64,000 nucleotides of DNA from an uncultured Flavobacteriaceae bacterium (GTDB lineage: Bacteria; Bacteroidota; Bacteroidia; Flavobacteriales; Flavobacteriaceae), in the NCBI GenBank assembly GCA_964353005.1, contig CAYGUC010000008.1, positions 17,579 to 81,578 of the forward strand, written 5' to 3'. Of this stretch, positions 1 to 64,000 are shown piece after piece; the stretch's first letter is position 1, and the number at the start of each line of letters is the position of its first letter. The notes under the pieces are model-generated. The model made no database searches. It was given only the letters and a program-made list of their open reading frames with translations, and had not been told where the DNA came from. Both the position numbers and the translations under genes were made by a program.

Positions 1-1
1 A

Positions 2-2014
2 GAGACAGCTAAGTTTTTTGACGGTGTTCTAACAGCTAATGCTAGTGTAATGGCATCTACACAAGAAATTAAAAATAGAGCTATTTCTGGTTTATATTTT
101 AATCCTTTAGTAGGAGTATATAACTTTGATTCTGCAAATGAAAGACTTTCTGATTATGAAAATTTCGAACAATTTGATCCTTCCAGAAATATTATGTCTC
201 AGCGTTGGTTTAGAGGAACGTCTGATATTGAACAAAATCCATACTGGATTTTAGAGCGTAATCCAAGTGAAGATAATAATCAAAAACTATTAGCTTCTTT
301 AAATCTTAATTTTAAAGTTAACGAATGGTTGTCACTTCAAACCAGAGGGACTTATGACAAATCGCAACTAGGTTTTGAACGTAAAATTTATGCTACTACA
401 GAAGCTACATTATCCCCTGCAACAGGAAGGTATATTGTTAATGAGCAAGAAAACACTCAACTATACGGGGATTTAATTGCTAATATTGATTATAATATTT
501 CAGAAAACATATCGTTAACGGCAAACGTTGGTACTAGTACGACTAAAACTAATATAGAAATATTTAATGCAGATTCTGGAACCAACGGAGGTTTACAATT
601 TGCTAATGTTTTTTCTTATCAAAACTTTAATGCTAATCCTTCTGTATCATTTACTCAATCTTCTCTAGAAAGTAGAATAAATTCTGTTTTTGCTAGTACT
701 ACTATTGGGTTTAATGAAAAAATATTTGTGGATTTGACAGCAAGAAATGATTGGACATCAACACTTCCAAAAGAAAACAACTCTTTCTTTTATCCATCAG
801 TTGGTGTAACTGGTATCTTGAGTGAATTATTCGATTTAGGAGACAAAATTAATTTCGCAAAACTTAGAGCTTCTTATGCCGAAGTAGGTAATGGTTTTAA
901 TATTGATGCTATCTCTCCTAATCAAAACATTCTTTTTGGTGGTGGAGTAAATCCTCTTGATCCATTAAGACCTTTTCCAGGAACTGTTCCTGAACCAGAA
1001 AGACAAAGATCTTTTGAAGTAGGTACAGAATGGAGATTTTTGAATAGTCGTTTAGGAATTGAATTAGGATATTATCGTACAAGTACTATTAATCAATACT
1101 TCCCCTTCCCTGTATCAACTACTATCGTATCAAGAGGTACTGCAGGACTAAATTCGGGAGATATTGTTAATACTGGATTTGAAGCTGTTGTATTTGGTGT
1201 ACCAATTCAAAATGAAAACTTTAAGTGGACTACAACGGTTAATTTTGCAGCTAATGATAATGAAGTAAGAAAAATTTACGACGGAACTGTTCTTGAAGGT
1301 CTAATAGAACCAGATTTCTTTACGGTATCTCCTAAGGGAGTAAATACATTTGGTTCTTATTTAGTTGCTGGTGGCTCTTTTGGAGACATCTATACGCAAG
1401 TAGTAAAAAGAGATGCTAATGGAAGACCCGTTGTGGATAACGGTTCTATTGTAATTAATGATCAAAATCCAAATAACGTTATCGATGCTTTAGAAAAAGT
1501 AGGAAATGCAAACCCTGATTTTACTTTAGGATGGAATAACTCGTTTGAATATAAAAACATCACCTTAGATTTTTTAATTGATGGAAAATTTGGAGGAGAA
1601 ACTGTAAGCCTTACCGAAGCTATTGTTGAAGGGATTAGTAATAATACTGACAGAGAAACCTCTAATGGCACCATAGAAGTTGTTGACCTTAATGGAACAC
1701 CTTCTACCATCAGTGCTCAAGAATATTATGGTCTTGCAGGAGGTAGAAATGGTTTTACTGGTGAGTATGTATATAGCGCTACTAATGTTAGACTTGCAGA
1801 GTTAGCAATTGGTTATAGTTTTAAATTAGGAGAAAATTCCTTCTTTAAAAGAATTAAGGCATCATTAGTAGGAAATAATTTATTCTTCTTCTATAAAGAT
1901 GCTCCTCATGACCCAAATGTTACGTTAAGTACAGGAAACGCTTTACAAGGAGTAGACATTCTTGGTCTACCATCGACAAGAAGTACTGGTCTTAATGTTT
2001 TATTAACATTCTAA
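2..2014 (+). CDS. SusC-type TonB-dependent outer-membrane receptor, C-terminal barrel portion (5' end outside window)
   Basis: The frame is open from base 2, with no stop before the Met at 50. The sequence is long and beta-strand-rich and ends ...GLNVLLTF, a terminal aromatic typical of OM barrels. A SusD-like gene follows 13 bp downstream. Confidence 0.85.
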   Translation, partial: ETAKFFDGVLTANASVMASTQEIKNRAISGLYFNPLVGVYNFDSANERLSDYENFEQFDPSRNIMSQRWFRGTSDIEQNPYWILERNPSEDNNQKLLASLNLNFKVNEWLSLQTRGTYDKSQLGFERKIYATTEATLSPATGRYIVNEQENTQLYGDLIANIDYNISENISLTANVGTSTTKTNIEIFNADSGTNGGLQFANVFSYQNFNANPSVSFTQSSLESRINSVFASTTIGFNEKIFVDLTARNDWTSTLPKENNSFFYPSVGVTGILSELFDLGDKINFAKLRASYAEVGNGFNIDAISPNQNILFGGGVNPLDPLRPFPGTVPEPERQRSFEVGTEWRFLNSRLGIELGYYRTSTINQYFPFPVSTTIVSRGTAGLNSGDIVNTGFEAVVFGVPIQNENFKWTTTVNFAANDNEVRKIYDGTVLEGLIEPDFFTVSPKGVNTFGSYLVAGGSFGDIYTQVVKRDANGRPVVDNGSIVINDQNPNNVIDALEKVGNANPDFTLGWNNSFEYKNITLDFLIDGKFGGETVSLTEAIVEGISNNTDRETSNGTIEVVDLNGTPSTISAQEYYGLAGGRNGFTGEYVYSATNVRLAELAIGYSFKLGENSFFKRIKASLVGNNLFFFYKDAPHDPNVTLSTGNALQGVDILGLPSTRSTGLNVLLTF

Positions 2015-2027
2015 AAAAAGAATAAAT

Positions 2028-3638
2028 ATGAAAAAAATTAGTAAACTATTTATATATATAGCAGTAATGAGTTTAATCATTACTTCTTGCGGAGATGACT
2101 TAGAGGATTTAAATCAAAATCCGCGAAACATTACAAATGAACAATTGGAAGGTGATTTTCAAAAGTTAGGATCAAGATTTAAGCCCATTTTTGAAAACAT
2201 ATACCAATATTCGCCTGCTTGGTCATACCAATTACAACAAAATCTTAACGCAGATGTGTATTCTGGTTATTTAACAAACCCAAGACCTTTTGTTGCAGGA
2301 GCTAATAATTCTACTTACAATTTAGTTAGTGGTTGGAATAATTTTATTTGGACAGTACCATATTCTAATGTAATGAATAACACTTCATTTATTGTGAATA
2401 ATGGAGATAACGACCCTACTCTAAAAGCTGTAGCATTAATCCTGCAAGTAGAAGCTATGCATAGAGTTTCTGATGTTTTCGGTCCTATAGTATATTCTAA
2501 TTTTGGAGATCTTACTAATGCTGGTAAATATGACTCTCAAAAAGAAGCATATACTAACTTCTTTACGGATCTGGATACAGCAATAGCTCTATTAGAAGCT
2601 GATTTAGATAACGGAAGCTTTACTGCATTTGATTTATCGTATGAAGGAAACTATACGAACTGGGTAAAGTTTGCCAATTCTTTACGACTACGTTTAGCTA
2701 TTCGTATTTCAAAAGTAGATCCTGCTAAAGCAAAAACAGAAGGAGAAAAAGCCTTAAACCATTCTATAGGAGTTATTGAATCTAATCCAGAAGGTTTCTT
2801 TGTAAATGGAAGTTTAGATCATCCTTTAAGAACAATAAATAATGCTTGGGGAGATATCAGAATGAATGCCTCTATGGAATCCATATTAATCGGTTATGAA
2901 GATCCAAGAGCAGAAGCTTTTTTTAGTGAAATAGTACCAGGTGATAATGAAACTGTATCTGTAGTACCTGGATCTTTAAAAGGTGTTAGAAATGGATTGC
3001 CATTATTATCAGGATATGCAGACGAATTGGCTCAAAAAGCAGCATATGTTAATTTTGGAGTCATAAATAACGATATAACAACTTCTAGAGTACAGTTAAT
3101 GACTGCAGCAGAAGTATATTTCTTAAAGGCTGAAGCTGCATTAAGAGGTTGGGATGGTGCAGGAGATGCACAAGCAAATTATGAAATGGGAATATCTACC
3201 TCATTTGATCAACATGAAATTTCTGGTGCTGCTGCTTATATTGCCAATAACTCATTAACTCCAATGGATTATGTAGATCCTGTTAATTCAGCAAACAGTA
3301 TCGCTGCTTTAAGTAATATAAAAATTGCATGGGACGGTGCTGCTTCTGATGAAGAAAAACTAGAAAGAATAATTACTCAAAAATGGATAGCAATGTTCCC
3401 AGAAGGACAAGAAGCCTGGAGCGAGTATAGAAGAACTGGATACCCTAAAATTTTTCCTGTTGTTAGTAACCAAAGTGGTGGTACAATTGATACTGATATA
3501 CAAATCAGAAGAATCCCATTTGTAGATAGTGAACTATCAACAAATGCTGCTGGTGTTTCTGATGCTGTTACCAAACTTAAAGGTGCAGATAACGGAGGTA
3601 CCCGTCTTTGGTGGGATGTTCCTGGTGGAAATTTTTAA
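2028..3638 (+). CDS. SusD/RagB-family nutrient-binding outer-membrane lipoprotein
   Basis: Lipoprotein signal with lipobox (LIITSCGDD). Size of about 535 aa and position directly after the SusC-like gene. The TPR-like helical composition is typical of SusD homologs. Confidence 0.85.
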   Translation: MKKISKLFIYIAVMSLIITSCGDDLEDLNQNPRNITNEQLEGDFQKLGSRFKPIFENIYQYSPAWSYQLQQNLNADVYSGYLTNPRPFVAGANNSTYNLVSGWNNFIWTVPYSNVMNNTSFIVNNGDNDPTLKAVALILQVEAMHRVSDVFGPIVYSNFGDLTNAGKYDSQKEAYTNFFTDLDTAIALLEADLDNGSFTAFDLSYEGNYTNWVKFANSLRLRLAIRISKVDPAKAKTEGEKALNHSIGVIESNPEGFFVNGSLDHPLRTINNAWGDIRMNASMESILIGYEDPRAEAFFSEIVPGDNETVSVVPGSLKGVRNGLPLLSGYADELAQKAAYVNFGVINNDITTSRVQLMTAAEVYFLKAEAALRGWDGAGDAQANYEMGISTSFDQHEISGAAAYIANNSLTPMDYVDPVNSANSIAALSNIKIAWDGAASDEEKLERIITQKWIAMFPEGQEAWSEYRRTGYPKIFPVVSNQSGGTIDTDIQIRRIPFVDSELSTNAAGVSDAVTKLKGADNGGTRLWWDVPGGNF

Positions 3639-3676
3639 TCCAGAAAATAGAATTGAAGTAGCCAATATATAATTTG

Positions 3677-3718
3677 AAAGAGATGGATAGATTACATAAA
3701 CATCTAATCCATCTCTTT
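3677..3718 (+). terminator. Candidate stem-loop downstream of the susD-like gene
   Basis: aaagagatggat (3677-3688) pairs perfectly with atccatctcttt (3707-3718). The 18-nt loop is long, so this is a weak terminator call. Confidence 0.4.
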
Positions 3719-3774
3719 TCAACCAAAGCCTTGAAATAATAGAAACAATTAAAAACTATCAAACTCTTGAGAAA

Positions 3775-5688
3775 ATGATTCAGGAAATTGAATATAAACA
3801 GGTAGGACAATTTGAAAAATCGAAGTTTGAGAAAATTCATAACGAAATATTCCCTGACTCATCGATTGCCTCAAAACTCGTTGCTAACGAAATAGCAACC
3901 CTAATCAAGCAAAAACAACAAGAAGGTAATCTATGTGTGCTAGGTTTAGCCACAGGATCTTCTCCTATAAAGGTATATGAAGAACTCGTGAGTTTACATA
4001 GATCTGGGGAATTAAGCTTTAATAATGTAGTAACTTTCAATTTAGATGAATATTATCCTATGGATACTGAGCATCAGCAGAGTTATTATCATTTTATGCA
4101 TCAACATTTATTTGATCATGTAGATATTAATCCAGAAAACATAAATATTCCTGATGGTACTGTACCTCTTGAAGAAATGGATCAATATTGTATTGATTAT
4201 GAAATGAAAATCAAGCAATATGGAGGTATCGATTTTCAGCTTTTAGGAATTGGAAGAACAGGACATATTGGTTTTAATGAACCAGGATCTCATCCAAATT
4301 CTGGTACTCGAATCATCACATTAGATCATGTAACAAGATCTGATGCTTCTTCTGATTTTAATGGTTTGGAAAACGTCCCTAAAAAAGCAGTTACCATGGG
4401 GATTAGTACCATTATGAAATCTCGTAGAGTATTGTTACTGGCTTGGGGACATAAAAAAGCTACTGTAGTAAGACAAACGATAGAGGGGCAAATAATGCCT
4501 AGTATACCTGCTTCTTTTTTACAACAACATAAAAATACTACTATCATACTGGATGACGAAGCGGCCTCTGAACTTACTCGTACAAAAACACCTTGGCTGG
4601 TAGATCAGTGTATTTGGAAAGAACAATTGAAATTTAAAGCAGTTACCTGGTTAAGTCAAGAAATAAACAAACCTATTTTAAAACTTACCGATAAAGATTA
4701 TAACGATAACGGTATGTCTAGCTTGCTTGCTGTTGAAGGCTCTTCTTATGATTTAAACATTAAGATTTTTAACAAGCTACAACATACCATTACTGGTTGG
4801 CCAGGTGGTAAACCTAATGCAGACGATACTAATCGACCAGAAAGAGCCGAACCTGCTAAAAAAAGAGTGCTTATTTTTAGTCCACATCCAGATGATGATG
4901 TGATATCTATGGGTGGTACTTTTTTAAGATTGATCGATCAAGGGCATGATGTACACGTAGTTTACCAAACTTCTGGAAATATTGCTGTTACAGATGATGA
5001 AGCTTTAAAATTTGCAGAAGTTGCCAAAGCTTTTAAAGCTAATCAAGATACCTCGTTTGATAAGGCTATTGAATTTCTTAAGTCTAAAAAACAGGGAGAT
5101 ATAGATATCCCAGAAGTACGATCTATCAAAGGATTAATACGCCGAATGGAATCTTTAGGGGCCACTAGATATTTTGGTTTATCAGATAAAAAAGTACATT
5201 TTTTAGACTTGCCTTTTTATGAAACTGGTAAAATAAAGAAAAATCCTCTTGGAAAAGAAGATGTAAAAATTACAGAAGATATTATTAACCAAATAAAACC
5301 TCATCAAATATATGCTGCAGGAGATTTAGCAGATCCTCATGGAACTCATAAAGTTTGCTTAGATGCAATCTTTGCTGCTGTAGAAAATCAAAAAAACAAT
5401 ACCTACATGGAAGATTGTTGGGTATGGCTTTATCGAGGTGCGTGGCAAGAATGGGATGTATCAGAAATCGAAATGGCAGTGCCATTAAGCCCTCTAGAAG
5501 TAAGTAAAAAAACCAATGCTATCTTATACCACCAATCCCAAAAAGACAGAGTTATGTTTCAAGGCGAGGATTCTCGAGAATTCTGGTTAAGAGCTAGAGA
5601 AAGAAATCGAAATACAGCAGAGCTGTACGATAAACTTGGTCTGGCAGATTATGAAGCAATAGAAGCTTTTAAAAGATATATTTTTTAA
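3775..5688 (+). CDS. nagB: Glucosamine-6-phosphate deaminase, long form (NagB domain fused to an LmbE/PIG-L-like domain)
   Basis: The N-terminal half has NagB motifs (GLATGSSP, LLGIGRTGHIGFNEPGS). The C-terminal half has the LmbE/PIG-L signature (IFSPHPDDDVISMGGT). Confidence 0.9.
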   Translation: MIQEIEYKQVGQFEKSKFEKIHNEIFPDSSIASKLVANEIATLIKQKQQEGNLCVLGLATGSSPIKVYEELVSLHRSGELSFNNVVTFNLDEYYPMDTEHQQSYYHFMHQHLFDHVDINPENINIPDGTVPLEEMDQYCIDYEMKIKQYGGIDFQLLGIGRTGHIGFNEPGSHPNSGTRIITLDHVTRSDASSDFNGLENVPKKAVTMGISTIMKSRRVLLLAWGHKKATVVRQTIEGQIMPSIPASFLQQHKNTTIILDDEAASELTRTKTPWLVDQCIWKEQLKFKAVTWLSQEINKPILKLTDKDYNDNGMSSLLAVEGSSYDLNIKIFNKLQHTITGWPGGKPNADDTNRPERAEPAKKRVLIFSPHPDDDVISMGGTFLRLIDQGHDVHVVYQTSGNIAVTDDEALKFAEVAKAFKANQDTSFDKAIEFLKSKKQGDIDIPEVRSIKGLIRRMESLGATRYFGLSDKKVHFLDLPFYETGKIKKNPLGKEDVKITEDIINQIKPHQIYAAGDLADPHGTHKVCLDAIFAAVENQKNNTYMEDCWVWLYRGAWQEWDVSEIEMAVPLSPLEVSKKTNAILYHQSQKDRVMFQGEDSREFWLRARERNRNTAELYDKLGLADYEAIEAFKRYIF

Positions 5689-5726
5689 ACATTTATGTTT
5701 GTTTGTTAGAGAGTTGTACTCACAAA

Positions 5727-5767
5727 ATCCTCCCTCAACACTAAGTGTTGAGGGAAGGATTCTTTTT
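5727..5767 (+). terminator. Rho-independent terminator after nagB
   Basis: GC-containing stem atcctccctcaacac / gtgttgagggaaggat with a 3-nt loop, followed by tcttttt. Confidence 0.7.
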
Positions 5768-5840
5768 AAGAATATTTTTCTTCAAACACGTTACAATAAA
5801 AGTTTCTTACATATATAAAGTAATTAATAAACGATAGTTA

Positions 5841-6713
5841 ATGATATTATTTGCAGATAGTGGTTCTACCAAATGTGATTGGGTTCTGGTTACTGAAAAA
5901 GGACAACCAATTTATAAAACAAAAACAGATGGTATAAACCCTATTTTACTTTCTGATAATGCTATTCAAAGTATTGTGCAAAAAGCAGATTTGATACTAC
6001 AAAAAAAACACCTAATAAACGAAGTACATTTTTATGGTGCAGGATGCGGAGAAGTAGAAACTAAAAAAAGAATACAATTAGTATTACAAACTATATTCAA
6101 CAAAGCAAAATTTATAGCTGTTGAAGAAGATATAATAGGAGCTGTAAAAGCTACAACCGAAAAACCTAGCATTGTTTGTATTTTAGGTACGGGGACAAAT
6201 TGTTGCTATTTCGATGGTAAAAAAGTGGTTCAAAAATTTCCAGCTCTTGGATATCTACTAGCAGATGAAGGAAGTGGGAATTACTTTGGAAAAATATTAC
6301 TTAAAGATTACTTTTTGGGCAGAATGCCTATGGACTTAGCAATATTATTTAAAAGTGATTATAAACAAGAACTGGATCACCTTTTGGATAAATTATATAG
6401 TATTGACAATCCTAGTAAGTATTTAGCCTCTTTTGCTCAATTTCTTTTCAAAAACCGTAGAAATAAATACATAGAAGATATTTTACATGAAGGTATCTTA
6501 AAATTTATAAACACATATATTTTTCAATATAAAGAAGAAGTATCTAAATATCCTATACACTTTGTAGGTTCTGTGGCCTATTATTCTCAGGATATTATAC
6601 AAAAATTATTAAATGACAGAGGATATCAGGTAAAGAGTTTTGTTAAAAAACCAATAGATCATTTAGTAATTCGCAACATCAAACATAGAACTCTTCAAAA
6701 ACTAAGTCAGTAA
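5841..6713 (+). CDS. BadF/BadG/BcrA/BcrD-type ATPase, probable N-acetylglucosamine kinase
   Basis: ASKHA-fold phosphate motifs (LFADSGSTKCDW, ILGTGTNCCYFDG, ADEGSGNYFG). Located in a GlcNAc-utilisation context. Confidence 0.75.
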   Translation: MILFADSGSTKCDWVLVTEKGQPIYKTKTDGINPILLSDNAIQSIVQKADLILQKKHLINEVHFYGAGCGEVETKKRIQLVLQTIFNKAKFIAVEEDIIGAVKATTEKPSIVCILGTGTNCCYFDGKKVVQKFPALGYLLADEGSGNYFGKILLKDYFLGRMPMDLAILFKSDYKQELDHLLDKLYSIDNPSKYLASFAQFLFKNRRNKYIEDILHEGILKFINTYIFQYKEEVSKYPIHFVGSVAYYSQDIIQKLLNDRGYQVKSFVKKPIDHLVIRNIKHRTLQKLSQ

Positions 6714-9016
6714 TGAATTTACGAATTATACCAATATTTTTCTTGATTTTAATAAGCTGTAAAAGTCCAGAAAACACTTCCCCTTTAATAGATAAATCTC
6801 TTCATATTACTCCTAAACCACTTAGGGTAAATAAAAAATTAGGAGGATTTGAAATTAATAAAAACACTTCGTTTACGTATACAGAAGAATCCTCTAAGAC
6901 TATTGTAAGTTTTTTTACAGAAAAAATAAAAGAACTAACTGGCCATTCTTTTTCTATTAACACTAATAAGAATGAAAAAAATAGCATTCAATTTATCAAA
7001 GATAGTACGCTTATCTTAAATAAAGAAGAGTACCACCTATCCATATCTACAGAAGGAGTAAAAATAATTGCAAATACTAATCAAGGATTATTTTATGGAA
7101 TGCAAACCTTCATGCAACTTTTGCCTATCTATTCTGATAACAAATCACAAATGCAATTGCCCTTTCAAATTCAGGCTTTGGATATAGAAGATGCCCCTCG
7201 GTTTGGCTGGAGAGGGATGCATCTGGATGTTTCGAGACATTTTTTTTCTATCGATTTTATAAAAAAACAATTAGATGTTTTATCTCTTTTTAAAATAAAT
7301 AAATTTCACTGGCATTTAACAGATGATCAAGGTTGGCGAATAGAAATAAAAAAATATCCTAAACTTACTACAATTGGATCTATACGAAAAAATGAAGATG
7401 GATCTATACACCAAGGATACTATACTCAAGAAGAAATAAAAGAAGTTGTACAATATGCAAAAGATCGTTTTATAGATGTAGTACCTGAGTTTGATACTCC
7501 TGGTCATGCCGCTGCTATTTTAGCAGCCTATCCAGAACTTTCTTGTAAAGAAGAAAAATATGAAGTACGAAATTTATGGGGTGTAGAATCTAGCATACTA
7601 TGTCCTACAAAAAAAGAAACATACACCTTTATCGAGGATATTATTAAAGAAATGACAGCTCTTTTTCCTTATGAATACTATCATATGGGTGGTGATGAAG
7701 TCCCAAAAGACCAATGGAAAAACTCTACAGAGTGTCAAGAATTGATGAAAAAAGAAGGATTAAAAGATGAAAAAGAGCTTCAAAGCTATTTTATGGCTCG
7801 GGTAGAAAAAATCTTGTCAAAATATCAAAAAAAGATGATTGGTTGGGATGAGATTTTAGAAGGTGGCATCACTCCTACTACAAGTATTATGTCCTGGCAA
7901 GGGGAAGAAGGAGGAATTAATGCTGCCAATAAAGGTCATGATGTTATTATGAATCCCTCACAATACTGCTATTTTAACTTTTATCAAGGGGATTCTAAAG
8001 CAGAACCATTAGCTTTTGGAGGATATATTCCTTTAGAAAAAGTATATACTTATGATCCTATACCTAAAGAAATTGAAGAAGATAAGAAAAAACATATTCT
8101 GGGAGCACAAGGAAATATATGGACAGAATATACTTATGAAGAAGAAACAATAGAATATTTACTATACCCTCGTATCCTGGCTTTAGCCGAGATTACATGG
8201 ACTGCAACAGAGAATAAAAGCTTTGACGATTTTCTAAATAGATTGAACAGTATCTATGAGGTATTAGATCACTATGCAATTAATTATCATATACCACTAC
8301 CCGAAGGTCCTACTTCTAACAAAATGGTATTTATAGATAGTATTGCTGTACCATTTACCACAACACACCCTATAAAAATGGTATATACTACAGATGGTAC
8401 AGATCCTACTATAACTAGTACAGTGTATGAAAAACCATTACATTTTACAGAAACAACCGATTTACGAATAGCTTCTGTATTACAAAATGGTAAGATGAGT
8501 ACTATTAGAAAAATAAAAATAACAAAAGAAAAAGCCATCCCTCCTGCTACTGTAAAAAAACTATCTAAAGGATTGATCTTAAAAGAAACTAAAGGGTATT
8601 TCAAAAGTATGGAAGATGTTCCAAATGATACTAAAGTCAATACTTCTGTCGTTAAAACCATTGAGGATTCGAATATCACATATCACTGGGGACATGAAGT
8701 GAAAAGAGACAACTTTAAAGCGGTCATTCTAAATGGGTATTTAGAAATCCCAGAGGATGGTGTATACTATTTTTCTAGTCGCCAAGATCAGGTATGGATA
8801 GCAGATCAATTAATCATTGATTATAAAGAAGAATTAAAAAAACATCCAAAAGAAAATTCAATAGCCTTACAAAAAGGAAAACATAAACTTAAAATTATAT
8901 ACTTAAACAATATTGCAAAAGGCTGGGCTACCGATTGGAATACTGTGGAATTAAAATATAGAAAAGCATCTGAAGTCGATTATCATACCGTAGATGAAAA
9001 TATGATTTTTCATTAA
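6713..9016 (+). CDS. GH20 beta-N-acetylhexosaminidase with a C-terminal PA14-like domain
   Basis: GH20 catalytic motifs (RGMHLDVSRHF, FHWHLTDDQGWR, HMGGDEV). Lipoprotein-type signal (LILISCKS). The start overlaps the stop of the preceding gene. Confidence 0.9.
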   Translation: MNLRIIPIFFLILISCKSPENTSPLIDKSLHITPKPLRVNKKLGGFEINKNTSFTYTEESSKTIVSFFTEKIKELTGHSFSINTNKNEKNSIQFIKDSTLILNKEEYHLSISTEGVKIIANTNQGLFYGMQTFMQLLPIYSDNKSQMQLPFQIQALDIEDAPRFGWRGMHLDVSRHFFSIDFIKKQLDVLSLFKINKFHWHLTDDQGWRIEIKKYPKLTTIGSIRKNEDGSIHQGYYTQEEIKEVVQYAKDRFIDVVPEFDTPGHAAAILAAYPELSCKEEKYEVRNLWGVESSILCPTKKETYTFIEDIIKEMTALFPYEYYHMGGDEVPKDQWKNSTECQELMKKEGLKDEKELQSYFMARVEKILSKYQKKMIGWDEILEGGITPTTSIMSWQGEEGGINAANKGHDVIMNPSQYCYFNFYQGDSKAEPLAFGGYIPLEKVYTYDPIPKEIEEDKKKHILGAQGNIWTEYTYEEETIEYLLYPRILALAEITWTATENKSFDDFLNRLNSIYEVLDHYAINYHIPLPEGPTSNKMVFIDSIAVPFTTTHPIKMVYTTDGTDPTITSTVYEKPLHFTETTDLRIASVLQNGKMSTIRKIKITKEKAIPPATVKKLSKGLILKETKGYFKSMEDVPNDTKVNTSVVKTIEDSNITYHWGHEVKRDNFKAVILNGYLEIPEDGVYYFSSRQDQVWIADQLIIDYKEELKKHPKENSIALQKGKHKLKIIYLNNIAKGWATDWNTVELKYRKASEVDYHTVDENMIFH

Positions 9017-9068
9017 CGTATCCTAATTACTTCTTATAACTACACACAAACTCTAAAATTATTTAATT

Positions 9069-10901
9069 ATGAACTTGCTTAAAAAAATAACTGCTGTTAT
9101 TCTATTACAGGTCTGTTTTTTTTCCTGTACTACAGAAAATTTTCTCGAAGAGGAGAATTTAAACACACAAAATGTAGAATCTACCTTTACCGATAAAGCT
9201 GCTTTAACAGAACCTATTATTCTAGGATATTTTCCTTCTTGGTCAGAAAGCTATCCAGTAGAGGGAAAAGGTTCTAAATTAAGAGATATCCCTAAACATG
9301 TTACCCATGTATTTTTAGCATTTGCCAAACCAAATCTTAGATATCAAAAAGGTTCTTTAGATATAACCAATACAGGAATCCAAACTCCTTATGGTGGAGA
9401 TATTTTAAAAGAATCTGTAGCTGCTTTAAAATCAAAAGGCACAAAAGTTATTTTGTCTATAGGTGGGGAAACCTATTGGGGCAGTGATGCTGCTTATGAT
9501 ATCAATTACCAGCAAATTAAAGATTTGGTAGATGATATGGGTTTTGAAGGTATTGATTGGGATTTTGAACCTAATGGCACATTTGCAACCATAGGAAATC
9601 CTGTTAATGTACAACGTTTTATTGATTTCTTTAACAACTCCAGAGCGATCATGCCTAAAGGGCAATACTTATTAGCTTGCGCTCCTGCGGGTGTTGGAGC
9701 ATTAGGAGGTTTAAACAACGACGATCCTTCCTCTCCTTTTGCTTATGGTAAAAGAAATGCTGTAACAGGAGAATCGGATACTAATCTATACAATGCAACC
9801 ACTCCAAATCAAGCAATAAGTCTATATGGCTTTGCTACTACAGGACATATGATACCAGTTATGAAAGCCGTTGGAGATAAAATTGATCTTATTGCTTATC
9901 AAGGATATAACACAGGAGCTGCAAGTAACCGAAAAATAATGTATGATGCTTACAAACATTATTCTGATCAATATGGTTTTTCTATTGCTGCTGGAATTCA
10001 TTATCCTAATGAACCTTGGGGGCCTTATTATGAATATACTTACCAAAATGTAGCAGATCTTTCTGGGCATATCGCTACCAATAATACTACGTATGATGGT
10101 ATTATGATTTGGCAGCTTTTACTTGGTAACAATTCCTCTTCTGCATACGGCTATCTCTACGTTGCAAGTGAAATATTAAGTGGCGTTTCTTCATCACAAG
10201 CAATAGCTAATGCAGAAAATTATCCTCGATCTCCTTACACCGGAGGAGGTGGTGGTAATGGTTCTGGATGTAAAGCTGCTACATGGTCTGCCACCAAGAT
10301 TTATAATACAAACCAAGAAGCTGTTTACAACGGTAAATTATACAAGGCGAAATGGTGGACACAAAATGATAATCCTGCAACCAATTCTGGTGACAGTAAA
10401 CCTTGGGAGTTTGTTAAAGATTGTGATGGTACAGGAGGAGAAAATCAATCTCCAACAGTATCTATTACTTCTCCCACTAATGCCCAAAACATAACCCAGG
10501 GACAAGCCATTACTATAACTGCAAATGCAACCGACACAGATGGAACCATCTCTAAAGTAGAATTCTACCAAGGGAATACTAAGTTAGGAGAAGATGTATC
10601 CAGCCCATATAGTTATACTTGGGCTAATGCTGCTGTTGGAAACTATAGCCTAACCGCAATCGCAACAGATAATGCTAATGCTACATCTACATCTGCTGCT
10701 ATATCTATAACCATTACCACTGGTGGTGGCAACGGAGGATCTTGTACTGGTATCCCAAATTGGGAAGCGTATCCAACTGTGTATAATATCGGGGATCAGG
10801 TAGTATATCAAGGCATTTTATACGAAGCTCAATCCGGACCAATTTGGGTAACTCCTGGTAGTGGTGAGCATTGGTGGAAAACCATAAAAAGTTGTAATTA
10901 A
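9069..10901 (+). CDS. GH18 chitinase with two chitin-binding (CBM5/12-like) modules and an Ig-like module
   Basis: GH18 DxxDxDxE motif (FEGIDWDFE). CBM-type motifs (AVYNGKLYKAKWWTQNDNP and VVYQGILYEAQSGPIWVTPG). An Ig-like segment lies between Gly-rich linkers. Confidence 0.85.
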   Translation: MNLLKKITAVILLQVCFFSCTTENFLEEENLNTQNVESTFTDKAALTEPIILGYFPSWSESYPVEGKGSKLRDIPKHVTHVFLAFAKPNLRYQKGSLDITNTGIQTPYGGDILKESVAALKSKGTKVILSIGGETYWGSDAAYDINYQQIKDLVDDMGFEGIDWDFEPNGTFATIGNPVNVQRFIDFFNNSRAIMPKGQYLLACAPAGVGALGGLNNDDPSSPFAYGKRNAVTGESDTNLYNATTPNQAISLYGFATTGHMIPVMKAVGDKIDLIAYQGYNTGAASNRKIMYDAYKHYSDQYGFSIAAGIHYPNEPWGPYYEYTYQNVADLSGHIATNNTTYDGIMIWQLLLGNNSSSAYGYLYVASEILSGVSSSQAIANAENYPRSPYTGGGGGNGSGCKAATWSATKIYNTNQEAVYNGKLYKAKWWTQNDNPATNSGDSKPWEFVKDCDGTGGENQSPTVSITSPTNAQNITQGQAITITANATDTDGTISKVEFYQGNTKLGEDVSSPYSYTWANAAVGNYSLTAIATDNANATSTSAAISITITTGGGNGGSCTGIPNWEAYPTVYNIGDQVVYQGILYEAQSGPIWVTPGSGEHWWKTIKSCN

Positions 10902-10928
10902 CAATAAATAAGATAGTTTTTGATTGTT

Positions 10929-10976
10929 AAAATCCTCCCGCACGAATATAACCACTAAGTGCAGGGGGATTTTTTA
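10929..10976 (+). terminator. Rho-independent terminator after the chitinase gene
   Basis: Imperfect stem aaaatcctcccgcac / gtgcagggggatttt followed by a T-run. Confidence 0.6.
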
Positions 10977-11240
10977 TATTTATAAAGATTGCTTTTGTGA
11001 GTTCTTCCAACATTCTGATAATTTCAACAATCCTCTTTCTATACTTTCTATACTTTCTGTAGGTATCGTTGTAAGTGTAAAACTTTTATATATAGAGTTA
11101 TAACTACATAAGAAATAAAAACGAAGGATTATCTACTACACTATTACAAATAAAAGTTACGCTTAAAAAATTCCTTCTGGTATTTATAAAAGGTTCTTAT
11201 TAGGTATCGAACAAATATATGATGAGTAAAACAATCTGTT

Positions 11241-11966
11241 CTATAAAAGTTTTCCAGAAGATAAACCGTTACTTTTCTTAAATTTTAAAGTTTTAGTACC
11301 CATTATTAAAAGCCATAAACAAATACCTATTTCCCCAATAGATGCAGGCAGACCAACAATGGTTGCTATCGTTGTTTTGTGAAAACCAGGATATAGAAAA
11401 CCTGCAAAAAATGTAATTAAATACCCTATGCATCCTGCCATTAATAACATTCCTAAGATTTTTGGTAAAAACCCTGATTTATATACCAAATATCCAAAAG
11501 GAAATAACCATAACCCCCAAAATATCTGAGAAATCTCTATACCATTGTTATACGAATCCAAATAAAACATTACTTGTAATTGAATTTCTGACGTATCTAT
11601 ACCTTCAAGATATTTTGCTTTGCTTATCCAGGTAAGTACCGCAAACTTGTTAAGCATGTTTACAAACGAAACAGGAATACTTACAACGGCAAAAACCACC
11701 ATTAGCAATGCATGTGTTTTATTTACTTCATTAAGTAATTTATATAATACCAATGGTAAAAGTAAAAATGATAAAAAAGTTATTATCCCACTTACAATAC
11801 CTAATCTAAATAGTAGTTCTGAGTTTATTATATTTTGAAGTGTTTTTGCTGCATCTTCCCAAACTATTAGTTTTGAAGGAATATACATAAGATTAATGAT
11901 TCCACTTATTACAAGAATTAAATATAATAATCCGGCAAGTCTTGCTGTTTTGTCTCTGTTAATCAT
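11241..11966 (-). CDS. DUF4386-like polytopic membrane protein
   Basis: About six predicted TM helices. The N-terminus (KTARLAGLLYLILVISGIINLMYIPSKL) resembles DUF4386 family members as I recall them. Confidence 0.55.
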   Translation of the reverse strand: MINRDKTARLAGLLYLILVISGIINLMYIPSKLIVWEDAAKTLQNIINSELLFRLGIVSGIITFLSFLLLPLVLYKLLNEVNKTHALLMVVFAVVSIPVSFVNMLNKFAVLTWISKAKYLEGIDTSEIQLQVMFYLDSYNNGIEISQIFWGLWLFPFGYLVYKSGFLPKILGMLLMAGCIGYLITFFAGFLYPGFHKTTIATIVGLPASIGEIGICLWLLIMGTKTLKFKKSNGLSSGKLL

Positions 11967-12141
11967 TGTATTTCGTTTTTAAATATGACGAAACATGCCA
12001 TAATTTGTTACAAGTGGATATCTATTTGATCTTTGTACAATGGTTTATCAACTGTTTTGCATTTTTATTTAATTATAGTTTTTATAATTAAGCTCTGCTT
12101 TAGCTTTTTGTGCTATGGTTTCAAAATATGGTTTAGGCTCA

Positions 12142-13233
12142 TTATTTTATTATGAACGTTGGCAAAAATATATCTTTCATTATTGCAAAAGGCAACTTAT
12201 CCTCTTGCGAATTGTAAGCTCCTCCTGTAAAAACAGCTACTGCATCTAACTCTGGAAGGATTATTATGTATTGTCCTCCGTTTCCTGTTGCTACTTTAGT
12301 AACCATCCTTTTTTGATGTACCATAAACGGAATATTCCACCATAAATAACCATAATCTATTCCTGTAATTTTTGTTTTAGGGGTGGTAGATTCTTCTACC
12401 CATTTTTGAGATACCACTTGTTTTTCGTTCCATTTTCCTTTATGGAGTATTAATCTACCAATTTTAGCCATATCCCGTGGGGTCATAAAAAGTCTCTTGC
12501 CAGACGGAATAACTTCTTTATTAGAAGTATGCCCCCAACTTACATTATTTATACCCAGTGGATTGAATAGATATTGTTGGGCAAATTTATCGATGGGCAT
12601 TCCAGAAGCTCTGTTTATTATTTCTGCTATTAAAACTACACCCATAGAGCAATAATTTGAGCCTGTACCAGGTTCATTTACCATTGGTAAATCCAGTGTG
12701 TACTGAATCCAATCTTTTTTTCTATATACTTTATCTTCTTGCCCTTTTGATGTTTTATCCCAATCATTGCAATCCAATCCACTAGACATTGTTAATAAAT
12801 CCTTGATGGTAATTTTTTCTTTTCTTTTATCCAGATTTTTGTTTGGTGTCTGAGGCTTCAAATATTTGAATACAGGATCATTTATATTATCTATAAACCC
12901 TTTATCGATTGCTATTCCCATTAAAATTGATCTTATACTTTTTGTTGCAGAACGAAGATCTTGTTGCTGATCTGTCAGGTACCCATTAAAATATTCTTCT
13001 ATAATAATTTGGCCATTTTGTATCCATAAAACACTATGAATTTTATTTTTTCCGTTCTGTATTTGATTAAACAATTGATATATACGTGCTGTATCTACTT
13101 TTTGCGATTTTAAATGGTTGGTTTTCCAACCATCTGCAAGTGTTTTTGGTTGTGAGTAGGAATATGTGTTTTGCCCGTAGCAAAATGTGCTAATAGCTAC
13201 AAGGATAATTGCTAAAGTTGTGGTGTTTTTCAA
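12142..13233 (-). CDS. Serine hydrolase, beta-lactamase/transpeptidase fold
   Basis: Signal peptide and an SxxK motif (RSATKSI). Size of about 360 aa. Confidence 0.75.
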   Translation of the reverse strand: MKNTTTLAIILVAISTFCYGQNTYSYSQPKTLADGWKTNHLKSQKVDTARIYQLFNQIQNGKNKIHSVLWIQNGQIIIEEYFNGYLTDQQQDLRSATKSIRSILMGIAIDKGFIDNINDPVFKYLKPQTPNKNLDKRKEKITIKDLLTMSSGLDCNDWDKTSKGQEDKVYRKKDWIQYTLDLPMVNEPGTGSNYCSMGVVLIAEIINRASGMPIDKFAQQYLFNPLGINNVSWGHTSNKEVIPSGKRLFMTPRDMAKIGRLILHKGKWNEKQVVSQKWVEESTTPKTKITGIDYGYLWWNIPFMVHQKRMVTKVATGNGGQYIIILPELDAVAVFTGGAYNSQEDKLPFAIMKDIFLPTFIIK

Positions 13234-13317
13234 GGAGTAACAATTTTAATTAATACTTGTGCCACTACCATTTTATTTTGTAGCAATACTACTCTGTATA
13301 GCAGTATTTGTGGCTTT

Positions 13318-13962
13318 TTATTCTAGTTCGTAGTTTCCATTTGCCCATTTTATGGTTGGCTCGATCCATTCTTTTAAAGGTTTGAATAAAAACCCGTGTC
13401 CCAAACCTGTGTGTAGTTCAATTTCTTTAAAATGATCTATTTTACAGGTTGAGTTTATTTTTCGGTCGATTGCAGAAACTCCAAACGGATCTGATTCTTC
13501 ATAAATGGTCAAAATATTTCCACAATAATTAATTTCGGGAATATTTAAAATATCATTATTTGTATAGCTTGCGATAAATACAAAATTAAGGTTGGGATTA
13601 TTAGCTAAAGTCGAAACATATTGTGCTATATATCCTCCTTTTGAAGTTCCTACCACGGTAATTTTTTTTGGATCGATTCCTTTTTTTAATAAGTCATCTA
13701 TTTGATTTACAATTCGAATCGCATATTCTCTGGCATTTACATTTCCGTTTCTTATTTCGCTAATAACTTTGCTCCCTCCTTTTTCGAGTTCGGTTATAAT
13801 TTCGTTGTATTCTGTTCGTCCAAATTCGGGATGAGATTCGTTTACATCATGCGTTTCTAAAAATCGGTTGTGAATAAAAAAAATAAACCTATCGTCGTTT
13901 TTATTTTCACAAGCATAGAGCATCGAGCAAAAAAGAATTCCTATGATAAGGCTTACCTTCAT
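13318..13962 (-). CDS. Secreted/lipoprotein alpha/beta-hydrolase-like protein
   Basis: Signal with Cys (MLYACENK), a GxSxG nucleophile elbow (VVGTSKGGY) and a C-terminal HTGLGHGF. Confidence 0.5.
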   Translation of the reverse strand: MKVSLIIGILFCSMLYACENKNDDRFIFFIHNRFLETHDVNESHPEFGRTEYNEIITELEKGGSKVISEIRNGNVNAREYAIRIVNQIDDLLKKGIDPKKITVVGTSKGGYIAQYVSTLANNPNLNFVFIASYTNNDILNIPEINYCGNILTIYEESDPFGVSAIDRKINSTCKIDHFKEIELHTGLGHGFLFKPLKEWIEPTIKWANGNYELE

Positions 13963-14152
13963 TTATTTACATTTTAAAAAATTACGGATAATAACTATAT
14001 ATCTATTAAACAAGTAACGAAGTTAATAAATATTTCATATTTCTGGACTACATTATAGTAGTTGGGTTCTTGTATTTTGATACTACATAAAACTCTATTA
14101 CTATAATTTAAAGAAAATACAAAAAAATTGTTTTACTGCCCTACTTTTATCT

Positions 14153-14260
14153 TCCCTGGGTAATAAAACATAAATCCCAAGTATATAATAATATTCCCTG
14201 CTCTATTTTTGTTTTCCTTATATAATAAATACTAATCCCCGATATAAAAATAATAATCCC
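14153..14260. repeat. Six degenerate copies of a TCCC(C)-core motif spaced about 20-22 bp (left block of the inverted array)
   Basis: The TCCC/TCCT/TCCCC cores start at 14153, 14175, 14195, 14215, 14236 and 14257. Confidence 0.6.
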
Positions 14261-14276
14261 AGTTACGGGGAACATT

Positions 14277-14481
14277 AAAGATAGTGCAGGGATGAGTATA
14301 TCCGTGCGGGGAGCATCAAAGATAGTACGGGGATAAACATATCTGTACGGGGAGTATCAAAGATAGCGCGGGGATAAGTATATCTATACGGGGATAACCA
14401 AAGATAGTGCGGGGATAAGTATATCTGTACGGGGAGCATCAAAGATAGTGCGGGGATGAGTATATCCATGCGGGGGTCTTT
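14277..14481. repeat. Five tandem copies of a 41-bp unit, each made of two half-units of about 20.5 bp with a CGGGGA core
   Basis: Units start at 14277, 14318, 14359, 14400 and 14441. The consensus is aaagatagtgcggggataagtatatctgtacggggagcatc. GGGGA cores occur at 14267, 14288, 14308, 14329, 14349, 14370, 14390, 14411, 14431, 14452 and 14472. Confidence 0.9.
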
Positions 14482-14754
14482 AAAATCAAGGGATTTACTT
14501 TATACAAAGAAGTGATTTAGTGTATATATGTAATAAAAAACAAATAAAATTTATATAACCATAAGATTTCTTATCCTTTTTTATGCATTACTGTGATATA
14601 GGGTGAAATATTTTTTTACAGCTTTGTTTTCTAACTTTATATAGTAGTCAAAAACAAGATACCAAGACAGTTGCCTTTTTGTTCTTGGATTACCAATAGC
14701 GGAATCTGAAAAGCTAATGTAAACAGAGTAAGAAAAAAACTTAAAACCTAACCA

Positions 14755-16059
14755 ATGGAAGAGACTATTATTTTAGAACAAACAGAAACGTTATATGTGG
14801 GTATCCATACCCACGATGAAGTGGTAGAAAAATTAAAAACAATTTTGAATGACCACCCAGAAATGTGTGTTGCTTTATTAGCTTCTTTAAAAGCTGCTAA
14901 TGACTCTGCAAAAAAGATTTTAAACCCAGACCTTTATCAAGCAATAAATGATGAATTTAAAGGAAATGGTTGGCCAGTAACTATCCCTGCATACTACGAT
15001 TATTTAGATTTATATGTTCGTATAGTACCAAATGAAAGTAATGATCCTAATTATCCTAATGCGTGGAAAAGTAATGGACAACAAAATGGGTATAATCAAA
15101 AAGTATATGACTTGTTATGTCAATTTTATTGGTTAATCGATCAAAAAATACCAGGTACTAATCGCACTATGCAAAGTTTTGAGAGTTTTGCTGCTTGGTT
15201 GGTTGATTTTGCAAAAGCCTGGGGTAGTTTTTTGGATACCGAACCGTCGTTAACCAAAGAGAGTTTACACTCTTTTAAATATGACACTATGTATAATTAT
15301 CCGCTATATGCCGATAATGAAAAAAACTGGCATACTTTTAATAATTTCTTTTACCGCGAGTTTAATAATGCAGATCCAAAAACGGGTATAAGTCCTTTAC
15401 GCCCTATTGCAGAGCCCGATAACAATAAAACTATTGTATCTGCTGCAGATTGTACTTTTAAAGAAAATTATCCTATTGATAAAGATGGTAATGTATTGGA
15501 TGTGGAAGGAGAAAAGACCAAAATCACTTTAAAACACACTCATACTATTGGTACTGTAGATGAGCTTTTGGATAACAGTAGTTATGCAAAAGATTTTTAT
15601 GGCGGAACTTTTATACACTATTTTTTAAGTCCGTTTGATTACCATCGTTTTCATACCTCGGTTAGTGGTAAAGTATTAGAGATAAAGGCTGTACCAGGAA
15701 AAGTATATTTATCGGTTAATGTAACGGATGATGGGCAATGGGATGCTCCTGACAGTGCTACAGATGGATATGAATTTACACAAGCGCGTGGTATTGTAAT
15801 TATGGATGCAGGTGTAGATGTTGGAAAAGTGGCTATTATACCTATCGGGATGTGCCAGGTATCTGGAGTAGATATGTATGAACAACTTAAAGGAAAAACG
15901 GTGCCTAAAGGTCAGGAATTTGGTAAATTTAAGTTTGGAGGTTCAGATATTATCCTGCTTTTTGAGAAAGCTCCTAAGGATTTATATATGTTTAAAGAAG
16001 ATCCGTCTCATAACCCTATTCATTTTCAATATGGGCAAACTGCAGTGTATTGTAAATAA
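14755..16059 (+). CDS. Long-form phosphatidylserine-decarboxylase-family (pyruvoyl-dependent) decarboxylase; substrate unknown
   Basis: The C-terminal proenzyme-cleavage-like motif FKFGGSDIILLFE lies about 40 aa from the C-terminus, which fits a small alpha chain. At 434 aa it is much longer than ordinary bacterial Psd. Confidence 0.65.
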   Translation: MEETIILEQTETLYVGIHTHDEVVEKLKTILNDHPEMCVALLASLKAANDSAKKILNPDLYQAINDEFKGNGWPVTIPAYYDYLDLYVRIVPNESNDPNYPNAWKSNGQQNGYNQKVYDLLCQFYWLIDQKIPGTNRTMQSFESFAAWLVDFAKAWGSFLDTEPSLTKESLHSFKYDTMYNYPLYADNEKNWHTFNNFFYREFNNADPKTGISPLRPIAEPDNNKTIVSAADCTFKENYPIDKDGNVLDVEGEKTKITLKHTHTIGTVDELLDNSSYAKDFYGGTFIHYFLSPFDYHRFHTSVSGKVLEIKAVPGKVYLSVNVTDDGQWDAPDSATDGYEFTQARGIVIMDAGVDVGKVAIIPIGMCQVSGVDMYEQLKGKTVPKGQEFGKFKFGGSDIILLFEKAPKDLYMFKEDPSHNPIHFQYGQTAVYCK

Positions 16060-16080
16060 TAAGTAATACTCTAATAGATA

Positions 16081-16120
16081 AAAAAGCGGTGGATCTGTTA
16101 AAAAGATCTATCGCTTTTTT
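16081..16120 (+). terminator. Rho-independent terminator after the PSD-family gene
   Basis: aaaaagcg..gatct / agatc..cgctttttt imperfect hairpin with a T-run. Confidence 0.6.
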
Positions 16121-16207
16121 ATCTATATTTCTCTTTTATATTTGTTTCTTATCCCCTATTTGAATATCCCAAATTTCCTGAATAGCAATAGGTTTACGGT
16201 TAAACAC

Positions 16208-16690
16208 TTAATTGCCTAATTTACTATATGTAGTGTTATCTTCATTTCTCCAACCAAAAAACTTTATTATTACATGCCAAAAACCATAATATTCTTTTCC
16301 TTTGTTTAACCAGATGTTATATGATTCACCTTCTAAAGTATTTAGTGTTAAAATTTCATATTCGAATTTTCTAATCATTTGGTCTGGCTGAATATGGATA
16401 GCTCTTTCTTTTTCTGAATTCGGAACTGTAAATACTGTTAAAGAATCTATCGATAGAAAGTTTAATTGATCCTTCTTCCAAGCAATCTCTTTAGTTCCAA
16501 TTATTATCCAATTGCCATTAGGGTGCCCATATTTGACAATTGGTAATCCAAAATTTCGATCTACAATAGATTTCTCAAATTCGTTTTTAAAGGATGCTGA
16601 TAATTCATCAAATAATTGAGAATATTTAGATGGAACTCCATAATTCAAAGCTTTTTCAGTAATACTTTTTTTGATTTCTTTGTCAGTCAT
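16208..16690 (-). CDS. Hypothetical protein (160 aa), no recognisable domain
   Basis: Clean ORF in the same orientation as the TssD-lipase island. No motif recognised. Confidence 0.5.
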   Translation of the reverse strand: MTDKEIKKSITEKALNYGVPSKYSQLFDELSASFKNEFEKSIVDRNFGLPIVKYGHPNGNWIIIGTKEIAWKKDQLNFLSIDSLTVFTVPNSEKERAIHIQPDQMIRKFEYEILTLNTLEGESYNIWLNKGKEYYGFWHVIIKFFGWRNEDNTTYSKLGN

Positions 16691-17159
16691 TTAATTGATG
16701 GTAACATTAAATATATAAATTGAAGTGAAACAAGTACCTCAACAAATCGATCTATCTGCACATTTTTATTTCTTGTTAATTTATAAAAGTTTGTACTCCG
16801 CCTTATCAGGTATCCAGCTCTTTTACAAAAAAGGAATTATCTTTTGATTGGTGCTAAATTTTTCTATGATTTTATATATAATGTTAACAAACATATTATT
16901 CACTTTTAATAAGATATTCCAATTATAATTATTCGTTCTATAAAATAATCAGAGTAATCCAAATTTGAATTTAACATTTTGTTTATCATATGTTCAGGCT
17001 GAACAGGTCCTATTGTATTAATTATATCTAAATAATCAACAATAAAATCATTATAGTTACAAGTTTCTTTCAAAGCTACCCAAAATCGTCCGCAACAACT
17101 AACCTTATGACGTGCCAATAGGCCAGGGCTATATGCTTAGTTATTATGCACAATTATTT

Positions 17160-18071
17160 TTAATTCCAAACTTGATAACAAACAAAAGGATAAATATTTA
17201 TATCGGGTTTTATAACTTTTTGAAACTGGACAGAGCCTATGTTTTCCTTATTTAATAATTTGAAATTACCCAAATGCTCTTCTATAGGTCCTGGTAAAAT
17301 TATTCCAACATTTTTGTGTACTGAATAACCCAATTTTAATATAACAAAAAACAAACCTATATGCGAAGGTGAAAGAATTTTATATACACCTTCTTCAAGT
17401 TGGTTCAGATTTTCAGATTTAATTAATGGTTTTAGTTCTTTATGTTTATTAAAAGTCAAATATTCATTAATGTATTTTCCTCCAGGCGAAAAGATATAGG
17501 AATACCCAAAATAATAGAATGCATATAAATAAGCGAATCTTAATAAACCATCATTGATTTTTTCTTCATCTCCAAAATCAAATATGAACTGCACTTGAGA
17601 TTTTTCTTTGCCTTGCATATTTGTTACATTTTTTTTAGCGTAAGGATTTTTAGGATTAGACGTAATATCAATTCGTCTTTTTTCTTTATCTCTCGTTAAC
17701 TTGGTTTTGAATTTATTTGATGAATCGACAGACATTTTGAAATCTAAATCTCCTTCACTCTCTAATGCTGAAAAAGCCTTGAACCATTTGCTCAAATGAC
17801 TATCGTATACTGAACCATTTATATTGTTACATTTTTTACAGGTTAGTAAAATTTGTTTTCCATTTAGTTTTTTAGGGGGAACATCCTCAATTGTAAGAGG
17901 ATTTTCTAGTGTTTGACTTAAGTCTTCTTTGTGAAATGATCTATAACACAAAGGACATATATAAAATTCATTGTCAATTCTTCTCAATTGATTACTATCG
18001 AAGACTGTTGAAAAGTTTTTGGAGAACTCCTCAAATATTTTTAGTCTTTTATTTTCTCCTCTATTTTTCAT
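17160..18071 (-). CDS. Hypothetical protein with an N-terminal CxxC...CxxC zinc-ribbon / degenerate HNH-like motif
   Basis: The segment CPLCYRSF...LTIEDVPPKKLNGKQILLTCKKCNNINGS resembles the CxxC...EHVPP...CxxCN layout of some HNH nucleases, with His replaced by Asp. The C-terminal 200 aa are unassignable. Confidence 0.45.
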   Translation of the reverse strand: MKNRGENKRLKIFEEFSKNFSTVFDSNQLRRIDNEFYICPLCYRSFHKEDLSQTLENPLTIEDVPPKKLNGKQILLTCKKCNNINGSVYDSHLSKWFKAFSALESEGDLDFKMSVDSSNKFKTKLTRDKEKRRIDITSNPKNPYAKKNVTNMQGKEKSQVQFIFDFGDEEKINDGLLRFAYLYAFYYFGYSYIFSPGGKYINEYLTFNKHKELKPLIKSENLNQLEEGVYKILSPSHIGLFFVILKLGYSVHKNVGIILPGPIEEHLGNFKLLNKENIGSVQFQKVIKPDINIYPFVCYQVWN

Positions 18072-18153
18072 TGCTTACAATGCCTGCTATATAATTATGT
18101 AGCCATCCCAATAGGTTAGCTATTAATTATATAGCTTGTTCTAAGTCGTTATT

Positions 18154-18687
18154 TTATTCTTCTATCACTTTTAATATATCCTCTACAGGAATATACATTG
18201 GTTTAGATAAATAAGGTTTAGTTGTATTCATAAAAAACCTATCTTCTATCTTGCATGGGATACATCTTTTTTTAGATAACAATTTTTTAATCTCATTTTT
18301 ACTCAGATACTCATTTTTCTCATTGTAATTTTTACGAAACTTAACCAAAGAGGTATATTTATAAGAACCATTTGGAGTGTTTTTCTCTTTTTTCTCTTTT
18401 AAATATCCCGAAATATTATATTTACTATCAACAACTTCTTTGATTCCGAAATTTTTTTGATCTGTAAATAAACATATAAAATTCGGACTACCACCTTTTT
18501 CTTTTATCAAGCTGTCAATTTGTATGTCTGATGTGAAATGTACTTCGAAAATATCTAAAAAAGGATGTTTTTTGTCAATAGGATTAAATTTTATATAATT
18601 TAAGCTAGCTTGAGGTATATTATGATCTTTTGAACAGGATATTGATGTTAAATAAATAACTGAAAATATTATTAAATATAGTCTCAT
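18154..18687 (-). CDS. Small lipoprotein, candidate immunity protein for the upstream TssD-lipase
   Basis: Lipoprotein signal (YLTSISCSK). Located 13 bp downstream of the effector-like gene on the same strand. Confidence 0.55.
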   Translation of the reverse strand: MRLYLIIFSVIYLTSISCSKDHNIPQASLNYIKFNPIDKKHPFLDIFEVHFTSDIQIDSLIKEKGGSPNFICLFTDQKNFGIKEVVDSKYNISGYLKEKKEKNTPNGSYKYTSLVKFRKNYNEKNEYLSKNEIKKLLSKKRCIPCKIEDRFFMNTTKPYLSKPMYIPVEDILKVIEE

Positions 18688-18700
18688 AAGTGCTAAAGGA

Positions 18701-20107
18701 TTACTTGTTTTCTAAATATTGATTAATAGAAGTCGATAATAAGCTTGAAGGAGAAATAGCTTTTTTAGCAATAATTTCATTGAACATTTCTTTTGCTTGT
18801 CCGTGACTATATTGAGTAGTATGCATTATGTGAGGTTTTTGTTTTCTTGGAAACCATTGCCCTCCAAAATCTGCAATAAAATCATCTTGTTTATAATTTT
18901 TAGGATCGGTATAAATATTGATCCAATAATTTACTTTTGGATTCGGAAAAAGTAAATGAATATCTGAAATTAAAGTAACTCCACTTCCTTCACCAACTGG
19001 ATCAAGGGTAATTAATGTGTCTACAATATAACCTTTTATAGTTAATATCTCGGATAAATGCGCTCCATTCCAACCACCAAGACTATGACCAACAATGTTA
19101 ATTTTAGTTCCATTATTATTGGGTATCACATTTAATACATATTTTTCAATATCATCATTTCCTTTAACCTCATTATACCCTAAATAGTAAGAACTATACT
19201 GCGTATACTGTATTTTGTCTTTAAAGACATCTTCTACATCTTTCATAATTTCCGTTTTCCAATCCGTATAAAACGGTTCTTTATCCCCAGCGCCACCAAT
19301 AAAAAAGGTGACTATTTGTTTGTATGTAGCTTTGGTATTTATATTTGGATTAAGGCTACCTACATGGGCATATATTGTAGCGGTATGTTTTCCTTTGCTT
19401 ACTTGTATAGGTGTTTTTAATATTCCATCATCATACGTACCACCTGTAGTGAGTTTTTGATGTTGCGAGGTATCCTCATCGTCATAATTAACAGACCATT
19501 GTATCTCATTTAGGTCATCTCCTTCTTCATAGTTTTTTAGTGTAGCGTAATAGTAATACTCATGTTTAGGGCTAATATAGTTTATCTTATTCCCTCTTTC
19601 ATCAAATGGACCATTTACATCTGTTACTTTTATTGGGTCATTTTCTTGTTCATTCTCTACAGCTTGATAGGGCATTTGCTCACTAGGAAATACCCAACTC
19701 TCTTGCCAAGGTTTTATCAAAGTTATTCCTTTTACTTCTTGTATAGCTGCAGAGATTGTCATTGTTACTGTCATCGGTTCTTCTCCTATAGCAGTAAATT
19801 TTTCTTTCCAATAGATTAAAGCAGCATCATTAAATTTGTATTCAAAAAGGATGATACCATCAAAATCTCCTTGATAAAATACAATTTTGCCTTCTGTTAA
19901 TGTGCAGAATTCATTTTTTTGACTATGGGTCATCCACCGCAATAGTCTGTCATCATCATAACCAGAAGTAAAGGCCAGGGTAACAAGACCTCCCATTGGT
20001 ATCTCACCACAGCGCCCTGTTTTAGGATTAAAAAATCTATAATATTGTAAATCTGTCCATAATACTTCTCGTTCTGTTCCCAAAACGAATAATTTGGCTT
20101 TGATCAT
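18701..20107 (-). CDS. TssD (Bacteroidetes-type Hcp) N-terminal domain fused to a C-terminal alpha/beta-hydrolase (lipase-like) domain
   Basis: N-terminal residues 1 to about 135 match the Bacteroidetes TssD pattern (KAKLFVLGTEREVL...GEIPMGGLVTLAFTS...LLRWM...GKIVFYQGD...FNDAALI...GEEPMTVTMTISA). The C-terminal part has GGAGD and the nucleophile elbow IVGHSLGGWNGAH. Confidence 0.75.
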   Translation of the reverse strand: MIKAKLFVLGTEREVLWTDLQYYRFFNPKTGRCGEIPMGGLVTLAFTSGYDDDRLLRWMTHSQKNEFCTLTEGKIVFYQGDFDGIILFEYKFNDAALIYWKEKFTAIGEEPMTVTMTISAAIQEVKGITLIKPWQESWVFPSEQMPYQAVENEQENDPIKVTDVNGPFDERGNKINYISPKHEYYYYATLKNYEEGDDLNEIQWSVNYDDEDTSQHQKLTTGGTYDDGILKTPIQVSKGKHTATIYAHVGSLNPNINTKATYKQIVTFFIGGAGDKEPFYTDWKTEIMKDVEDVFKDKIQYTQYSSYYLGYNEVKGNDDIEKYVLNVIPNNNGTKINIVGHSLGGWNGAHLSEILTIKGYIVDTLITLDPVGEGSGVTLISDIHLLFPNPKVNYWINIYTDPKNYKQDDFIADFGGQWFPRKQKPHIMHTTQYSHGQAKEMFNEIIAKKAISPSSLLSTSINQYLENK

Positions 20108-20327
20108 TGGTTAATTTTCAGGTTTTTAAAAGTTAGCATTTGTTATAGTTTAGTTGCTCCAATGGCTTAGAACAACAATACAAAACACACTTACCAACTA
20201 CAATGATTTGTAAATGCATATTACACGTTGACTATTGGTTTTGGTTTAATTTTTATTTAAAAATACTATAATTACTCTAAACGATGATAGTATCTTTTTA
20301 TAAAATAATACGATATATCAAGATTTC

Positions 20328-20615
20328 AATCCATAACCGCAGAGCAAGCTCACGAGGTATGCTTGCGAACGTGAGTTTCTAAAAATTTGGTTTAAAAAAG
20401 CCGTCAAATGGAGTGATTTTTGATAGAAAATTGTATTGCTCTTTCGACAAGCTCAAGATGACAAGGCTTTTGGTTTAAAATTTATTTGTCTTCGATAGTT
20501 CTGCTGAGTTTTGCCGAAGTACAATTTTCTATCAAAAATCACTCTGACTCACGTAAATTTTCTTACACCGAACTCAGGTTCCGAAAATATATTTTGTTTT
20601 TGAGGCAAGTCTCGA
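20328..20615. repeat. Mosaic intergenic repeat element (copy 1) with an internal perfect 25-bp inverted repeat
   Basis: gagtgatttttgatagaaaattgta (20411-20435) is the exact reverse complement of 20520-20544. Modules are shared with 21091-21310, 52171-52240 and 63885-64000. Confidence 0.85.
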
Positions 20616-20654
20616 AGAATTAAACTTCACAATGTGATTAAATATCAGATACAC

Positions 20655-20682
20655 AAAAAGCTACCAAATTAGTAGCTTTTTT
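20655..20682 (-). terminator. Bidirectional-type hairpin terminator downstream of the GlsB-family gene
   Basis: aaaaagctac / gtagcttttt perfect 10-bp stem with a 7-nt loop, flanked by A- and T-runs. Confidence 0.7.
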
Positions 20683-20703
20683 GTATAGTTTGTTATGTTT
20701 TGT

Positions 20704-20952
20704 TTAGCGTTTTTTAAATATCAAATTAATCAAAAACAGGATTAGTATTGCTCCTATAGCACCTGTAAGAATTGCTCCTAGCCAACCAGTACCTAAACTA
20801 ATACCTAATTGCCCTAAAAGCCAGTATCCTACAAAACTACCAACGATTCCAACTATAATATTTCCGATAAGGCCAAGACCTCCACCTTTGTAAATGGTAC
20901 TACCCAGCCAACCGGCTACTGCACCAATAATAATCGTTACAATTATTTCCAT
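20704..20952 (-). CDS. GlsB/YeaQ/YmgE-family small stress membrane protein
   Basis: 82 aa, Gly-rich TM helices (IIGAVAGWLGS..., IVGIVGSFVGYWL). Confidence 0.8.
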   Translation of the reverse strand: MEIIVTIIIGAVAGWLGSTIYKGGGLGLIGNIIVGIVGSFVGYWLLGQLGISLGTGWLGAILTGAIGAILILFLINLIFKKR

Positions 20953-21090
20953 ATTTTTAGTTTTAAATTATTAATAAAGTGTTAATATATTCAAAAATAA
21001 GGACTTATCCTATAAGATTTTTTACTTGCTCAGCTAAATCAACCTTTAAAGCATAAGCTTCTAAAAGTTTTTATTTTCTATTACTGTACT

Positions 21091-21310
21091 AATCCATAAC
21101 CTCGGAGCAAGCTCTATGTCATTAAGTTAAGCTGTATCTTTTTGAGAATTAAATATCTGTAAAAACAAAATACTCCTTTATTTCCATTATGGATTCCAGC
21201 CTACGCTGGAATGACAAAAAAAATATCCTAAACGGAATCGAAAAACTGTAAGCAATGCTGTTTGCAATTACATTTCGATCTCAGCAGAACTATTGAGAAA
21301 CTGCTATGCT
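21091..21310. repeat. Mosaic intergenic repeat element (copy 2)
   Basis: Shares aatccataacc.c.gagcaagctc with 20328. It also carries an inverted copy of the cgatagttctgctgag module (21279-21296 versus 20502-20518) and the hairpin ttccagcctacgctggaa. Confidence 0.75.
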
Positions 21311-21332
21311 ATATAAAAACAGAAGTTATATT

Positions 21333-24300
21333 TTATTGTAATAACTTAAGTCCTTCATTTTTACATAAAAAAAGCGTATATTTTTTATCTTGAATAACAA
21401 TCCTTTCTGCTGCTTTTATTTGTACTCCTTGTAATGCGGCTAATAGTACAGAAAAGCCAGATGTTTCTTTATTTTTGTATAAAAAATATCCTTTATTAGC
21501 GTCATACCGTATGGTTTCTACTTCGGCTTCGTATAAGGAACCTATACCTAATATATCTTCTGTACCATCTTGATTAAAATCTGAGATAACAAAATCTGTA
21601 GTTGGCCCAAATTGTGCTTCTTTAGGCAATGGTTTGATAGTAAAATCTCCTTTGCCATTATTTATTAATAGTAGGGTGCTAAAATTGGTTGCTGTGTAAT
21701 GGGTAGCTTCTCGCAAATCCTGATCTCCATAAATATCTGACAAGGATGCGTTTGCAAATTCTCCGTATGTTTTAAATTTATTTTTTAATAATGGTACTTG
21801 TTCAGAAGAGCACTCTTTTCCTCGTACGGGTAGCAACAATCCTGTTTTAGATTCTTTGCTTAGTATGATATCCAGACTATTGCTATTATCAAAGTCTTTA
21901 GCATAAATATGTAGCGGTTTCTCTTTTTTGGGGTGGTACTTGGTATTTTCTCCTATGTTGCCTAATACATAGTCGGTATCACCATCTTTATCTATATCTG
22001 TAGCTTTTATGGTAAAATACCATCCGGAAGTATGTTGTAATACTTCGCTTTCTTTTTTGGTGAATTTACCATTATTGTTATCCAAAATAGTAATCGGCAT
22101 CCACTCTCCTACTATTAAAAGATCTTCGTCCCCATCCTTATCATAATCTGAAAAAATTGCATCGTTTACCATTTGTAACTCTTCTGTCCCACTAGAAATT
22201 TCTTTAGTTACTTCTATAAACTTTCCAGATTCATTTTTTAAGAAATAAGAAGGATAGGACAATGGGTATTTACCTGGTTGTACGCCACTCCCAACAAAAA
22301 GATCGAGATCCCCATCCTTATCAAAATCGTATACGGTAACGGTTGTAGAAACAGATTTGATATCTGGTAATACTTTACTTTTTGTAAAGTTTCCTTTTCC
22401 GTCATTTTCATAAATCCTGTCTAAAAGCCAGTTGGTATTTTCTTTATCTTCGTAACTACCGCTGGCTACATACAAATCCTGATCTCCATCCTGATCCATA
22501 TCAAAAAATAAAGCCTGATTATCTTCAAACTCTTTATCTTGTTGAAAAACCAGGGTGCTCGAAGCTCTAAAACTTCCATCGTTATTTTGAATATATAAAG
22601 CAGAAGGTGCTCCTTTTGCATTTCCTACAAAAAAATCATCTTTTCCATCGTTATTTACATCTCCTACAACAAGAGCTTTTCCTTTTTCACTTTGTTTTTG
22701 TGGTAGTAATAATTGTAAATTATAATCTTCAAACTCCTGCTCGTTGTTTTTATAATCTATACCAAACTTTGCTGCATCTATAAGCAATGCTGTTCCACTT
22801 TCTTTTTTATCTGTTTTTACGTTTAAATTACTTTCTTTTTCGTGTATCGTGAGTAATTGGTTACTTTCTATATCTTTAAGAGTAGTGGATTTTCCCTGTG
22901 GCCATTCTACCAAAATACTATCTATCGTGGTTATGTTTCCTAATCCAAAATGCAATCGTTGGGTAACCGAGGATTGAAATCCTCTTACCATATACAGATC
23001 TCTGGATTGCTGTGTATCTTTGGTATATACTTTTACATTTGCTCCTATGGCATCAGGGTTTTTATCTCCCCCTAAAAGTTTGATGGATATATAATTGGTA
23101 TCTTCTTGATTATTTTTATAGATACTAGCAGTATCCATTTGGTTGTTCAAAACCAAATCTAAGTCTCCGTCATTATCAAAATCTGCGTAGGCTACTCCAT
23201 TAGAGTTTACTTTTTGCTCTAGTCCCCATTGCTCTGTGACCGAGGCAAAGGTTAGGTCTTTGTTATTCACAAACATCTTATTGTTTAGCTTTGCAGAAGG
23301 CATCATGTGTATAGCTTCTTCTAAAGTTACTTTTTTACGGTTTACGATGTTTGTTTTCATTCTATTTCTAAAATCTTGATTCGAAAGGTCATGTAAAATA
23401 CCATTCGTAACAAAAAGATCGTTATACCCGTCGTTATTAAAGTCTGCCAATACGGGTGCCCAGCTCCAGTCTGTTTTTGCTATTTCTGCCAATTGCCCAA
23501 TTTCGCTATACACTCCATTACCCAGATTAAGTTGCAACATATTAGACATATATTGATGGTGATACCCGGCATCTACCAAAAGATTAAAGTTTTCTGTACT
23601 CATGGTTGCCATATTTTCTTTACTCCTTTTATGATCTTCGGCTGCCATATCCAAAACAATCAAATCTGGCTTTAAATCATTATTTATATCTGCATAGTCG
23701 GATCCCATACTATTAGCTGAAATATGATCTAAAGTATTAAGAATAGTATTCGTAAATGTGCCATCTTGATTATTGATGTATAGAAAATCTGGCTCTAGAA
23801 AATCATTTGCTACGTATATATCTGGCCAATTATCATTATTAAAATCCCCTATAGAGGCACTTAGTCCCCAGGCTTTATTTAAAACCCCTGCTTTTTGAGT
23901 AATATCTATATATTTTCCGTCTTTGTTTTCAAAAAGTTGGTCTGTACTGTTGGGGTGATAATCTGTTTGGATTTTAGGGTCTATCGCAACATTGTTATTA
24001 AAATCTGGTCTGTGGTTCACCAGATAAATATCTATATCTCCATCTTTATCAAAATCTAAATAGTATGCTTGTGTCGAAAACGCAGTAGAAGCCAGCCCAT
24101 ATTGGCTTGCTTGTTCTAAAAAAGTGCCATCCTTTTGATTGATGTATAATTTGTTTTTTCTTTTGGTATCATCCTGTAAAGACCCTGATTTACAAACATA
24201 TATATCTAGCCAACCATCGGCATTGATATCTATAACAGAGACTCCTGTAGACCAGCCATCTGTATCTGTTACTCCTGCTTTTGCAGTAATATCTTCAAAA

Positions 24301-24614
24301 ATAAAATCTCCTTTATTAAGGTATAAGGCATTAGTACCTTGATTAGAACTAAAATATATATCCTCTAATCCATCGTTATTAATATCTCCAACTGCTACTC
24401 CTCCACCATTATAAATGTAAGAGTAGTTGAGAAAATTAAAATACAGAGTTTCTTCGACTGTATTTTTAAAATGTACTGTGCTGTATGTTTCAGGAACTAA
24501 TTCGAATACTGGTGTTTTTTTGGTTTCCTGTACCAATACCTGATTTTTACTTATATCTTTTTTACAGCCTACGGCGATAACCATGATTAGTGTGAAGTAA
24601 ACTATATTGCGCAT
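21333..24614 (-). CDS. Large FG-GAP/VCBS-repeat lipoprotein (CRTAC1/ASPIC-UnbV-like)
   Basis: Lipobox (IAVGCKKD) and many repeats of the D.N.DG..D(I/L)(Y/F)V type (DINNDGLEDIYF, DINADGWLDIYV, DFDKDGDIDIYL, DFDNDGDLDLVL and others). Confidence 0.85.
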   Translation of the reverse strand: MRNIVYFTLIMVIAVGCKKDISKNQVLVQETKKTPVFELVPETYSTVHFKNTVEETLYFNFLNYSYIYNGGGVAVGDINNDGLEDIYFSSNQGTNALYLNKGDFIFEDITAKAGVTDTDGWSTGVSVIDINADGWLDIYVCKSGSLQDDTKRKNKLYINQKDGTFLEQASQYGLASTAFSTQAYYLDFDKDGDIDIYLVNHRPDFNNNVAIDPKIQTDYHPNSTDQLFENKDGKYIDITQKAGVLNKAWGLSASIGDFNNDNWPDIYVANDFLEPDFLYINNQDGTFTNTILNTLDHISANSMGSDYADINNDLKPDLIVLDMAAEDHKRSKENMATMSTENFNLLVDAGYHHQYMSNMLQLNLGNGVYSEIGQLAEIAKTDWSWAPVLADFNNDGYNDLFVTNGILHDLSNQDFRNRMKTNIVNRKKVTLEEAIHMMPSAKLNNKMFVNNKDLTFASVTEQWGLEQKVNSNGVAYADFDNDGDLDLVLNNQMDTASIYKNNQEDTNYISIKLLGGDKNPDAIGANVKVYTKDTQQSRDLYMVRGFQSSVTQRLHFGLGNITTIDSILVEWPQGKSTTLKDIESNQLLTIHEKESNLNVKTDKKESGTALLIDAAKFGIDYKNNEQEFEDYNLQLLLPQKQSEKGKALVVGDVNNDGKDDFFVGNAKGAPSALYIQNNDGSFRASSTLVFQQDKEFEDNQALFFDMDQDGDQDLYVASGSYEDKENTNWLLDRIYENDGKGNFTKSKVLPDIKSVSTTVTVYDFDKDGDLDLFVGSGVQPGKYPLSYPSYFLKNESGKFIEVTKEISSGTEELQMVNDAIFSDYDKDGDEDLLIVGEWMPITILDNNNGKFTKKESEVLQHTSGWYFTIKATDIDKDGDTDYVLGNIGENTKYHPKKEKPLHIYAKDFDNSNSLDIILSKESKTGLLLPVRGKECSSEQVPLLKNKFKTYGEFANASLSDIYGDQDLREATHYTATNFSTLLLINNGKGDFTIKPLPKEAQFGPTTDFVISDFNQDGTEDILGIGSLYEAEVETIRYDANKGYFLYKNKETSGFSVLLAALQGVQIKAAERIVIQDKKYTLFLCKNEGLKLLQ

Positions 24615-24840
24615 ATTTTTCTTAAAAATTTAGTATTTATTTTAGAAATTTCTGAAAATAAGAAACATTTTTTATGAATATAAACTTATCTCCCAAACTA
24701 CACAATTTACCCCATAAACAACACCAATACGTCTACAAAAATTAATAAACCTCTACAATCTGTATTGTTATTTTAATCTGTAAGCATAAAATATTGTACG
24801 TTAAATAAATGATAAAACAATGTGCTGCATTGTTATTTTT

Positions 24841-24855
24841 TGCAACTTTGGTGCA
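24841..24855. promoter_or_regulatory. Palindrome TGCAACTTTGGTGCA, 5 bp upstream of the ATG at 24861 (site 1 of 3)
   Basis: Near-perfect inverted repeat (one mismatch). Nearly identical to the sites at 31060 and 37040. Confidence 0.5.
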
Positions 24856-24860
24856 ATAAG

Positions 24861-25208
24861 ATGAAAAATATAAAGACTTTCTCTTCCATTATTAGATTGC
24901 CTTTATTGGCATGGGTACTCTTATTGGTGTTTTTAACCAACCCGATAATTGAAGGGGTTCATCATCTTACAATTCTACATTCTGATACTAGTCCAATCTC
25001 TAATGATCTGGAACTACACTCTTCTAATCCAGATTGTATACTATGCGATTTTCTAATAGATAGAAAGGTTCCTTATTTATTATCCAATTTTACCATAATA
25101 GAGGATATTCCAAAAGATGTTATGCATTTCGCACCAAACTTATTGGAAGATTTATACGTATTTGATATTCTTCTATTTCCTTTGGCAAACAGCCCTCCTT
25201 TATCCTAA
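24861..25208 (+). CDS. Small membrane-anchored His/Cys-motif protein (115 aa from the ATG at 24861)
   Basis: N-terminal TM (LPLLAWVLLLVFL), then GVHHLTILHSD...CILCD and a C-terminal SPPLS. Paralogous to 52543-52851. The track start at 24822 is a GTG, and the internal ATG is preferred. Confidence 0.6.
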   Translation: MKNIKTFSSIIRLPLLAWVLLLVFLTNPIIEGVHHLTILHSDTSPISNDLELHSSNPDCILCDFLIDRKVPYLLSNFTIIEDIPKDVMHFAPNLLEDLYVFDILLFPLANSPPLS

Positions 25209-25372
25209 AAAGTTTCGATTAGCAAGAAGCTAAAAAACTTATTTCTACTTATAAAATAATATAACTACTCTTTTTTAATAAAAGTAAGATAGTATGTACT
25301 ACTAAGTATTGTATATCTAAATATTAGAATACTCAAACATTTTACAGGCTTAACCAATAACTCTATAAACCC

Positions 25373-26071
25373 GTGCTACAAGCTATTAATTTAACAAAAA
25401 AATATCATAACCACACTGCTTTAGATAATTTAAACTTAACTGTAAATCGAGGAGATATTTTTTGTCTTCTTGGTCAAAACGGAGCAGGTAAAACAACTAC
25501 TATTAATCTTTTTTTGGGCTTTATTTCTCCTTCTAAAGGTAAAGCCCTTATAAATGGGGTTTTAGTTCAACAAAATGATAATGCTACCAAAAAATTCTTA
25601 GCCTATATCCCAGAAGTAGTTATGTTGTATAGCAATTTGACTAGTATAGAAAATCTGGATTTTTTTAGCAGGCTTGCTGGTTTTACATATTCTAAAGAGG
25701 AACTGGAGAAATTTCTGTGGTCTGTAGGATTACCTAACGATGCTTTTTATAAACGTTTAGGGCAATACTCTAAAGGGATGCGCCAAAAAGTAGGTATTGC
25801 TATTGCTATTGCCAAAAATGCAGATGTTTTATTAATGGATGAGCCTACATCTGGATTAGATCCTATGGCGATAAATGAATTTACAGAATTAGTAAAAAAT
25901 TTGAGCAACCAAGGTAAAGTAGTTCTAATCGCTACTCATGATCTTTTAAACGCAGTAGCTATAGGAACCAGAATAGGTATTATGCGTCGGGGTTGTTTGG
26001 TACATGAATTATCTAATGATAATATTAATGCAAACGAGCTTCAAGAAGTGTACTTAGAAACTATTTTATAA
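25373..26071 (+). CDS. ABC transporter ATP-binding protein
   Basis: Walker A (GQNGAGKTT), signature (YSKGMRQK), Walker B (LLMDEPTSGLD). GTG start. Confidence 0.9.
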   Translation: MLQAINLTKKYHNHTALDNLNLTVNRGDIFCLLGQNGAGKTTTINLFLGFISPSKGKALINGVLVQQNDNATKKFLAYIPEVVMLYSNLTSIENLDFFSRLAGFTYSKEELEKFLWSVGLPNDAFYKRLGQYSKGMRQKVGIAIAIAKNADVLLMDEPTSGLDPMAINEFTELVKNLSNQGKVVLIATHDLLNAVAIGTRIGIMRRGCLVHELSNDNINANELQEVYLETIL

Positions 26072-26078
26072 AAATAAT

Positions 26079-27473
26079 ATGTGGCTTATTATAGCAAGTA
26101 AAGAGATCAGACAAGCTTTTGGCAACCAAGTTTTTATTTTGTTGTGCATAATTACCTGGAGTATCCTAAGTATTTCTATTATTAACGGGTTTAAAAATTA
26201 CCAAAACATAAAACAACAACAACAAGACGCTGTAAGTTTATTTCATAATGAACTGTCCAAAAAAGATAGAGATCCGCACTCTGCTGCTCACTTCGGAACG
26301 TATATATTTAAACCTTTTACCCCTTTAAGTTTATATGACCCAGGAGTAACTAATTACAGTGGTTCTACCTATAGAGTAGAAGCACATAAACAATCAGAGA
26401 TGAACTTTGCAAGCCCTCCTGATACTACTACAATCCTTCGTTTTGGAGAGCTTTCTGCAAGTACTGTTTTACAGTTATTGATACCGCTGTTAATTATTAT
26501 TATTTCTTTTTCTTCGATCTCTAAAGAAAAAGAGGCAGGAACTCTTAAAATTATTTTTGCGCAAGGAGTACAACATCGCACTTTGTTATGGGGGAAAATT
26601 TTTGGTAATTATTTTATTATTATCCTAATTATTTTACCTGTTTTTATCTGTACTTTAATAACTGGTATATTTAGTACCGATATGTTCTTAAAAGCTATAT
26701 TATTTATAGTGGCTTATAGTTTCTATTTTTTTATAATTACCAGTATTTGTGTACTAATTTCGTATAGAAGTAAGACTTCTAAAGACTCTTTATTATTTCT
26801 TCTTTGCATCTGGATACTCTCTTGTATTGTTTTTCCTAAACTTATTGCTGGCATTGCTACAACAAAGTACCCTCTTATCTCTTATCATGAGTTTCAAGAA
26901 CAAATAGATCATGATTTTTCTTTTGGAATCCATAATGATGGTACTTATAAGGAGCGTAAAGAAAAAACGGAAGCCAAATTACTTGCTCAATATCAGATAG
27001 ACAGTATTTCTCTTTTACCGATAAATATAGATGGAGCATTACTGCAAGCTTCAGAAGACTATAACAGTAAAGTTTATCAATATAGATCTAAACCTGTTAC
27101 GCAACAAATGGAACGACAAAAACATGTATATAAATTAGCATCCTTTTTTACCCCATATATTTCTATTCAACAAGCTTCTATGGCTTTTGCAGGGACCGAT
27201 TTATATCACCATCACAATTTTCATAAAAAAGCCAGAATATATCGGGATGGTTTCGTAAAAACATTAAATACAGAGCTTACCAAAATTCCAAAAGATCAAG
27301 AACATATTGTAAACACTACTTTTTTAAAAAACATGAAACAGTTTAGCTATAATTTACCTTCTGTACGATTTGTATTCGAAAAGCAATACTTGGTATTTCT
27401 ATCTTTTTTTTACTGGTTGGTAGCACTAATACTAGCAATAGAAATAAGTATTAAAAAGAAAAGCATTTTATAA
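26079..27473 (+). CDS. Large ABC-2-type permease (DUF3526-like as recalled)
   Basis: N-terminal TM, a central cluster of about five TM helices, a soluble segment of about 150 aa and a C-terminal TM. Follows the ATPase with an 8-bp gap. Confidence 0.7.
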   Translation: MWLIIASKEIRQAFGNQVFILLCIITWSILSISIINGFKNYQNIKQQQQDAVSLFHNELSKKDRDPHSAAHFGTYIFKPFTPLSLYDPGVTNYSGSTYRVEAHKQSEMNFASPPDTTTILRFGELSASTVLQLLIPLLIIIISFSSISKEKEAGTLKIIFAQGVQHRTLLWGKIFGNYFIIILIILPVFICTLITGIFSTDMFLKAILFIVAYSFYFFIITSICVLISYRSKTSKDSLLFLLCIWILSCIVFPKLIAGIATTKYPLISYHEFQEQIDHDFSFGIHNDGTYKERKEKTEAKLLAQYQIDSISLLPINIDGALLQASEDYNSKVYQYRSKPVTQQMERQKHVYKLASFFTPYISIQQASMAFAGTDLYHHHNFHKKARIYRDGFVKTLNTELTKIPKDQEHIVNTTFLKNMKQFSYNLPSVRFVFEKQYLVFLSFFYWLVALILAIEISIKKKSIL

Positions 27474-27476
27474 AAT

Positions 27477-28913
27477 ATGAAGACTATTTTTTTATTTGAA
27501 TGGAAAAAGTTAGTTCGAAGTTCGTTAAATATATATCTTCTGGTATTCTTTATCTGTTTGGGAGGCTATAGCATTTATTATGGTTACAGTGTTACAAAAA
27601 AACAAGTCTTGGTTATTCATGATTTAGAAAATCTGTACAAAAAACAAGTACAAACTACCATTAGTTATTTTGATGCAGACACTACTACTAACAAGGGAAA
27701 AGCTTTATATAATAAAGCGACTCAACCAGATTGGATAGAGCATTTAATCACCCCAATTGCTACATTTTATCCCAATTCTTTTTCATCTATGGCTATTGGT
27801 CATCGAGATGTATATCCTTTTTACAAGGAGATTTCTACAAAGGATAATTCTTTATATGTTTTTGATGCTAATATTTCAAATCCAGAAATATTAGCTTCTG
27901 GTAATTTTGATTTATCCTTTGTAATCATCTATTTGATTCCTTTACTTATGATCGTTTTGTGTCATAATGTTATCTCTGAAGAAAAAGAACAAGGAACATT
28001 TATACTAATTAAATCGCAAAGTAATCACTTTCAAAAATTTATATTCTATAAATTACTTTTTAGAGCATTACTCCTTTTAATTCTTACTTCGATACTCAGT
28101 ATAGTTGCTGCATATTGGTCTCCTATAAGTTCTCCTTTATCTATTTTGGATTTATTGTGCTGGCAATTTGTAATGATTTGTTATTTGTTTTTTTGGTTTG
28201 CTGTTTGCTATTTATTTATCTCTTTTCAGAAAAATGCTATTGTTACATCTCTGTATATGATTGGCATATGGTTATTACTAAGCTTTGTTATTCCTTCTCT
28301 TTTTAATTTCTATATAGATATTTCTCACCCTACAGGAATAAAAGCAGATATGGCCTCTGAAAAACGAAAAATAGAAGAAAGTGTTTGGGATCTTGAACCT
28401 AAAGTGCTACTCCAAAAATTTTATAGCCATTATCCTGAATATGATACAGAAAACCCTAACGATACTATAAAATACAATCCTAAACATTTTGTTGCTTATT
28501 ATGATGCTCTCGAAAAACAACTAATACCCATAGCCAAAATACATAAGGATAGAGAAAATGAAAGAAAGGAACTAATGTCTAAACTATCTGATTTCATCCC
28601 CACTTTGAAAATACAAAAAACACTAAATCAAATTGGCAATACGGATTTTAATAGCTACAAATACTTTGAAGAATCTACATTGTCGTTTCAGATAAAATGG
28701 AAAAAATTTATTTATCACTTCATCTTTAAAGATAAAAACCTACAAATAAATGATTACTTAACAATGCCAAAATACCCCAAAGTTGGGTTACAAAAACAGT
28801 ATAAAAAAATTTTAGGAAGTGCAATAACCTTTATTTTACTGGCCTTTATCATAATCTTATTACAAACATACGTAACATACAATTCGAATACATATTTAAC
28901 AATCAAACAATGA
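27477..28913 (+). CDS. Large ABC-2-type permease (DUF3526-like as recalled), paralog of the preceding gene
   Basis: Same architecture as 26079-27473. There is a 3-bp gap upstream and a 4-bp overlap with the downstream receptor gene. Confidence 0.7.
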   Translation: MKTIFLFEWKKLVRSSLNIYLLVFFICLGGYSIYYGYSVTKKQVLVIHDLENLYKKQVQTTISYFDADTTTNKGKALYNKATQPDWIEHLITPIATFYPNSFSSMAIGHRDVYPFYKEISTKDNSLYVFDANISNPEILASGNFDLSFVIIYLIPLLMIVLCHNVISEEKEQGTFILIKSQSNHFQKFIFYKLLFRALLLLILTSILSIVAAYWSPISSPLSILDLLCWQFVMICYLFFWFAVCYLFISFQKNAIVTSLYMIGIWLLLSFVIPSLFNFYIDISHPTGIKADMASEKRKIEESVWDLEPKVLLQKFYSHYPEYDTENPNDTIKYNPKHFVAYYDALEKQLIPIAKIHKDRENERKELMSKLSDFIPTLKIQKTLNQIGNTDFNSYKYFEESTLSFQIKWKKFIYHFIFKDKNLQINDYLTMPKYPKVGLQKQYKKILGSAITFILLAFIIILLQTYVTYNSNTYLTIKQ

Positions 28914-31039
28914 ACAAGCACCTTTTAATAGTCGTATTGACTATAGCAATCCCTTTACAAATTTGGGGTCAAACTCCTAAACAAGATAAAGACGATCCCA
29001 AAAAACCAGTTGAATTATCAGAGGTATTGGTTACTCAAAATAAACGAAAAATAAAAAATGACACCATTTCTAGTACTCTAAAAATAGACACTCCATTGAT
29101 TGAGATCCCTCAAAATATCGTTAGTGTATCCTCTTCGCTTTTAAAAGAGCAAGGAGTATTTGTTCTTCGAGATGCTGCTCGTAATGCAAGTGGTGTATAC
29201 TTTGGATTAAACAACGATGTTTTTGACGGCGCAGGAAATTTATATTTAAGAGGTTTTACTCTTAATGGAATTTTTAGAAATGGGCTCCCCAGTGGTGATT
29301 TTAGAGGATCCCAGGATGATGAAGCAATAATAGATCAAATAGAATTTATTAAAGGGCCCGCAGGTTTTTTAGGATCTACTGGTGAGGCTGGAGGAAAGAT
29401 TAATATCGTTACAAAAACCCCTGGTAATTCTAAAATTTTAAATGCTACACTTACAGGAGGTAGCTACAATTTTTATAGAGCTTCTATCGATATGGGTTCT
29501 AGTATAAAAGAAAAAGGGTTCTCATATCGTTTTAATACAGCCTATAATTATCAACAATATTTTGTAGATATTATGGAGAGTCGTAAATATATTATTGCAC
29601 CTGTTGTACAATATAACTTTACCAAACATACTTCTATCTTAGCAGAATATATTTTAAATAATCAAACTGCTATTTCAGGATCTACTTTTACCAAATTTTT
29701 TCCTGTAGACAAAATTTTAACTGATGACAGAAGAGCTAATTATCTTGCAGACCCTGGATTGCCTAATTCTACTTCTAAATCACAAAACGCCAGAGTTGTT
29801 TTTAAACATGAGTTTAATGACAATTGGAGGATAACTCACCAATCGTCTTATTCTAAAACCCCTGCCGAAACATGGTCTTTTTTATCTGAAGAAACATACA
29901 ATGCTGTAGGATTTGATGAGAACGGAAAAACAAACAGACTCGCATGGAGATCTGTTACAGACAATAAAACTCTATCTACCCAGTTTTTTGTAAATGGAAA
30001 GTTTAATACTGGAGAAAAAATAAAACACAAGATATTAATAGGAACGGAATACGCCATATCTAAGGAATCTGTTTATCAAACTTTTGGACTAAAATCATTT
30101 CCTTTTGATATAAATAATTTACAATATGGATTAGATAGAAATGAACTTTTAGATCAAGAAGCTTTTTTAGATTATAGAGCTAACAACCACTTTTTATCTA
30201 TATATTTTTATAACAATATAAAAATAGGCAAAAAATTAAGTATAGATCTTGGAGGACGATATACCGATAATCAAAATGAAACTATTTTTGATCCTAATGC
30301 TACTACATTTGATCAAGATGCTTTTACCCCCAGAGCAGGTATAACATATTTGATCGACAAAAATACTGCGGTATTTGCACTTTATGACGAAAGTTTTGTG
30401 CCCAGAAGCGGTCAAGACAAACAAGGAAACCTTTTTAAGCCAATACGTGGTCAGGATAAAGAACTGGGAATCAAAAAAAACTGGTTTGATGGGTTATTAT
30501 CTACCTCGGTTACTGCTTTTCATATCTCGAGAAATAATATGGTTACGCAAGATCCTGCTGATCCATTATTTAACAGACAACTAGGGCAGATTGTTAGTAA
30601 AGGTGTTGAAATAGATATCCTAGGTAATATAACCAAAAACATAGCTGTATCTGCTAACTATGCGTATACAAAAGCTACCATAACCAAAGATACAGATCCT
30701 GCTATTGTTGGACAGCTTTCTTCTTTTTCTCCAAAAGAACTAATTAATAGTTGGATACGTTATTCTTTTCCTGCCAATACAATTCGTGGTCTTAGTATAA
30801 GTTTAGGACATACTTCTATTATAAAAAGAGCAACCAATACAGTAGGTGCTTTTTTACCAGACTATACCAAATTTGATGGATCTATTGCTTATACAAAAGG
30901 AAAAATAACTACTCGATTATTACTCGATAATCTTACTGATAAACGATATATCTTAACTGGTGATATTTATGAAGGTAATGCATACTATACAGAAGGAACT
31001 CCTTTTAATTTCAAAATCTCGCTAAGTGTTAAGTTGTAG
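28910..31039 (+). CDS. TonB-dependent siderophore-type outer-membrane receptor
   Basis: Signal peptide, plug-domain motifs (IEFIKGPAGFLGSTGEAGGKINIVTK), size of about 700 aa and a terminal barrel strand ending ...ISLSVKL. Confidence 0.85.
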   Translation: MNKHLLIVVLTIAIPLQIWGQTPKQDKDDPKKPVELSEVLVTQNKRKIKNDTISSTLKIDTPLIEIPQNIVSVSSSLLKEQGVFVLRDAARNASGVYFGLNNDVFDGAGNLYLRGFTLNGIFRNGLPSGDFRGSQDDEAIIDQIEFIKGPAGFLGSTGEAGGKINIVTKTPGNSKILNATLTGGSYNFYRASIDMGSSIKEKGFSYRFNTAYNYQQYFVDIMESRKYIIAPVVQYNFTKHTSILAEYILNNQTAISGSTFTKFFPVDKILTDDRRANYLADPGLPNSTSKSQNARVVFKHEFNDNWRITHQSSYSKTPAETWSFLSEETYNAVGFDENGKTNRLAWRSVTDNKTLSTQFFVNGKFNTGEKIKHKILIGTEYAISKESVYQTFGLKSFPFDINNLQYGLDRNELLDQEAFLDYRANNHFLSIYFYNNIKIGKKLSIDLGGRYTDNQNETIFDPNATTFDQDAFTPRAGITYLIDKNTAVFALYDESFVPRSGQDKQGNLFKPIRGQDKELGIKKNWFDGLLSTSVTAFHISRNNMVTQDPADPLFNRQLGQIVSKGVEIDILGNITKNIAVSANYAYTKATITKDTDPAIVGQLSSFSPKELINSWIRYSFPANTIRGLSISLGHTSIIKRATNTVGAFLPDYTKFDGSIAYTKGKITTRLLLDNLTDKRYILTGDIYEGNAYYTEGTPFNFKISLSVKL

Positions 31040-31059
31040 AAAAATCATGTTAATTAAAA

Positions 31060-31074
31060 TGCAACTTAGTTGCA
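31060..31074. promoter_or_regulatory. Palindrome TGCAACTTAGTTGCA (site 2 of 3); could also serve as the receptor-gene terminator stem
   Basis: Perfect inverted repeat, extendable to aaaatgcaac tta gttgcatttt (31056-31078). Lies between the receptor stop (31039) and the precursor start (31167). Confidence 0.5.
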
Positions 31075-31166
31075 TTTTAATTATTTCTTGCTTATTTTTA
31101 ATCGTTGCAACAAAATGGGATAAGCCGACCCCATTTTTATAAGGCATAATTTAAAAATTATCAAAC

Positions 31167-31364
31167 ATGAAAAATTCAAAGAATAAATTAACATTAGATG
31201 AATTACAAGTAGAAAGTTTTGTAACTAGCATCAGTTCTGAAGTATCACAACATATCGCTGGTGGTATGGGTATAGCTAAGCACCCAACTCATACTGGCAG
31301 AACAGATCGTCATGCAGGATGCACATGCGCAAATCAGCTTCAAGGGCCTGCCTTTGATTTATAA
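31167..31364 (+). CDS. Lanthipeptide-type RiPP precursor peptide (33-aa leader ending GG, 32-aa core)
   Basis: MKNSKNKLTLDELQVESFVTSISSEVSQHIAGG | MGIAKHPTHTGRTDRHAGCTCANQLQGPAFDL. Convergent with the LanC-like gene and adjacent to it. Confidence 0.7.
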   Translation: MKNSKNKLTLDELQVESFVTSISSEVSQHIAGGMGIAKHPTHTGRTDRHAGCTCANQLQGPAFDL

Positions 31365-31371
31365 AAATTAT

Positions 31372-31396
31372 ATGCGGGCTATATTATAGCCCGCAT
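31372..31396. terminator. Bidirectional hairpin terminator between the precursor and the LanC-like gene
   Basis: atgcgggctat / atagcccgcat perfect 11-bp stem with a 3-nt loop, followed by T-rich sequence. Confidence 0.8.
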
Positions 31397-31399
31397 TCT

Positions 31400-33346
31400 T
31401 TATTTAGTCTCTATAAAATTTTGTTCCATAAAATATAATAACTGTTGTATCAGTCTATTCTGTATAGTTTCTTCATCATGCGTTCCTAATTTCTTTTTTA
31501 ACAACTCTATTAAATCATACAAAGTTCTTGGTCTTTTTAAGATATCCAGTAGTAAAGTACTAGATAGATTAAGAGGAAATTCTTCTATATCTTGAAGCCC
31601 TAATCTTAATAAAACAGGGTGTATATCTCTATCGATATACTGATTTTTTATACACATATTTTTATCAAATTTTGGCCATTGCCATTCGCAGTTTATTATT
31701 TTGATATTTTTACTTGTCTGAAATGTATATTTATAAAACAAACTTGGGTCTAGGTTTTTAAATTTAGATAGTTGTTTTATAAAAAAATCATTTTTATGTT
31801 CTCGATAAATGTTATAATTAGAATTCACAAGCATTTCTATAGCAGCACTTTCTAACTTAAAGACATCCTTTGCTATTTTGCTTTTTTCTGCATCTAGTGT
31901 TTTTATAAGGGTTGAAATCTTTCTACCAAAACCACGACTATTAAACCCATACTGTCCATTTTTGTAAATTATATCTACACAAATATTATTACTCTCTAAA
32001 AACCAAACGGTTCGTTTTACATATTTTTCGTAAATATTTTTTTTAAAACACTCCAAAGTCACTTTACTCTCTACAGGAAATTGCTTTTTAGATTTAATTC
32101 TTGGTAGAAGTATCGAGTCTATGTTTTTATCTAATATTTGTAAAAATAAATGTCCTATACCCGAAACACCAACTAACAACGCAGGATCTTGTTTATTTGT
32201 ATACCATCCTGATCCATAAAAACCTGTATCCTTCCTATCCTCTATTACTTTATTTACTAAGTTTTGCACTTCATTTGTTAAGGATTTTTCTCTTAAACCT
32301 CTAGAAGCAGTAAGTAGTAACTCTATCCATGACCCAATACCAGTACTTAAAGTATAATTTGGCTCCTTTATCTCTCTTTTAATATCCGAAATAGTTTTAG
32401 TAATTGCTCTTGTTGCAAAATTTTTATATCTCTTTTTTTTAAGAAACCTGTACGCATTAAGTCTTGATAATCCTATACCAGAATTGCCATGTGCCCAAGT
32501 ATTAACATCTTCTTCATTTTCTAAATAATAAGATAAACCTTGCTCTAAGGATATGCTTTTTATTTTTGGGTTATCAGAAACTTGCATATTAATCCAAGAG
32601 CCCAACGAAGTACTATAATATTCGTCCTCATAAGCAAATGCTTTTTCTGCAATCCATTTTAATTCTGGATAATCCAGAGCCTCTCCTATTTCTAATAAAA
32701 CATGTGCAATACCGCATGCCCCATGCGACATACCAATTAGACTATCTATAGTCTCACTAACATACCCCCATTTTAATCCATATTTTGAAATGCGTGCATT
32801 CTTCAATATTTTTTCTATAAGTATTTTAATTGTTTTTTCTTGGTCGGTATCTTTTGTATAGGTATATAATAATGTTATTACAAATAAATTTCCTGCATTT
32901 CCACTTAATAAATCATCTAATTCTACTTCATTTACAATTCCACTTTTAAGTTCTAAAAACAATGCATTTGCTTTATCTAAATTTAATGAGTTTTCTGTAG
33001 CTTCATATAATTTTACTAAAGCATAGATAACCCCAACTGTTCCTGTATAAAAAGTATAGTACTTAGTAGCGAGTGTTTTTATATGATGAATTGACCAGGA
33101 AATACTTTTTTCTGCGATATGTAAATATTTATCCTCTTTAGTATATTTATATAAGGAAATAAAGAATAAAGAAATTCCGGATACTCCATTATAAATTTCT
33201 TCATTTACTTGACTATAAAGCTCTCCATAAGGTTGCTTATGTAATGTTTCCCAATACAACCCATTTGCATCCTCTTTTGAATTCTTAATTAACTCTTCTG
33301 CTATCCACAATACTTCCTTATATACTATATTTTTTATTTTACGCAT
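31400..33346 (-). CDS. LanC-like (lanthionine synthetase C family) protein with an uncharacterised C-terminal extension of about 230 aa
   Basis: Seven GxxG-type toroid repeats (NGVSGISLF, TGTVGVIYAL, SGNAGNLFV, MSHGACGIAHVL, AHGNSGIGLS, STGIGSWIEL, VGVSGIGHLF). The LanC portion ends near aa 415 of 648. Confidence 0.75.
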   Translation of the reverse strand: MRKIKNIVYKEVLWIAEELIKNSKEDANGLYWETLHKQPYGELYSQVNEEIYNGVSGISLFFISLYKYTKEDKYLHIAEKSISWSIHHIKTLATKYYTFYTGTVGVIYALVKLYEATENSLNLDKANALFLELKSGIVNEVELDDLLSGNAGNLFVITLLYTYTKDTDQEKTIKILIEKILKNARISKYGLKWGYVSETIDSLIGMSHGACGIAHVLLEIGEALDYPELKWIAEKAFAYEDEYYSTSLGSWINMQVSDNPKIKSISLEQGLSYYLENEEDVNTWAHGNSGIGLSRLNAYRFLKKKRYKNFATRAITKTISDIKREIKEPNYTLSTGIGSWIELLLTASRGLREKSLTNEVQNLVNKVIEDRKDTGFYGSGWYTNKQDPALLVGVSGIGHLFLQILDKNIDSILLPRIKSKKQFPVESKVTLECFKKNIYEKYVKRTVWFLESNNICVDIIYKNGQYGFNSRGFGRKISTLIKTLDAEKSKIAKDVFKLESAAIEMLVNSNYNIYREHKNDFFIKQLSKFKNLDPSLFYKYTFQTSKNIKIINCEWQWPKFDKNMCIKNQYIDRDIHPVLLRLGLQDIEEFPLNLSSTLLLDILKRPRTLYDLIELLKKKLGTHDEETIQNRLIQQLLYFMEQNFIETK

Positions 33347-34238
33347 CTAGACTTCTATTTTCTAAACATTTATACAATAAATAAACAAGATAAGCCTCGT
33401 CTGCATTTATGATACCTATACGATTATGTGTTATATGCATAAAACTAGTAGTGATACTCAATTCTACCTTTAAGCTGATTTTTTTTTCTTTGTATCCCTT
33501 ATTTACATTCGCATTTTTTAAAAAATATGTGTTTAACCAAGTATCTTTTTGAAGATTTATTTCAATATCTTTTAAGAATGTAGAGATTACTGGTATCATT
33601 TGTTCTTTGTATACATCAAATTTTTTAGCAAATTCTGAAAGAAAAAATTGCTGCTGCTCTTTTTCTGGTTTAGATACATCATATAAAACAGGAAGCCACT
33701 CTTGTACAAAAAGCTTGCAAGCATTCTTCATTTCCTCAGTACTAAATCTTATACTAACAAAAAAAAGCAAATGCATTTTTATTGCTAATAGAAAGGCTGT
33801 ATTGTCTTTCCAGTTTTTAGAATAGTATGCCAAATTATACAATACAACTTCAGAACTGGATTCAAATTGTTTCTCTGCTTCCTCCATTACATGCACACCA
33901 CCATATCTATTTATCTCAGGAATATAATCCACAAATTGAATAGGATTACATAGATTTTTTTTGTCTTTTATTGTATTTTTTTCTGTAATAGACCAATATA
34001 TTTCGCTTTCTTTTTTCAGTCTTTCTTTCCATTTGTTTTCCTTATCTTTTTCGACTAACAATCTTAGCCTTATATGCGGCCCTCCTTCATTATATCGAAT
34101 AAAAAAGTATTTCGACAAACCTTTTTCTTTTTGCATTTTTTCTATAAAAAGATGAACAAAATCTATAAGAAATTTATTTGCGGATCCTTTATAAAATAAA
34201 TACGCTGAAATCCATATTTGATTACTTGTGTCTATCAT
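33339..34238 (-). CDS. Stand-alone LanB C-terminal (SpaB_C / thiopeptide-type glutamate-elimination) domain protein
   Basis: Signature WISAYLFY...KYFFIRYNEGGPHIRLRL. Size of about 300 aa, with an 8-bp overlap onto the LanC-like gene. Confidence 0.75.
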   Translation of the reverse strand: MIDTSNQIWISAYLFYKGSANKFLIDFVHLFIEKMQKEKGLSKYFFIRYNEGGPHIRLRLLVEKDKENKWKERLKKESEIYWSITEKNTIKDKKNLCNPIQFVDYIPEINRYGGVHVMEEAEKQFESSSEVVLYNLAYYSKNWKDNTAFLLAIKMHLLFFVSIRFSTEEMKNACKLFVQEWLPVLYDVSKPEKEQQQFFLSEFAKKFDVYKEQMIPVISTFLKDIEINLQKDTWLNTYFLKNANVNKGYKEKKISLKVELSITTSFMHITHNRIGIINADEAYLVYLLYKCLENRSLDA

Positions 34239-34240
34239 AA

Positions 34241-36958
34241 TTATTTAAAATACCATTGTACCAAGAGTTCATTAACTGGTTGTTCTTTTAGTGTTTCTGT
34301 ATCTGGAGACATCTCTTCAAAATAGATATACTCCTTGGCTTTTTTAAGTAATTTATTCCATAAAATCATAAGTAATGGGCTATCAAATCGAATATATTGT
34401 GGTTTATAATCGTCTGCCTGACCTTGCTCTTTTGTAGTTGAATTAGCTCGTAGATATAAAAAAATCTGATCAGGAAAATTGTGTTTTTGTTTCCATTGGT
34501 TAATGGATAAAAAATAGTCGGCATCACTTTGTTGCTCTCCTTTTTTTGGGATGGATTCTGTAAGCACAGACCATCGTTTTCTTTTTAAAATAATTTGTTT
34601 ATTATATATCAGTCTAGGGAAATAATAAATTTCCTGTTTTGTAGATGTTTTCTTAGTGTCAAATAGTAATTCTTGTACCGCTTTTTGTATTGGTCTAAAA
34701 CTTATTGTCTGGTCTGGAGAAAAATAGGATAACAGTTGGTATAGTTTTGACCGATGATCTAAAGACTCGAGGCAGAGATCAAATGGCAAAATTCGTTTAC
34801 CTGTAACAGAATGTTTTAAGCATACTTCTTGAATATCTTCATCAAAATATACCCGAATATCTTTTACTGCAATTTGTGATTCTATGGGCAAACTGGTATG
34901 CCCATCAGGAATTTTAATTTCGTGATCTAATAATGGAGGGTGAGAGTTCGCATTAAAATAAGATCCATCACTTAACTCCATAAATAAGGATTCTTTAGAA
35001 TTTTGCACATTATGTGTTTTCAAATCCTTTGTTATATTAGGATTAAAAAGATGCAAAAATCGACCACTTGCTCTTCCCATACCTTGAGAAATGCTATTTA
35101 CAACAACTTGAAAATTATTTTCAACATAAAATACTTGCATAAACATTCCTCGAGAAATCAATGGTGTTTTTCTATTGTTTTTCCATTGTTCCTGCATTGT
35201 TTTTAGAATATTAGTATCTATATGTATTTCATCTTTATTTTTATCAATTATTGGTTTTAAAATACATTTAAAATCTTCGATCCATTTACGATAGGTTTGA
35301 TTATAATTTTCTTGATGTTCATCTATATATCTATCTGTATTATCATTCTTAAGATCTTGTTGGGATTTTTTTATATGTAGATAATATAGATTATAAAAAT
35401 CCAAAAGGCTTATTTCTGCTTTTTTACCGTAATAATCTATATAAAAAGATTGTATTCTGTTTCTTTCTTCTTGAAAACTATCTAATGGCTGTAATAGATC
35501 TATAAGACTATTTATATCTTTGATAGCAGTAGTAAGCAGTGTTTTACTAACCTCTCCTCTCTCCTTTATAAAACTATCTTCATATATTAATTTTTCTGTA
35601 GTAAGTGATGGAAGTACATATAGATGTTTTTTTAATTTTTCTGAAGCAAATAAACTTTTATAGTTTTCTTTATATGCTTTATAATCTTTTTTAAAAATGT
35701 TCATGTTTTCTAGAAAATGCTCAAATAGCATACTAAAATCTTTAAACATTTCTTCCAAAATTGTACTTCTCTCTTTTGTATTAGAGGTAGCATAAATTTC
35801 ACAACATACGTGTTGTTTTTCCAAAACTAAAATCGTTTGTTTTAAAGACTGTGAAGATGATTTTATTTGCCTAAGAAAATTCAGTAATTTCGAACTCCAA
35901 TCTGGATCTATCCCCGAAGTTTTAAAATCAAATTCTAAAAGACCTATTTCTACTAATTTTAATAAATACTCTTTTATTTCTTTAGGATTTCCTGCTATAG
36001 ATTCTTGTAACTTTTCAATGAACTCATACATCCTTAAAGAATCTTTTTGCTTTACTATTTCCAAAAGCAATTGTATTACACCAGTATGAGGTATGTTTTG
36101 AAAAGATTCTAAATTATGAAAATTAATAAGAAAAGATACTTTATCCTCTGTTGTTTGGATTGTTGGGTTAAGCTTTAGATATAAATATTCATTAATTTCG
36201 GGATGTAGAATAAGTAGTGTTTTTAAATAATCAAATATCCCGTTATTTAACCTTATTTTACTCTGTATTTCGCCTTTTGCAAGTGTATAGGCATCTTCTT
36301 TTTCAATTAAATTACACACTCCCAGATTAGTAAAAGTGCTAAAAGGAGAAGTCTTAAAGTACATTCGGGTAAGATATCGTAACAAACTATACTCTAATCG
36401 GATTTCTTTTTTACCAAAAGAGGATACTGCTTTTTTTGAAAATGTATCTAACTGATTGTAAAAAACTTTACTCGATAATCTAACTCCTTTTTGAAAAAGT
36501 TCATTTTTTGATAATTCTTGTACTATACAACGATGCTCTCTAATGGTATCTATATATCTACTATCCCAGTTTATAAGTAGCTGCTCTTTCTTTTCTTTTA
36601 AAACAATATAAAGCTCAAATAAATCCTTATTTTCCTTATTTAATTTTTCTAAAAGTTTAATCCTATGTGTAGGAGTAATATTTCTAGAATTATAAACATC
36701 TCTTTTTATATTAATGAAAAATTGCTTGTCTGAAGGTGAGGAAGCCTCCCCTACTAAAGTGTGTAAATAATTACAAAGCTTATCTTTTAGAGTATCTATT
36801 TCTAATCCTAAAGTATTCAATTCTTTTATAAAACCCTTTACCGAATCATCCCTAAGCCTCTCAAAATCTAAATGATTACCAGAAGCATATCGAAGAAACG
36901 AGTATGGAAAAATTTCAAATTTCTCTAGACAATTAGCAGTATTTTTTTTCATTATCAA
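34241..36958 (-). CDS. Lantibiotic dehydratase N-terminal (glutamylation) domain protein (split LanB)
   Basis: 905 aa. The N-terminal F..FPYSFLRYASG and the internal GMGRASGRFLHLF are typical of Lant_dehydr_N as I recall it. A 2-bp gap separates it from the elimination-domain gene. Confidence 0.7.
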   Translation of the reverse strand: MIMKKNTANCLEKFEIFPYSFLRYASGNHLDFERLRDDSVKGFIKELNTLGLEIDTLKDKLCNYLHTLVGEASSPSDKQFFINIKRDVYNSRNITPTHRIKLLEKLNKENKDLFELYIVLKEKKEQLLINWDSRYIDTIREHRCIVQELSKNELFQKGVRLSSKVFYNQLDTFSKKAVSSFGKKEIRLEYSLLRYLTRMYFKTSPFSTFTNLGVCNLIEKEDAYTLAKGEIQSKIRLNNGIFDYLKTLLILHPEINEYLYLKLNPTIQTTEDKVSFLINFHNLESFQNIPHTGVIQLLLEIVKQKDSLRMYEFIEKLQESIAGNPKEIKEYLLKLVEIGLLEFDFKTSGIDPDWSSKLLNFLRQIKSSSQSLKQTILVLEKQHVCCEIYATSNTKERSTILEEMFKDFSMLFEHFLENMNIFKKDYKAYKENYKSLFASEKLKKHLYVLPSLTTEKLIYEDSFIKERGEVSKTLLTTAIKDINSLIDLLQPLDSFQEERNRIQSFYIDYYGKKAEISLLDFYNLYYLHIKKSQQDLKNDNTDRYIDEHQENYNQTYRKWIEDFKCILKPIIDKNKDEIHIDTNILKTMQEQWKNNRKTPLISRGMFMQVFYVENNFQVVVNSISQGMGRASGRFLHLFNPNITKDLKTHNVQNSKESLFMELSDGSYFNANSHPPLLDHEIKIPDGHTSLPIESQIAVKDIRVYFDEDIQEVCLKHSVTGKRILPFDLCLESLDHRSKLYQLLSYFSPDQTISFRPIQKAVQELLFDTKKTSTKQEIYYFPRLIYNKQIILKRKRWSVLTESIPKKGEQQSDADYFLSINQWKQKHNFPDQIFLYLRANSTTKEQGQADDYKPQYIRFDSPLLMILWNKLLKKAKEYIYFEEMSPDTETLKEQPVNELLVQWYFK

Positions 36959-37039
36959 TATAGTATCCTGAGGATGATATCTGTTATATATTCTGTTTTT
37001 GGCTCCAAAATTTTATAAAAAAACAAGCCTGGTAATTTT

Positions 37040-37054
37040 ATGCAACTTTGTTGC
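37040..37054. promoter_or_regulatory. Palindrome TGCAACTTTGTTGCA (site 3 of 3) in the divergent lanB / fur-like intergenic region
   Basis: Perfect inverted repeat. It lies 82 bp upstream of the lanB-N start (minus strand) and 145 bp upstream of the Fur-family gene (plus strand). Confidence 0.55.
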
Positions 37055-37198
37055 AATATATGAATTGTTTTTTAAAATAAATTATCTCTTTTATTGAAAT
37101 GGCATTTATATTATTTATATGTGTAGCCATTAATTATCCATATATTTATCGCACCATAACTTTTATATGCCAATAAATGATTAAATTTACTTTCTGAT

Positions 37199-37654
37199 AT
37201 GAATAAGGAATTTACTAGCTTATTAGAAAAACATCAACTAAGAAAAACGACTCCTCGTTTATCTGTACTTTCTATATTAAAATCCAGAAATACAGCGACT
37301 TCTCAACCAGAACTTGAAGCAATGATCGGAAAAGATGTGGATCGAGTAACTTTATACAGGATTCTTAAAACTTTTGAAGAAAAAGGAATCATTCATAAAA
37401 TACTGGATCTTAACGGAACCGCTAATTATGCAATTTGCCAATCTTCCTGCAAGGAACATGATCATAATGACAATCATGTACATTTTAATTGTACTGTATG
37501 CTTAAATATTTATTGTTTAGAAAACATACAAATTCCAAATATTAAAATGCCATCTGGTTTTGTATCCCATACCACAAATTTTGTATCGTATGGTATCTGT
37601 AAAAAATGTTCTGAAAAAGCAGATCAATATATAGGTTCAAATGATAAAGAATAG
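37199..37654 (+). CDS. Fur-family metalloregulator (Fur/Zur/PerR class not resolvable)
   Basis: Winged-helix region (TTPRLSVLSIL...VTLYRILKTFEEKGIIHK), a His cluster plus CxxC (HDHNDNHVHFNCTVC) and a second CxxC (GICKKC). Confidence 0.85.
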   Translation: MNKEFTSLLEKHQLRKTTPRLSVLSILKSRNTATSQPELEAMIGKDVDRVTLYRILKTFEEKGIIHKILDLNGTANYAICQSSCKEHDHNDNHVHFNCTVCLNIYCLENIQIPNIKMPSGFVSHTTNFVSYGICKKCSEKADQYIGSNDKE

Positions 37655-37780
37655 TTTTTTTTAGTTACCACATCTTACCATTTTTCTATAATCATCTTAA
37701 CCATTTTTTATTATATACTTATTCTACAATATTAAAAACAAAATACATGGTCGATCTTTATTTAATAACAAGAACAAATA

Positions 37781-40036
37781 ATGTATAAAAAAATAGTTTT
37801 TGGGATTATAGCAATAGGAATATCCATATTTTTTATCTACCAATTTTTTAAAATAGAAAATACAGAAGTAACAGAAACATTAGAAAATATAACAATTGCA
37901 AAAGAAACCGTTCAAGATAATACATCCTTTGAAAAAGAAATAGAAACACAAACTGATTCTATGGAGGTGTATACAGTTTCTAATCTACGAGATTTTTTAA
38001 ACTCCTTAGGAAATAATCGAATTATAAGAATTAACCAGACTATTAATCTGAGTGAAGAAATACAATATTTTGATTTTAATAAAGAAAATATCTCCTTGAT
38101 AAAAAACGGAAATCATGGTCTTTTAAAATTCGGAAATGAGCACTATAGCATATCAGACGGCGCTTATTCTACCAATTCTCTAGACTCTAATATCGATTTA
38201 TTAGAAAAATATATAGAAACTATATATCAAACCCACCTTCTTGAAATACATAATTGCACTAATCTTATAATTGAAGGAAATAAAAATAATTCTGTTGCTT
38301 TTATAACTAATCAAAATGAAGGTGCAGTAATTTCGTTTCATAAAAATGCTAATCTTACTATAAAAGATCTACAATTTTATCACCATCCTACAGCTAATGG
38401 CGGTTGTGGAGAATATGCCCCAGTAGTAAGCTTTTATGAAGGTAACAACTTGATTATAGATAACTGCTCATTTAATGGCAGTGGTACCGATGGTATTATA
38501 GCTGATAATATTACCAATTTTTTGGTAAATAACAGTAGAATATTTAATTGTAGTAGCACAGGATTTTTTTTGAATACCGTTAAAAATTTTAGATTACAGA
38601 ATAGCAGCATAGATAACAACAATCTGACTAACAGTGTTATTAGCATAAAAAATAGTGATGTTCTGGCTGAAAACACAAATATATTTTCTAATCTAGGATC
38701 AAAAAGTAAGTTCTTATATGTAGATGAAAACTCTACAATTAAATTTAAAAATTGCAAAATCAAAAATAACAAAAGGCTCTATTTAGATCCTGAACATGAA
38801 TTGTTTTTTGAAGAAGATTGCACACTTGAAATATCTGATTTTAAAGACTATGAAGATGATTCCAATAAAAATGAACTTCAAGTAATTAAGGATAAAGAAC
38901 AATTTACTGATAAGAGTTTATCTCTGGCACATATTCCTGGCGTTGTGTTTCATAAAAATAACGATATAAAACAGAATACACTTAAAAAATACGAATCAAA
39001 ACTTGCAAATCTTTACGCAATATTACCTGAGTTCTCTACTATAAATTTTTTTCGCTTAAATACTTCTGATCCGCTAAATTTTGTAGCGCAGGATAGCACT
39101 TATCATGTACCAGGAAATAGGGTTAATGAAGATTATGAAGTAATTTTTTGGGATGGGATAAATAAACCTTTACATATTCGTTTATCTGAAAAAAGAGAAC
39201 CTCTACTAGAGTTTAAAAAGTATTTCGGAGTAGAAACAAAAGAAGAAGTATTAGCATTACTAGAAGGAAATAAAAAAAATATTAGACAAAAAATAAGCAA
39301 CGAACTAATATTTAAAGATATATCCCCAAATTATTACCTGCAACCAGAATCCGTATTTCATATTCCAAAGTATGTAAAATACATTAAAACTGATATTCAT
39401 ATAGAAGGAAAATTAGTTGAATATTATGAATATTTTTTTACAAAGAACAAAAGGTTAGACTCTCTTTTTTCAAGCCAATCATCCTGTACATACAAGATTA
39501 ATTATAATAAAAACGGGATGATAAATTATATAGAAAAGATACATCTAAAATCTAAAAAGAAAACATACTTTTTCTACATTATGTCTAGTGATAGTACTAT
39601 AAGTAAATATGAAACTGATAATTTTGATTATCAAATAACTAAAGACAATCTGGAAAAGGTTTTCACCATTAATGATAAATATGAAATAACTCAAACCAAT
39701 TACCCTCAAACATGGAATAAAAATTATATTCAATATTATAAATTCGAGAATGATAAAGTTGAAATTATTAAGGCAAAAGCAGGCGATTATACTTTTATTT
39801 TGGGGTACGGTTTTGATAACAATAATAAGATTTCTAAGTTCTTTTTTACAAATGAAAATTTAGAACTAAAAGAGGAATATGATTTACTAACTCCAAAATT
39901 CGCCAAAAACCATGTTATTTATAATAAAGATAACGAAGTAGCTTTTTTTTATGATAAAAACAGTAATTGTTCTAAAGTTATAACAAAAATAAATGGGCAG
40001 ATAAGTAAAGTAATAACTCATACTTATAAATTCTAA
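37781..40036 (+). CDS. Membrane-anchored protein with a right-handed parallel beta-helix region and an uncharacterised C-terminal half
   Basis: N-terminal TM (IVFGIIAIGISIFFIY). Repeated N-x-x-I/L-x-N-C/S motifs of about 22 aa (NNLIIDNCSFNGSGTDGIIA, TNFLVNNSRIFNCSSTGFFL, KNFRLQNSSIDNN). Confidence 0.6.
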   Translation: MYKKIVFGIIAIGISIFFIYQFFKIENTEVTETLENITIAKETVQDNTSFEKEIETQTDSMEVYTVSNLRDFLNSLGNNRIIRINQTINLSEEIQYFDFNKENISLIKNGNHGLLKFGNEHYSISDGAYSTNSLDSNIDLLEKYIETIYQTHLLEIHNCTNLIIEGNKNNSVAFITNQNEGAVISFHKNANLTIKDLQFYHHPTANGGCGEYAPVVSFYEGNNLIIDNCSFNGSGTDGIIADNITNFLVNNSRIFNCSSTGFFLNTVKNFRLQNSSIDNNNLTNSVISIKNSDVLAENTNIFSNLGSKSKFLYVDENSTIKFKNCKIKNNKRLYLDPEHELFFEEDCTLEISDFKDYEDDSNKNELQVIKDKEQFTDKSLSLAHIPGVVFHKNNDIKQNTLKKYESKLANLYAILPEFSTINFFRLNTSDPLNFVAQDSTYHVPGNRVNEDYEVIFWDGINKPLHIRLSEKREPLLEFKKYFGVETKEEVLALLEGNKKNIRQKISNELIFKDISPNYYLQPESVFHIPKYVKYIKTDIHIEGKLVEYYEYFFTKNKRLDSLFSSQSSCTYKINYNKNGMINYIEKIHLKSKKKTYFFYIMSSDSTISKYETDNFDYQITKDNLEKVFTINDKYEITQTNYPQTWNKNYIQYYKFENDKVEIIKAKAGDYTFILGYGFDNNNKISKFFFTNENLELKEEYDLLTPKFAKNHVIYNKDNEVAFFYDKNSNCSKVITKINGQISKVITHTYKF

Positions 40037-40079
40037 AATAATTTATAGTAAAAAAGTTGATCATCAATAAAACTATTTC

Positions 40080-40310
40080 TTAGATTATTTTGGTAGTGAT
40101 AATTTTAACAGGACACGCTTTTGTAGCTTGTTCACAAGCATCTAAAATAGTATTATCTGCCGATTTTATAGTAAAAAAACCTTTCTTTTCAGTAGCATGT
40201 AATAAGACTGTTTTTCCGTCTTTTTTAGACATCTGGAACTGCTCTGGAGCCAGTTCTACACAATAATTACACCCTATACATTTATTCCGCTGCAATGTTA
40301 CTACTACCAT
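40080..40310 (-). CDS. Small single-cluster ferredoxin
   Basis: CIGCNYCVELAP ... ACPVKII; 76 aa. Confidence 0.8.
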   Translation of the reverse strand: MVVVTLQRNKCIGCNYCVELAPEQFQMSKKDGKTVLLHATEKKGFFTIKSADNTILDACEQATKACPVKIITTKII

Positions 40311-40313
40311 GTA

Positions 40314-41558
40314 TTACTGATTCTTTACGATTTTGTATAATTTATCTGATGACCGAATTCTAAAATCTAATGGTATAGTACAACAATCTCCTTTTTGGGC
40401 TTTTTTCTGTGGTTCATCATTTACGAACATTTCTGTAAGTTCAAACTCTTTAGAGCCAGTCGTTGGACCTGTAATTAGTATAGTATCTCCAATAGATACG
40501 TCATAAGCTTCGATTTTAAATTCTCCTATTTTATTTTTAGGAAAATAATGCTGCCCTTTCCCTATATATACTTTTTTTTGAGTGGCTTTAGAACCATCAA
40601 CATCACTCCACTCCCCAAGTTTTTGCCCTAAATAATACCCACTCCAGAAACCTCGATTGTATACCTTCTTTAACTGATCCATCCAGTCAAGAACTTTTTC
40701 TTTTGTAAATGCCTTTTCATAATAAGCATCAATAGCCTCTCTATATGTTTTGATTACAGTAGCGACATACTCAGGGGCTCTGCCCCTACCTTCAATTTTT
40801 AATACTTTAACACCTGTATCTATTACCTGATCTAGAAAATCTAATGTACATAGATCTTTTGGAGACATTAGATATTCATTATCTACCTCTATTTCAAAAC
40901 CAGAGTCTTGATCGATTACAGTATATTTTTTTCTACAGTTTTGTTTGCAAGCTCCTCTGTTGGCCGATGAGTTATGAGAATGAAGACTTAAATAACATTT
41001 TCCAGATACTGCCATACACAATGCACCATGACCAAAAATCTCGATCTCTACCAAATTACCAGAAGGGCCTTTGATTTGATCTTTTTCAATTTGCTCTGTT
41101 ATCTTTTTTACTTGGCGCAAACTAAGTTCTCTACTCATCACCATAGTATCTGCAAACATGGCATAAAAACGAACCGTTTCAATGTTAGTAATGTTAATTT
41201 GTGTTGAAATATGAATCTCTATACCAATCTGTCGGGCATACGATATAACTGCTTGATCCATAGCAATCACTGCAGTTACATTAGCTTCTTTTGCTGCATT
41301 GAGTACTGTTTTTATAATAGATAGATCATGATCGTAGATAATCGTATTAAGAGTAAGATAGGTACGAATACTTTTTTTTGCACACCTTTTAGTAATTTCG
41401 GCTAGATCATCAATAGTAAAATTAATACTAGCACGAGCACGCATGTTTAGTTGCTCTACTCCAAAATACACAGAATCTGCTCCATTATCTATTGCTGCTT
41501 GTAGGGATTCAAAATTACCTGCAGGAGCCATTAACTCTATTTTTCCTGATGTTGTCAT
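40314..41558 (-). CDS. Peptidase U32-family protein (probable O2-independent Fe-S hydroxylase of the RlhA/TrhP/UbiU class)
   Basis: ELMAPAGNFESLQAAIDNGADSVYFG and EIFGHGALCMAVSGKCYLS motifs. The Cys cluster is C..C....C (GACKQNCRKKY). Confidence 0.85.
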   Translation of the reverse strand: MTTSGKIELMAPAGNFESLQAAIDNGADSVYFGVEQLNMRARASINFTIDDLAEITKRCAKKSIRTYLTLNTIIYDHDLSIIKTVLNAAKEANVTAVIAMDQAVISYARQIGIEIHISTQINITNIETVRFYAMFADTMVMSRELSLRQVKKITEQIEKDQIKGPSGNLVEIEIFGHGALCMAVSGKCYLSLHSHNSSANRGACKQNCRKKYTVIDQDSGFEIEVDNEYLMSPKDLCTLDFLDQVIDTGVKVLKIEGRGRAPEYVATVIKTYREAIDAYYEKAFTKEKVLDWMDQLKKVYNRGFWSGYYLGQKLGEWSDVDGSKATQKKVYIGKGQHYFPKNKIGEFKIEAYDVSIGDTILITGPTTGSKEFELTEMFVNDEPQKKAQKGDCCTIPLDFRIRSSDKLYKIVKNQ

Positions 41559-41579
41559 AAAGTAATCAATCTAGAGGTT

Positions 41580-43637
41580 TTAATTTTCAATTTTGATACG
41601 TACATCTACAGCAGTAATGGCATCTTTGGTTGCTATTAATGGATTGATATCCATTTCTGTAATTTCTGGAGCTGTTTCTACCAAAGCAGACAGGCGTTGT
41701 ATAATTTCTATAAATTGAAGTTCATTAATCCCATCTTTTCCACGACTGCCTTGTAATAACTCATATCCTCTTAAAGATCGAATCATTTTTTGAGCTTCTA
41801 TATCAGATATAGGACTTAATGCAGCGGCTACATCATTTAGAATTTCAATAAAAATACCACCTAAGCCACATAAAATAGTAGGATTAAACCCAGGTTCTTT
41901 TTTAACTCCTACAAATAATTCTAAGCCCGATAACATTGGTTGCACCATTACTGCTGTAGCATCTTCGATATTCATTAATAGATCAAAATTCTTAGTAACC
42001 TCTTCTATCGTATTCACATTAAGAATAACCCCTTGTGTATCCGATTTATGCAAAGGTCCTACGACTTTCATTGCTATAGGAAAAGGTATTTCTGTGATTT
42101 TAGAAAGAAGGTTTTCTTTAGAGTTTTCAATAATTTCTATAGATCGAGGAATTCCCGAAGCATCTATCATCAAAGCAGTATCTTCTGGAGTTAAATATCC
42201 ATCGGTAGCTTGATCGATTATAGATCGTATTTTTGTTGTATTTATTTTAGGTAGCTTTATATTTTGTAATGACGGAGATGAAGTTTTATAAACTTCGCAT
42301 AAAGCTTTTCCTAGTACAACTTCATCTGGAAAATTAATATTTCCTTTAGACAAAAACGTTTTTATTTCTTTATGAGCATTGATTACAGAAGGAAGTACAG
42401 GAAATATAGGTTTAGAGCAAACATCTAGTTTAACACTTAGTACATTATATACATTTTCCACATCAAACAAGCCAGGACTTCCAAAAACAACTACCATGGC
42501 GTCGATAAAATCAAATTTATGTTCGCAATAATCAATAATAATTCCTAATTGTTCTGCAGTTCCTGTAGCAAGAAAATCAATAGGATTACTAACAGATGAA
42601 CCTGGATATAGGTATGTTTCGAGTTTTTTAGCATCTTCTCCTTCTATAGTAGGGATTTGCAAACCTCCTTTAGACAGTACGTCTGCAAGCATAACCGCTG
42701 ACCCTCCTGCGTGCGTAATAATCGCTATATTTTTTCCAGTAAGTTTTTTATACTTAAAGATGGAAGCTACACTTAATAATTCTTCTCTACTACTGCAATA
42801 TACAATTCCTGCTTTTTTAAAAAGTGCTCTAACAGTCATATCCGAACTGGCAATAGCACCTGTATGAGAAGAAGCTGCCCTACTTCCCTCGGCTGTACTT
42901 CCTGCTTTAATAGCTGCTATTTTAGCTCCTTTATTAATTAATGAAGAAGCATGTTTAAGTAATTTTTGAGGATCTTTAATAGTTTCTAAATACAATAATT
43001 TTATTGCTGGATCAGTATCAGGATTATAATGAATATCCATATACTCTAGTATGTCTTCTACACCAGTTTGCGCTCCATTACCTACCGAGTATACATTGGC
43101 AAAAGGTACTCCCAGTAACATCCCTGCTTCCATTATAAATACAGCAGTTGCTCCAGATCCAGAAATTAAGTCACATCCTGTAGAATTGTACTCTGGGATT
43201 GGTGTTGTAAAAACACCTTTATAATTTTTATTAAGTACTCCTATACAATTAGGACCAATTAAACATCCGTTTACACTATTAATGATATCGACAATTTCTT
43301 TTTCAATTTGGCTTCCTGTTTTATTGGTTTCTCCAAAACCAGCAGAAATAATAATAAAAGCTTTAGTCTGTTTTTGTTTTGCTAAAACTGTAATAGCTTC
43401 CAAACAATACTTCGCAGGAATAGCTAGTATTGCCAAATCTGTATTAGGAATATCGTTTACGCTGGTATAAGAAATAATTCCTTGTACTTGTTTCTCTTTG
43501 GGGTTAACAATTCGTAATTCTCCCGAATAGCCACCATCAATACAGTTTTTTACAATTTTACCTCCAGGCTTTCTAATTGTATTAGATCCTCCTATAATAA
43601 CGATGCTTTTGGGGTCTATTAATTGCTCGTTTATCAT
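41580..43637 (-). CDS. ADP-forming acyl/acetyl-CoA synthetase (CoA-binding, succinyl-CoA-synthetase-like and ATP-grasp domains)
   Basis: 685 aa with an N-terminal CoA-binding Rossmann (PKSIVIIGGSN...), the phosphohistidine-region-like SSHTGAIAS and a C-terminal ATP-grasp. Confidence 0.8.
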   Translation of the reverse strand: MINEQLIDPKSIVIIGGSNTIRKPGGKIVKNCIDGGYSGELRIVNPKEKQVQGIISYTSVNDIPNTDLAILAIPAKYCLEAITVLAKQKQTKAFIIISAGFGETNKTGSQIEKEIVDIINSVNGCLIGPNCIGVLNKNYKGVFTTPIPEYNSTGCDLISGSGATAVFIMEAGMLLGVPFANVYSVGNGAQTGVEDILEYMDIHYNPDTDPAIKLLYLETIKDPQKLLKHASSLINKGAKIAAIKAGSTAEGSRAASSHTGAIASSDMTVRALFKKAGIVYCSSREELLSVASIFKYKKLTGKNIAIITHAGGSAVMLADVLSKGGLQIPTIEGEDAKKLETYLYPGSSVSNPIDFLATGTAEQLGIIIDYCEHKFDFIDAMVVVFGSPGLFDVENVYNVLSVKLDVCSKPIFPVLPSVINAHKEIKTFLSKGNINFPDEVVLGKALCEVYKTSSPSLQNIKLPKINTTKIRSIIDQATDGYLTPEDTALMIDASGIPRSIEIIENSKENLLSKITEIPFPIAMKVVGPLHKSDTQGVILNVNTIEEVTKNFDLLMNIEDATAVMVQPMLSGLELFVGVKKEPGFNPTILCGLGGIFIEILNDVAAALSPISDIEAQKMIRSLRGYELLQGSRGKDGINELQFIEIIQRLSALVETAPEITEMDINPLIATKDAITAVDVRIKIEN

Positions 43638-43770
43638 CCTACTATTTTTATAAGTGGGTAAAAGTAGAATAGCCCAATAATTTATTTAATGATATAAGTC
43701 ATACTTGCGCAAGAAGATTAATTATTATGCGTATAAAATACTTAAAAAGCAAAAAAAGTGGGTGTAGAAA

Positions 43771-44226
43771 CTAGGAGTCCAGGCTATCAAAATCTTTTAA
43801 AGAAATAACAGTTCCTTTTCTCTTTATATCTTCTACAAGATTTTCAATAGTTTTATCTCTAAAATCTCGTAATAATTTTTGCTTAAAAGGAGAGACCGTA
43901 GCATGCACAGGACAAGGGTTATTATCATCACATTTAGACAACCCTAAAAAACATTGATTAAATTTATCTATCCCATCTATACTCTTTATAATATCCCAGA
44001 CTGATTTTTTTCTGTTTTTTGTATCTAAAAAAAAACCACCATTAGGTCCCTTGGTAGAAGATACAAGTTTAGCTGTAGCAAGTTGTCGCAATAATTTGGA
44101 TAAAAAAGGTTGAGGGGTTTCTAATTCCTCTGCAATTTTTTTCGCCCCTATTTTTTTGGATTCATCACTGTGTATCGCTAAATAAAGTAGAGATCGTATT
44201 GCGTACTTGCAAGCATTGGATAACAT
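43771..44226 (-). CDS. Rrf2-family transcriptional regulator
   Basis: The N-terminus MLSNACKYAIRSLLYLA is typical of Rrf2. Cys residues (CFLGLSKCDDNNPC) are compatible with Fe-S ligation. Confidence 0.85.
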   Translation of the reverse strand: MLSNACKYAIRSLLYLAIHSDESKKIGAKKIAEELETPQPFLSKLLRQLATAKLVSSTKGPNGGFFLDTKNRKKSVWDIIKSIDGIDKFNQCFLGLSKCDDNNPCPVHATVSPFKQKLLRDFRDKTIENLVEDIKRKGTVISLKDFDSLDS

Positions 44227-44426
44227 AAAACATCTTTTATAAGAACCAAATATAACGAAAAGATGTTTTTATCCTTAATCAGAATTAGATTCTATGTAAA
44301 AACCTTACAGTCAATCGGTTTTAATTCTTTTATTATGATTTAAGTCATATTTATTAATTCTTCATTCGTATGTGTTCATTAGAAAAATAAAATAAGTAAA
44401 CTCTTAGTAAGGAAAATATAAAAAAG

Positions 44427-44453
44427 AAAACCCCTTTAATTAAAAGGGGTTTT
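44427..44453 (-). terminator. Hairpin terminator just downstream of tRNA-Pro(GGG)
   Basis: aaaacccctt / aaggggtttt palindromic stem flanked by A/T runs. Confidence 0.75.
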
Positions 44454-44460
44454 AGAAATG

Positions 44461-44535
44461 TCGGGATGACAGGATTTGAACCTGCGACCACACGGCCCCC
44501 AGCCGTGTACGCTAACCGGACTGCGCCACATCCCG
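44461..44535 (-). tRNA. tRNA-Pro (anticodon GGG)
   Basis: Hand-folded 75-nt cloverleaf: acceptor CGGGATG/CATCCCG, anticodon stem CACGG/CCGTG, loop CTGGGGG, T-arm GCAGG TTCAAAT CCTGT. Confidence 0.9.
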
Positions 44536-44568
44536 AAAAATCAGAATGCAAATATAATAATCTTATGA

Positions 44569-45606
44569 TTAAATGGAAGGATTATTATTCTGTTCCAAAA
44601 TTTTTATCATTTTAAATGATTTTAATAGATGAAATAGCCCTGGTAAAATTACAGACCCTCCAATTATAAGAGATATTCCTAATGCTTTTATAACACTATC
44701 TGGTGCAATTTTTTCTATCAAACTCACACTACTGTTAGTTGTTATTATAATATCTGGAAAATGAGCTACCAAAGCTGCCAATAGGATTAAGAAAACTTGT
44801 ATCCCAGCTAGAGATCTACTCCATACTGTGTTCCCTTTTTTAATCATTCTTTTTAATGGGTACAGTAATACTCCAGAAAGTACAACAGCTATAAGTGCAA
44901 GAGGGCTTCTTATAAAATCCTTTATAAATACGTTTCCTGAAATATACCCATATCCAAAAGTTACCAATCCAAGAAGTACTACAATTATAGTAGCAATAAT
45001 AGATTTTCTTACATAAATTCTTGCATTTCTTTCTGTAGATTCTCCTATTAGTAAAACAGAAGATAAAAATGCACAAAGTGCAGCAAAAAATAGCCCTACC
45101 AATATACTAAACAGGTTACACCAAGGCATAATAAAAGCTTCATAAAAAGTTAAATTGCTTATGTCCTCTTCAAGATTAATTTTACCACTAATTAATGCAC
45201 CAAATACAATCCCTAAAAATATAGGTGTAATTAAACTAGAAACCATAAACATACCATCATACAATTTTTGAGAATTATCTATAACTGCATCGTAATGTCT
45301 AAAAACAAAAGCTACTCCCCTTAATGTTACTCCAAGTAAAACGATGGTTAACGGAATATGTAAATGTACTACCATAATATTATAATACACGGGAAATGCA
45401 ATCCATAAGATTACTATTAAAATGATAATCCAAATATGATTTGCTTCCCATACTGGTCCCATTACTCGATAAATTGTTTTTTTTGTAATTTTTTGGTTTT
45501 CTTTTGAGGAAAAAAGTTCTACGATACCAGCTCCATAATCAGCGCCTCCTAAAACTACATACAGATACAAAGAGAACATCAAAAAGAATAATACTACATA
45601 TAACAT
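44569..45606 (-). CDS. cydB: Cytochrome bd ubiquinol/menaquinol oxidase subunit II
   Basis: 345-aa polytopic membrane protein immediately after cydA (3-bp gap). The N-terminal GGADYGAGI motif is typical of short CydB. Confidence 0.85.
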   Translation of the reverse strand: MLYVVLFFLMFSLYLYVVLGGADYGAGIVELFSSKENQKITKKTIYRVMGPVWEANHIWIIILIVILWIAFPVYYNIMVVHLHIPLTIVLLGVTLRGVAFVFRHYDAVIDNSQKLYDGMFMVSSLITPIFLGIVFGALISGKINLEEDISNLTFYEAFIMPWCNLFSILVGLFFAALCAFLSSVLLIGESTERNARIYVRKSIIATIIVVLLGLVTFGYGYISGNVFIKDFIRSPLALIAVVLSGVLLYPLKRMIKKGNTVWSRSLAGIQVFLILLAALVAHFPDIIITTNSSVSLIEKIAPDSVIKALGISLIIGGSVILPGLFHLLKSFKMIKILEQNNNPSI

Positions 45607-45609
45607 ATT

Positions 45610-46911
45610 CTAAGAATTTGAATTATTTAAAACCTTTATTTGTCTAATCATTAACCAGGTAACAGCCACAGATAAAGTTAGATATACTACTATATACATA
45701 TAAAAACTAAACACAATACCAGGCATAGGTGTCACTGCATCTTTAGTTTTCATTATTTTATGAATAATCCAAGGTTGTCTTCCAACCTCAGTAACGATCC
45801 ATCCTGCTTCTAAAGCTACAAATCCCAAAGGGGCCAATAAAACGAATAATAACCAATACTTTTTATTACCAAACCATTTTTTCTTTTTTAATGAAACAAA
45901 ATATAATAATCCTGCAAGAAGTAATAAAGCTCCTATCCCTACCATTATTTGAAACGCATAATGTACAATTGGTACATTTGGTCGTTCATCCTCAGGAAAA
46001 TCATTTAATCCTTTTACTTCTGCATTAAAATCTGCAAATGCTAAAAAAGATAACATTCCTGGGATAGCAATTTTATAATTTACTTCTTGTGTTTCTGCAT
46101 TTACAATTCCACCAATATAAAGAGGCGCTCCTTTTTCGGTATTATAATGTGCCTCCATAGCTGCTAATTTTACAGGCTGCCTTTTTGCTATATCCTTAGC
46201 AGATATATCTCCGCTAATCGGTTGCAAAATAGCTGCTATAGCTCCAAATGTAACAGCTATTTTGAATGCTTTTTTATGTAATTCTACTTTTCTTTTTTTA
46301 TAAACTTGAAAAGCATGAATACCCGCTACTGCAAACCCTGTCGCTGTAAAAGCTGCTAATGTCATATGTAAAGCCTGTGTAAACCATGCAGGATTGAGCA
46401 TTGCTTTAACGGGATCTATGTTTAAGAATTTCCCGTCTATATAATCAAAACCTGTAGGAGAATTCATCCAGCCATTTGCTGCCACGACTAAAATTCCTGA
46501 TGCTACACCAGAAACCCCAATTATAACTCCTGTGATCCAATGAAATTTTTCTGGCAACTTATTCCAACCATATAAATAGAACCCCAAAGCTATTGCTTCT
46601 ACAAAAAAGGCTGCTCCTTCTAATGAAAATGGCATCCCTATTATTGGACCTGCATGTTTCATAAACTCTGGCCATAATAATCCTAATTCAAAAGACAATG
46701 CTGTACCAGAAACTGCACCTGTTACAAAAAAAATAGCTACCCCTTTTTGCCAGGATTTCGTTAGAGTTAAATACATCTGGTCACGAGTTTTTAACCATTT
46801 ATAATGAGACACTACCATAAAAAAAGGCATGACCATACCAATACAAGCAAAAACAATATGAAATATTAATGTAAATGCCATTTGGAGTCTTGCCGCATCA
46901 AGATTTTCCAT
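45610..46911 (-). CDS. cydA: Cytochrome bd oxidase subunit I
   Basis: N-terminal LDAARLQMAFTLIFHIVFA and GWIVTEVGRQPW motifs. Confidence 0.9.
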   Translation of the reverse strand: MENLDAARLQMAFTLIFHIVFACIGMVMPFFMVVSHYKWLKTRDQMYLTLTKSWQKGVAIFFVTGAVSGTALSFELGLLWPEFMKHAGPIIGMPFSLEGAAFFVEAIALGFYLYGWNKLPEKFHWITGVIIGVSGVASGILVVAANGWMNSPTGFDYIDGKFLNIDPVKAMLNPAWFTQALHMTLAAFTATGFAVAGIHAFQVYKKRKVELHKKAFKIAVTFGAIAAILQPISGDISAKDIAKRQPVKLAAMEAHYNTEKGAPLYIGGIVNAETQEVNYKIAIPGMLSFLAFADFNAEVKGLNDFPEDERPNVPIVHYAFQIMVGIGALLLLAGLLYFVSLKKKKWFGNKKYWLLFVLLAPLGFVALEAGWIVTEVGRQPWIIHKIMKTKDAVTPMPGIVFSFYMYIVVYLTLSVAVTWLMIRQIKVLNNSNS

Positions 46912-47212
46912 AGATAAGATTTAGAGAAGAAGTTGGATTCTAATATTGAACTATAAAGATACGGCGCAAAGCTGGTTTTTTGAAGAAATAATAAAACTTT
47001 TGGTATAATTTTTAGAAAAAAATAACAACTAGATAATAATTTACCTTTTTATGTTATTTTGTCCTTTTATGAGCAAAAATATAATGCTAAAAATTCTATC
47101 TTTTGAGATATAAAAGCTAGTGAAAATTATAAAATATATTTTTTTTTAATTTTATTACCGTTGAAATGAAATCATTTGTATATATTTGCACTCGCAAAAT
47201 GATAACCATTTT

Positions 47213-47287
47213 CGGGGTGTAGCGTAGCCCGGTTATCGCGCCGCGTTTGGGACGCGGAGGTCGCAGGTTCGAATCCTGCCACCCCGA
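47213..47287 (+). tRNA. tRNA-Pro (anticodon TGG)
   Basis: Hand-folded 75-nt cloverleaf: acceptor CGGGGTG/CACCCCG, anticodon stem CCGCG/CGCGG, loop TTTGGGA, T-arm GCAGG TTCGAAT CCTGC. Confidence 0.9.
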
Positions 47288-47294
47288 CTAAGTT

Positions 47295-47331
47295 AAACCG
47301 TTCATTTTCAGTAGATAATGAACGGTTTTTT
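47295..47331 (+). terminator. Rho-independent terminator after tRNA-Pro(TGG)
   Basis: aaaccgttcatt / aatgaacggttt 12-bp stem followed by ttt. Confidence 0.8.
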
Positions 47332-47420
47332 AGTTATACATGTCAGGAATCAAGACCAATTGTTGTGTTTACACAAATATTCTGGTTAACATAAAGAGAA
47401 AAAATGGATTTAGAACATAA

Positions 47421-47927
47421 TTAAGCTGCTAGCTTAGGAGTGTTTGTATGTATAAAACTATTGATTATAGAAACCCACTTCTTTGCTCTTTTCAATTCTA
47501 AATCCTCTTTAGAAACTAAATTAATATCAAAAAAATTGAGAACTTCATGTTCTTTAGTGCTATTAATTATGGATATTTTTAAATCCATCTTTAATAGTAA
47601 CGATTCTTGTTTACCACTCCTTTTTATGTCTTTCATATTTTGCATAACTTCACATTTTATTACATTATCAAGATGTACTACTATTGTGTGGGTCTCTGTC
47701 TCCAAAAATTTCATAAAAAGTAATTTCCGTTTTTCGGTATCCAGACCTATAAAGTTATTTGCCCAATGTTCTTGTTGGGCTATTGTTAAATCATTATTTT
47801 TTGCTTCCTTATCAATTTTTTGAGTCATCGAAGAAACAAAATCTACTCCTGCTTTGTTAAACAATAAAAAAGGTATAAAAATTGCCAAAATTAGTAGTGC
47901 AGAAATAATAATAAAAAAAATATCCAT
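47421..47927 (-). CDS. Hypothetical membrane-anchored protein (168 aa)
   Basis: N-terminal TM (IFFIIISALLILAIFIPFLLF). No recognisable domain. Confidence 0.5.
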   Translation of the reverse strand: MDIFFIIISALLILAIFIPFLLFNKAGVDFVSSMTQKIDKEAKNNDLTIAQQEHWANNFIGLDTEKRKLLFMKFLETETHTIVVHLDNVIKCEVMQNMKDIKRSGKQESLLLKMDLKISIINSTKEHEVLNFFDINLVSKEDLELKRAKKWVSIINSFIHTNTPKLAA

Positions 47928-48439
47928 AGATTTATTTATAATTAAATTGTTAATGTTTTATAGCGACTTAAACTACGCTATTAATTTTTGTTTTGTTTAT
48001 TTTGTGTAATTAGAATAAATAGTTAAAACGAAGATTTTAACTGTAAAAAGCTTGACTAATAGAGTGCCATACCATATAGTTATCGAAGGTTTGAATTAAA
48101 ATATACTACAACTTTAATCTCTTCAAAACCACACTAAATGTACGATGAATTTTAGTTAAAAAAACGCTAAATTTATTTAGGGTGAGTATTATTTTTAAGC
48201 ATATATCTTTGAGTGTTTTTTTAAGTAAAAAACCTTATAGTAATCTCGATAAACATTCTTTTAAAATATAATTTTATTCAAAGTTCAATCTCAAAAACTT
48301 AATCTTTAATGAAGTGATTTTTTTTTGATCTTATACTGTCGTTAATTAATTGATAGAAAAATAACTTCTCCTTAAAATATTTTAAACATAAGACAATCTT
48401 GTTTTTTGTTTTTAAGGATAGACTATAATAGATTATTTT

Positions 48440-48880
48440 TTATTTATCAATTAATTGCCCTTTACATCCTTCAAGAATATAATTAAAATGCTCTATGTCA
48501 TCGGCATTCAACTTTAAAACTCCTGTTATAGAAACTATAGCATCTGTTTTAAAGGTTGGTTTATAAGCAAATTTTAATTCTATGGCAGTTTCTGGACCAC
48601 CAACTCCACAAAAAAAACAAGAAGACATGGGTCCTTTAGATAATATATATAATTTCTCCTTAGGGTCTACATTTAAAAAATAACCCGTAATCGTTACTTT
48701 CTTTCCTTCCAAATCCTTTACTGAAGGCAAAAATTCTGGATACAAAAAAGATTCTCCATAAGCAGGAAAAAACTTCTCTGTAAATTTTACCTGTGTTAGA
48801 TCTTTCCAAGTTATCTTCTGTTGGCTAAGACATATATAATACGATAAAAGGAAAGCTATAATTAAAATTTTATTTTTCAT
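48440..48880 (-). CDS. Secreted DUF3299-like protein (CFFCG motif)
   Basis: Signal peptide. The layout W.DL..V.F....P.F...V..L.GK.V.I.GY resembles DUF3299 as I recall it. Overlaps the permease gene by 11 bp. Confidence 0.55.
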   Translation of the reverse strand: MKNKILIIAFLLSYYICLSQQKITWKDLTQVKFTEKFFPAYGESFLYPEFLPSVKDLEGKKVTITGYFLNVDPKEKLYILSKGPMSSCFFCGVGGPETAIELKFAYKPTFKTDAIVSITGVLKLNADDIEHFNYILEGCKGQLIDK

Positions 48881-50072
48881 TGCTCAAAATAGTTGATATA
48901 TTCATTTTTATAATGGGGTATATGGCTAATAAAATAGAAAGTATTATCATAACAAACACCATTGCTCCTATTTGTAAGAATTCGTATAATGGCAGCTCTT
49001 GAAGTATATTTTGTTTATACTCTCTTTCTATAATTTCAAACATAAAGTATAGTCCTGCTTTCAATATAACAAACCCAAATATAAAAGCTAAAAGTATAAT
49101 TACCCCCCCTTGATAAGCCACCATCCGTATCAATTGAAAGTTACTCGCCCCATAAGTTCGTAACAGTGCCAAATCAAAAGCGCGTTCCTTTACCATTTTA
49201 TAAAAACCAATAAAAATGATGATACAAGAAATAACAAGAATTATATAAGCAATCCAAGAGATTGTTTTAAATCCAATACCTGTATATTGATATAATCTAT
49301 CCAACTCATATTTTGGTAATACTGCTTGCATATTTGTATGCGCATTGATTCTTCTGGGAAATGTTAAAAAAGCAGAAGGATTTCTAAAAGAAATCAACAG
49401 TGAGGTTATCTCTTTTTCTTCATGATGTTTGGTGTGATTTTCCTCTTTTTGATGTGCATGGTGATGAGTATCCCAAATGCTTTCTAGCTTAGTAATAATC
49501 AAACGATCTATTACTTTTTGAGTTGGCTTTAATATACCCACTACCGTTAGGTGCTCAGAATGCACATCTGTATCATTTTCAACTAACCCATGAGAACTTA
49601 AAAAAGTATCTCCTATTTTTAGATGTAGTTGTACTGCGACTGTATGCCCTATCACAACTTCCATAGATTTTTTTACTCCACGTCCTTTTTCTAATTTAGC
49701 ATTGTAAATAGCTGTAAAATTATCATTCGTTCCTATTATCCTATACCCTTTATAATTATCTCCATAAGAAATAGGAACCGCAGTTTTTATTAACGGGCTT
49801 TTACTTATTTTCTTTGCTTCTTCATATAAAATATTTCCTGTGGGATTATCTAAATGCAGTACAGAAGCCAAAACCAACTGTAACGGGCTTCCTTTGGCTC
49901 CAATAATCAAATCAATAGCTCCTAAATTATTTTCCTTTTGGTATTTAAATGAAGTTTTTAATTGTTGGATTCCTAAAAGAAGAGCTATACTTAAGGATAA
50001 CGTAAAGACACTTAAAAAAGCATCTAATGCCTTAGCTTTTATATTTTGCAGGCTGATCTTCCAAATCATCAT
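48870..50072 (-). CDS. FtsX/MacB-type ABC permease with a His-rich loop
   Basis: Four-TM FtsX-like topology. The loop is WDTHHHAHQKEENHTKHHEEKE. Overlaps the ATPase gene by 4 bp. Confidence 0.8.
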   Translation of the reverse strand: MMIWKISLQNIKAKALDAFLSVFTLSLSIALLLGIQQLKTSFKYQKENNLGAIDLIIGAKGSPLQLVLASVLHLDNPTGNILYEEAKKISKSPLIKTAVPISYGDNYKGYRIIGTNDNFTAIYNAKLEKGRGVKKSMEVVIGHTVAVQLHLKIGDTFLSSHGLVENDTDVHSEHLTVVGILKPTQKVIDRLIITKLESIWDTHHHAHQKEENHTKHHEEKEITSLLISFRNPSAFLTFPRRINAHTNMQAVLPKYELDRLYQYTGIGFKTISWIAYIILVISCIIIFIGFYKMVKERAFDLALLRTYGASNFQLIRMVAYQGGVIILLAFIFGFVILKAGLYFMFEIIEREYKQNILQELPLYEFLQIGAMVFVMIILSILLAIYPIIKMNISTILSNEK

Positions 50073-50698
50073 AATAGGATTGAATTTGAAAATAATGATT
50101 TAATCCTATGGTCATGTGTTATAACTATTAGATTAGCGTTAGTTCGCTTTGCTTGATCAATAAGCAGTTTAATAACCGTTTTACAGTTATAATCATCTAA
50201 ACTCGATGTAGGTTCATCTGCTAGAATAATCTGCGGACTATGTATTACTGATAATGCTATCCCCAATCGTTGTAATTGACCTTCACTAAGCTCATTAACT
50301 TTATTTTTTTTACAATCGCTCAAATCTAATTGTTTTAATAAAGCATCTATCGCTGCATCATTAATAGATCTTTTACTAAAAAAAAGACGAGCTCTTAAAT
50401 TATCAACAATGCTTAAAGACTGTACCGCATGTTTTTTTTGAAATACAAGCCCAATATTCTGTCCTCTAAACTTATCTAATCGACAGTTAGACAACGAATT
50501 GATATCTACAGCATCAATCACTACTTTTCCTTTAACAGGTATTAATAAACCAGACAGAAGATGCAAAAAAGTTGTTTTTCCTACTCCTGATTCACCTAAA
50601 ATAAGTAAGTTTTCTTGCTGCTTTAAATCTATGTTTGGGAATCTAAAAGTTCTCTCCTTTTTTTTATAATAAAATGTAAGATTATCTGTTTGTATCAT
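50069..50698 (-). CDS. ABC transporter ATP-binding protein (MacB/LolD-like)
   Basis: Walker A (GESGVGKTT), signature (LSEGQLQR), Walker B (ILADEPTSSLD). Confidence 0.9.
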   Translation of the reverse strand: MIQTDNLTFYYKKKERTFRFPNIDLKQQENLLILGESGVGKTTFLHLLSGLLIPVKGKVVIDAVDINSLSNCRLDKFRGQNIGLVFQKKHAVQSLSIVDNLRARLFFSKRSINDAAIDALLKQLDLSDCKKNKVNELSEGQLQRLGIALSVIHSPQIILADEPTSSLDDYNCKTVIKLLIDQAKRTNANLIVITHDHRIKSLFSNSILL

Positions 50699-50723
50699 AT
50701 TAAATTTTGTAAAATCCCATGTC

Positions 50724-51923
50724 TTATCTTGCTATAGGCCAGTAGTCTTCTTTTGGGAATAATTGTTTGTTCCAAAGTTGAACTTCCAAATCTGTAAGCA
50801 GACAATCCTGTAATTGATTTATGATTTTTTCTTTTTGAAGATATTGCCCAATAAATACCAATTCTATTTTTCTGTCTCCGTATAAAGTATGCCATTCTGA
50901 TTCTATTTGATTTCTATTTTCATTAAAAGCAGCATAACTAACTCGCTCTACAAAAGGCATAGATGCCCACCAAACCCCTGCACTATCGGCTTTAAAAGAT
51001 CCTCCTGCGGTACTCCAAATTAAAGCTTGATCAGACCTTGAAGCTAACCAAAATAACCCTTTGCTTCTAATAATGTTTTGAGGAAAATTTTCATTCAAAT
51101 ACTTTAAAAAACGATCGGGATGAAATGGTTTTTTACTCTTAAATACAAAAGAACCAATACCGTATTCTTCGGTCTCAGGAGTATGTTCGTTTTCAAGTTC
51201 TTTTATCCATCCGGCAGAAGCCTCTGCTTTTTCATAATCAAACAGACCTGTATTGATAATATTTTTAAGCTCAACCTTTGATTCGCTGGCAGGAATGATT
51301 AGAGCCTCGGGATTTAATTTTTGGAGGATAGCATAAAGCTCTTTAAGTTGTTCTTTGGTTATAAGATCAATTTTATTAATAATAATAACATTAGCAAATT
51401 CAATTTGATCGGTAAGCAAATTAACTATGGTTCTTTCATCTCCATCAATATTGGTAAGTGATCTTGTTGTAAGATAATCAGAACTAGAAAAATCTTTTAA
51501 GAAATTAAAAGCATCCACTACTGTTACCATAGTATCTACATAACTAAAACGACTTAAATCTATAGTACCATCTTCACTTTCAAACGTAAAGGTTTGAGCA
51601 ACAGGAACAGGCTCACTTATCCCAGTACTTTCTATCAGTAGGTAATCAAATTTATTTTGTTTCGCTAGCCTTTCAACTTCTACCATAAGATCTTCTCGCA
51701 GTGTGCAACAAATGCAACCGTTAGACATTTCCACTAATTTCTCTTCGGTTCTAGAGAGTGTATTTTCATTTTCAATAAATTGAGCATCAATATTGACTTC
51801 GCTCATATCATTTACAATAACAGCTACTTTTAAGCCTTCTTTATTGTGTAGTATATGATTTAATAATGTAGTTTTTCCAGCCCCCAGAAAACCACTCAAT
51901 ACGGTTACAGGTAGTTTTTTCAT
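50724..51923 (-). CDS. COG0523-family (CobW/ZigA/YeiR-like) metallochaperone GTPase
   Basis: P-loop [12 protein letters not shown], CxCC motif ([11 protein letters not shown]) and a C-terminal CobW_C-like domain. Confidence 0.85.
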
Positions 51924-51967
51924 GTATTCAGTTTATGATTTATAAAGCAAACTATTATGTTTGTGAT

Positions 51968-52144
51968 TTAACCCAGATTATGCAGTAGAACTTCGTTATG
52001 AAGCTTTGAGATACTAATGAACACTGTTGTTTTCTTACTTTTAGCATAGCAGCGCTATGGTTAAAGTGAAAAACAAAGCAAGGCGACAGTGTTTGCAGTA
52101 GATCACAGATGAAATAGATTTTCTATTGCATAATCTGAGTTTAA
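51968..52144. repeat. Long imperfect palindromic element of about 175 bp (MITE-like or structured RNA)
   Basis: Termini ttaacccagattatgcagtagaa (51968-51990) and ttctattgcataatctgagtttaa (52121-52144) are inverted repeats. Internal arms also pair (aacactgt/acagtgtt, tagcatagc/gctatggtta). Confidence 0.7.
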
Positions 52145-52170
52145 CTTTGGTAATATGTATTTTATAATCA

Positions 52171-52240
52171 ACAGCCTCGGAAAAATCTCACGAGGTATGC
52201 TTTTCAAAATATATTTTGTTTTCGAGACAAGTCTCGTCTC
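52171..52240. repeat. Mosaic intergenic repeat element (copy 3, partial)
   Basis: Shares ctcacgaggtatgctt and aaaatatattttgtttt.gag.caagtctcg modules with 20349-20365 and 20584-20615. Confidence 0.75.
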
Positions 52241-52542
52241 CCAATAAGGAGTTAAAAGCAAGAAGTAAAGGGATAGAAGTCATTTCGAAGTACAAAAGCC
52301 TTTCTAGGATTATTCATACAAAAAACCTAAAAAGGAAACTATTTTAGAGAATTTAAAATAGTAATTAAATTTTATATTTATAATAGCACAATAATGAACC
52401 CCCAATTATTAAAACCTGATATTACTATAAATTTTCAACTTTTATTTTTGAACAGATTAAATTGCTCCTTAAAAGCTAATGTGAAAATAAATAATATAAA
52501 ATTTTAACTCTCTCTACTACTCATTGAAATTGTAAAGAAAAT

Positions 52543-52851
52543 TTATAGTAAAGAAGGAGGTGGCCGAGAAAAGAGCTGATCTGAAGCAATAGCGCCAGAG
52601 ATAATAAAACTATAATTTTTAGTTATCTCTATCTGTGAAATAGTCTTAATATTATTAATCGTAAGACCATTTAAATCAGGAGTAAGTGCAGGGATTAAAT
52701 TGTGCGTAATAGCATGGTCGCAAACAGTACAATGTATCACATTATCCTTATCATCTGAATGTAATAATACATGAAGCCCTGCAATTTTCATGGAAAGAAA
52801 AAGTACAAGTAACAGATAGGTAATGCTATTTTTTAACCGACCATTTTTCAT
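52543..52851 (-). CDS. Small membrane-anchored His/Cys-motif protein (102 aa from the ATG at 52851), paralog of 24861-25208
   Basis: TM (ITYLLLVLFLSM), then GLHVLLHSD...CTVCDH and a C-terminal RPPPSLL. Confidence 0.55.
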   Translation of the reverse strand: MKNGRLKNSITYLLLVLFLSMKIAGLHVLLHSDDKDNVIHCTVCDHAITHNLIPALTPDLNGLTINNIKTISQIEITKNYSFIISGAIASDQLFSRPPPSLL

Positions 52852-53115
52852 TAAACACAAACTTAATAAAATTAACGAAACCTTTTAGCAACAAACGTAT
52901 AATAAAAACTTTTTGTGCTTGATTTTCATCTCGCTGTTTTCTACTTTAAAGTAAAGTCATAAAGGTGATTTTTATCATTTTAATTGCTCTATTACACCTC
53001 TATTTTTATCTGGTAATTTCAAAAAACACTCTCCAATTTAGTTACTGTGTAACAAAAGTTACTGTATTCTATATACATACATAGTAATTTTAGGATAGAA
53101 TTAAACACACACACA

Positions 53116-54537
53116 ATGAAAATAGAACAAATTTACACAGGTTGTTTAGCACAAGGTGCTTATTACATAGAAAGTAATGGGGAAGCAGCAATAATTGACC
53201 CTTTAAGAGAAGTTGATCCTTATATTAAAATGGCAGAAGATCGAAATGCCACCATAAAATACATTTTTGAAACACATTTTCACGCAGACTTTGTTTCTGG
53301 ACATATTGATTTGGCAAAGAAAACAGGAGCAGATATTGTATATGGACCAACTACTATGGAGACAGGGTTTAGTAAAATTACAGCCAAAGATGGAGAGGAA
53401 TTTAAGTTAGGTAACATTACCATTAAACTAATACATACTCCCGGACATACTATGGAAAGTAGTTGTTACCTTTTGATTGATGAAAACGGTAAAGAAACCT
53501 CTCTTTTTACAGGAGACACTTTATTTATAGGCGACGTTGGTCGTCCCGATCTTGCTCAGAAAGTAATATCTGAGCTTACGCAAGAAAAATTAGCAGCACA
53601 TTTATTTGACTCTTTGCGAAATAAAATAATGCCATTAAGTGATGATCTTATTGTATATCCTGGGCACGGAGCAGGAAGTGCTTGTGGAAAAATGATGAGC
53701 GATGCAACTACAGATACTTTAGGAAACCAAAAACAAACAAATTATGCACTAAGAGCAGATATGACCAAGGATGCATTTATAGATGCTGTTTTGACAGGAT
53801 TAACACCTCCTCCTGGTTATTTTCCTCAAAATGTTTTAATGAATATACAAGGGTATCAAAATATTGATGACGTTGTTAAAAAAGGAACATTACCATTAAA
53901 TCCAAATGATTTTGAAACTACCGCAAAAAAGACTCAAGCAATACTTATAGATACCAGAGATGCGCAAGATTTTGCAAAAGCATTTATTGCCGGATCTTAT
54001 AACATAGGAATAGACGGAAGCTTTGCTAATTGGGTAGGTACTACCATTATTAATACAAAGCAACCTTTACTTATCATTGCAGAACAAGGTCGCGAAGAAG
54101 AAGTTGCTACTCGTTTAGCCAGAATTGGTTTTGACAATACCTTGGGCTATCTAAAAGGTGGAATCGACGCTTGGATAAATGCAGGAAAACAAATAGAAAC
54201 GATTATCTCTATTACTGCTGAAAACTTAGCTGATAAAAGACAGGAAGAGGATATACAAATATTAGATGTACGCCGAGCAAGTGAATATAATAGTGAGCAT
54301 ATAGAAAATGCAGTAAATACTCCTTTGGATTATCTGGAAAACAGCATTAAAAAAATTGATAAAAATAAAACATATTATGTACACTGCCGTAGCGGATATC
54401 GCTCTATGGTTTTTGTATCTATCCTAAAATCTAAAGGATATCACAATCTAATAGATGTAAAAGGTGGAATCCAGGCAATCAAAGACACTAAAAAGTTTAA
54501 ATTTTCAGAATATACTTCTCCAACTACAATGCTATAA
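53116..54537 (+). CDS. Persulfide-dioxygenase-type MBL-fold hydrolase fused to two rhodanese domains
   Basis: MBL motif (ETHFHADFVSGH), with the later HTPGHT and PGHGAGS. Rhodanese active-site loop HCRSGYRS. Confidence 0.85.
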   Translation: MKIEQIYTGCLAQGAYYIESNGEAAIIDPLREVDPYIKMAEDRNATIKYIFETHFHADFVSGHIDLAKKTGADIVYGPTTMETGFSKITAKDGEEFKLGNITIKLIHTPGHTMESSCYLLIDENGKETSLFTGDTLFIGDVGRPDLAQKVISELTQEKLAAHLFDSLRNKIMPLSDDLIVYPGHGAGSACGKMMSDATTDTLGNQKQTNYALRADMTKDAFIDAVLTGLTPPPGYFPQNVLMNIQGYQNIDDVVKKGTLPLNPNDFETTAKKTQAILIDTRDAQDFAKAFIAGSYNIGIDGSFANWVGTTIINTKQPLLIIAEQGREEEVATRLARIGFDNTLGYLKGGIDAWINAGKQIETIISITAENLADKRQEEDIQILDVRRASEYNSEHIENAVNTPLDYLENSIKKIDKNKTYYVHCRSGYRSMVFVSILKSKGYHNLIDVKGGIQAIKDTKKFKFSEYTSPTTML

Positions 54538-54559
54538 CAAATCATTAAAAAATAAAATC

Positions 54560-55225
54560 ATGGAAACTACACCAATAGAAACAAACAGATTACCAGGAAT
54601 AGGAGATGATGCTCCAGATTTTGAAGCAATTACAACACATGGCAAATTAAAACTATCTGAATTTGCAGAAAAAAAATGGGTTGTTTTATTCTCACACCCT
54701 GCAGATTTCACCCCCGTATGCACTACAGAATTAAGTGGCTTTGCAGAAAAAAAACCAGACTTTACCTCTTTAAACACAAAACTTATAGGTCTTAGTATCG
54801 ATAGTATTCACTCACATTTGGCTTGGGTAAATAATGTACATGAAAAAACGAATGTATACTTTGATTTTCCAATAATAGCAGACATCGATATGAAAGTTGC
54901 TAAATTATATGGTATGCTACAACCTAATGAAAGTGAAACCGCTGCAGTAAGAGCTGTATTCTTTATAGATCCAAATATGAAAATAAGACTTATCATGTAC
55001 TACCCTCTTACTGTTGGCAGAAACATGAATGAAATCTTAAGAGTATTAGAGGCCTTACAAGTATCTGACGAACATAAAGTAGCTTTACCTCTAAATTGGA
55101 AAAAAGGAGATAAAGTAATTATTCCTCCCCCAAAAACTTTAGCAGAAATGAAAAATAGAATTGAAGATACCTCGTGCGAAAAAGTAGATTTTTATCTGGC
55201 AAAAAAAGATTTAAAACTAGACTAA
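54560..55225 (+). CDS. Peroxiredoxin (Prx6-like 1-Cys type)
   Basis: Motif FSHPADFTPVCTTEL. The ATG at 54560 (METTPIE...) is preferred over the track start at 54464, which would overlap the previous gene. Confidence 0.85.
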   Translation: METTPIETNRLPGIGDDAPDFEAITTHGKLKLSEFAEKKWVVLFSHPADFTPVCTTELSGFAEKKPDFTSLNTKLIGLSIDSIHSHLAWVNNVHEKTNVYFDFPIIADIDMKVAKLYGMLQPNESETAAVRAVFFIDPNMKIRLIMYYPLTVGRNMNEILRVLEALQVSDEHKVALPLNWKKGDKVIIPPPKTLAEMKNRIEDTSCEKVDFYLAKKDLKLD

Positions 55226-56472
55226 TGAATATGCATTATCAAATACTTGTTATTGGAGGAGGAACTGCAGGGATCATGACCGCAAGTAGTCTTCTTAAAA
55301 AGAACTCAAAACTTAGCATAGGGATTATAGAACCCTCAGAAACACATTGGTATCAGCCAGCATGGACACTTGTTGGCGGAGGTACTTATAGCTATGAAAA
55401 AACTCAACGACCAATGCAATCTGTAGTTCCTAAAAATGCAATATGGATAAAAGACAGGGTGATTTCTATAGACCCTAATCAAAATAGTGTAGATACAAAC
55501 CTTAACAAAAAGTATACGTATGACTTTCTAATAGTTGCTCCCGGATTAAAATTAGACACCTCTTTGGTAGAAGGATTACCAGAAAGTATCGATAAAGGAG
55601 TAGTTTGTAGTAACTATACCAATCCTAATCACACTTGGGATGTTATAAAAAACTTTAAAGGAGGCGTTGCTTTGTTTACACAACCTCCAAAACCATATAA
55701 ATGCGGTGGCGCTCCACAAAAAATAATGTATCTGGCGGATGATTATTTTGCAAAAAATGGTGTTAAAAATAATACTAAGGTAGTATACGCAAGCGCTTCA
55801 GATAGTATTTTTGCTGTACCAGAAATAGCAAAAACTTTAATAAAGGTTATCGACAGAAAAGGGATTGGTATTAAATTTAACCATGAACTTAAAAAAATAG
55901 AAAGTGATAAACAAATCGCTTGGTTTAAAGTAAGTCCTGATTATAAAGAACATAATCCTATAGAATTAGATATTCTTCAAGAAAAAGAATTAATAGGAAT
56001 CCGATATGATATGTTACACTTGGTTCCCCCCAATACACCTCCAGACTTTATTAAAGACTCTGTATTAAGTGATTCTACTGGTTGGATGGATGTAGACCAA
56101 TATACGTTACAACATAAAGAATATCCTAACATATTTGGCCTAGGGGATGTTACTAATGTACCTACATCCAAAACAGGAGCAGCAATACGAAAACAAGCCC
56201 CTGTTGTTGTTCACAATATTCTCGAATTAATTACATCTCAAAAACTAGACACTATAAAATACGATGGGTATTCTTCTTGTCCTTTTATTACGGGATATGG
56301 CAAAATGGTATTGGCAGAATTTGACTATACCAAAAAGTTTACTCCAGATCCAAAATTAAAAAAAATGTGGATCAAAGATTCTTCAAAAGAACATTGGAGA
56401 CTTTGGATTTTAAAAAAATATATACTACCATATTTATATTGGAATAAGATGTTAAAAGGAAAAGAAGTATAA
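55225..56472 (+). CDS. sqr: Type II sulfide:quinone oxidoreductase
   Basis: FAD motif (ILVIGGGTAGI) and redox-Cys motifs (YKCGGAPQKIMYL and SSCPFITGYGK). The ATG overlaps the prx stop (taATG). Confidence 0.8.
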   Translation: MNMHYQILVIGGGTAGIMTASSLLKKNSKLSIGIIEPSETHWYQPAWTLVGGGTYSYEKTQRPMQSVVPKNAIWIKDRVISIDPNQNSVDTNLNKKYTYDFLIVAPGLKLDTSLVEGLPESIDKGVVCSNYTNPNHTWDVIKNFKGGVALFTQPPKPYKCGGAPQKIMYLADDYFAKNGVKNNTKVVYASASDSIFAVPEIAKTLIKVIDRKGIGIKFNHELKKIESDKQIAWFKVSPDYKEHNPIELDILQEKELIGIRYDMLHLVPPNTPPDFIKDSVLSDSTGWMDVDQYTLQHKEYPNIFGLGDVTNVPTSKTGAAIRKQAPVVVHNILELITSQKLDTIKYDGYSSCPFITGYGKMVLAEFDYTKKFTPDPKLKKMWIKDSSKEHWRLWILKKYILPYLYWNKMLKGKEV

Positions 56473-56620
56473 AATAGATTTCTAATTTTAATTAAAAAAG
56501 TTTCTTACTTTGCATTAAAGAGGTAAACATATCTTTTAGAGCTTGTTTAAAAACAAGCTCTAAATGCTAAGTAATATTTTGAGTAGTACCAAAAAGAATT
56601 GTCTTAAATAAAATTATGTA

Positions 56621-57496
56621 ATGGAAAAATATAGTACTGTATTTATAGATGCTTTTACAGGAAATATAGATTGGACTATAAAATCTATAGTTTTTGACGT
56701 TCCTTGGTTTACTAATTATTTTTGGGGATTAACTATTATATCTTTGTTAGTTTGGGGACTAGAAATTGCTTTTCCCTGGAGAAAAAACCAGTCTGTTTTC
56801 AGAAAAGATTTTTGGTTAGATGGGTTTTATATGTATTTCAATTTCTTCGTCTTTGCTATTGTTATTGGTGGGTTTTACAAACTCTTAGAAATTTTTCTTA
56901 ACGATATAGGAATCTCTACAAAAAGCTTGACCGTTATCGATATTTCTACATTACCAATGTGGGCACAACTCCTGTTATTTTTTATTATCCTAGATTTTGT
57001 ACAATGGTTTACGCATGTTTTGCTTCATAAATACCCATTTTTATGGAGGTTTCATAAAATACACCATTCTGTTAAAGAAATGGGATTTGCAGCACATTTA
57101 CGGTATCATTGGATGGAAAACATTTTTTATAAGCCCTTAAAAACTATTGGAGTAATGATTTTGGGAGGCTTCGAACCAGAGCAAGCTTATATTGTACACT
57201 TTTTTGCAATTATGATTGGGCATTTTAATCATGCAAATATTAAAATTACCTGGGGGCCATTAAAATACCTCCTAAACAACCCGGTAATGCACCTTTATCA
57301 TCATTCGTATAGTATCCCCAAAAACTCTTATGGAGTAAATTTCGGCATTAGTCTAAGCATTTGGGATTATATCTTTAAAACCAATTATATCCCAGAAGAT
57401 AGCGGTACTATCGAAATTGGTTTTCCTGGAGATGAACAAGTTCCTAAACACTTTTGGAAACAAATTATGTATGGATTTGGAAAGACAAAAACATAA
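56621..57496 (+). CDS. Fatty-acid hydroxylase / sterol desaturase-family membrane protein
   Basis: His boxes (HVLLHK, HKIHHS, HLYHH) and multiple TM helices. Confidence 0.8.
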   Translation: MEKYSTVFIDAFTGNIDWTIKSIVFDVPWFTNYFWGLTIISLLVWGLEIAFPWRKNQSVFRKDFWLDGFYMYFNFFVFAIVIGGFYKLLEIFLNDIGISTKSLTVIDISTLPMWAQLLLFFIILDFVQWFTHVLLHKYPFLWRFHKIHHSVKEMGFAAHLRYHWMENIFYKPLKTIGVMILGGFEPEQAYIVHFFAIMIGHFNHANIKITWGPLKYLLNNPVMHLYHHSYSIPKNSYGVNFGISLSIWDYIFKTNYIPEDSGTIEIGFPGDEQVPKHFWKQIMYGFGKTKT

Positions 57497-57663
57497 AACA
57501 CTATACCATATCGCATTTTAATATACACTCCTACAAACAACAAATGTACAATACAAAATCATACATATAGCAGCTTTAAAACAATCAAACCATATATTAC
57601 TACGTTAGAATTACTTTGTTATATTGTAATTTAATAAAAGTTTTCGCTAACCGAACAACATAT

Positions 57664-58413
57664 ATGAAACTCTTGGCTCTCGGTATTATATTTCTAATCC
57701 TGTGTAAAGGGAACGCTCAACAGCAAAAAGATTTTAATCCTAACACGTATCGGTTTAGTTATAAATCTGAGGTTTATAAAGGCACCAGAGTAGAGATAAC
57801 CTCAAAATTAAGAGCATTAAAAAACAATTCCTGGTTTGTAAACATTCCTGAAGAAAAAAAAACGGTACTCAATATCCTGTTTAAAAAAGTAAAAGAGCAA
57901 CCCATACCAAAATTATACAAAAAACAAGCTATCACATTTTTAGATGCTCTATACGCTTATGAAGAGTTTTTAAAGATATATGATAACGCACTTTATGAGG
58001 TGATTCTTAACCTTAAACAAGATATGCGCCGTCTTGATTTTAAATTCGAAAGACAATTTACAAAAGCTAAGATAGCCCTAGAACGTGCTAATAAAGAAGA
58101 TAAAAATAATACTCAAAAGATAGATCTTATTAGCAAAGAGCTTCTGGATAGCCAGATAAAATTAATATGCCACCGATGGATGAAAAAGAAAATAGAAAAA
58201 TATAAAGGTATGGATGCAATTAAAAACCCCGATATCCTGATTGCAGAATTTAAAAAGGAAGAAGCTATGCATGTTTTTACTATGATCGAAAAAAAAAGGA
58301 TAGAACAAATTAGTGCATATCTTGAAAACCAGATCATTGATTTCTTTTATAATAAATCTCTACCCGAAATAGATATTGAAGATCTTCAACTAGACTATAT
58401 AGATAAATTATAA
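57664..58413 (+). CDS. Secreted hypothetical protein (249 aa from the ATG at 57664)
   Basis: Signal peptide MKLLALGIIFLILCKGNAQQ, Lys/Glu-rich helical sequence, no known motif. Confidence 0.5.
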   Translation: MKLLALGIIFLILCKGNAQQQKDFNPNTYRFSYKSEVYKGTRVEITSKLRALKNNSWFVNIPEEKKTVLNILFKKVKEQPIPKLYKKQAITFLDALYAYEEFLKIYDNALYEVILNLKQDMRRLDFKFERQFTKAKIALERANKEDKNNTQKIDLISKELLDSQIKLICHRWMKKKIEKYKGMDAIKNPDILIAEFKKEEAMHVFTMIEKKRIEQISAYLENQIIDFFYNKSLPEIDIEDLQLDYIDKL

Positions 58414-58466
58414 ACTATTCTAATACTAATAATTTATAAGTATCTTTCTTTCCTTAATAACCATTC

Positions 58467-59738
58467 ATGACAGAATCTAATAAAAATAAAAATGCCTGGG
58501 CTTGGGTACCATCCTTATATTTTACAGAAGGCTTACCTTATATCATTATCATCACAGTTTCTGTAATAATGTATAAAAAATTAGGAATAAGCAATGCCGA
58601 TATTGGGCTATACACCAGCTGGCTTTATTTACCTTGGGTTGTAAAACCCTTATGGAGTCCTTTTGTAGATCTTAAAAGCACTAAACGTAATTGGTTTTTG
58701 GCAATGCAACTCATTATTGCAATTGCATTTTTAATAGTTGGTCTAACCATACCAACCAATAACTTTTTTATATTAAGTCTTTCCTTTTTTTGGATTGCAG
58801 CTTTTGCATCTGCCACAAATGATATCGCATCTGATGGATATTATCTAATTAGCCTTTCTGAAAAAAAACAATCTTTTTTTCTTGGAGTTCGAAGCACTTT
58901 TTATCGTTTAGCAATGATAACGGGGCAAGGATTAATTGTTATACTTGCCGGCTTTTTAGAAGAGCATTATGGCAACAATCAAAAAGCATGGTCTTATACC
59001 ATGATCATTACGGCTGTTTTTATGATTACACTAACCTTGCTAAACCTGTTTACCACTCCAAAAGTAGAAACATTAGCTAAAGCTACAGAAGAAAAACCTT
59101 TAGGCTTTTTTGATGTATTTAAAACATTTTTTCAAAAAAAACAAATTGGTATTGCTCTTGCCTTTATACTGGTATATCGCTTGGGAGAATCGCAATTACT
59201 AAAAATGGCATCCCCGTTTTTATTAGATCAAACAGATACTGGTGGATTAGCTTTATCTACTACTGAAGTAGGTGTTATTTATGGCACTTTCGGGATTATT
59301 GCATTGGTAATCGGAGGTATTCTGGGAGGTATTGCAATTTCTATAAACGGATTAAAAAAATGGATGCTCCCAATGGCTCTGGCAATGAACCTTCCTAATA
59401 TATTATATGTCTTATTATCCTTTTGGAAACCATCTTCTACCCTATTTGTTACCGTAACCGTTATTGTAGAGCAATTTGGGTATGGATTTGGGTTTGCCGC
59501 CTATCTTATGTTTTTAATTTATGTGGCAGAAGGAGTTTCTAAAACCTCTCATTATGCTATTGCAACAGGATTTATGGCATTGGGCGTGATGCTACCTGGT
59601 ATGATTAGTGGTTTTATACAAGAAGCTATAGGATATACAGGATTTTTTATTTGGGTTGCTATTGCAGCAATACCCGGGATTATCCTTACCAGATATATTA
59701 AATACCCTGCAACCTATGGAAAGAAAGATAAAGATTAA
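58467..59738 (+). CDS. ampG: AmpG-family muropeptide MFS permease
   Basis: 12-TM MFS. N-terminal WVPSLYFTEGLPY and LPWVVKPLWSPFVD motifs. Sits beside nagZ-like and anmK. Confidence 0.75.
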   Translation: MTESNKNKNAWAWVPSLYFTEGLPYIIIITVSVIMYKKLGISNADIGLYTSWLYLPWVVKPLWSPFVDLKSTKRNWFLAMQLIIAIAFLIVGLTIPTNNFFILSLSFFWIAAFASATNDIASDGYYLISLSEKKQSFFLGVRSTFYRLAMITGQGLIVILAGFLEEHYGNNQKAWSYTMIITAVFMITLTLLNLFTTPKVETLAKATEEKPLGFFDVFKTFFQKKQIGIALAFILVYRLGESQLLKMASPFLLDQTDTGGLALSTTEVGVIYGTFGIIALVIGGILGGIAISINGLKKWMLPMALAMNLPNILYVLLSFWKPSSTLFVTVTVIVEQFGYGFGFAAYLMFLIYVAEGVSKTSHYAIATGFMALGVMLPGMISGFIQEAIGYTGFFIWVAIAAIPGIILTRYIKYPATYGKKDKD

Positions 59739-59762
59739 CCACCAAAAAGTTACACACAAACA

Positions 59763-61322
59763 ATGAATATACCCAGCCTTTCTATAACCGAAAAAATTGG
59801 TCAATTTTTCTTTCCAGCAGCATTTATAAACGATACAGATCAAGAAGTAAAACAAATAGAGCAACTTATACAAAACTATAAAATTGGCGGTCTTACTTTT
59901 TTTCATAGCAGAGCTAGTGCTGCAACAAATTTTGAAGGAAAGAAAACCGTAATTAGAAATGAAAATAGTGCGCAGCGACTATCAGAGCTTATCACCCATT
60001 ACCAAAGTATCTCCTCCTCTCCTCTATTAATTAGTATAGATGCAGAATGGGGTTTGGCTATGCGGGTAGAAAACACCCCACAATATCCGTATGCAATTAC
60101 CCTGGGGGCTATTCCAAAAAATCAAATACAATGGATTTATGAAGTAGGAAAACAAGTAGGGATAGATCTAAAAAACATGGGAATCCATCTTAACTTAGCT
60201 CCTGTGGCAGATGTAAATACCAATCCTAATAACCCGGTAATTGGGTATAGATCTTTTGGCGAAAACAAAGAGCTGGTTACCAATACCTCTATTGCTTTTT
60301 ATAATGGTCTAAAAGCTTCAGGAATATTAGGGTGTTTCAAACACTTTCCCGGGCATGGAGATACCGAAGTAGATTCGCATCTGGGGCTTCCTGTAATACA
60401 TTCATCCAAACAAGATGTATATAATCAAGAGCTGTACCCTTTTATAAAAGCAATCGAATCTAAAATAGACAGTATCCTGATCGGACATTTGGCAGTCCCT
60501 TCTTTATCCCAAGGAAAAAATGTTTCTGCAACCCTTTCCAAAGATATTATAAAAGGAATACTTCGTAAAGAATTAGGTTTTGAAGGCGTAGTAATCTCGG
60601 ATGCACTTAATATGCATAGCGTTTCTAAATTATACCCTAAAAAAGGAATCCTGGAGTGGAAAGCTTTTGATGCAGGAAACGATATATTATGTTTTGCCGA
60701 ACATGTAGAAGAAGGTATTCTTGCTATAGAAAAAAATGGAACTAATGCGCAAATTGAAGAAAGTTTTAGCAGAATACAAAAGCTAAAAGAAAATGCTTTT
60801 AAAGAAACCACCTCTACTGCTGTTTTTGATTTTGAAAAAGCAACCAGTTTAAATCATGCTATTGCAAAGCAATCCATCACCTACCATAAATCAGATATAA
60901 AAAGTTTCGAAAAATTTAATACCGAAAAATTTGAAATCCTTGTTTTGGGTACATCCATAGATTGTGTGTTTTGTAAAAAAATTAAAAAATCGAAGTACTG
61001 TACCTCTATAAAGGATATCCATAGCCCAGTATTCGAATACACTACCAATAATATAGGGATAGCCTTGTTTCCTCCCTCTGTAAAACCGATACAGGAATTT
61101 GGTATGAATGCCGAAATAAAAGACAGGATTCTGGAGTTAAGTAAAACAAAAAACGTAGTACTCTATCTATTTGGTAACCCTTATGCTTTACGGGTATTAC
61201 CAACTAAAAATATTACAAATATAATACTTGCTTATCAGGATTTTGAAACCTTTCAGCAAGTAGCTGCACAGCATTTTATTGGACAACACAAGGCTGTAGG
61301 AAAATCTCCTGTACGACTTTAA
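59763..61322 (+). CDS. nagZ: GH3 beta-N-acetylglucosaminidase (NagZ-like) with a C-terminal extension
   Basis: GH3 motifs (DAEWGLAMR, KHFPGHGDTEVDSH, VISDALNM). Confidence 0.8.
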   Translation: MNIPSLSITEKIGQFFFPAAFINDTDQEVKQIEQLIQNYKIGGLTFFHSRASAATNFEGKKTVIRNENSAQRLSELITHYQSISSSPLLISIDAEWGLAMRVENTPQYPYAITLGAIPKNQIQWIYEVGKQVGIDLKNMGIHLNLAPVADVNTNPNNPVIGYRSFGENKELVTNTSIAFYNGLKASGILGCFKHFPGHGDTEVDSHLGLPVIHSSKQDVYNQELYPFIKAIESKIDSILIGHLAVPSLSQGKNVSATLSKDIIKGILRKELGFEGVVISDALNMHSVSKLYPKKGILEWKAFDAGNDILCFAEHVEEGILAIEKNGTNAQIEESFSRIQKLKENAFKETTSTAVFDFEKATSLNHAIAKQSITYHKSDIKSFEKFNTEKFEILVLGTSIDCVFCKKIKKSKYCTSIKDIHSPVFEYTTNNIGIALFPPSVKPIQEFGMNAEIKDRILELSKTKNVVLYLFGNPYALRVLPTKNITNIILAYQDFETFQQVAAQHFIGQHKAVGKSPVRL

Positions 61323-61333
61323 ACAGAATCTCT

Positions 61334-62410
61334 ATGAAAAAACCATATACTGTAATCGGTTTAATGTCTGGAACCTCGCTGGATGGTTTGGACATTACTT
61401 GTTGCAAATTCGAAAACAAAGAAGGGCTTTGGTCCTTCTCTATTCTTTATACAAACGCTATAGAGTATACCGATTATTTAAAAAATAAGCTAAAAAATGC
61501 AATACACTTAAATACTGTAGATTTATTAGCGTTTCATAATGAGTATGGAAATTGGCTTGGCAAACAGGTTAAAAAATTTATAGCTCAAAATAATCTTACG
61601 GTAGATTTTGTTGCCAGTCATGGACATACCGTTTTTCATCAACCAGAAATCGGTGTAACTTATCAAATAGGATCCGGGCAACATCTGGCTAATGCATCTG
61701 GTCAAAAAGTTATCTGTGATTTTAGAACCAACGATGTAAATTTGGGAGGTCAGGGCGCGCCTCTGGTACCTATAGGAGATCAATTACTGTTTGGTACCTA
61801 TGATTTTTGTCTCAATCTGGGCGGGATTAGCAATATTTCTTTTACTATGGAAGGAAAAAGAATTGCCTACGATATTTCTCCTGCCAATATGTTACTAAAT
61901 TATATTTGTGCTACTATAGGCAAAACATACGATAAAGGCGGAGAAATTGCCAGAACAGGCACCCTAAACAAATATGTATTAGACACTCTAAATAATTTAG
62001 ACTACTATAAACTACCTTTTCCTAAATCTTTGGGATACGAATGGTTTATCAAAAAGATAGTCCCCATTATAGATGCTACTCCAGATACTGCTCAAAATCT
62101 TTTACATACAGCGGTACACCATATTGCTACTCAAATTACTTTTGCTATTACAGATACCAAAAGTAAAAATGCTTCTTTACTCGTTACGGGTGGCGGTGCA
62201 AAAAATGATTTCCTTATCAAAGTATTACAACAAAAACTAGAGTATTCTACTACGGTTATAGTCCCTTCAGAAGAGATTATAGATTTTAAAGAAGCCTTAA
62301 TTTTTGCATTTATGGGCGTATTACGAGACAAAAACGAAATAAATTGTTTAAAATCTGTTACCGGCGCTCGTATAGATTCCTCTTCTGGAGTAATTTTTGA
62401 GCCTTGGTAA
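61334..62410 (+). CDS. anmK: Anhydro-N-acetylmuramic acid kinase
   Basis: N-terminal GLMSGTSLDGLD and internal NLGGISN and GGGAKN motifs. Confidence 0.9.
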   Translation: MKKPYTVIGLMSGTSLDGLDITCCKFENKEGLWSFSILYTNAIEYTDYLKNKLKNAIHLNTVDLLAFHNEYGNWLGKQVKKFIAQNNLTVDFVASHGHTVFHQPEIGVTYQIGSGQHLANASGQKVICDFRTNDVNLGGQGAPLVPIGDQLLFGTYDFCLNLGGISNISFTMEGKRIAYDISPANMLLNYICATIGKTYDKGGEIARTGTLNKYVLDTLNNLDYYKLPFPKSLGYEWFIKKIVPIIDATPDTAQNLLHTAVHHIATQITFAITDTKSKNASLLVTGGGAKNDFLIKVLQQKLEYSTTVIVPSEEIIDFKEALIFAFMGVLRDKNEINCLKSVTGARIDSSSGVIFEPW

Positions 62411-62570
62411 AAATTTAAAATAACAACCTAAATCTGATTTAACTAAAATATTAAAGAAAGTGTCAATTCTACTAATGATTTTCTACTTTCGCATTACGAA
62501 TAGCTATACGTTAACTAGATTATTACACCTCTTGAAATAGGCATAAAAAAATAATATTTTTATCTTTTTA

Positions 62571-63641
62571 ATGCTACAGATTTTATACAGAGAAAATATG
62601 GTTGATAAAGAAAATTTGCTACAAGCTGTTTTAGATAAAACAGTAGATAAAAAGAAAATATTCGGAACTTCGTTCGCTATAAAAAAAGCCGATTTAATAT
62701 GGCATGGTGCTTCAGGAAATTTATCTAATGAACAGCCTTACTTCATTGCCAGCACAACAAAATTATTTACCACGGCAATTATTTTACGATTAAAATCAGA
62801 AGGAAAACTAAACCTTGAAGATAAGATTAGTACCTATTTAAATGAATCGGTTATGAGTGCTTTGCACGTTTTCAAGGGAAAAGATTATTCAGACAGATTA
62901 ACTATCCAACATTTACTTGCCCATACATCGGGGCTTCCCGACTATTTTCAGGGGAAAGGTAAAAACGGAAAAAGTTTGGAGGATGAAATTAAAAGTGGTA
63001 ATGACCAATCCTGGACTTTTAAACAAGCCATAGAAAGGACTAAAGCAATGAAACCACTTTTTATTCCTGGTACAAAGAAAAAAGCAAATTATTCGGATGC
63101 TAATTTTCAATTACTTGGCAAAATCATTGAAATAATCACTAATACCCCTTTTTCTGAAAATTGTACCAATTTAATCATAAAACCACTGGGCTTATCAAAA
63201 ACATACCTTTATCAAGATTTTACCGACACTACACCAAAAACACTTTATTACAAGGACAGAGAACTAAACATTCCCAAAGCAATGACTTCATTTGGCCCAG
63301 ATGGTGGCATTGTTTCAACATCAGCCGAAATGCTCATATTTATAGAAGCATTTTTTACAGGCAAGCTTTTCCCTGTCGAATACATTAATGAATTGCAAAA
63401 ATGGAATAAGATATTTTTCCCAATGCGTTCAGGTATAGGCATACACTTATTTAAACTCCCTTGGTTTTTTAATCCGACTGGTGCTGTACCTATATTTTTA
63501 GGGCATTCAGGACTTTCTGGGGCATTAGCTTATTACAGCCCAAAGGAAAAGGTATACATTGTTGGAACAGTAAATCAAGTTGCCTATCCAGATATTTCCT
63601 TCAAAACAATGATTAAATTGACACAAGCACTAAAAAAATAA
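62571..63641 (+). CDS. Serine hydrolase, beta-lactamase fold (start may be the Met at 62598)
   Basis: SxxK motif (IASTTKLF), YSD(A)N motif and HSG near the C-terminus. Confidence 0.75.
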   Translation: MLQILYRENMVDKENLLQAVLDKTVDKKKIFGTSFAIKKADLIWHGASGNLSNEQPYFIASTTKLFTTAIILRLKSEGKLNLEDKISTYLNESVMSALHVFKGKDYSDRLTIQHLLAHTSGLPDYFQGKGKNGKSLEDEIKSGNDQSWTFKQAIERTKAMKPLFIPGTKKKANYSDANFQLLGKIIEIITNTPFSENCTNLIIKPLGLSKTYLYQDFTDTTPKTLYYKDRELNIPKAMTSFGPDGGIVSTSAEMLIFIEAFFTGKLFPVEYINELQKWNKIFFPMRSGIGIHLFKLPWFFNPTGAVPIFLGHSGLSGALAYYSPKEKVYIVGTVNQVAYPDISFKTMIKLTQALKK

Positions 63642-63884
63642 AGATGAGTATTAGTCGTAATAATTCTTAAGAATAATAGTAAGATTCCTAATTAAAAACA
63701 CTTTACTCTAAAAATTCTTTTTTACATACACTCTGATGGTCTTTAGGTGAGGTTAGATACTCTATTTTTAAACTCCAACGCTATTTGGATGAGGTTGGAC
63801 AACATCAAAATGCATTTTGCAGGATTCGAAGATCCTAAGATGCCCTCTGTATGTATATAGATCTCGATATAGAAAATTTAATAA

Positions 63885-64000
63885 CGTGAGTTCGACGTAA
63901 GGACTTGGCTTTAAAAAGCCGTCAAATTGAGTGATTTTTCATAGTGAAACGGAGAAAAATTGTATCGAAATTAGGCTTTTGCTTAAAAATTTACTTGTCT
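63885..64000. repeat. Mosaic intergenic repeat element (copy 4, truncated by the window end)
   Basis: ggctttaaaaagccgtcaaattgagtgattttt...aaaattgta...ggcttttgcttaaaaatttacttgtct is clearly homologous to 20388-20490. Confidence 0.8.

What the first reader, a model, noticed from the sequence alone, without database searches (positions are those of the whole stretch)
31167..31364. Precursor core is His/Thr/Cys-patterned and Ser-free, and looks more like a metal-binding peptide than a typical lantibiotic
The predicted core after GG is MGIAKHPTHTGRTDRHAGCTCANQLQGPAFDL (32 aa). It contains four Thr, two Cys (in C-T-C), three His and no Ser. At most two methyllanthionine rings are therefore possible.

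The H-P-T-H-T...R-H-A-G-C-T-C segment places His and Cys side chains in a compact stretch. That arrangement is compatible with Zn, Cu or Ni coordination.

The peptide might therefore act as a metallophore or signalling peptide rather than a lipid II-targeting lantibiotic. Supporting context is the apparently zinc-less LanC-like partner, the adjacent TonB-dependent receptor and the Fur-family regulator. This is speculative.
Basis: inference. Interest (0 to 1): 0.65.

Follow-up and report, generated by a model that had tools for sequence, protein, structure and literature searches.

The report
Zinc-regulated pinensin-type lanthipeptide, probable zincophore
The small gene encodes a pinensin-family lanthipeptide precursor whose conserved His/Thr/Cys core, dedicated outer-membrane receptor and three zinc-regulon-type operator sites indicate a secreted zinc-scavenging peptide rather than a classical antibiotic, which fits a 2026 report that pinensins bind zinc at nanomolar affinity.

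Summary
ORF 31167-31364 (+) encodes a 65-aa peptide; the 32 residues after GG hold 4 Thr, 2 Cys (C-T-C), 3 His and no Ser.

It is a pinensin-family class I lanthipeptide precursor (NCBIfam NF038180, 46 bits against a cut-off of 24). It sits beside a split LanB and a LanC-like cyclase that lacks the zinc ligands.

The motif H-P-T-H-T-x2-[TS]-D-x1-2-H-x2-3-C-T-C is invariant in relatives from Aquimarina, Pedobacter, Fulvivirga and a Bacteroidia MAG, with synonymous codon changes. The HPTHT..TD..H..C part is shared with Chitinophaga pinensin-family peptides.

Across loci from at least five genera, the biosynthetic genes travel with a TonB-dependent siderophore-type receptor and an ABC-2/DUF3526 transporter.

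A palindrome, TGCAAC-N3-GTTGCA, occurs exactly three times in the window (0.07 expected), once in each of the cluster's three promoter regions. It sits in the corresponding intergenic regions of every related locus. Elsewhere the same box lies directly upstream of COG0523, ZIP, ZnuA, MerC and Fur-family genes, which is a Zur-regulon signature.

Pinensins A and B were shown in July 2026 to bind Zn(II) with Kd 3.5-6 nM.

Best reading: a zinc-starvation-induced lanthipeptide zincophore that is taken back up through the receptor. The metal-binding property is already published for the family; this CTC-plus-tail variant and the zinc-regulon link are the new parts.

The parts
24841..24855 (.). Operator box 1 (TGCAACTTTGGTGCA), just upstream of the small-protein/ABC/receptor operon
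   Evidence: One of exactly 3 matches in the 64-kb window, against 0.07 expected. A box lies in the same position in L001, L002 and L006.
24861..25208 (+). Small membrane-anchored protein (115 aa from ATG 24861) with HH and CxxC motifs and a C-terminal ANSPP; function unknown
   Evidence: Conserved as the first gene of the transporter operon in Aquimarina, Pedobacter and Chitinophaga loci; H34, C59 and C62 are invariant (A3). No Pfam or NCBIfam hit.
25373..26071 (+). ABC transporter ATPase
   Evidence: PF00005. Resembles DrrA and lantibiotic-protection ATPases but scores below their cut-offs.
26079..27473 (+). ABC-2 permease with DUF3526
   Evidence: PF12679 + PF12040. Syntenic in most related loci.
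27477..28913 (+). Second ABC-2 permease with DUF3526
   Evidence: PF12679 + PF12040. Syntenic in most related loci.
28910..31039 (+). TonB-dependent siderophore-type outer-membrane receptor, with no Pfam match N-terminal to the plug
   Evidence: TIGR01783 at 235.5 bits against a cut-off of 223.5. Plug at residues 63-162 plus barrel, and no other Pfam domain. 41-91% identical orthologues lie beside lanB/lanC in 20 of the 25 loci fetched.
31051..31083 (.). 33-bp perfect palindrome containing operator box 2 (31060-31074, TGCAACTTAGTTGCA); box centre is 100 bp upstream of the precursor ATG
   Evidence: A box lies 92-101 bp upstream of the precursor in L001, L002, L003 and L005.
31167..31265 (+). 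Leader peptide (residues 1-33, ending in GG)
   Evidence: NF038180 leader_pinensin covers residues 7-33. The leader is nearly invariant in A1.
31266..31364 (+). Core region plus stop. Parts: variable linker MGIAK; conserved HPTHT (31281-31295); T46-D47; H49; C-T-C (31320-31328); variable 11-aa tail
31372..31396 (.). Bidirectional intrinsic-terminator hairpin between the convergent precursor and lanC genes
   Evidence: 11-bp stem with 6 G-C pairs and T-runs on both sides.
31400..33346 (-). LanC-like cyclase (648 aa) lacking the Zn ligands, with an uncharacterised ~235-aa C-terminal extension
   Evidence: PF05147 over residues 47-411. WAHG and LSTG replace WCHG and LCHG of LicM2; the catalytic SHG is kept. 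The extension gives only a weak PqqD hit (E 0.07).
33339..34238 (-). Split LanB, glutamate-elimination domain
   Evidence: PF14028 and TIGR03891.
34241..36958 (-). Split LanB, glutamylation (N-terminal dehydratase) domain; the likely start is ATG 36952
   Evidence: PF04738.
37041..37055 (.). Operator box 3 (TGCAACTTTGTTGCA) in the divergent lanB / fur-like intergenic region
   Evidence: A box lies in the same position in L001, L002 and L006.
37199..37654 (+). Fur-family regulator (151 aa), candidate Zur
   Evidence: PF01475. Seven invariant Cys plus H89, D91, H93 and H95 in its orthogroup (A5). A box lies about 100 bp upstream of an orthologue in Mucilaginibacter mallensis.

Best explanation
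The ORF is the precursor of a pinensin-family class I lanthipeptide. The roughly 12.8-kb cluster around it (24841-37654) is most likely a zinc-starvation-induced system for producing and re-importing a zinc-binding peptide (a zincophore).

Proposed sequence of events:
1. When zinc is scarce, a Fur-family (Zur-type) repressor leaves three TGCAAC-N3-GTTGCA operators. This de-represses the small-protein/ABC-2/receptor operon, the precursor gene, and the lanB-lanB-lanC operon together with the fur-like gene. (Operators and their link to zinc-regulon genes: shown in silico. Binding and metal response: inferred.)
2. The split LanB dehydrates Thr41, Thr43, Thr46 and/or Thr53. The zinc-independent LanC-like cyclase adds Cys52 and Cys54 to form up to two methyllanthionine rings. 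Thr53 lies directly between the two Cys, so the rings must reach back to the N-terminal Thr residues and fold HPTH towards His49. (Enzyme families: shown. Chemistry and topology: inferred.)
3. The leader is cut after GG and the MGIAK linker is trimmed, exposing His39 as residue 1, as in pinensin. (Inferred by homology. No C39 exporter/protease was found in the window.)
4. The secreted peptide binds Zn(II), probably through His39, His42 and His49 and possibly Asp47. (Shown for pinensins A and B only.)
5. The complex is recaptured by the adjacent TonB-dependent receptor. The role of the ABC-2/DUF3526 transporter, whether export, recycling or self-protection, is open.
For: Family membership: leader HMM above cut-off; split LanB plus LanC-like; the core motif [HE]-[PDE]-T-H-T-x2-[TS]-D..H..C is shared with NCBI-named Chitinophaga pinensin-family peptides.

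Metal binding in the family: pinensin A and B bind Zn(II) with Kd 3.5 and 6.3 nM and Cu(II) with Kd 130-420 nM. His1/His12 are proposed as ligands, and the authors note that the role 'may involve transition metal scavenging' (PMC13532221).

Selection on the motif: the residues are invariant in the CTC-type relatives while their codons change synonymously.

Synteny: the receptor and two DUF3526 permeases lie next to lanB/lanC in 20 of the 25 loci fetched, from Aquimarina, Pedobacter, Chitinophaga and Sphingobacterium. Three of the five exceptions are cut by a contig end.

Regulation:
- The box occurs 3 times in the window against 0.07 expected, always in a promoter region, and in the corresponding intergenic regions of every related locus.
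- A Fur-family gene is adjacent in five of the loci fetched (four distinct genomic places) besides the window.
- In L017 the Fur-like gene is followed by MerC, COG0523, FolE, COG0523 and a further COG0523 gene, with weaker tandem boxes (2-3 mismatches) ahead of them.
- A blind metagenome scan with the box found it directly upstream of COG0523 (3 loci), MerC (6), Fur family (4), and a ZIP gene, a ZnuA gene and receptor genes.

Transcription: an environmental RNA-Seq run assembled only two pieces of the 13-kb cluster, the precursor ORF and the fur-like gene. This is weak evidence.
Against: No experiment exists on this peptide or this organism.
- Zinc binding is shown only for the CTTxxC-type pinensins. 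The C-terminal half of this peptide differs (CTC plus an 11-residue tail).
- His39 is Glu in some family members (EPTHT in Sphingobacterium and Pedobacter caeni), and His49 is not universal (P0017).
- No uptake or growth-benefit data exist for any pinensin. The 2026 authors explicitly leave the biological role open.
- The Fur-like protein cannot be assigned to a metal from its sequence: PerR, Zur and Fur models all score far below their cut-offs.
- Its orthologues elsewhere sit in housekeeping contexts, and the Chitinophaga loci examined carry the box without an adjacent Fur gene.
- The box also precedes genes with no obvious zinc link (Pyr_redox_2, HU-like) and SCO1/SenC, which is copper-associated.
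- The box has the same form as the nickel-responsive Nur box.
- No leader-cleaving C39 exporter was found in the window or in the other two Aquimarina loci (one search screened the other large ORFs).
Confidence: 0.6

Rival explanations
1. The peptide is primarily an antagonistic lanthipeptide (antifungal or antibacterial, like the originally reported activity of pinensins). On this reading the ABC-2/DUF3526 transporter gives self-protection or export, the receptor serves sensing or re-uptake unrelated to nutrition, and zinc binding is the weapon or a by-product.
For: Pinensins were isolated as antifungals with MICs in the range of first-line antifungal drugs (review PMC10125368). The ATPase resembles lantibiotic-protection and DrrA-type ATPases. 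ECF sigma and FecR genes flank a Chitinophaga locus.
Against: Pinensins have only weak antibacterial activity. The receptor here has no Pfam match N-terminal to its plug, so no signalling domain was detected. The zinc-regulon-type boxes and the conserved siderophore-type receptor are hard to explain for a pure antibiotic. The two roles are not mutually exclusive: zinc starvation of competitors could be the antifungal mechanism.
Confidence: 0.2
2. The system is a metallophore system for a metal other than zinc, such as nickel, cobalt, copper or iron.
For: The box matches the 6-5-6 Nur box tTGCaa-N5-ttGCAA of the nickel regulator of Streptomyces coelicolor (PMC2691836). His-rich N-termini bind Ni and Cu. 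SCO1/SenC and MerC genes follow the box in several metagenomic loci. The receptor is of the siderophore type. Only Zn and Cu were tested for pinensins.
Against: Zn(II) binds pinensins 20- to 120-fold more tightly than Cu(II). The box is linked to COG0523, ZIP and ZnuA, which are typical Zur targets. Pro at position 2 blocks an ATCUN-type Cu/Ni site (established coordination chemistry). His/thioether ligands are poor for Fe(III).
Confidence: 0.12
3. The peptide is a secreted signalling (quorum-type) peptide sensed through the receptor.
For: The Mohr 2015 abstract, as I recall it, proposes 'sensing and import' for pinensin. ECF sigma/FecR pairs lie near some Chitinophaga loci.
Against: The receptor has no Pfam match N-terminal to its plug, so no signalling domain was detected, and no sigma/anti-sigma pair lies in the window cluster. 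Regulation appears to run through a Fur-family operator. Nanomolar zinc affinity is not needed for a signal.
Confidence: 0.05

Closest known systems
Pinensins A and B of Chitinophaga pinensis (class I lanthipeptides; PinA, PinB1/B2, PinC)
   Same: Leader family NF038180 ending in GG. Core starting HPTHT..TD..H..C. Split LanB. LanM-like LanC lacking the Cys-Cys-His zinc triad. Neighbouring receptor, ABC-2/DUF3526 genes and the same palindromic boxes in the Chitinophaga loci examined. Pinensins bind Zn(II) at nM Kd.
   Different: The C-terminal half is C-T-C followed by an 11-residue tail, not C-T-T-x-x-C at the C-terminus, so the ring topology must differ. The host is a marine Flavobacteriia member (closest species genome: Aquimarina muelleri, 83% identity in the LanC-like protein). 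A Fur-family gene is adjacent. No C39 ABC exporter was found in the cluster.
PedA15 lanthipeptides and the PedC cyclase of Pedobacter lusitanus NL19
   Same: A Bacteroidota class I system whose cyclase lacks the canonical zinc ligands yet installs thioether rings (PMC10849128).
   Different: The precursor core is unrelated. As far as I know, no receptor or metal link has been reported for it. PedB is reported to be only distantly related to the split PinB (PMC9680876).
Opine-type zincophores (staphylopine/pseudopaline, Cnt systems)
   Same: From my own knowledge of these systems, the logic is the same: a Zur-repressed operon, a secreted chelator, and in Pseudomonas a TonB-dependent receptor (CntO) for re-uptake.
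   Different: These are small non-ribosomal opine metallophores made by CntKLM enzymes. They are not ribosomal peptides and share no homology with this cluster.
Methanobactins (RiPP chalkophores)
   Same: A ribosomal, post-translationally modified peptide metallophore that is secreted and re-imported through a dedicated TonB-dependent receptor (MbnT). This is from my own knowledge.
   Different: They are copper-specific, use oxazolone/thioamide ligands installed by MbnBC, and are not lanthipeptides.
Nur box of Streptomyces coelicolor (Fur-family 6-5-6 operator)
   Same: The palindrome tTGCaa-N5-ttGCAA has the same form as (T)TGCAAC-N3-GTTGCA(A) (PMC2691836).
   Different: The phylum is different and the regulator responds to nickel. 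Here the box accompanies zinc-type genes.

Membership tests
Pinensin-family lanthipeptide precursor (NCBIfam NF038180) | Leader matches the family HMM above its curated cut-off and ends in GG | tested here: met
   46.3 bits against a cut-off of 24, residues 7-33; GG at residues 32-33.
Pinensin-family lanthipeptide precursor (NCBIfam NF038180) | Core N-terminal motif HPTHT-x2-[TS]D...H...C shared with Chitinophaga pinensin-family peptides | tested here: met
Pinensin-family lanthipeptide precursor (NCBIfam NF038180) | C-terminal C-T-T-x-x-C arrangement, as seen in the NCBI-named Chitinophaga pinensin-family peptides | tested here: not met
   The window has C-T-C plus the tail ANQLQGPAFDL. The same variant occurs in Aquimarina, Pedobacter sp. 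CG_S7, Fulvivirga and a Bacteroidia MAG. I did not obtain the exact PinA sequence.
Pinensin-family lanthipeptide precursor (NCBIfam NF038180) | Nanomolar Zn(II) binding by the mature peptide | not testable with these tools
   Shown by ITC for pinensins A and B only (PMC13532221).
Class I lanthipeptide system | LanB dehydratase with glutamylation and elimination domains | tested here: met
   PF04738 (905-aa ORF) and PF14028/TIGR03891 (299-aa ORF) on separate polypeptides.
Class I lanthipeptide system | LanC cyclase with the Cys-Cys-His zinc site | tested here: not met
   The LanC_like domain is present (1.7e-49), but WCHG is WAHG and LCHG is LSTG when aligned to LicM2. WAHG is invariant in 5 orthologues.
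Class I lanthipeptide system | Dehydrated Ser/Thr residues and thioether rings in the product | not testable with these tools
   Needs MS and NMR of the modified peptide. The core has 4 Thr and 2 Cys.
Metallophore (zincophore) production and uptake system | Dedicated TonB-dependent outer-membrane receptor linked to the biosynthetic genes | tested here: met
   TIGR01783 above cut-off. Synteny in 20 of the 25 loci fetched, from four genera.
Metallophore (zincophore) production and uptake system | Metal-responsive repressor and operators at the cluster promoters | tested here: inconclusive
   Three boxes and an adjacent Fur-family gene. The box lies upstream of COG0523, ZIP, ZnuA and Fur genes elsewhere. 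Protein-DNA binding and metal response were not tested.
Metallophore (zincophore) production and uptake system | Exporter for the chelator | tested here: inconclusive
   A C39-ABC exporter is present in all non-Aquimarina loci but was not found in the window, L001 or L006. The ABC-2/DUF3526 transporter is present, but its direction is unknown.
Metallophore (zincophore) production and uptake system | Metal uptake or growth benefit mediated by the compound | not testable with these tools
   No data exist for any pinensin.

The most novel reading that the evidence does not exclude
Pinensin-type peptides are the first lanthipeptide metallophores. On this reading a Zur-controlled, ribosomally made zincophore is secreted and recaptured through a dedicated TonB-dependent receptor in several classes of Bacteroidota. 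Its biosynthesis uses a LanC that has dispensed with its own zinc cofactor, so the pathway still works when zinc is scarce. The reported antifungal and metallo-beta-lactamase-countering activities would then be side effects of zinc withdrawal.
Probability: 0.5. Interest if true: 0.8.

Novelty: new variant of a known kind. Interest (0 to 1): 0.62.

Why it matters
Zinc acquisition by secreted chelators is known from a few opine and small-molecule systems. No RiPP zincophore turned up in my literature searches. If pinensin-type peptides fill this role, the result would:
- give a physiological function to a lanthipeptide family found in several Bacteroidota classes;
- explain why its cyclase lacks zinc ligands;
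- define a Zur-type operator for Bacteroidota;
- recast the antifungal and beta-lactam-potentiating effects of pinensins as consequences of zinc sequestration.

The marine CTC-type variant offers a second scaffold for studying how thioether rings pre-organise a His-based zinc site.

Tried and rejected
1. C-terminal ~235 aa of the LanC-like protein.
- Pfam gave only a weak PqqD (RRE) hit, E 0.07, in 1 of 14 orthologues.
- A profile search of PDB sequences found nothing meaningful.
- Single-sequence AlphaFold gave pLDDT 38.7, which is unusable.
- The RRE idea therefore remains only a lead.

2. Metal specificity of the Fur-like protein from sequence.
- PerR, Zur and Fur models all score far below their cut-offs, and PDB matches are generic Fur.
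- Three orthologue contexts are housekeeping and uninformative.

3. Exact PinA sequence and the original cluster description. Mohr 2015 and Bothwell 2021 are not held, and the supplement of PMC9248904 has no sequence text.

4. Known RNA elements around the precursor. Rfam gave nothing credible.

5. Extra precursors in the window. A six-frame leader-pattern scan and an HMM scan found only this one.

6. The palindrome upstream of the precursor as merely the terminator of the receptor gene. I rejected this as the sole explanation, because the same box sits in two regions with no gene ending beside it and recurs in all loci.

7. Expression data. Runs holding the locus are essentially DNA. One metatranscriptome gave two short contigs.

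8. DUF3526 is mentioned in none of the held papers.

Full report
**Observation.** ORF 31167-31364 (+) translates to MKNSKNKLTLDELQVESFVTSISSEVSQHIAGGMGIAKHPTHTGRTDRHAGCTCANQLQGPAFDL. The window has 31% G+C. The best species-level match is Aquimarina muelleri, with 83% identity in the LanC-like protein.

**What the gene is.**
- The peptide matches NCBIfam NF038180, 'pinensin family lanthipeptide', at 46.3 bits against a cut-off of 24. The match covers residues 7-33, which is the leader up to GG.
- Convergent with it lie a LanC-like protein (648 aa, PF05147), a LanB elimination-domain protein (299 aa, PF14028) and a LanB glutamylation-domain protein (905 aa, PF04738). This is the split-LanB arrangement described for pinensin (PMC7268733).
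- The LanC-like domain scores best against LanM cyclase domains (TIGR03897). That agrees with the published placement of pinensin-family LanCs.
- Aligned to LicM2, the zinc ligands are replaced: WCHG becomes WAHG and LCHG becomes LSTG. The catalytic SHG histidine is kept. WAHG is invariant in five orthologues, and all five lack the second-motif His.
- This is a family trait and does not prevent cyclisation. A review describes pinensins as carrying two methyllanthionine rings (PMC10125368), and the Pedobacter lusitanus cyclase also lacks the ligands yet makes rings (PMC10849128).

**Conservation of the core.**
- Homologues of the precursor and one precursor per locus in the 25 loci fetched all carry [HE]-[PE]-T-H-T-x2-[TS]-D ... 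H ... C. Asp also occurs at the second position among cluster representatives.
- There are two subtypes. One ends in C-T-T-x-x-C (Chitinophaga, Sphingobacterium, Pedobacter caeni and P. steynii).
- The other has C-T-C followed by a variable tail. It is found in the window, A. muelleri, Aquimarina sp. MAR_2010_214, Pedobacter sp. CG_S7, a Bacteroidia MAG, and Fulvivirga sp. M361, whose tail is NHDHDH.
- In the CTC subtype, H39, P40, T41, H42, T43, D47, H49, C52, T53 and C54 are invariant (A1), while their codons vary synonymously.
- A filter-free search of 1.84 billion cluster representatives found about a dozen 50%-identity clusters with the H-[PD]-T-H-T core. Weaker hits share only the leader.
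- The stretch between GG and HPTHT is variable in length and sequence. The 2026 pinensin paper numbers a His as residue 1. The mature peptide therefore probably starts at His39.

**Published biochemistry.**
- Lambropoulou et al. (Microbiol Spectr, July 2026; PMC13532221) showed by ITC that pinensins A and B bind Zn(II) with Kd 3.5 and 6.3 nM, and Cu(II) with Kd 420 and 129 nM.
- They propose His1 and His12 as ligands and remark that the biological role 'may involve transition metal scavenging'.

**Genomic context.**
- Upstream on the same strand lie five genes:
  - a small membrane protein with HH and CxxC motifs (24861-25208);
  - an ABC ATPase;
  - two ABC-2/DUF3526 permeases;
  - a TonB-dependent siderophore-type receptor, which scores above the TIGR01783 cut-off and has no Pfam match N-terminal to its plug.
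- This block accompanies lanB/lanC in Aquimarina, Pedobacter, Chitinophaga and Sphingobacterium, in two arrangements. It is present in 20 of the 25 loci fetched, and three of the five exceptions are cut by a contig end.
- A C39-peptidase ABC exporter is present in every non-Aquimarina locus. It was not found in the window, L001 or L006 (one search screened the other large ORFs of the window).

**Regulation.**
- The palindrome TGCAAC-N3-GTTGCA occurs exactly three times in the 64-kb window, at 24841, 31060 and 37041. The expected number is 0.07, and no shuffle out of 100 gave more than one match.
- The three sites mark the three promoter regions: ahead of the transporter/receptor operon, 100 bp (box centre) ahead of the precursor ATG, and in the divergent lanB / fur-like intergenic region.
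- The box occupies the corresponding intergenic regions in every related locus.
- It has the 6-5-6 form of the Fur-family Nur box (PMC2691836).
- A 151-aa Fur-family gene is adjacent here and in five of the loci fetched, which represent four distinct genomic places. Its orthogroup is broad in Sphingobacteriia, with 623 hits, and has seven invariant Cys and a His/Asp cluster. One orthologue carries the box upstream of itself.

**Which metal.** Two results point to zinc.
1. In L017, a Bacteroidia MAG with the CTC-type precursor HPTHTEETDKHETCTC..., the Fur-like gene is followed by MerC, COG0523, FolE, COG0523 and a further COG0523 gene. Weaker tandem boxes (2-3 mismatches) lie ahead of them.
2. 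A blind scan of public metagenome contigs with TTGCAACWWWGTTGCAA returned 120 loci. Where the box is intergenic, the genes directly downstream include:
   - COG0523 (3 loci);
   - MerC (6 loci), often paired with SCO1/SenC;
   - Fur-family genes (4 loci), one divergent from a ZIP zinc transporter;
   - a ZnuA gene;
   - TonB-dependent receptor genes;
   - a His-rich membrane protein.

These are the usual members of Zur regulons (my own knowledge of the field). Genes with no obvious zinc link (Pyr_redox_2, HU-like) also appear, so the box is not exclusive to zinc genes.

**Mechanism proposed.** Zinc starvation releases a Zur-type repressor from the three boxes. The precursor is dehydrated by the split LanB and cyclised by the zinc-independent LanC. 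The leader and linker are removed. The peptide is secreted, binds Zn(II) through its His residues and perhaps Asp47, and returns through the receptor.
- Shown here: gene families, synteny, motif conservation, operator distribution.
- Shown elsewhere: zinc affinity of pinensins.
- Inferred: everything about this peptide's chemistry, the ligand set, the direction of the ABC-2/DUF3526 transporter, and uptake.
- Thr53 sits between the two Cys, so any rings must reach the N-terminal Thr residues. The topology must therefore differ from that of the C-T-T-x-x-C subtype. Free Cys thiolates acting as zinc ligands cannot be excluded.

**Rivals.** I considered three alternatives: an antagonistic lanthipeptide with an immunity transporter, a metallophore for another metal, and a signalling peptide. 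They are weighed in the rival section. The first is compatible with the zincophore reading if zinc withdrawal is itself the antifungal mechanism.

**Transcription.** One environmental RNA-Seq run assembled only two fragments of the 13-kb cluster: 31157-31316 (the precursor) and 37255-37404 (the fur-like gene). This is weak evidence that these two genes are the most highly expressed.

**Verdict.** The peptide is a new variant (CTC plus tail, marine Flavobacteriia, Fur gene adjacent, exporter not found in the cluster) of the known pinensin family. Metal binding is already published for the family. The zinc-regulon operator, the phylum-wide link to the receptor and the zincophore reading are the parts that would be new if confirmed.

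Noticed in passing
window 18701-20107 (-): A 468-aa protein has an N-terminal Hcp/TssD domain (PF17642, 4e-19) fused to a long C-terminal part containing a GHSLGGW serine-hydrolase motif. It looks like a type VI secretion Hcp-effector fusion.
   Followed up: no
window 50-10901 (+): A chitin/GlcNAc utilisation locus: the end of a SusC-like receptor, SusD-like, a NagB/PIG-L fusion, a BadF-type kinase, a GH20 hexosaminidase with a PA14 domain, and a CBM5/12-bearing EndoS-like protein.
   Followed up: no
window 24861-25208 (+); L001 3690-4037; L002 3589-4011; L003 3747-4049: A small protein with a TM helix, an HH(H) motif, a CxxC motif and a C-terminal ANSPP. It matches no family, yet it is the conserved first gene of the transporter/receptor operon in three classes. 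It may be a membrane metal-binding accessory protein.
   Followed up: partly
window 31400-32110 (-), C-terminal ~235 aa of the LanC-like protein: The extension is conserved in length in all pinensin-type LanCs (about 610-650 aa in total). The last ~55 residues resemble a PqqD/RRE winged helix (E 0.07). No structural assignment was achieved.
   Followed up: partly
window, L001, L006 (Aquimarina) against all other loci: The C39-peptidase ABC exporter that accompanies every other pinensin-type cluster was not found in the three Aquimarina loci, although the precursor keeps its GG site. Leader removal and export must be encoded elsewhere or handled differently.
   Followed up: partly
L020 11839-12102 (-), Fulvivirga sp. 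M361: A CTC-type precursor whose tail is DNGNHDHDHFIAG. This adds three more His residues after the conserved core.
   Followed up: no
metagenome loci L065, L075, L096, L107; L079, L116, L117, L136, L140: The same palindrome also sits directly upstream of Pyr_redox_2 oxidoreductase genes (4 loci) and of what look by eye like Bacteroides HU-type DNA-binding protein genes (5 loci; no family search was run on these). I have no explanation for this.
   Followed up: no
metagenome loci L032, L035, L111, L146: A His-rich multi-pass membrane protein recurs directly downstream of the box. It carries the motifs HPxHVVLSAIVTA and WLPCCxSDIVFPLLFV and ends in a His cluster. Pfam found no match for the one I tested (L032). 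It is a candidate uncharacterised zinc transporter.
   Followed up: partly
window 31104-31111: An extra self-complementary octamer, GTTGCAAC (two inner half-sites of the box fused), lies between box 2 and the precursor start.
   Followed up: no
window 37781-40036 (+): A 751-aa protein with an N-terminal TM helix and a right-handed beta-helix lies next to the fur-like gene. It is conserved in A. muelleri (74% identity) but not in the other loci, so it is probably not part of the system.
   Followed up: partly
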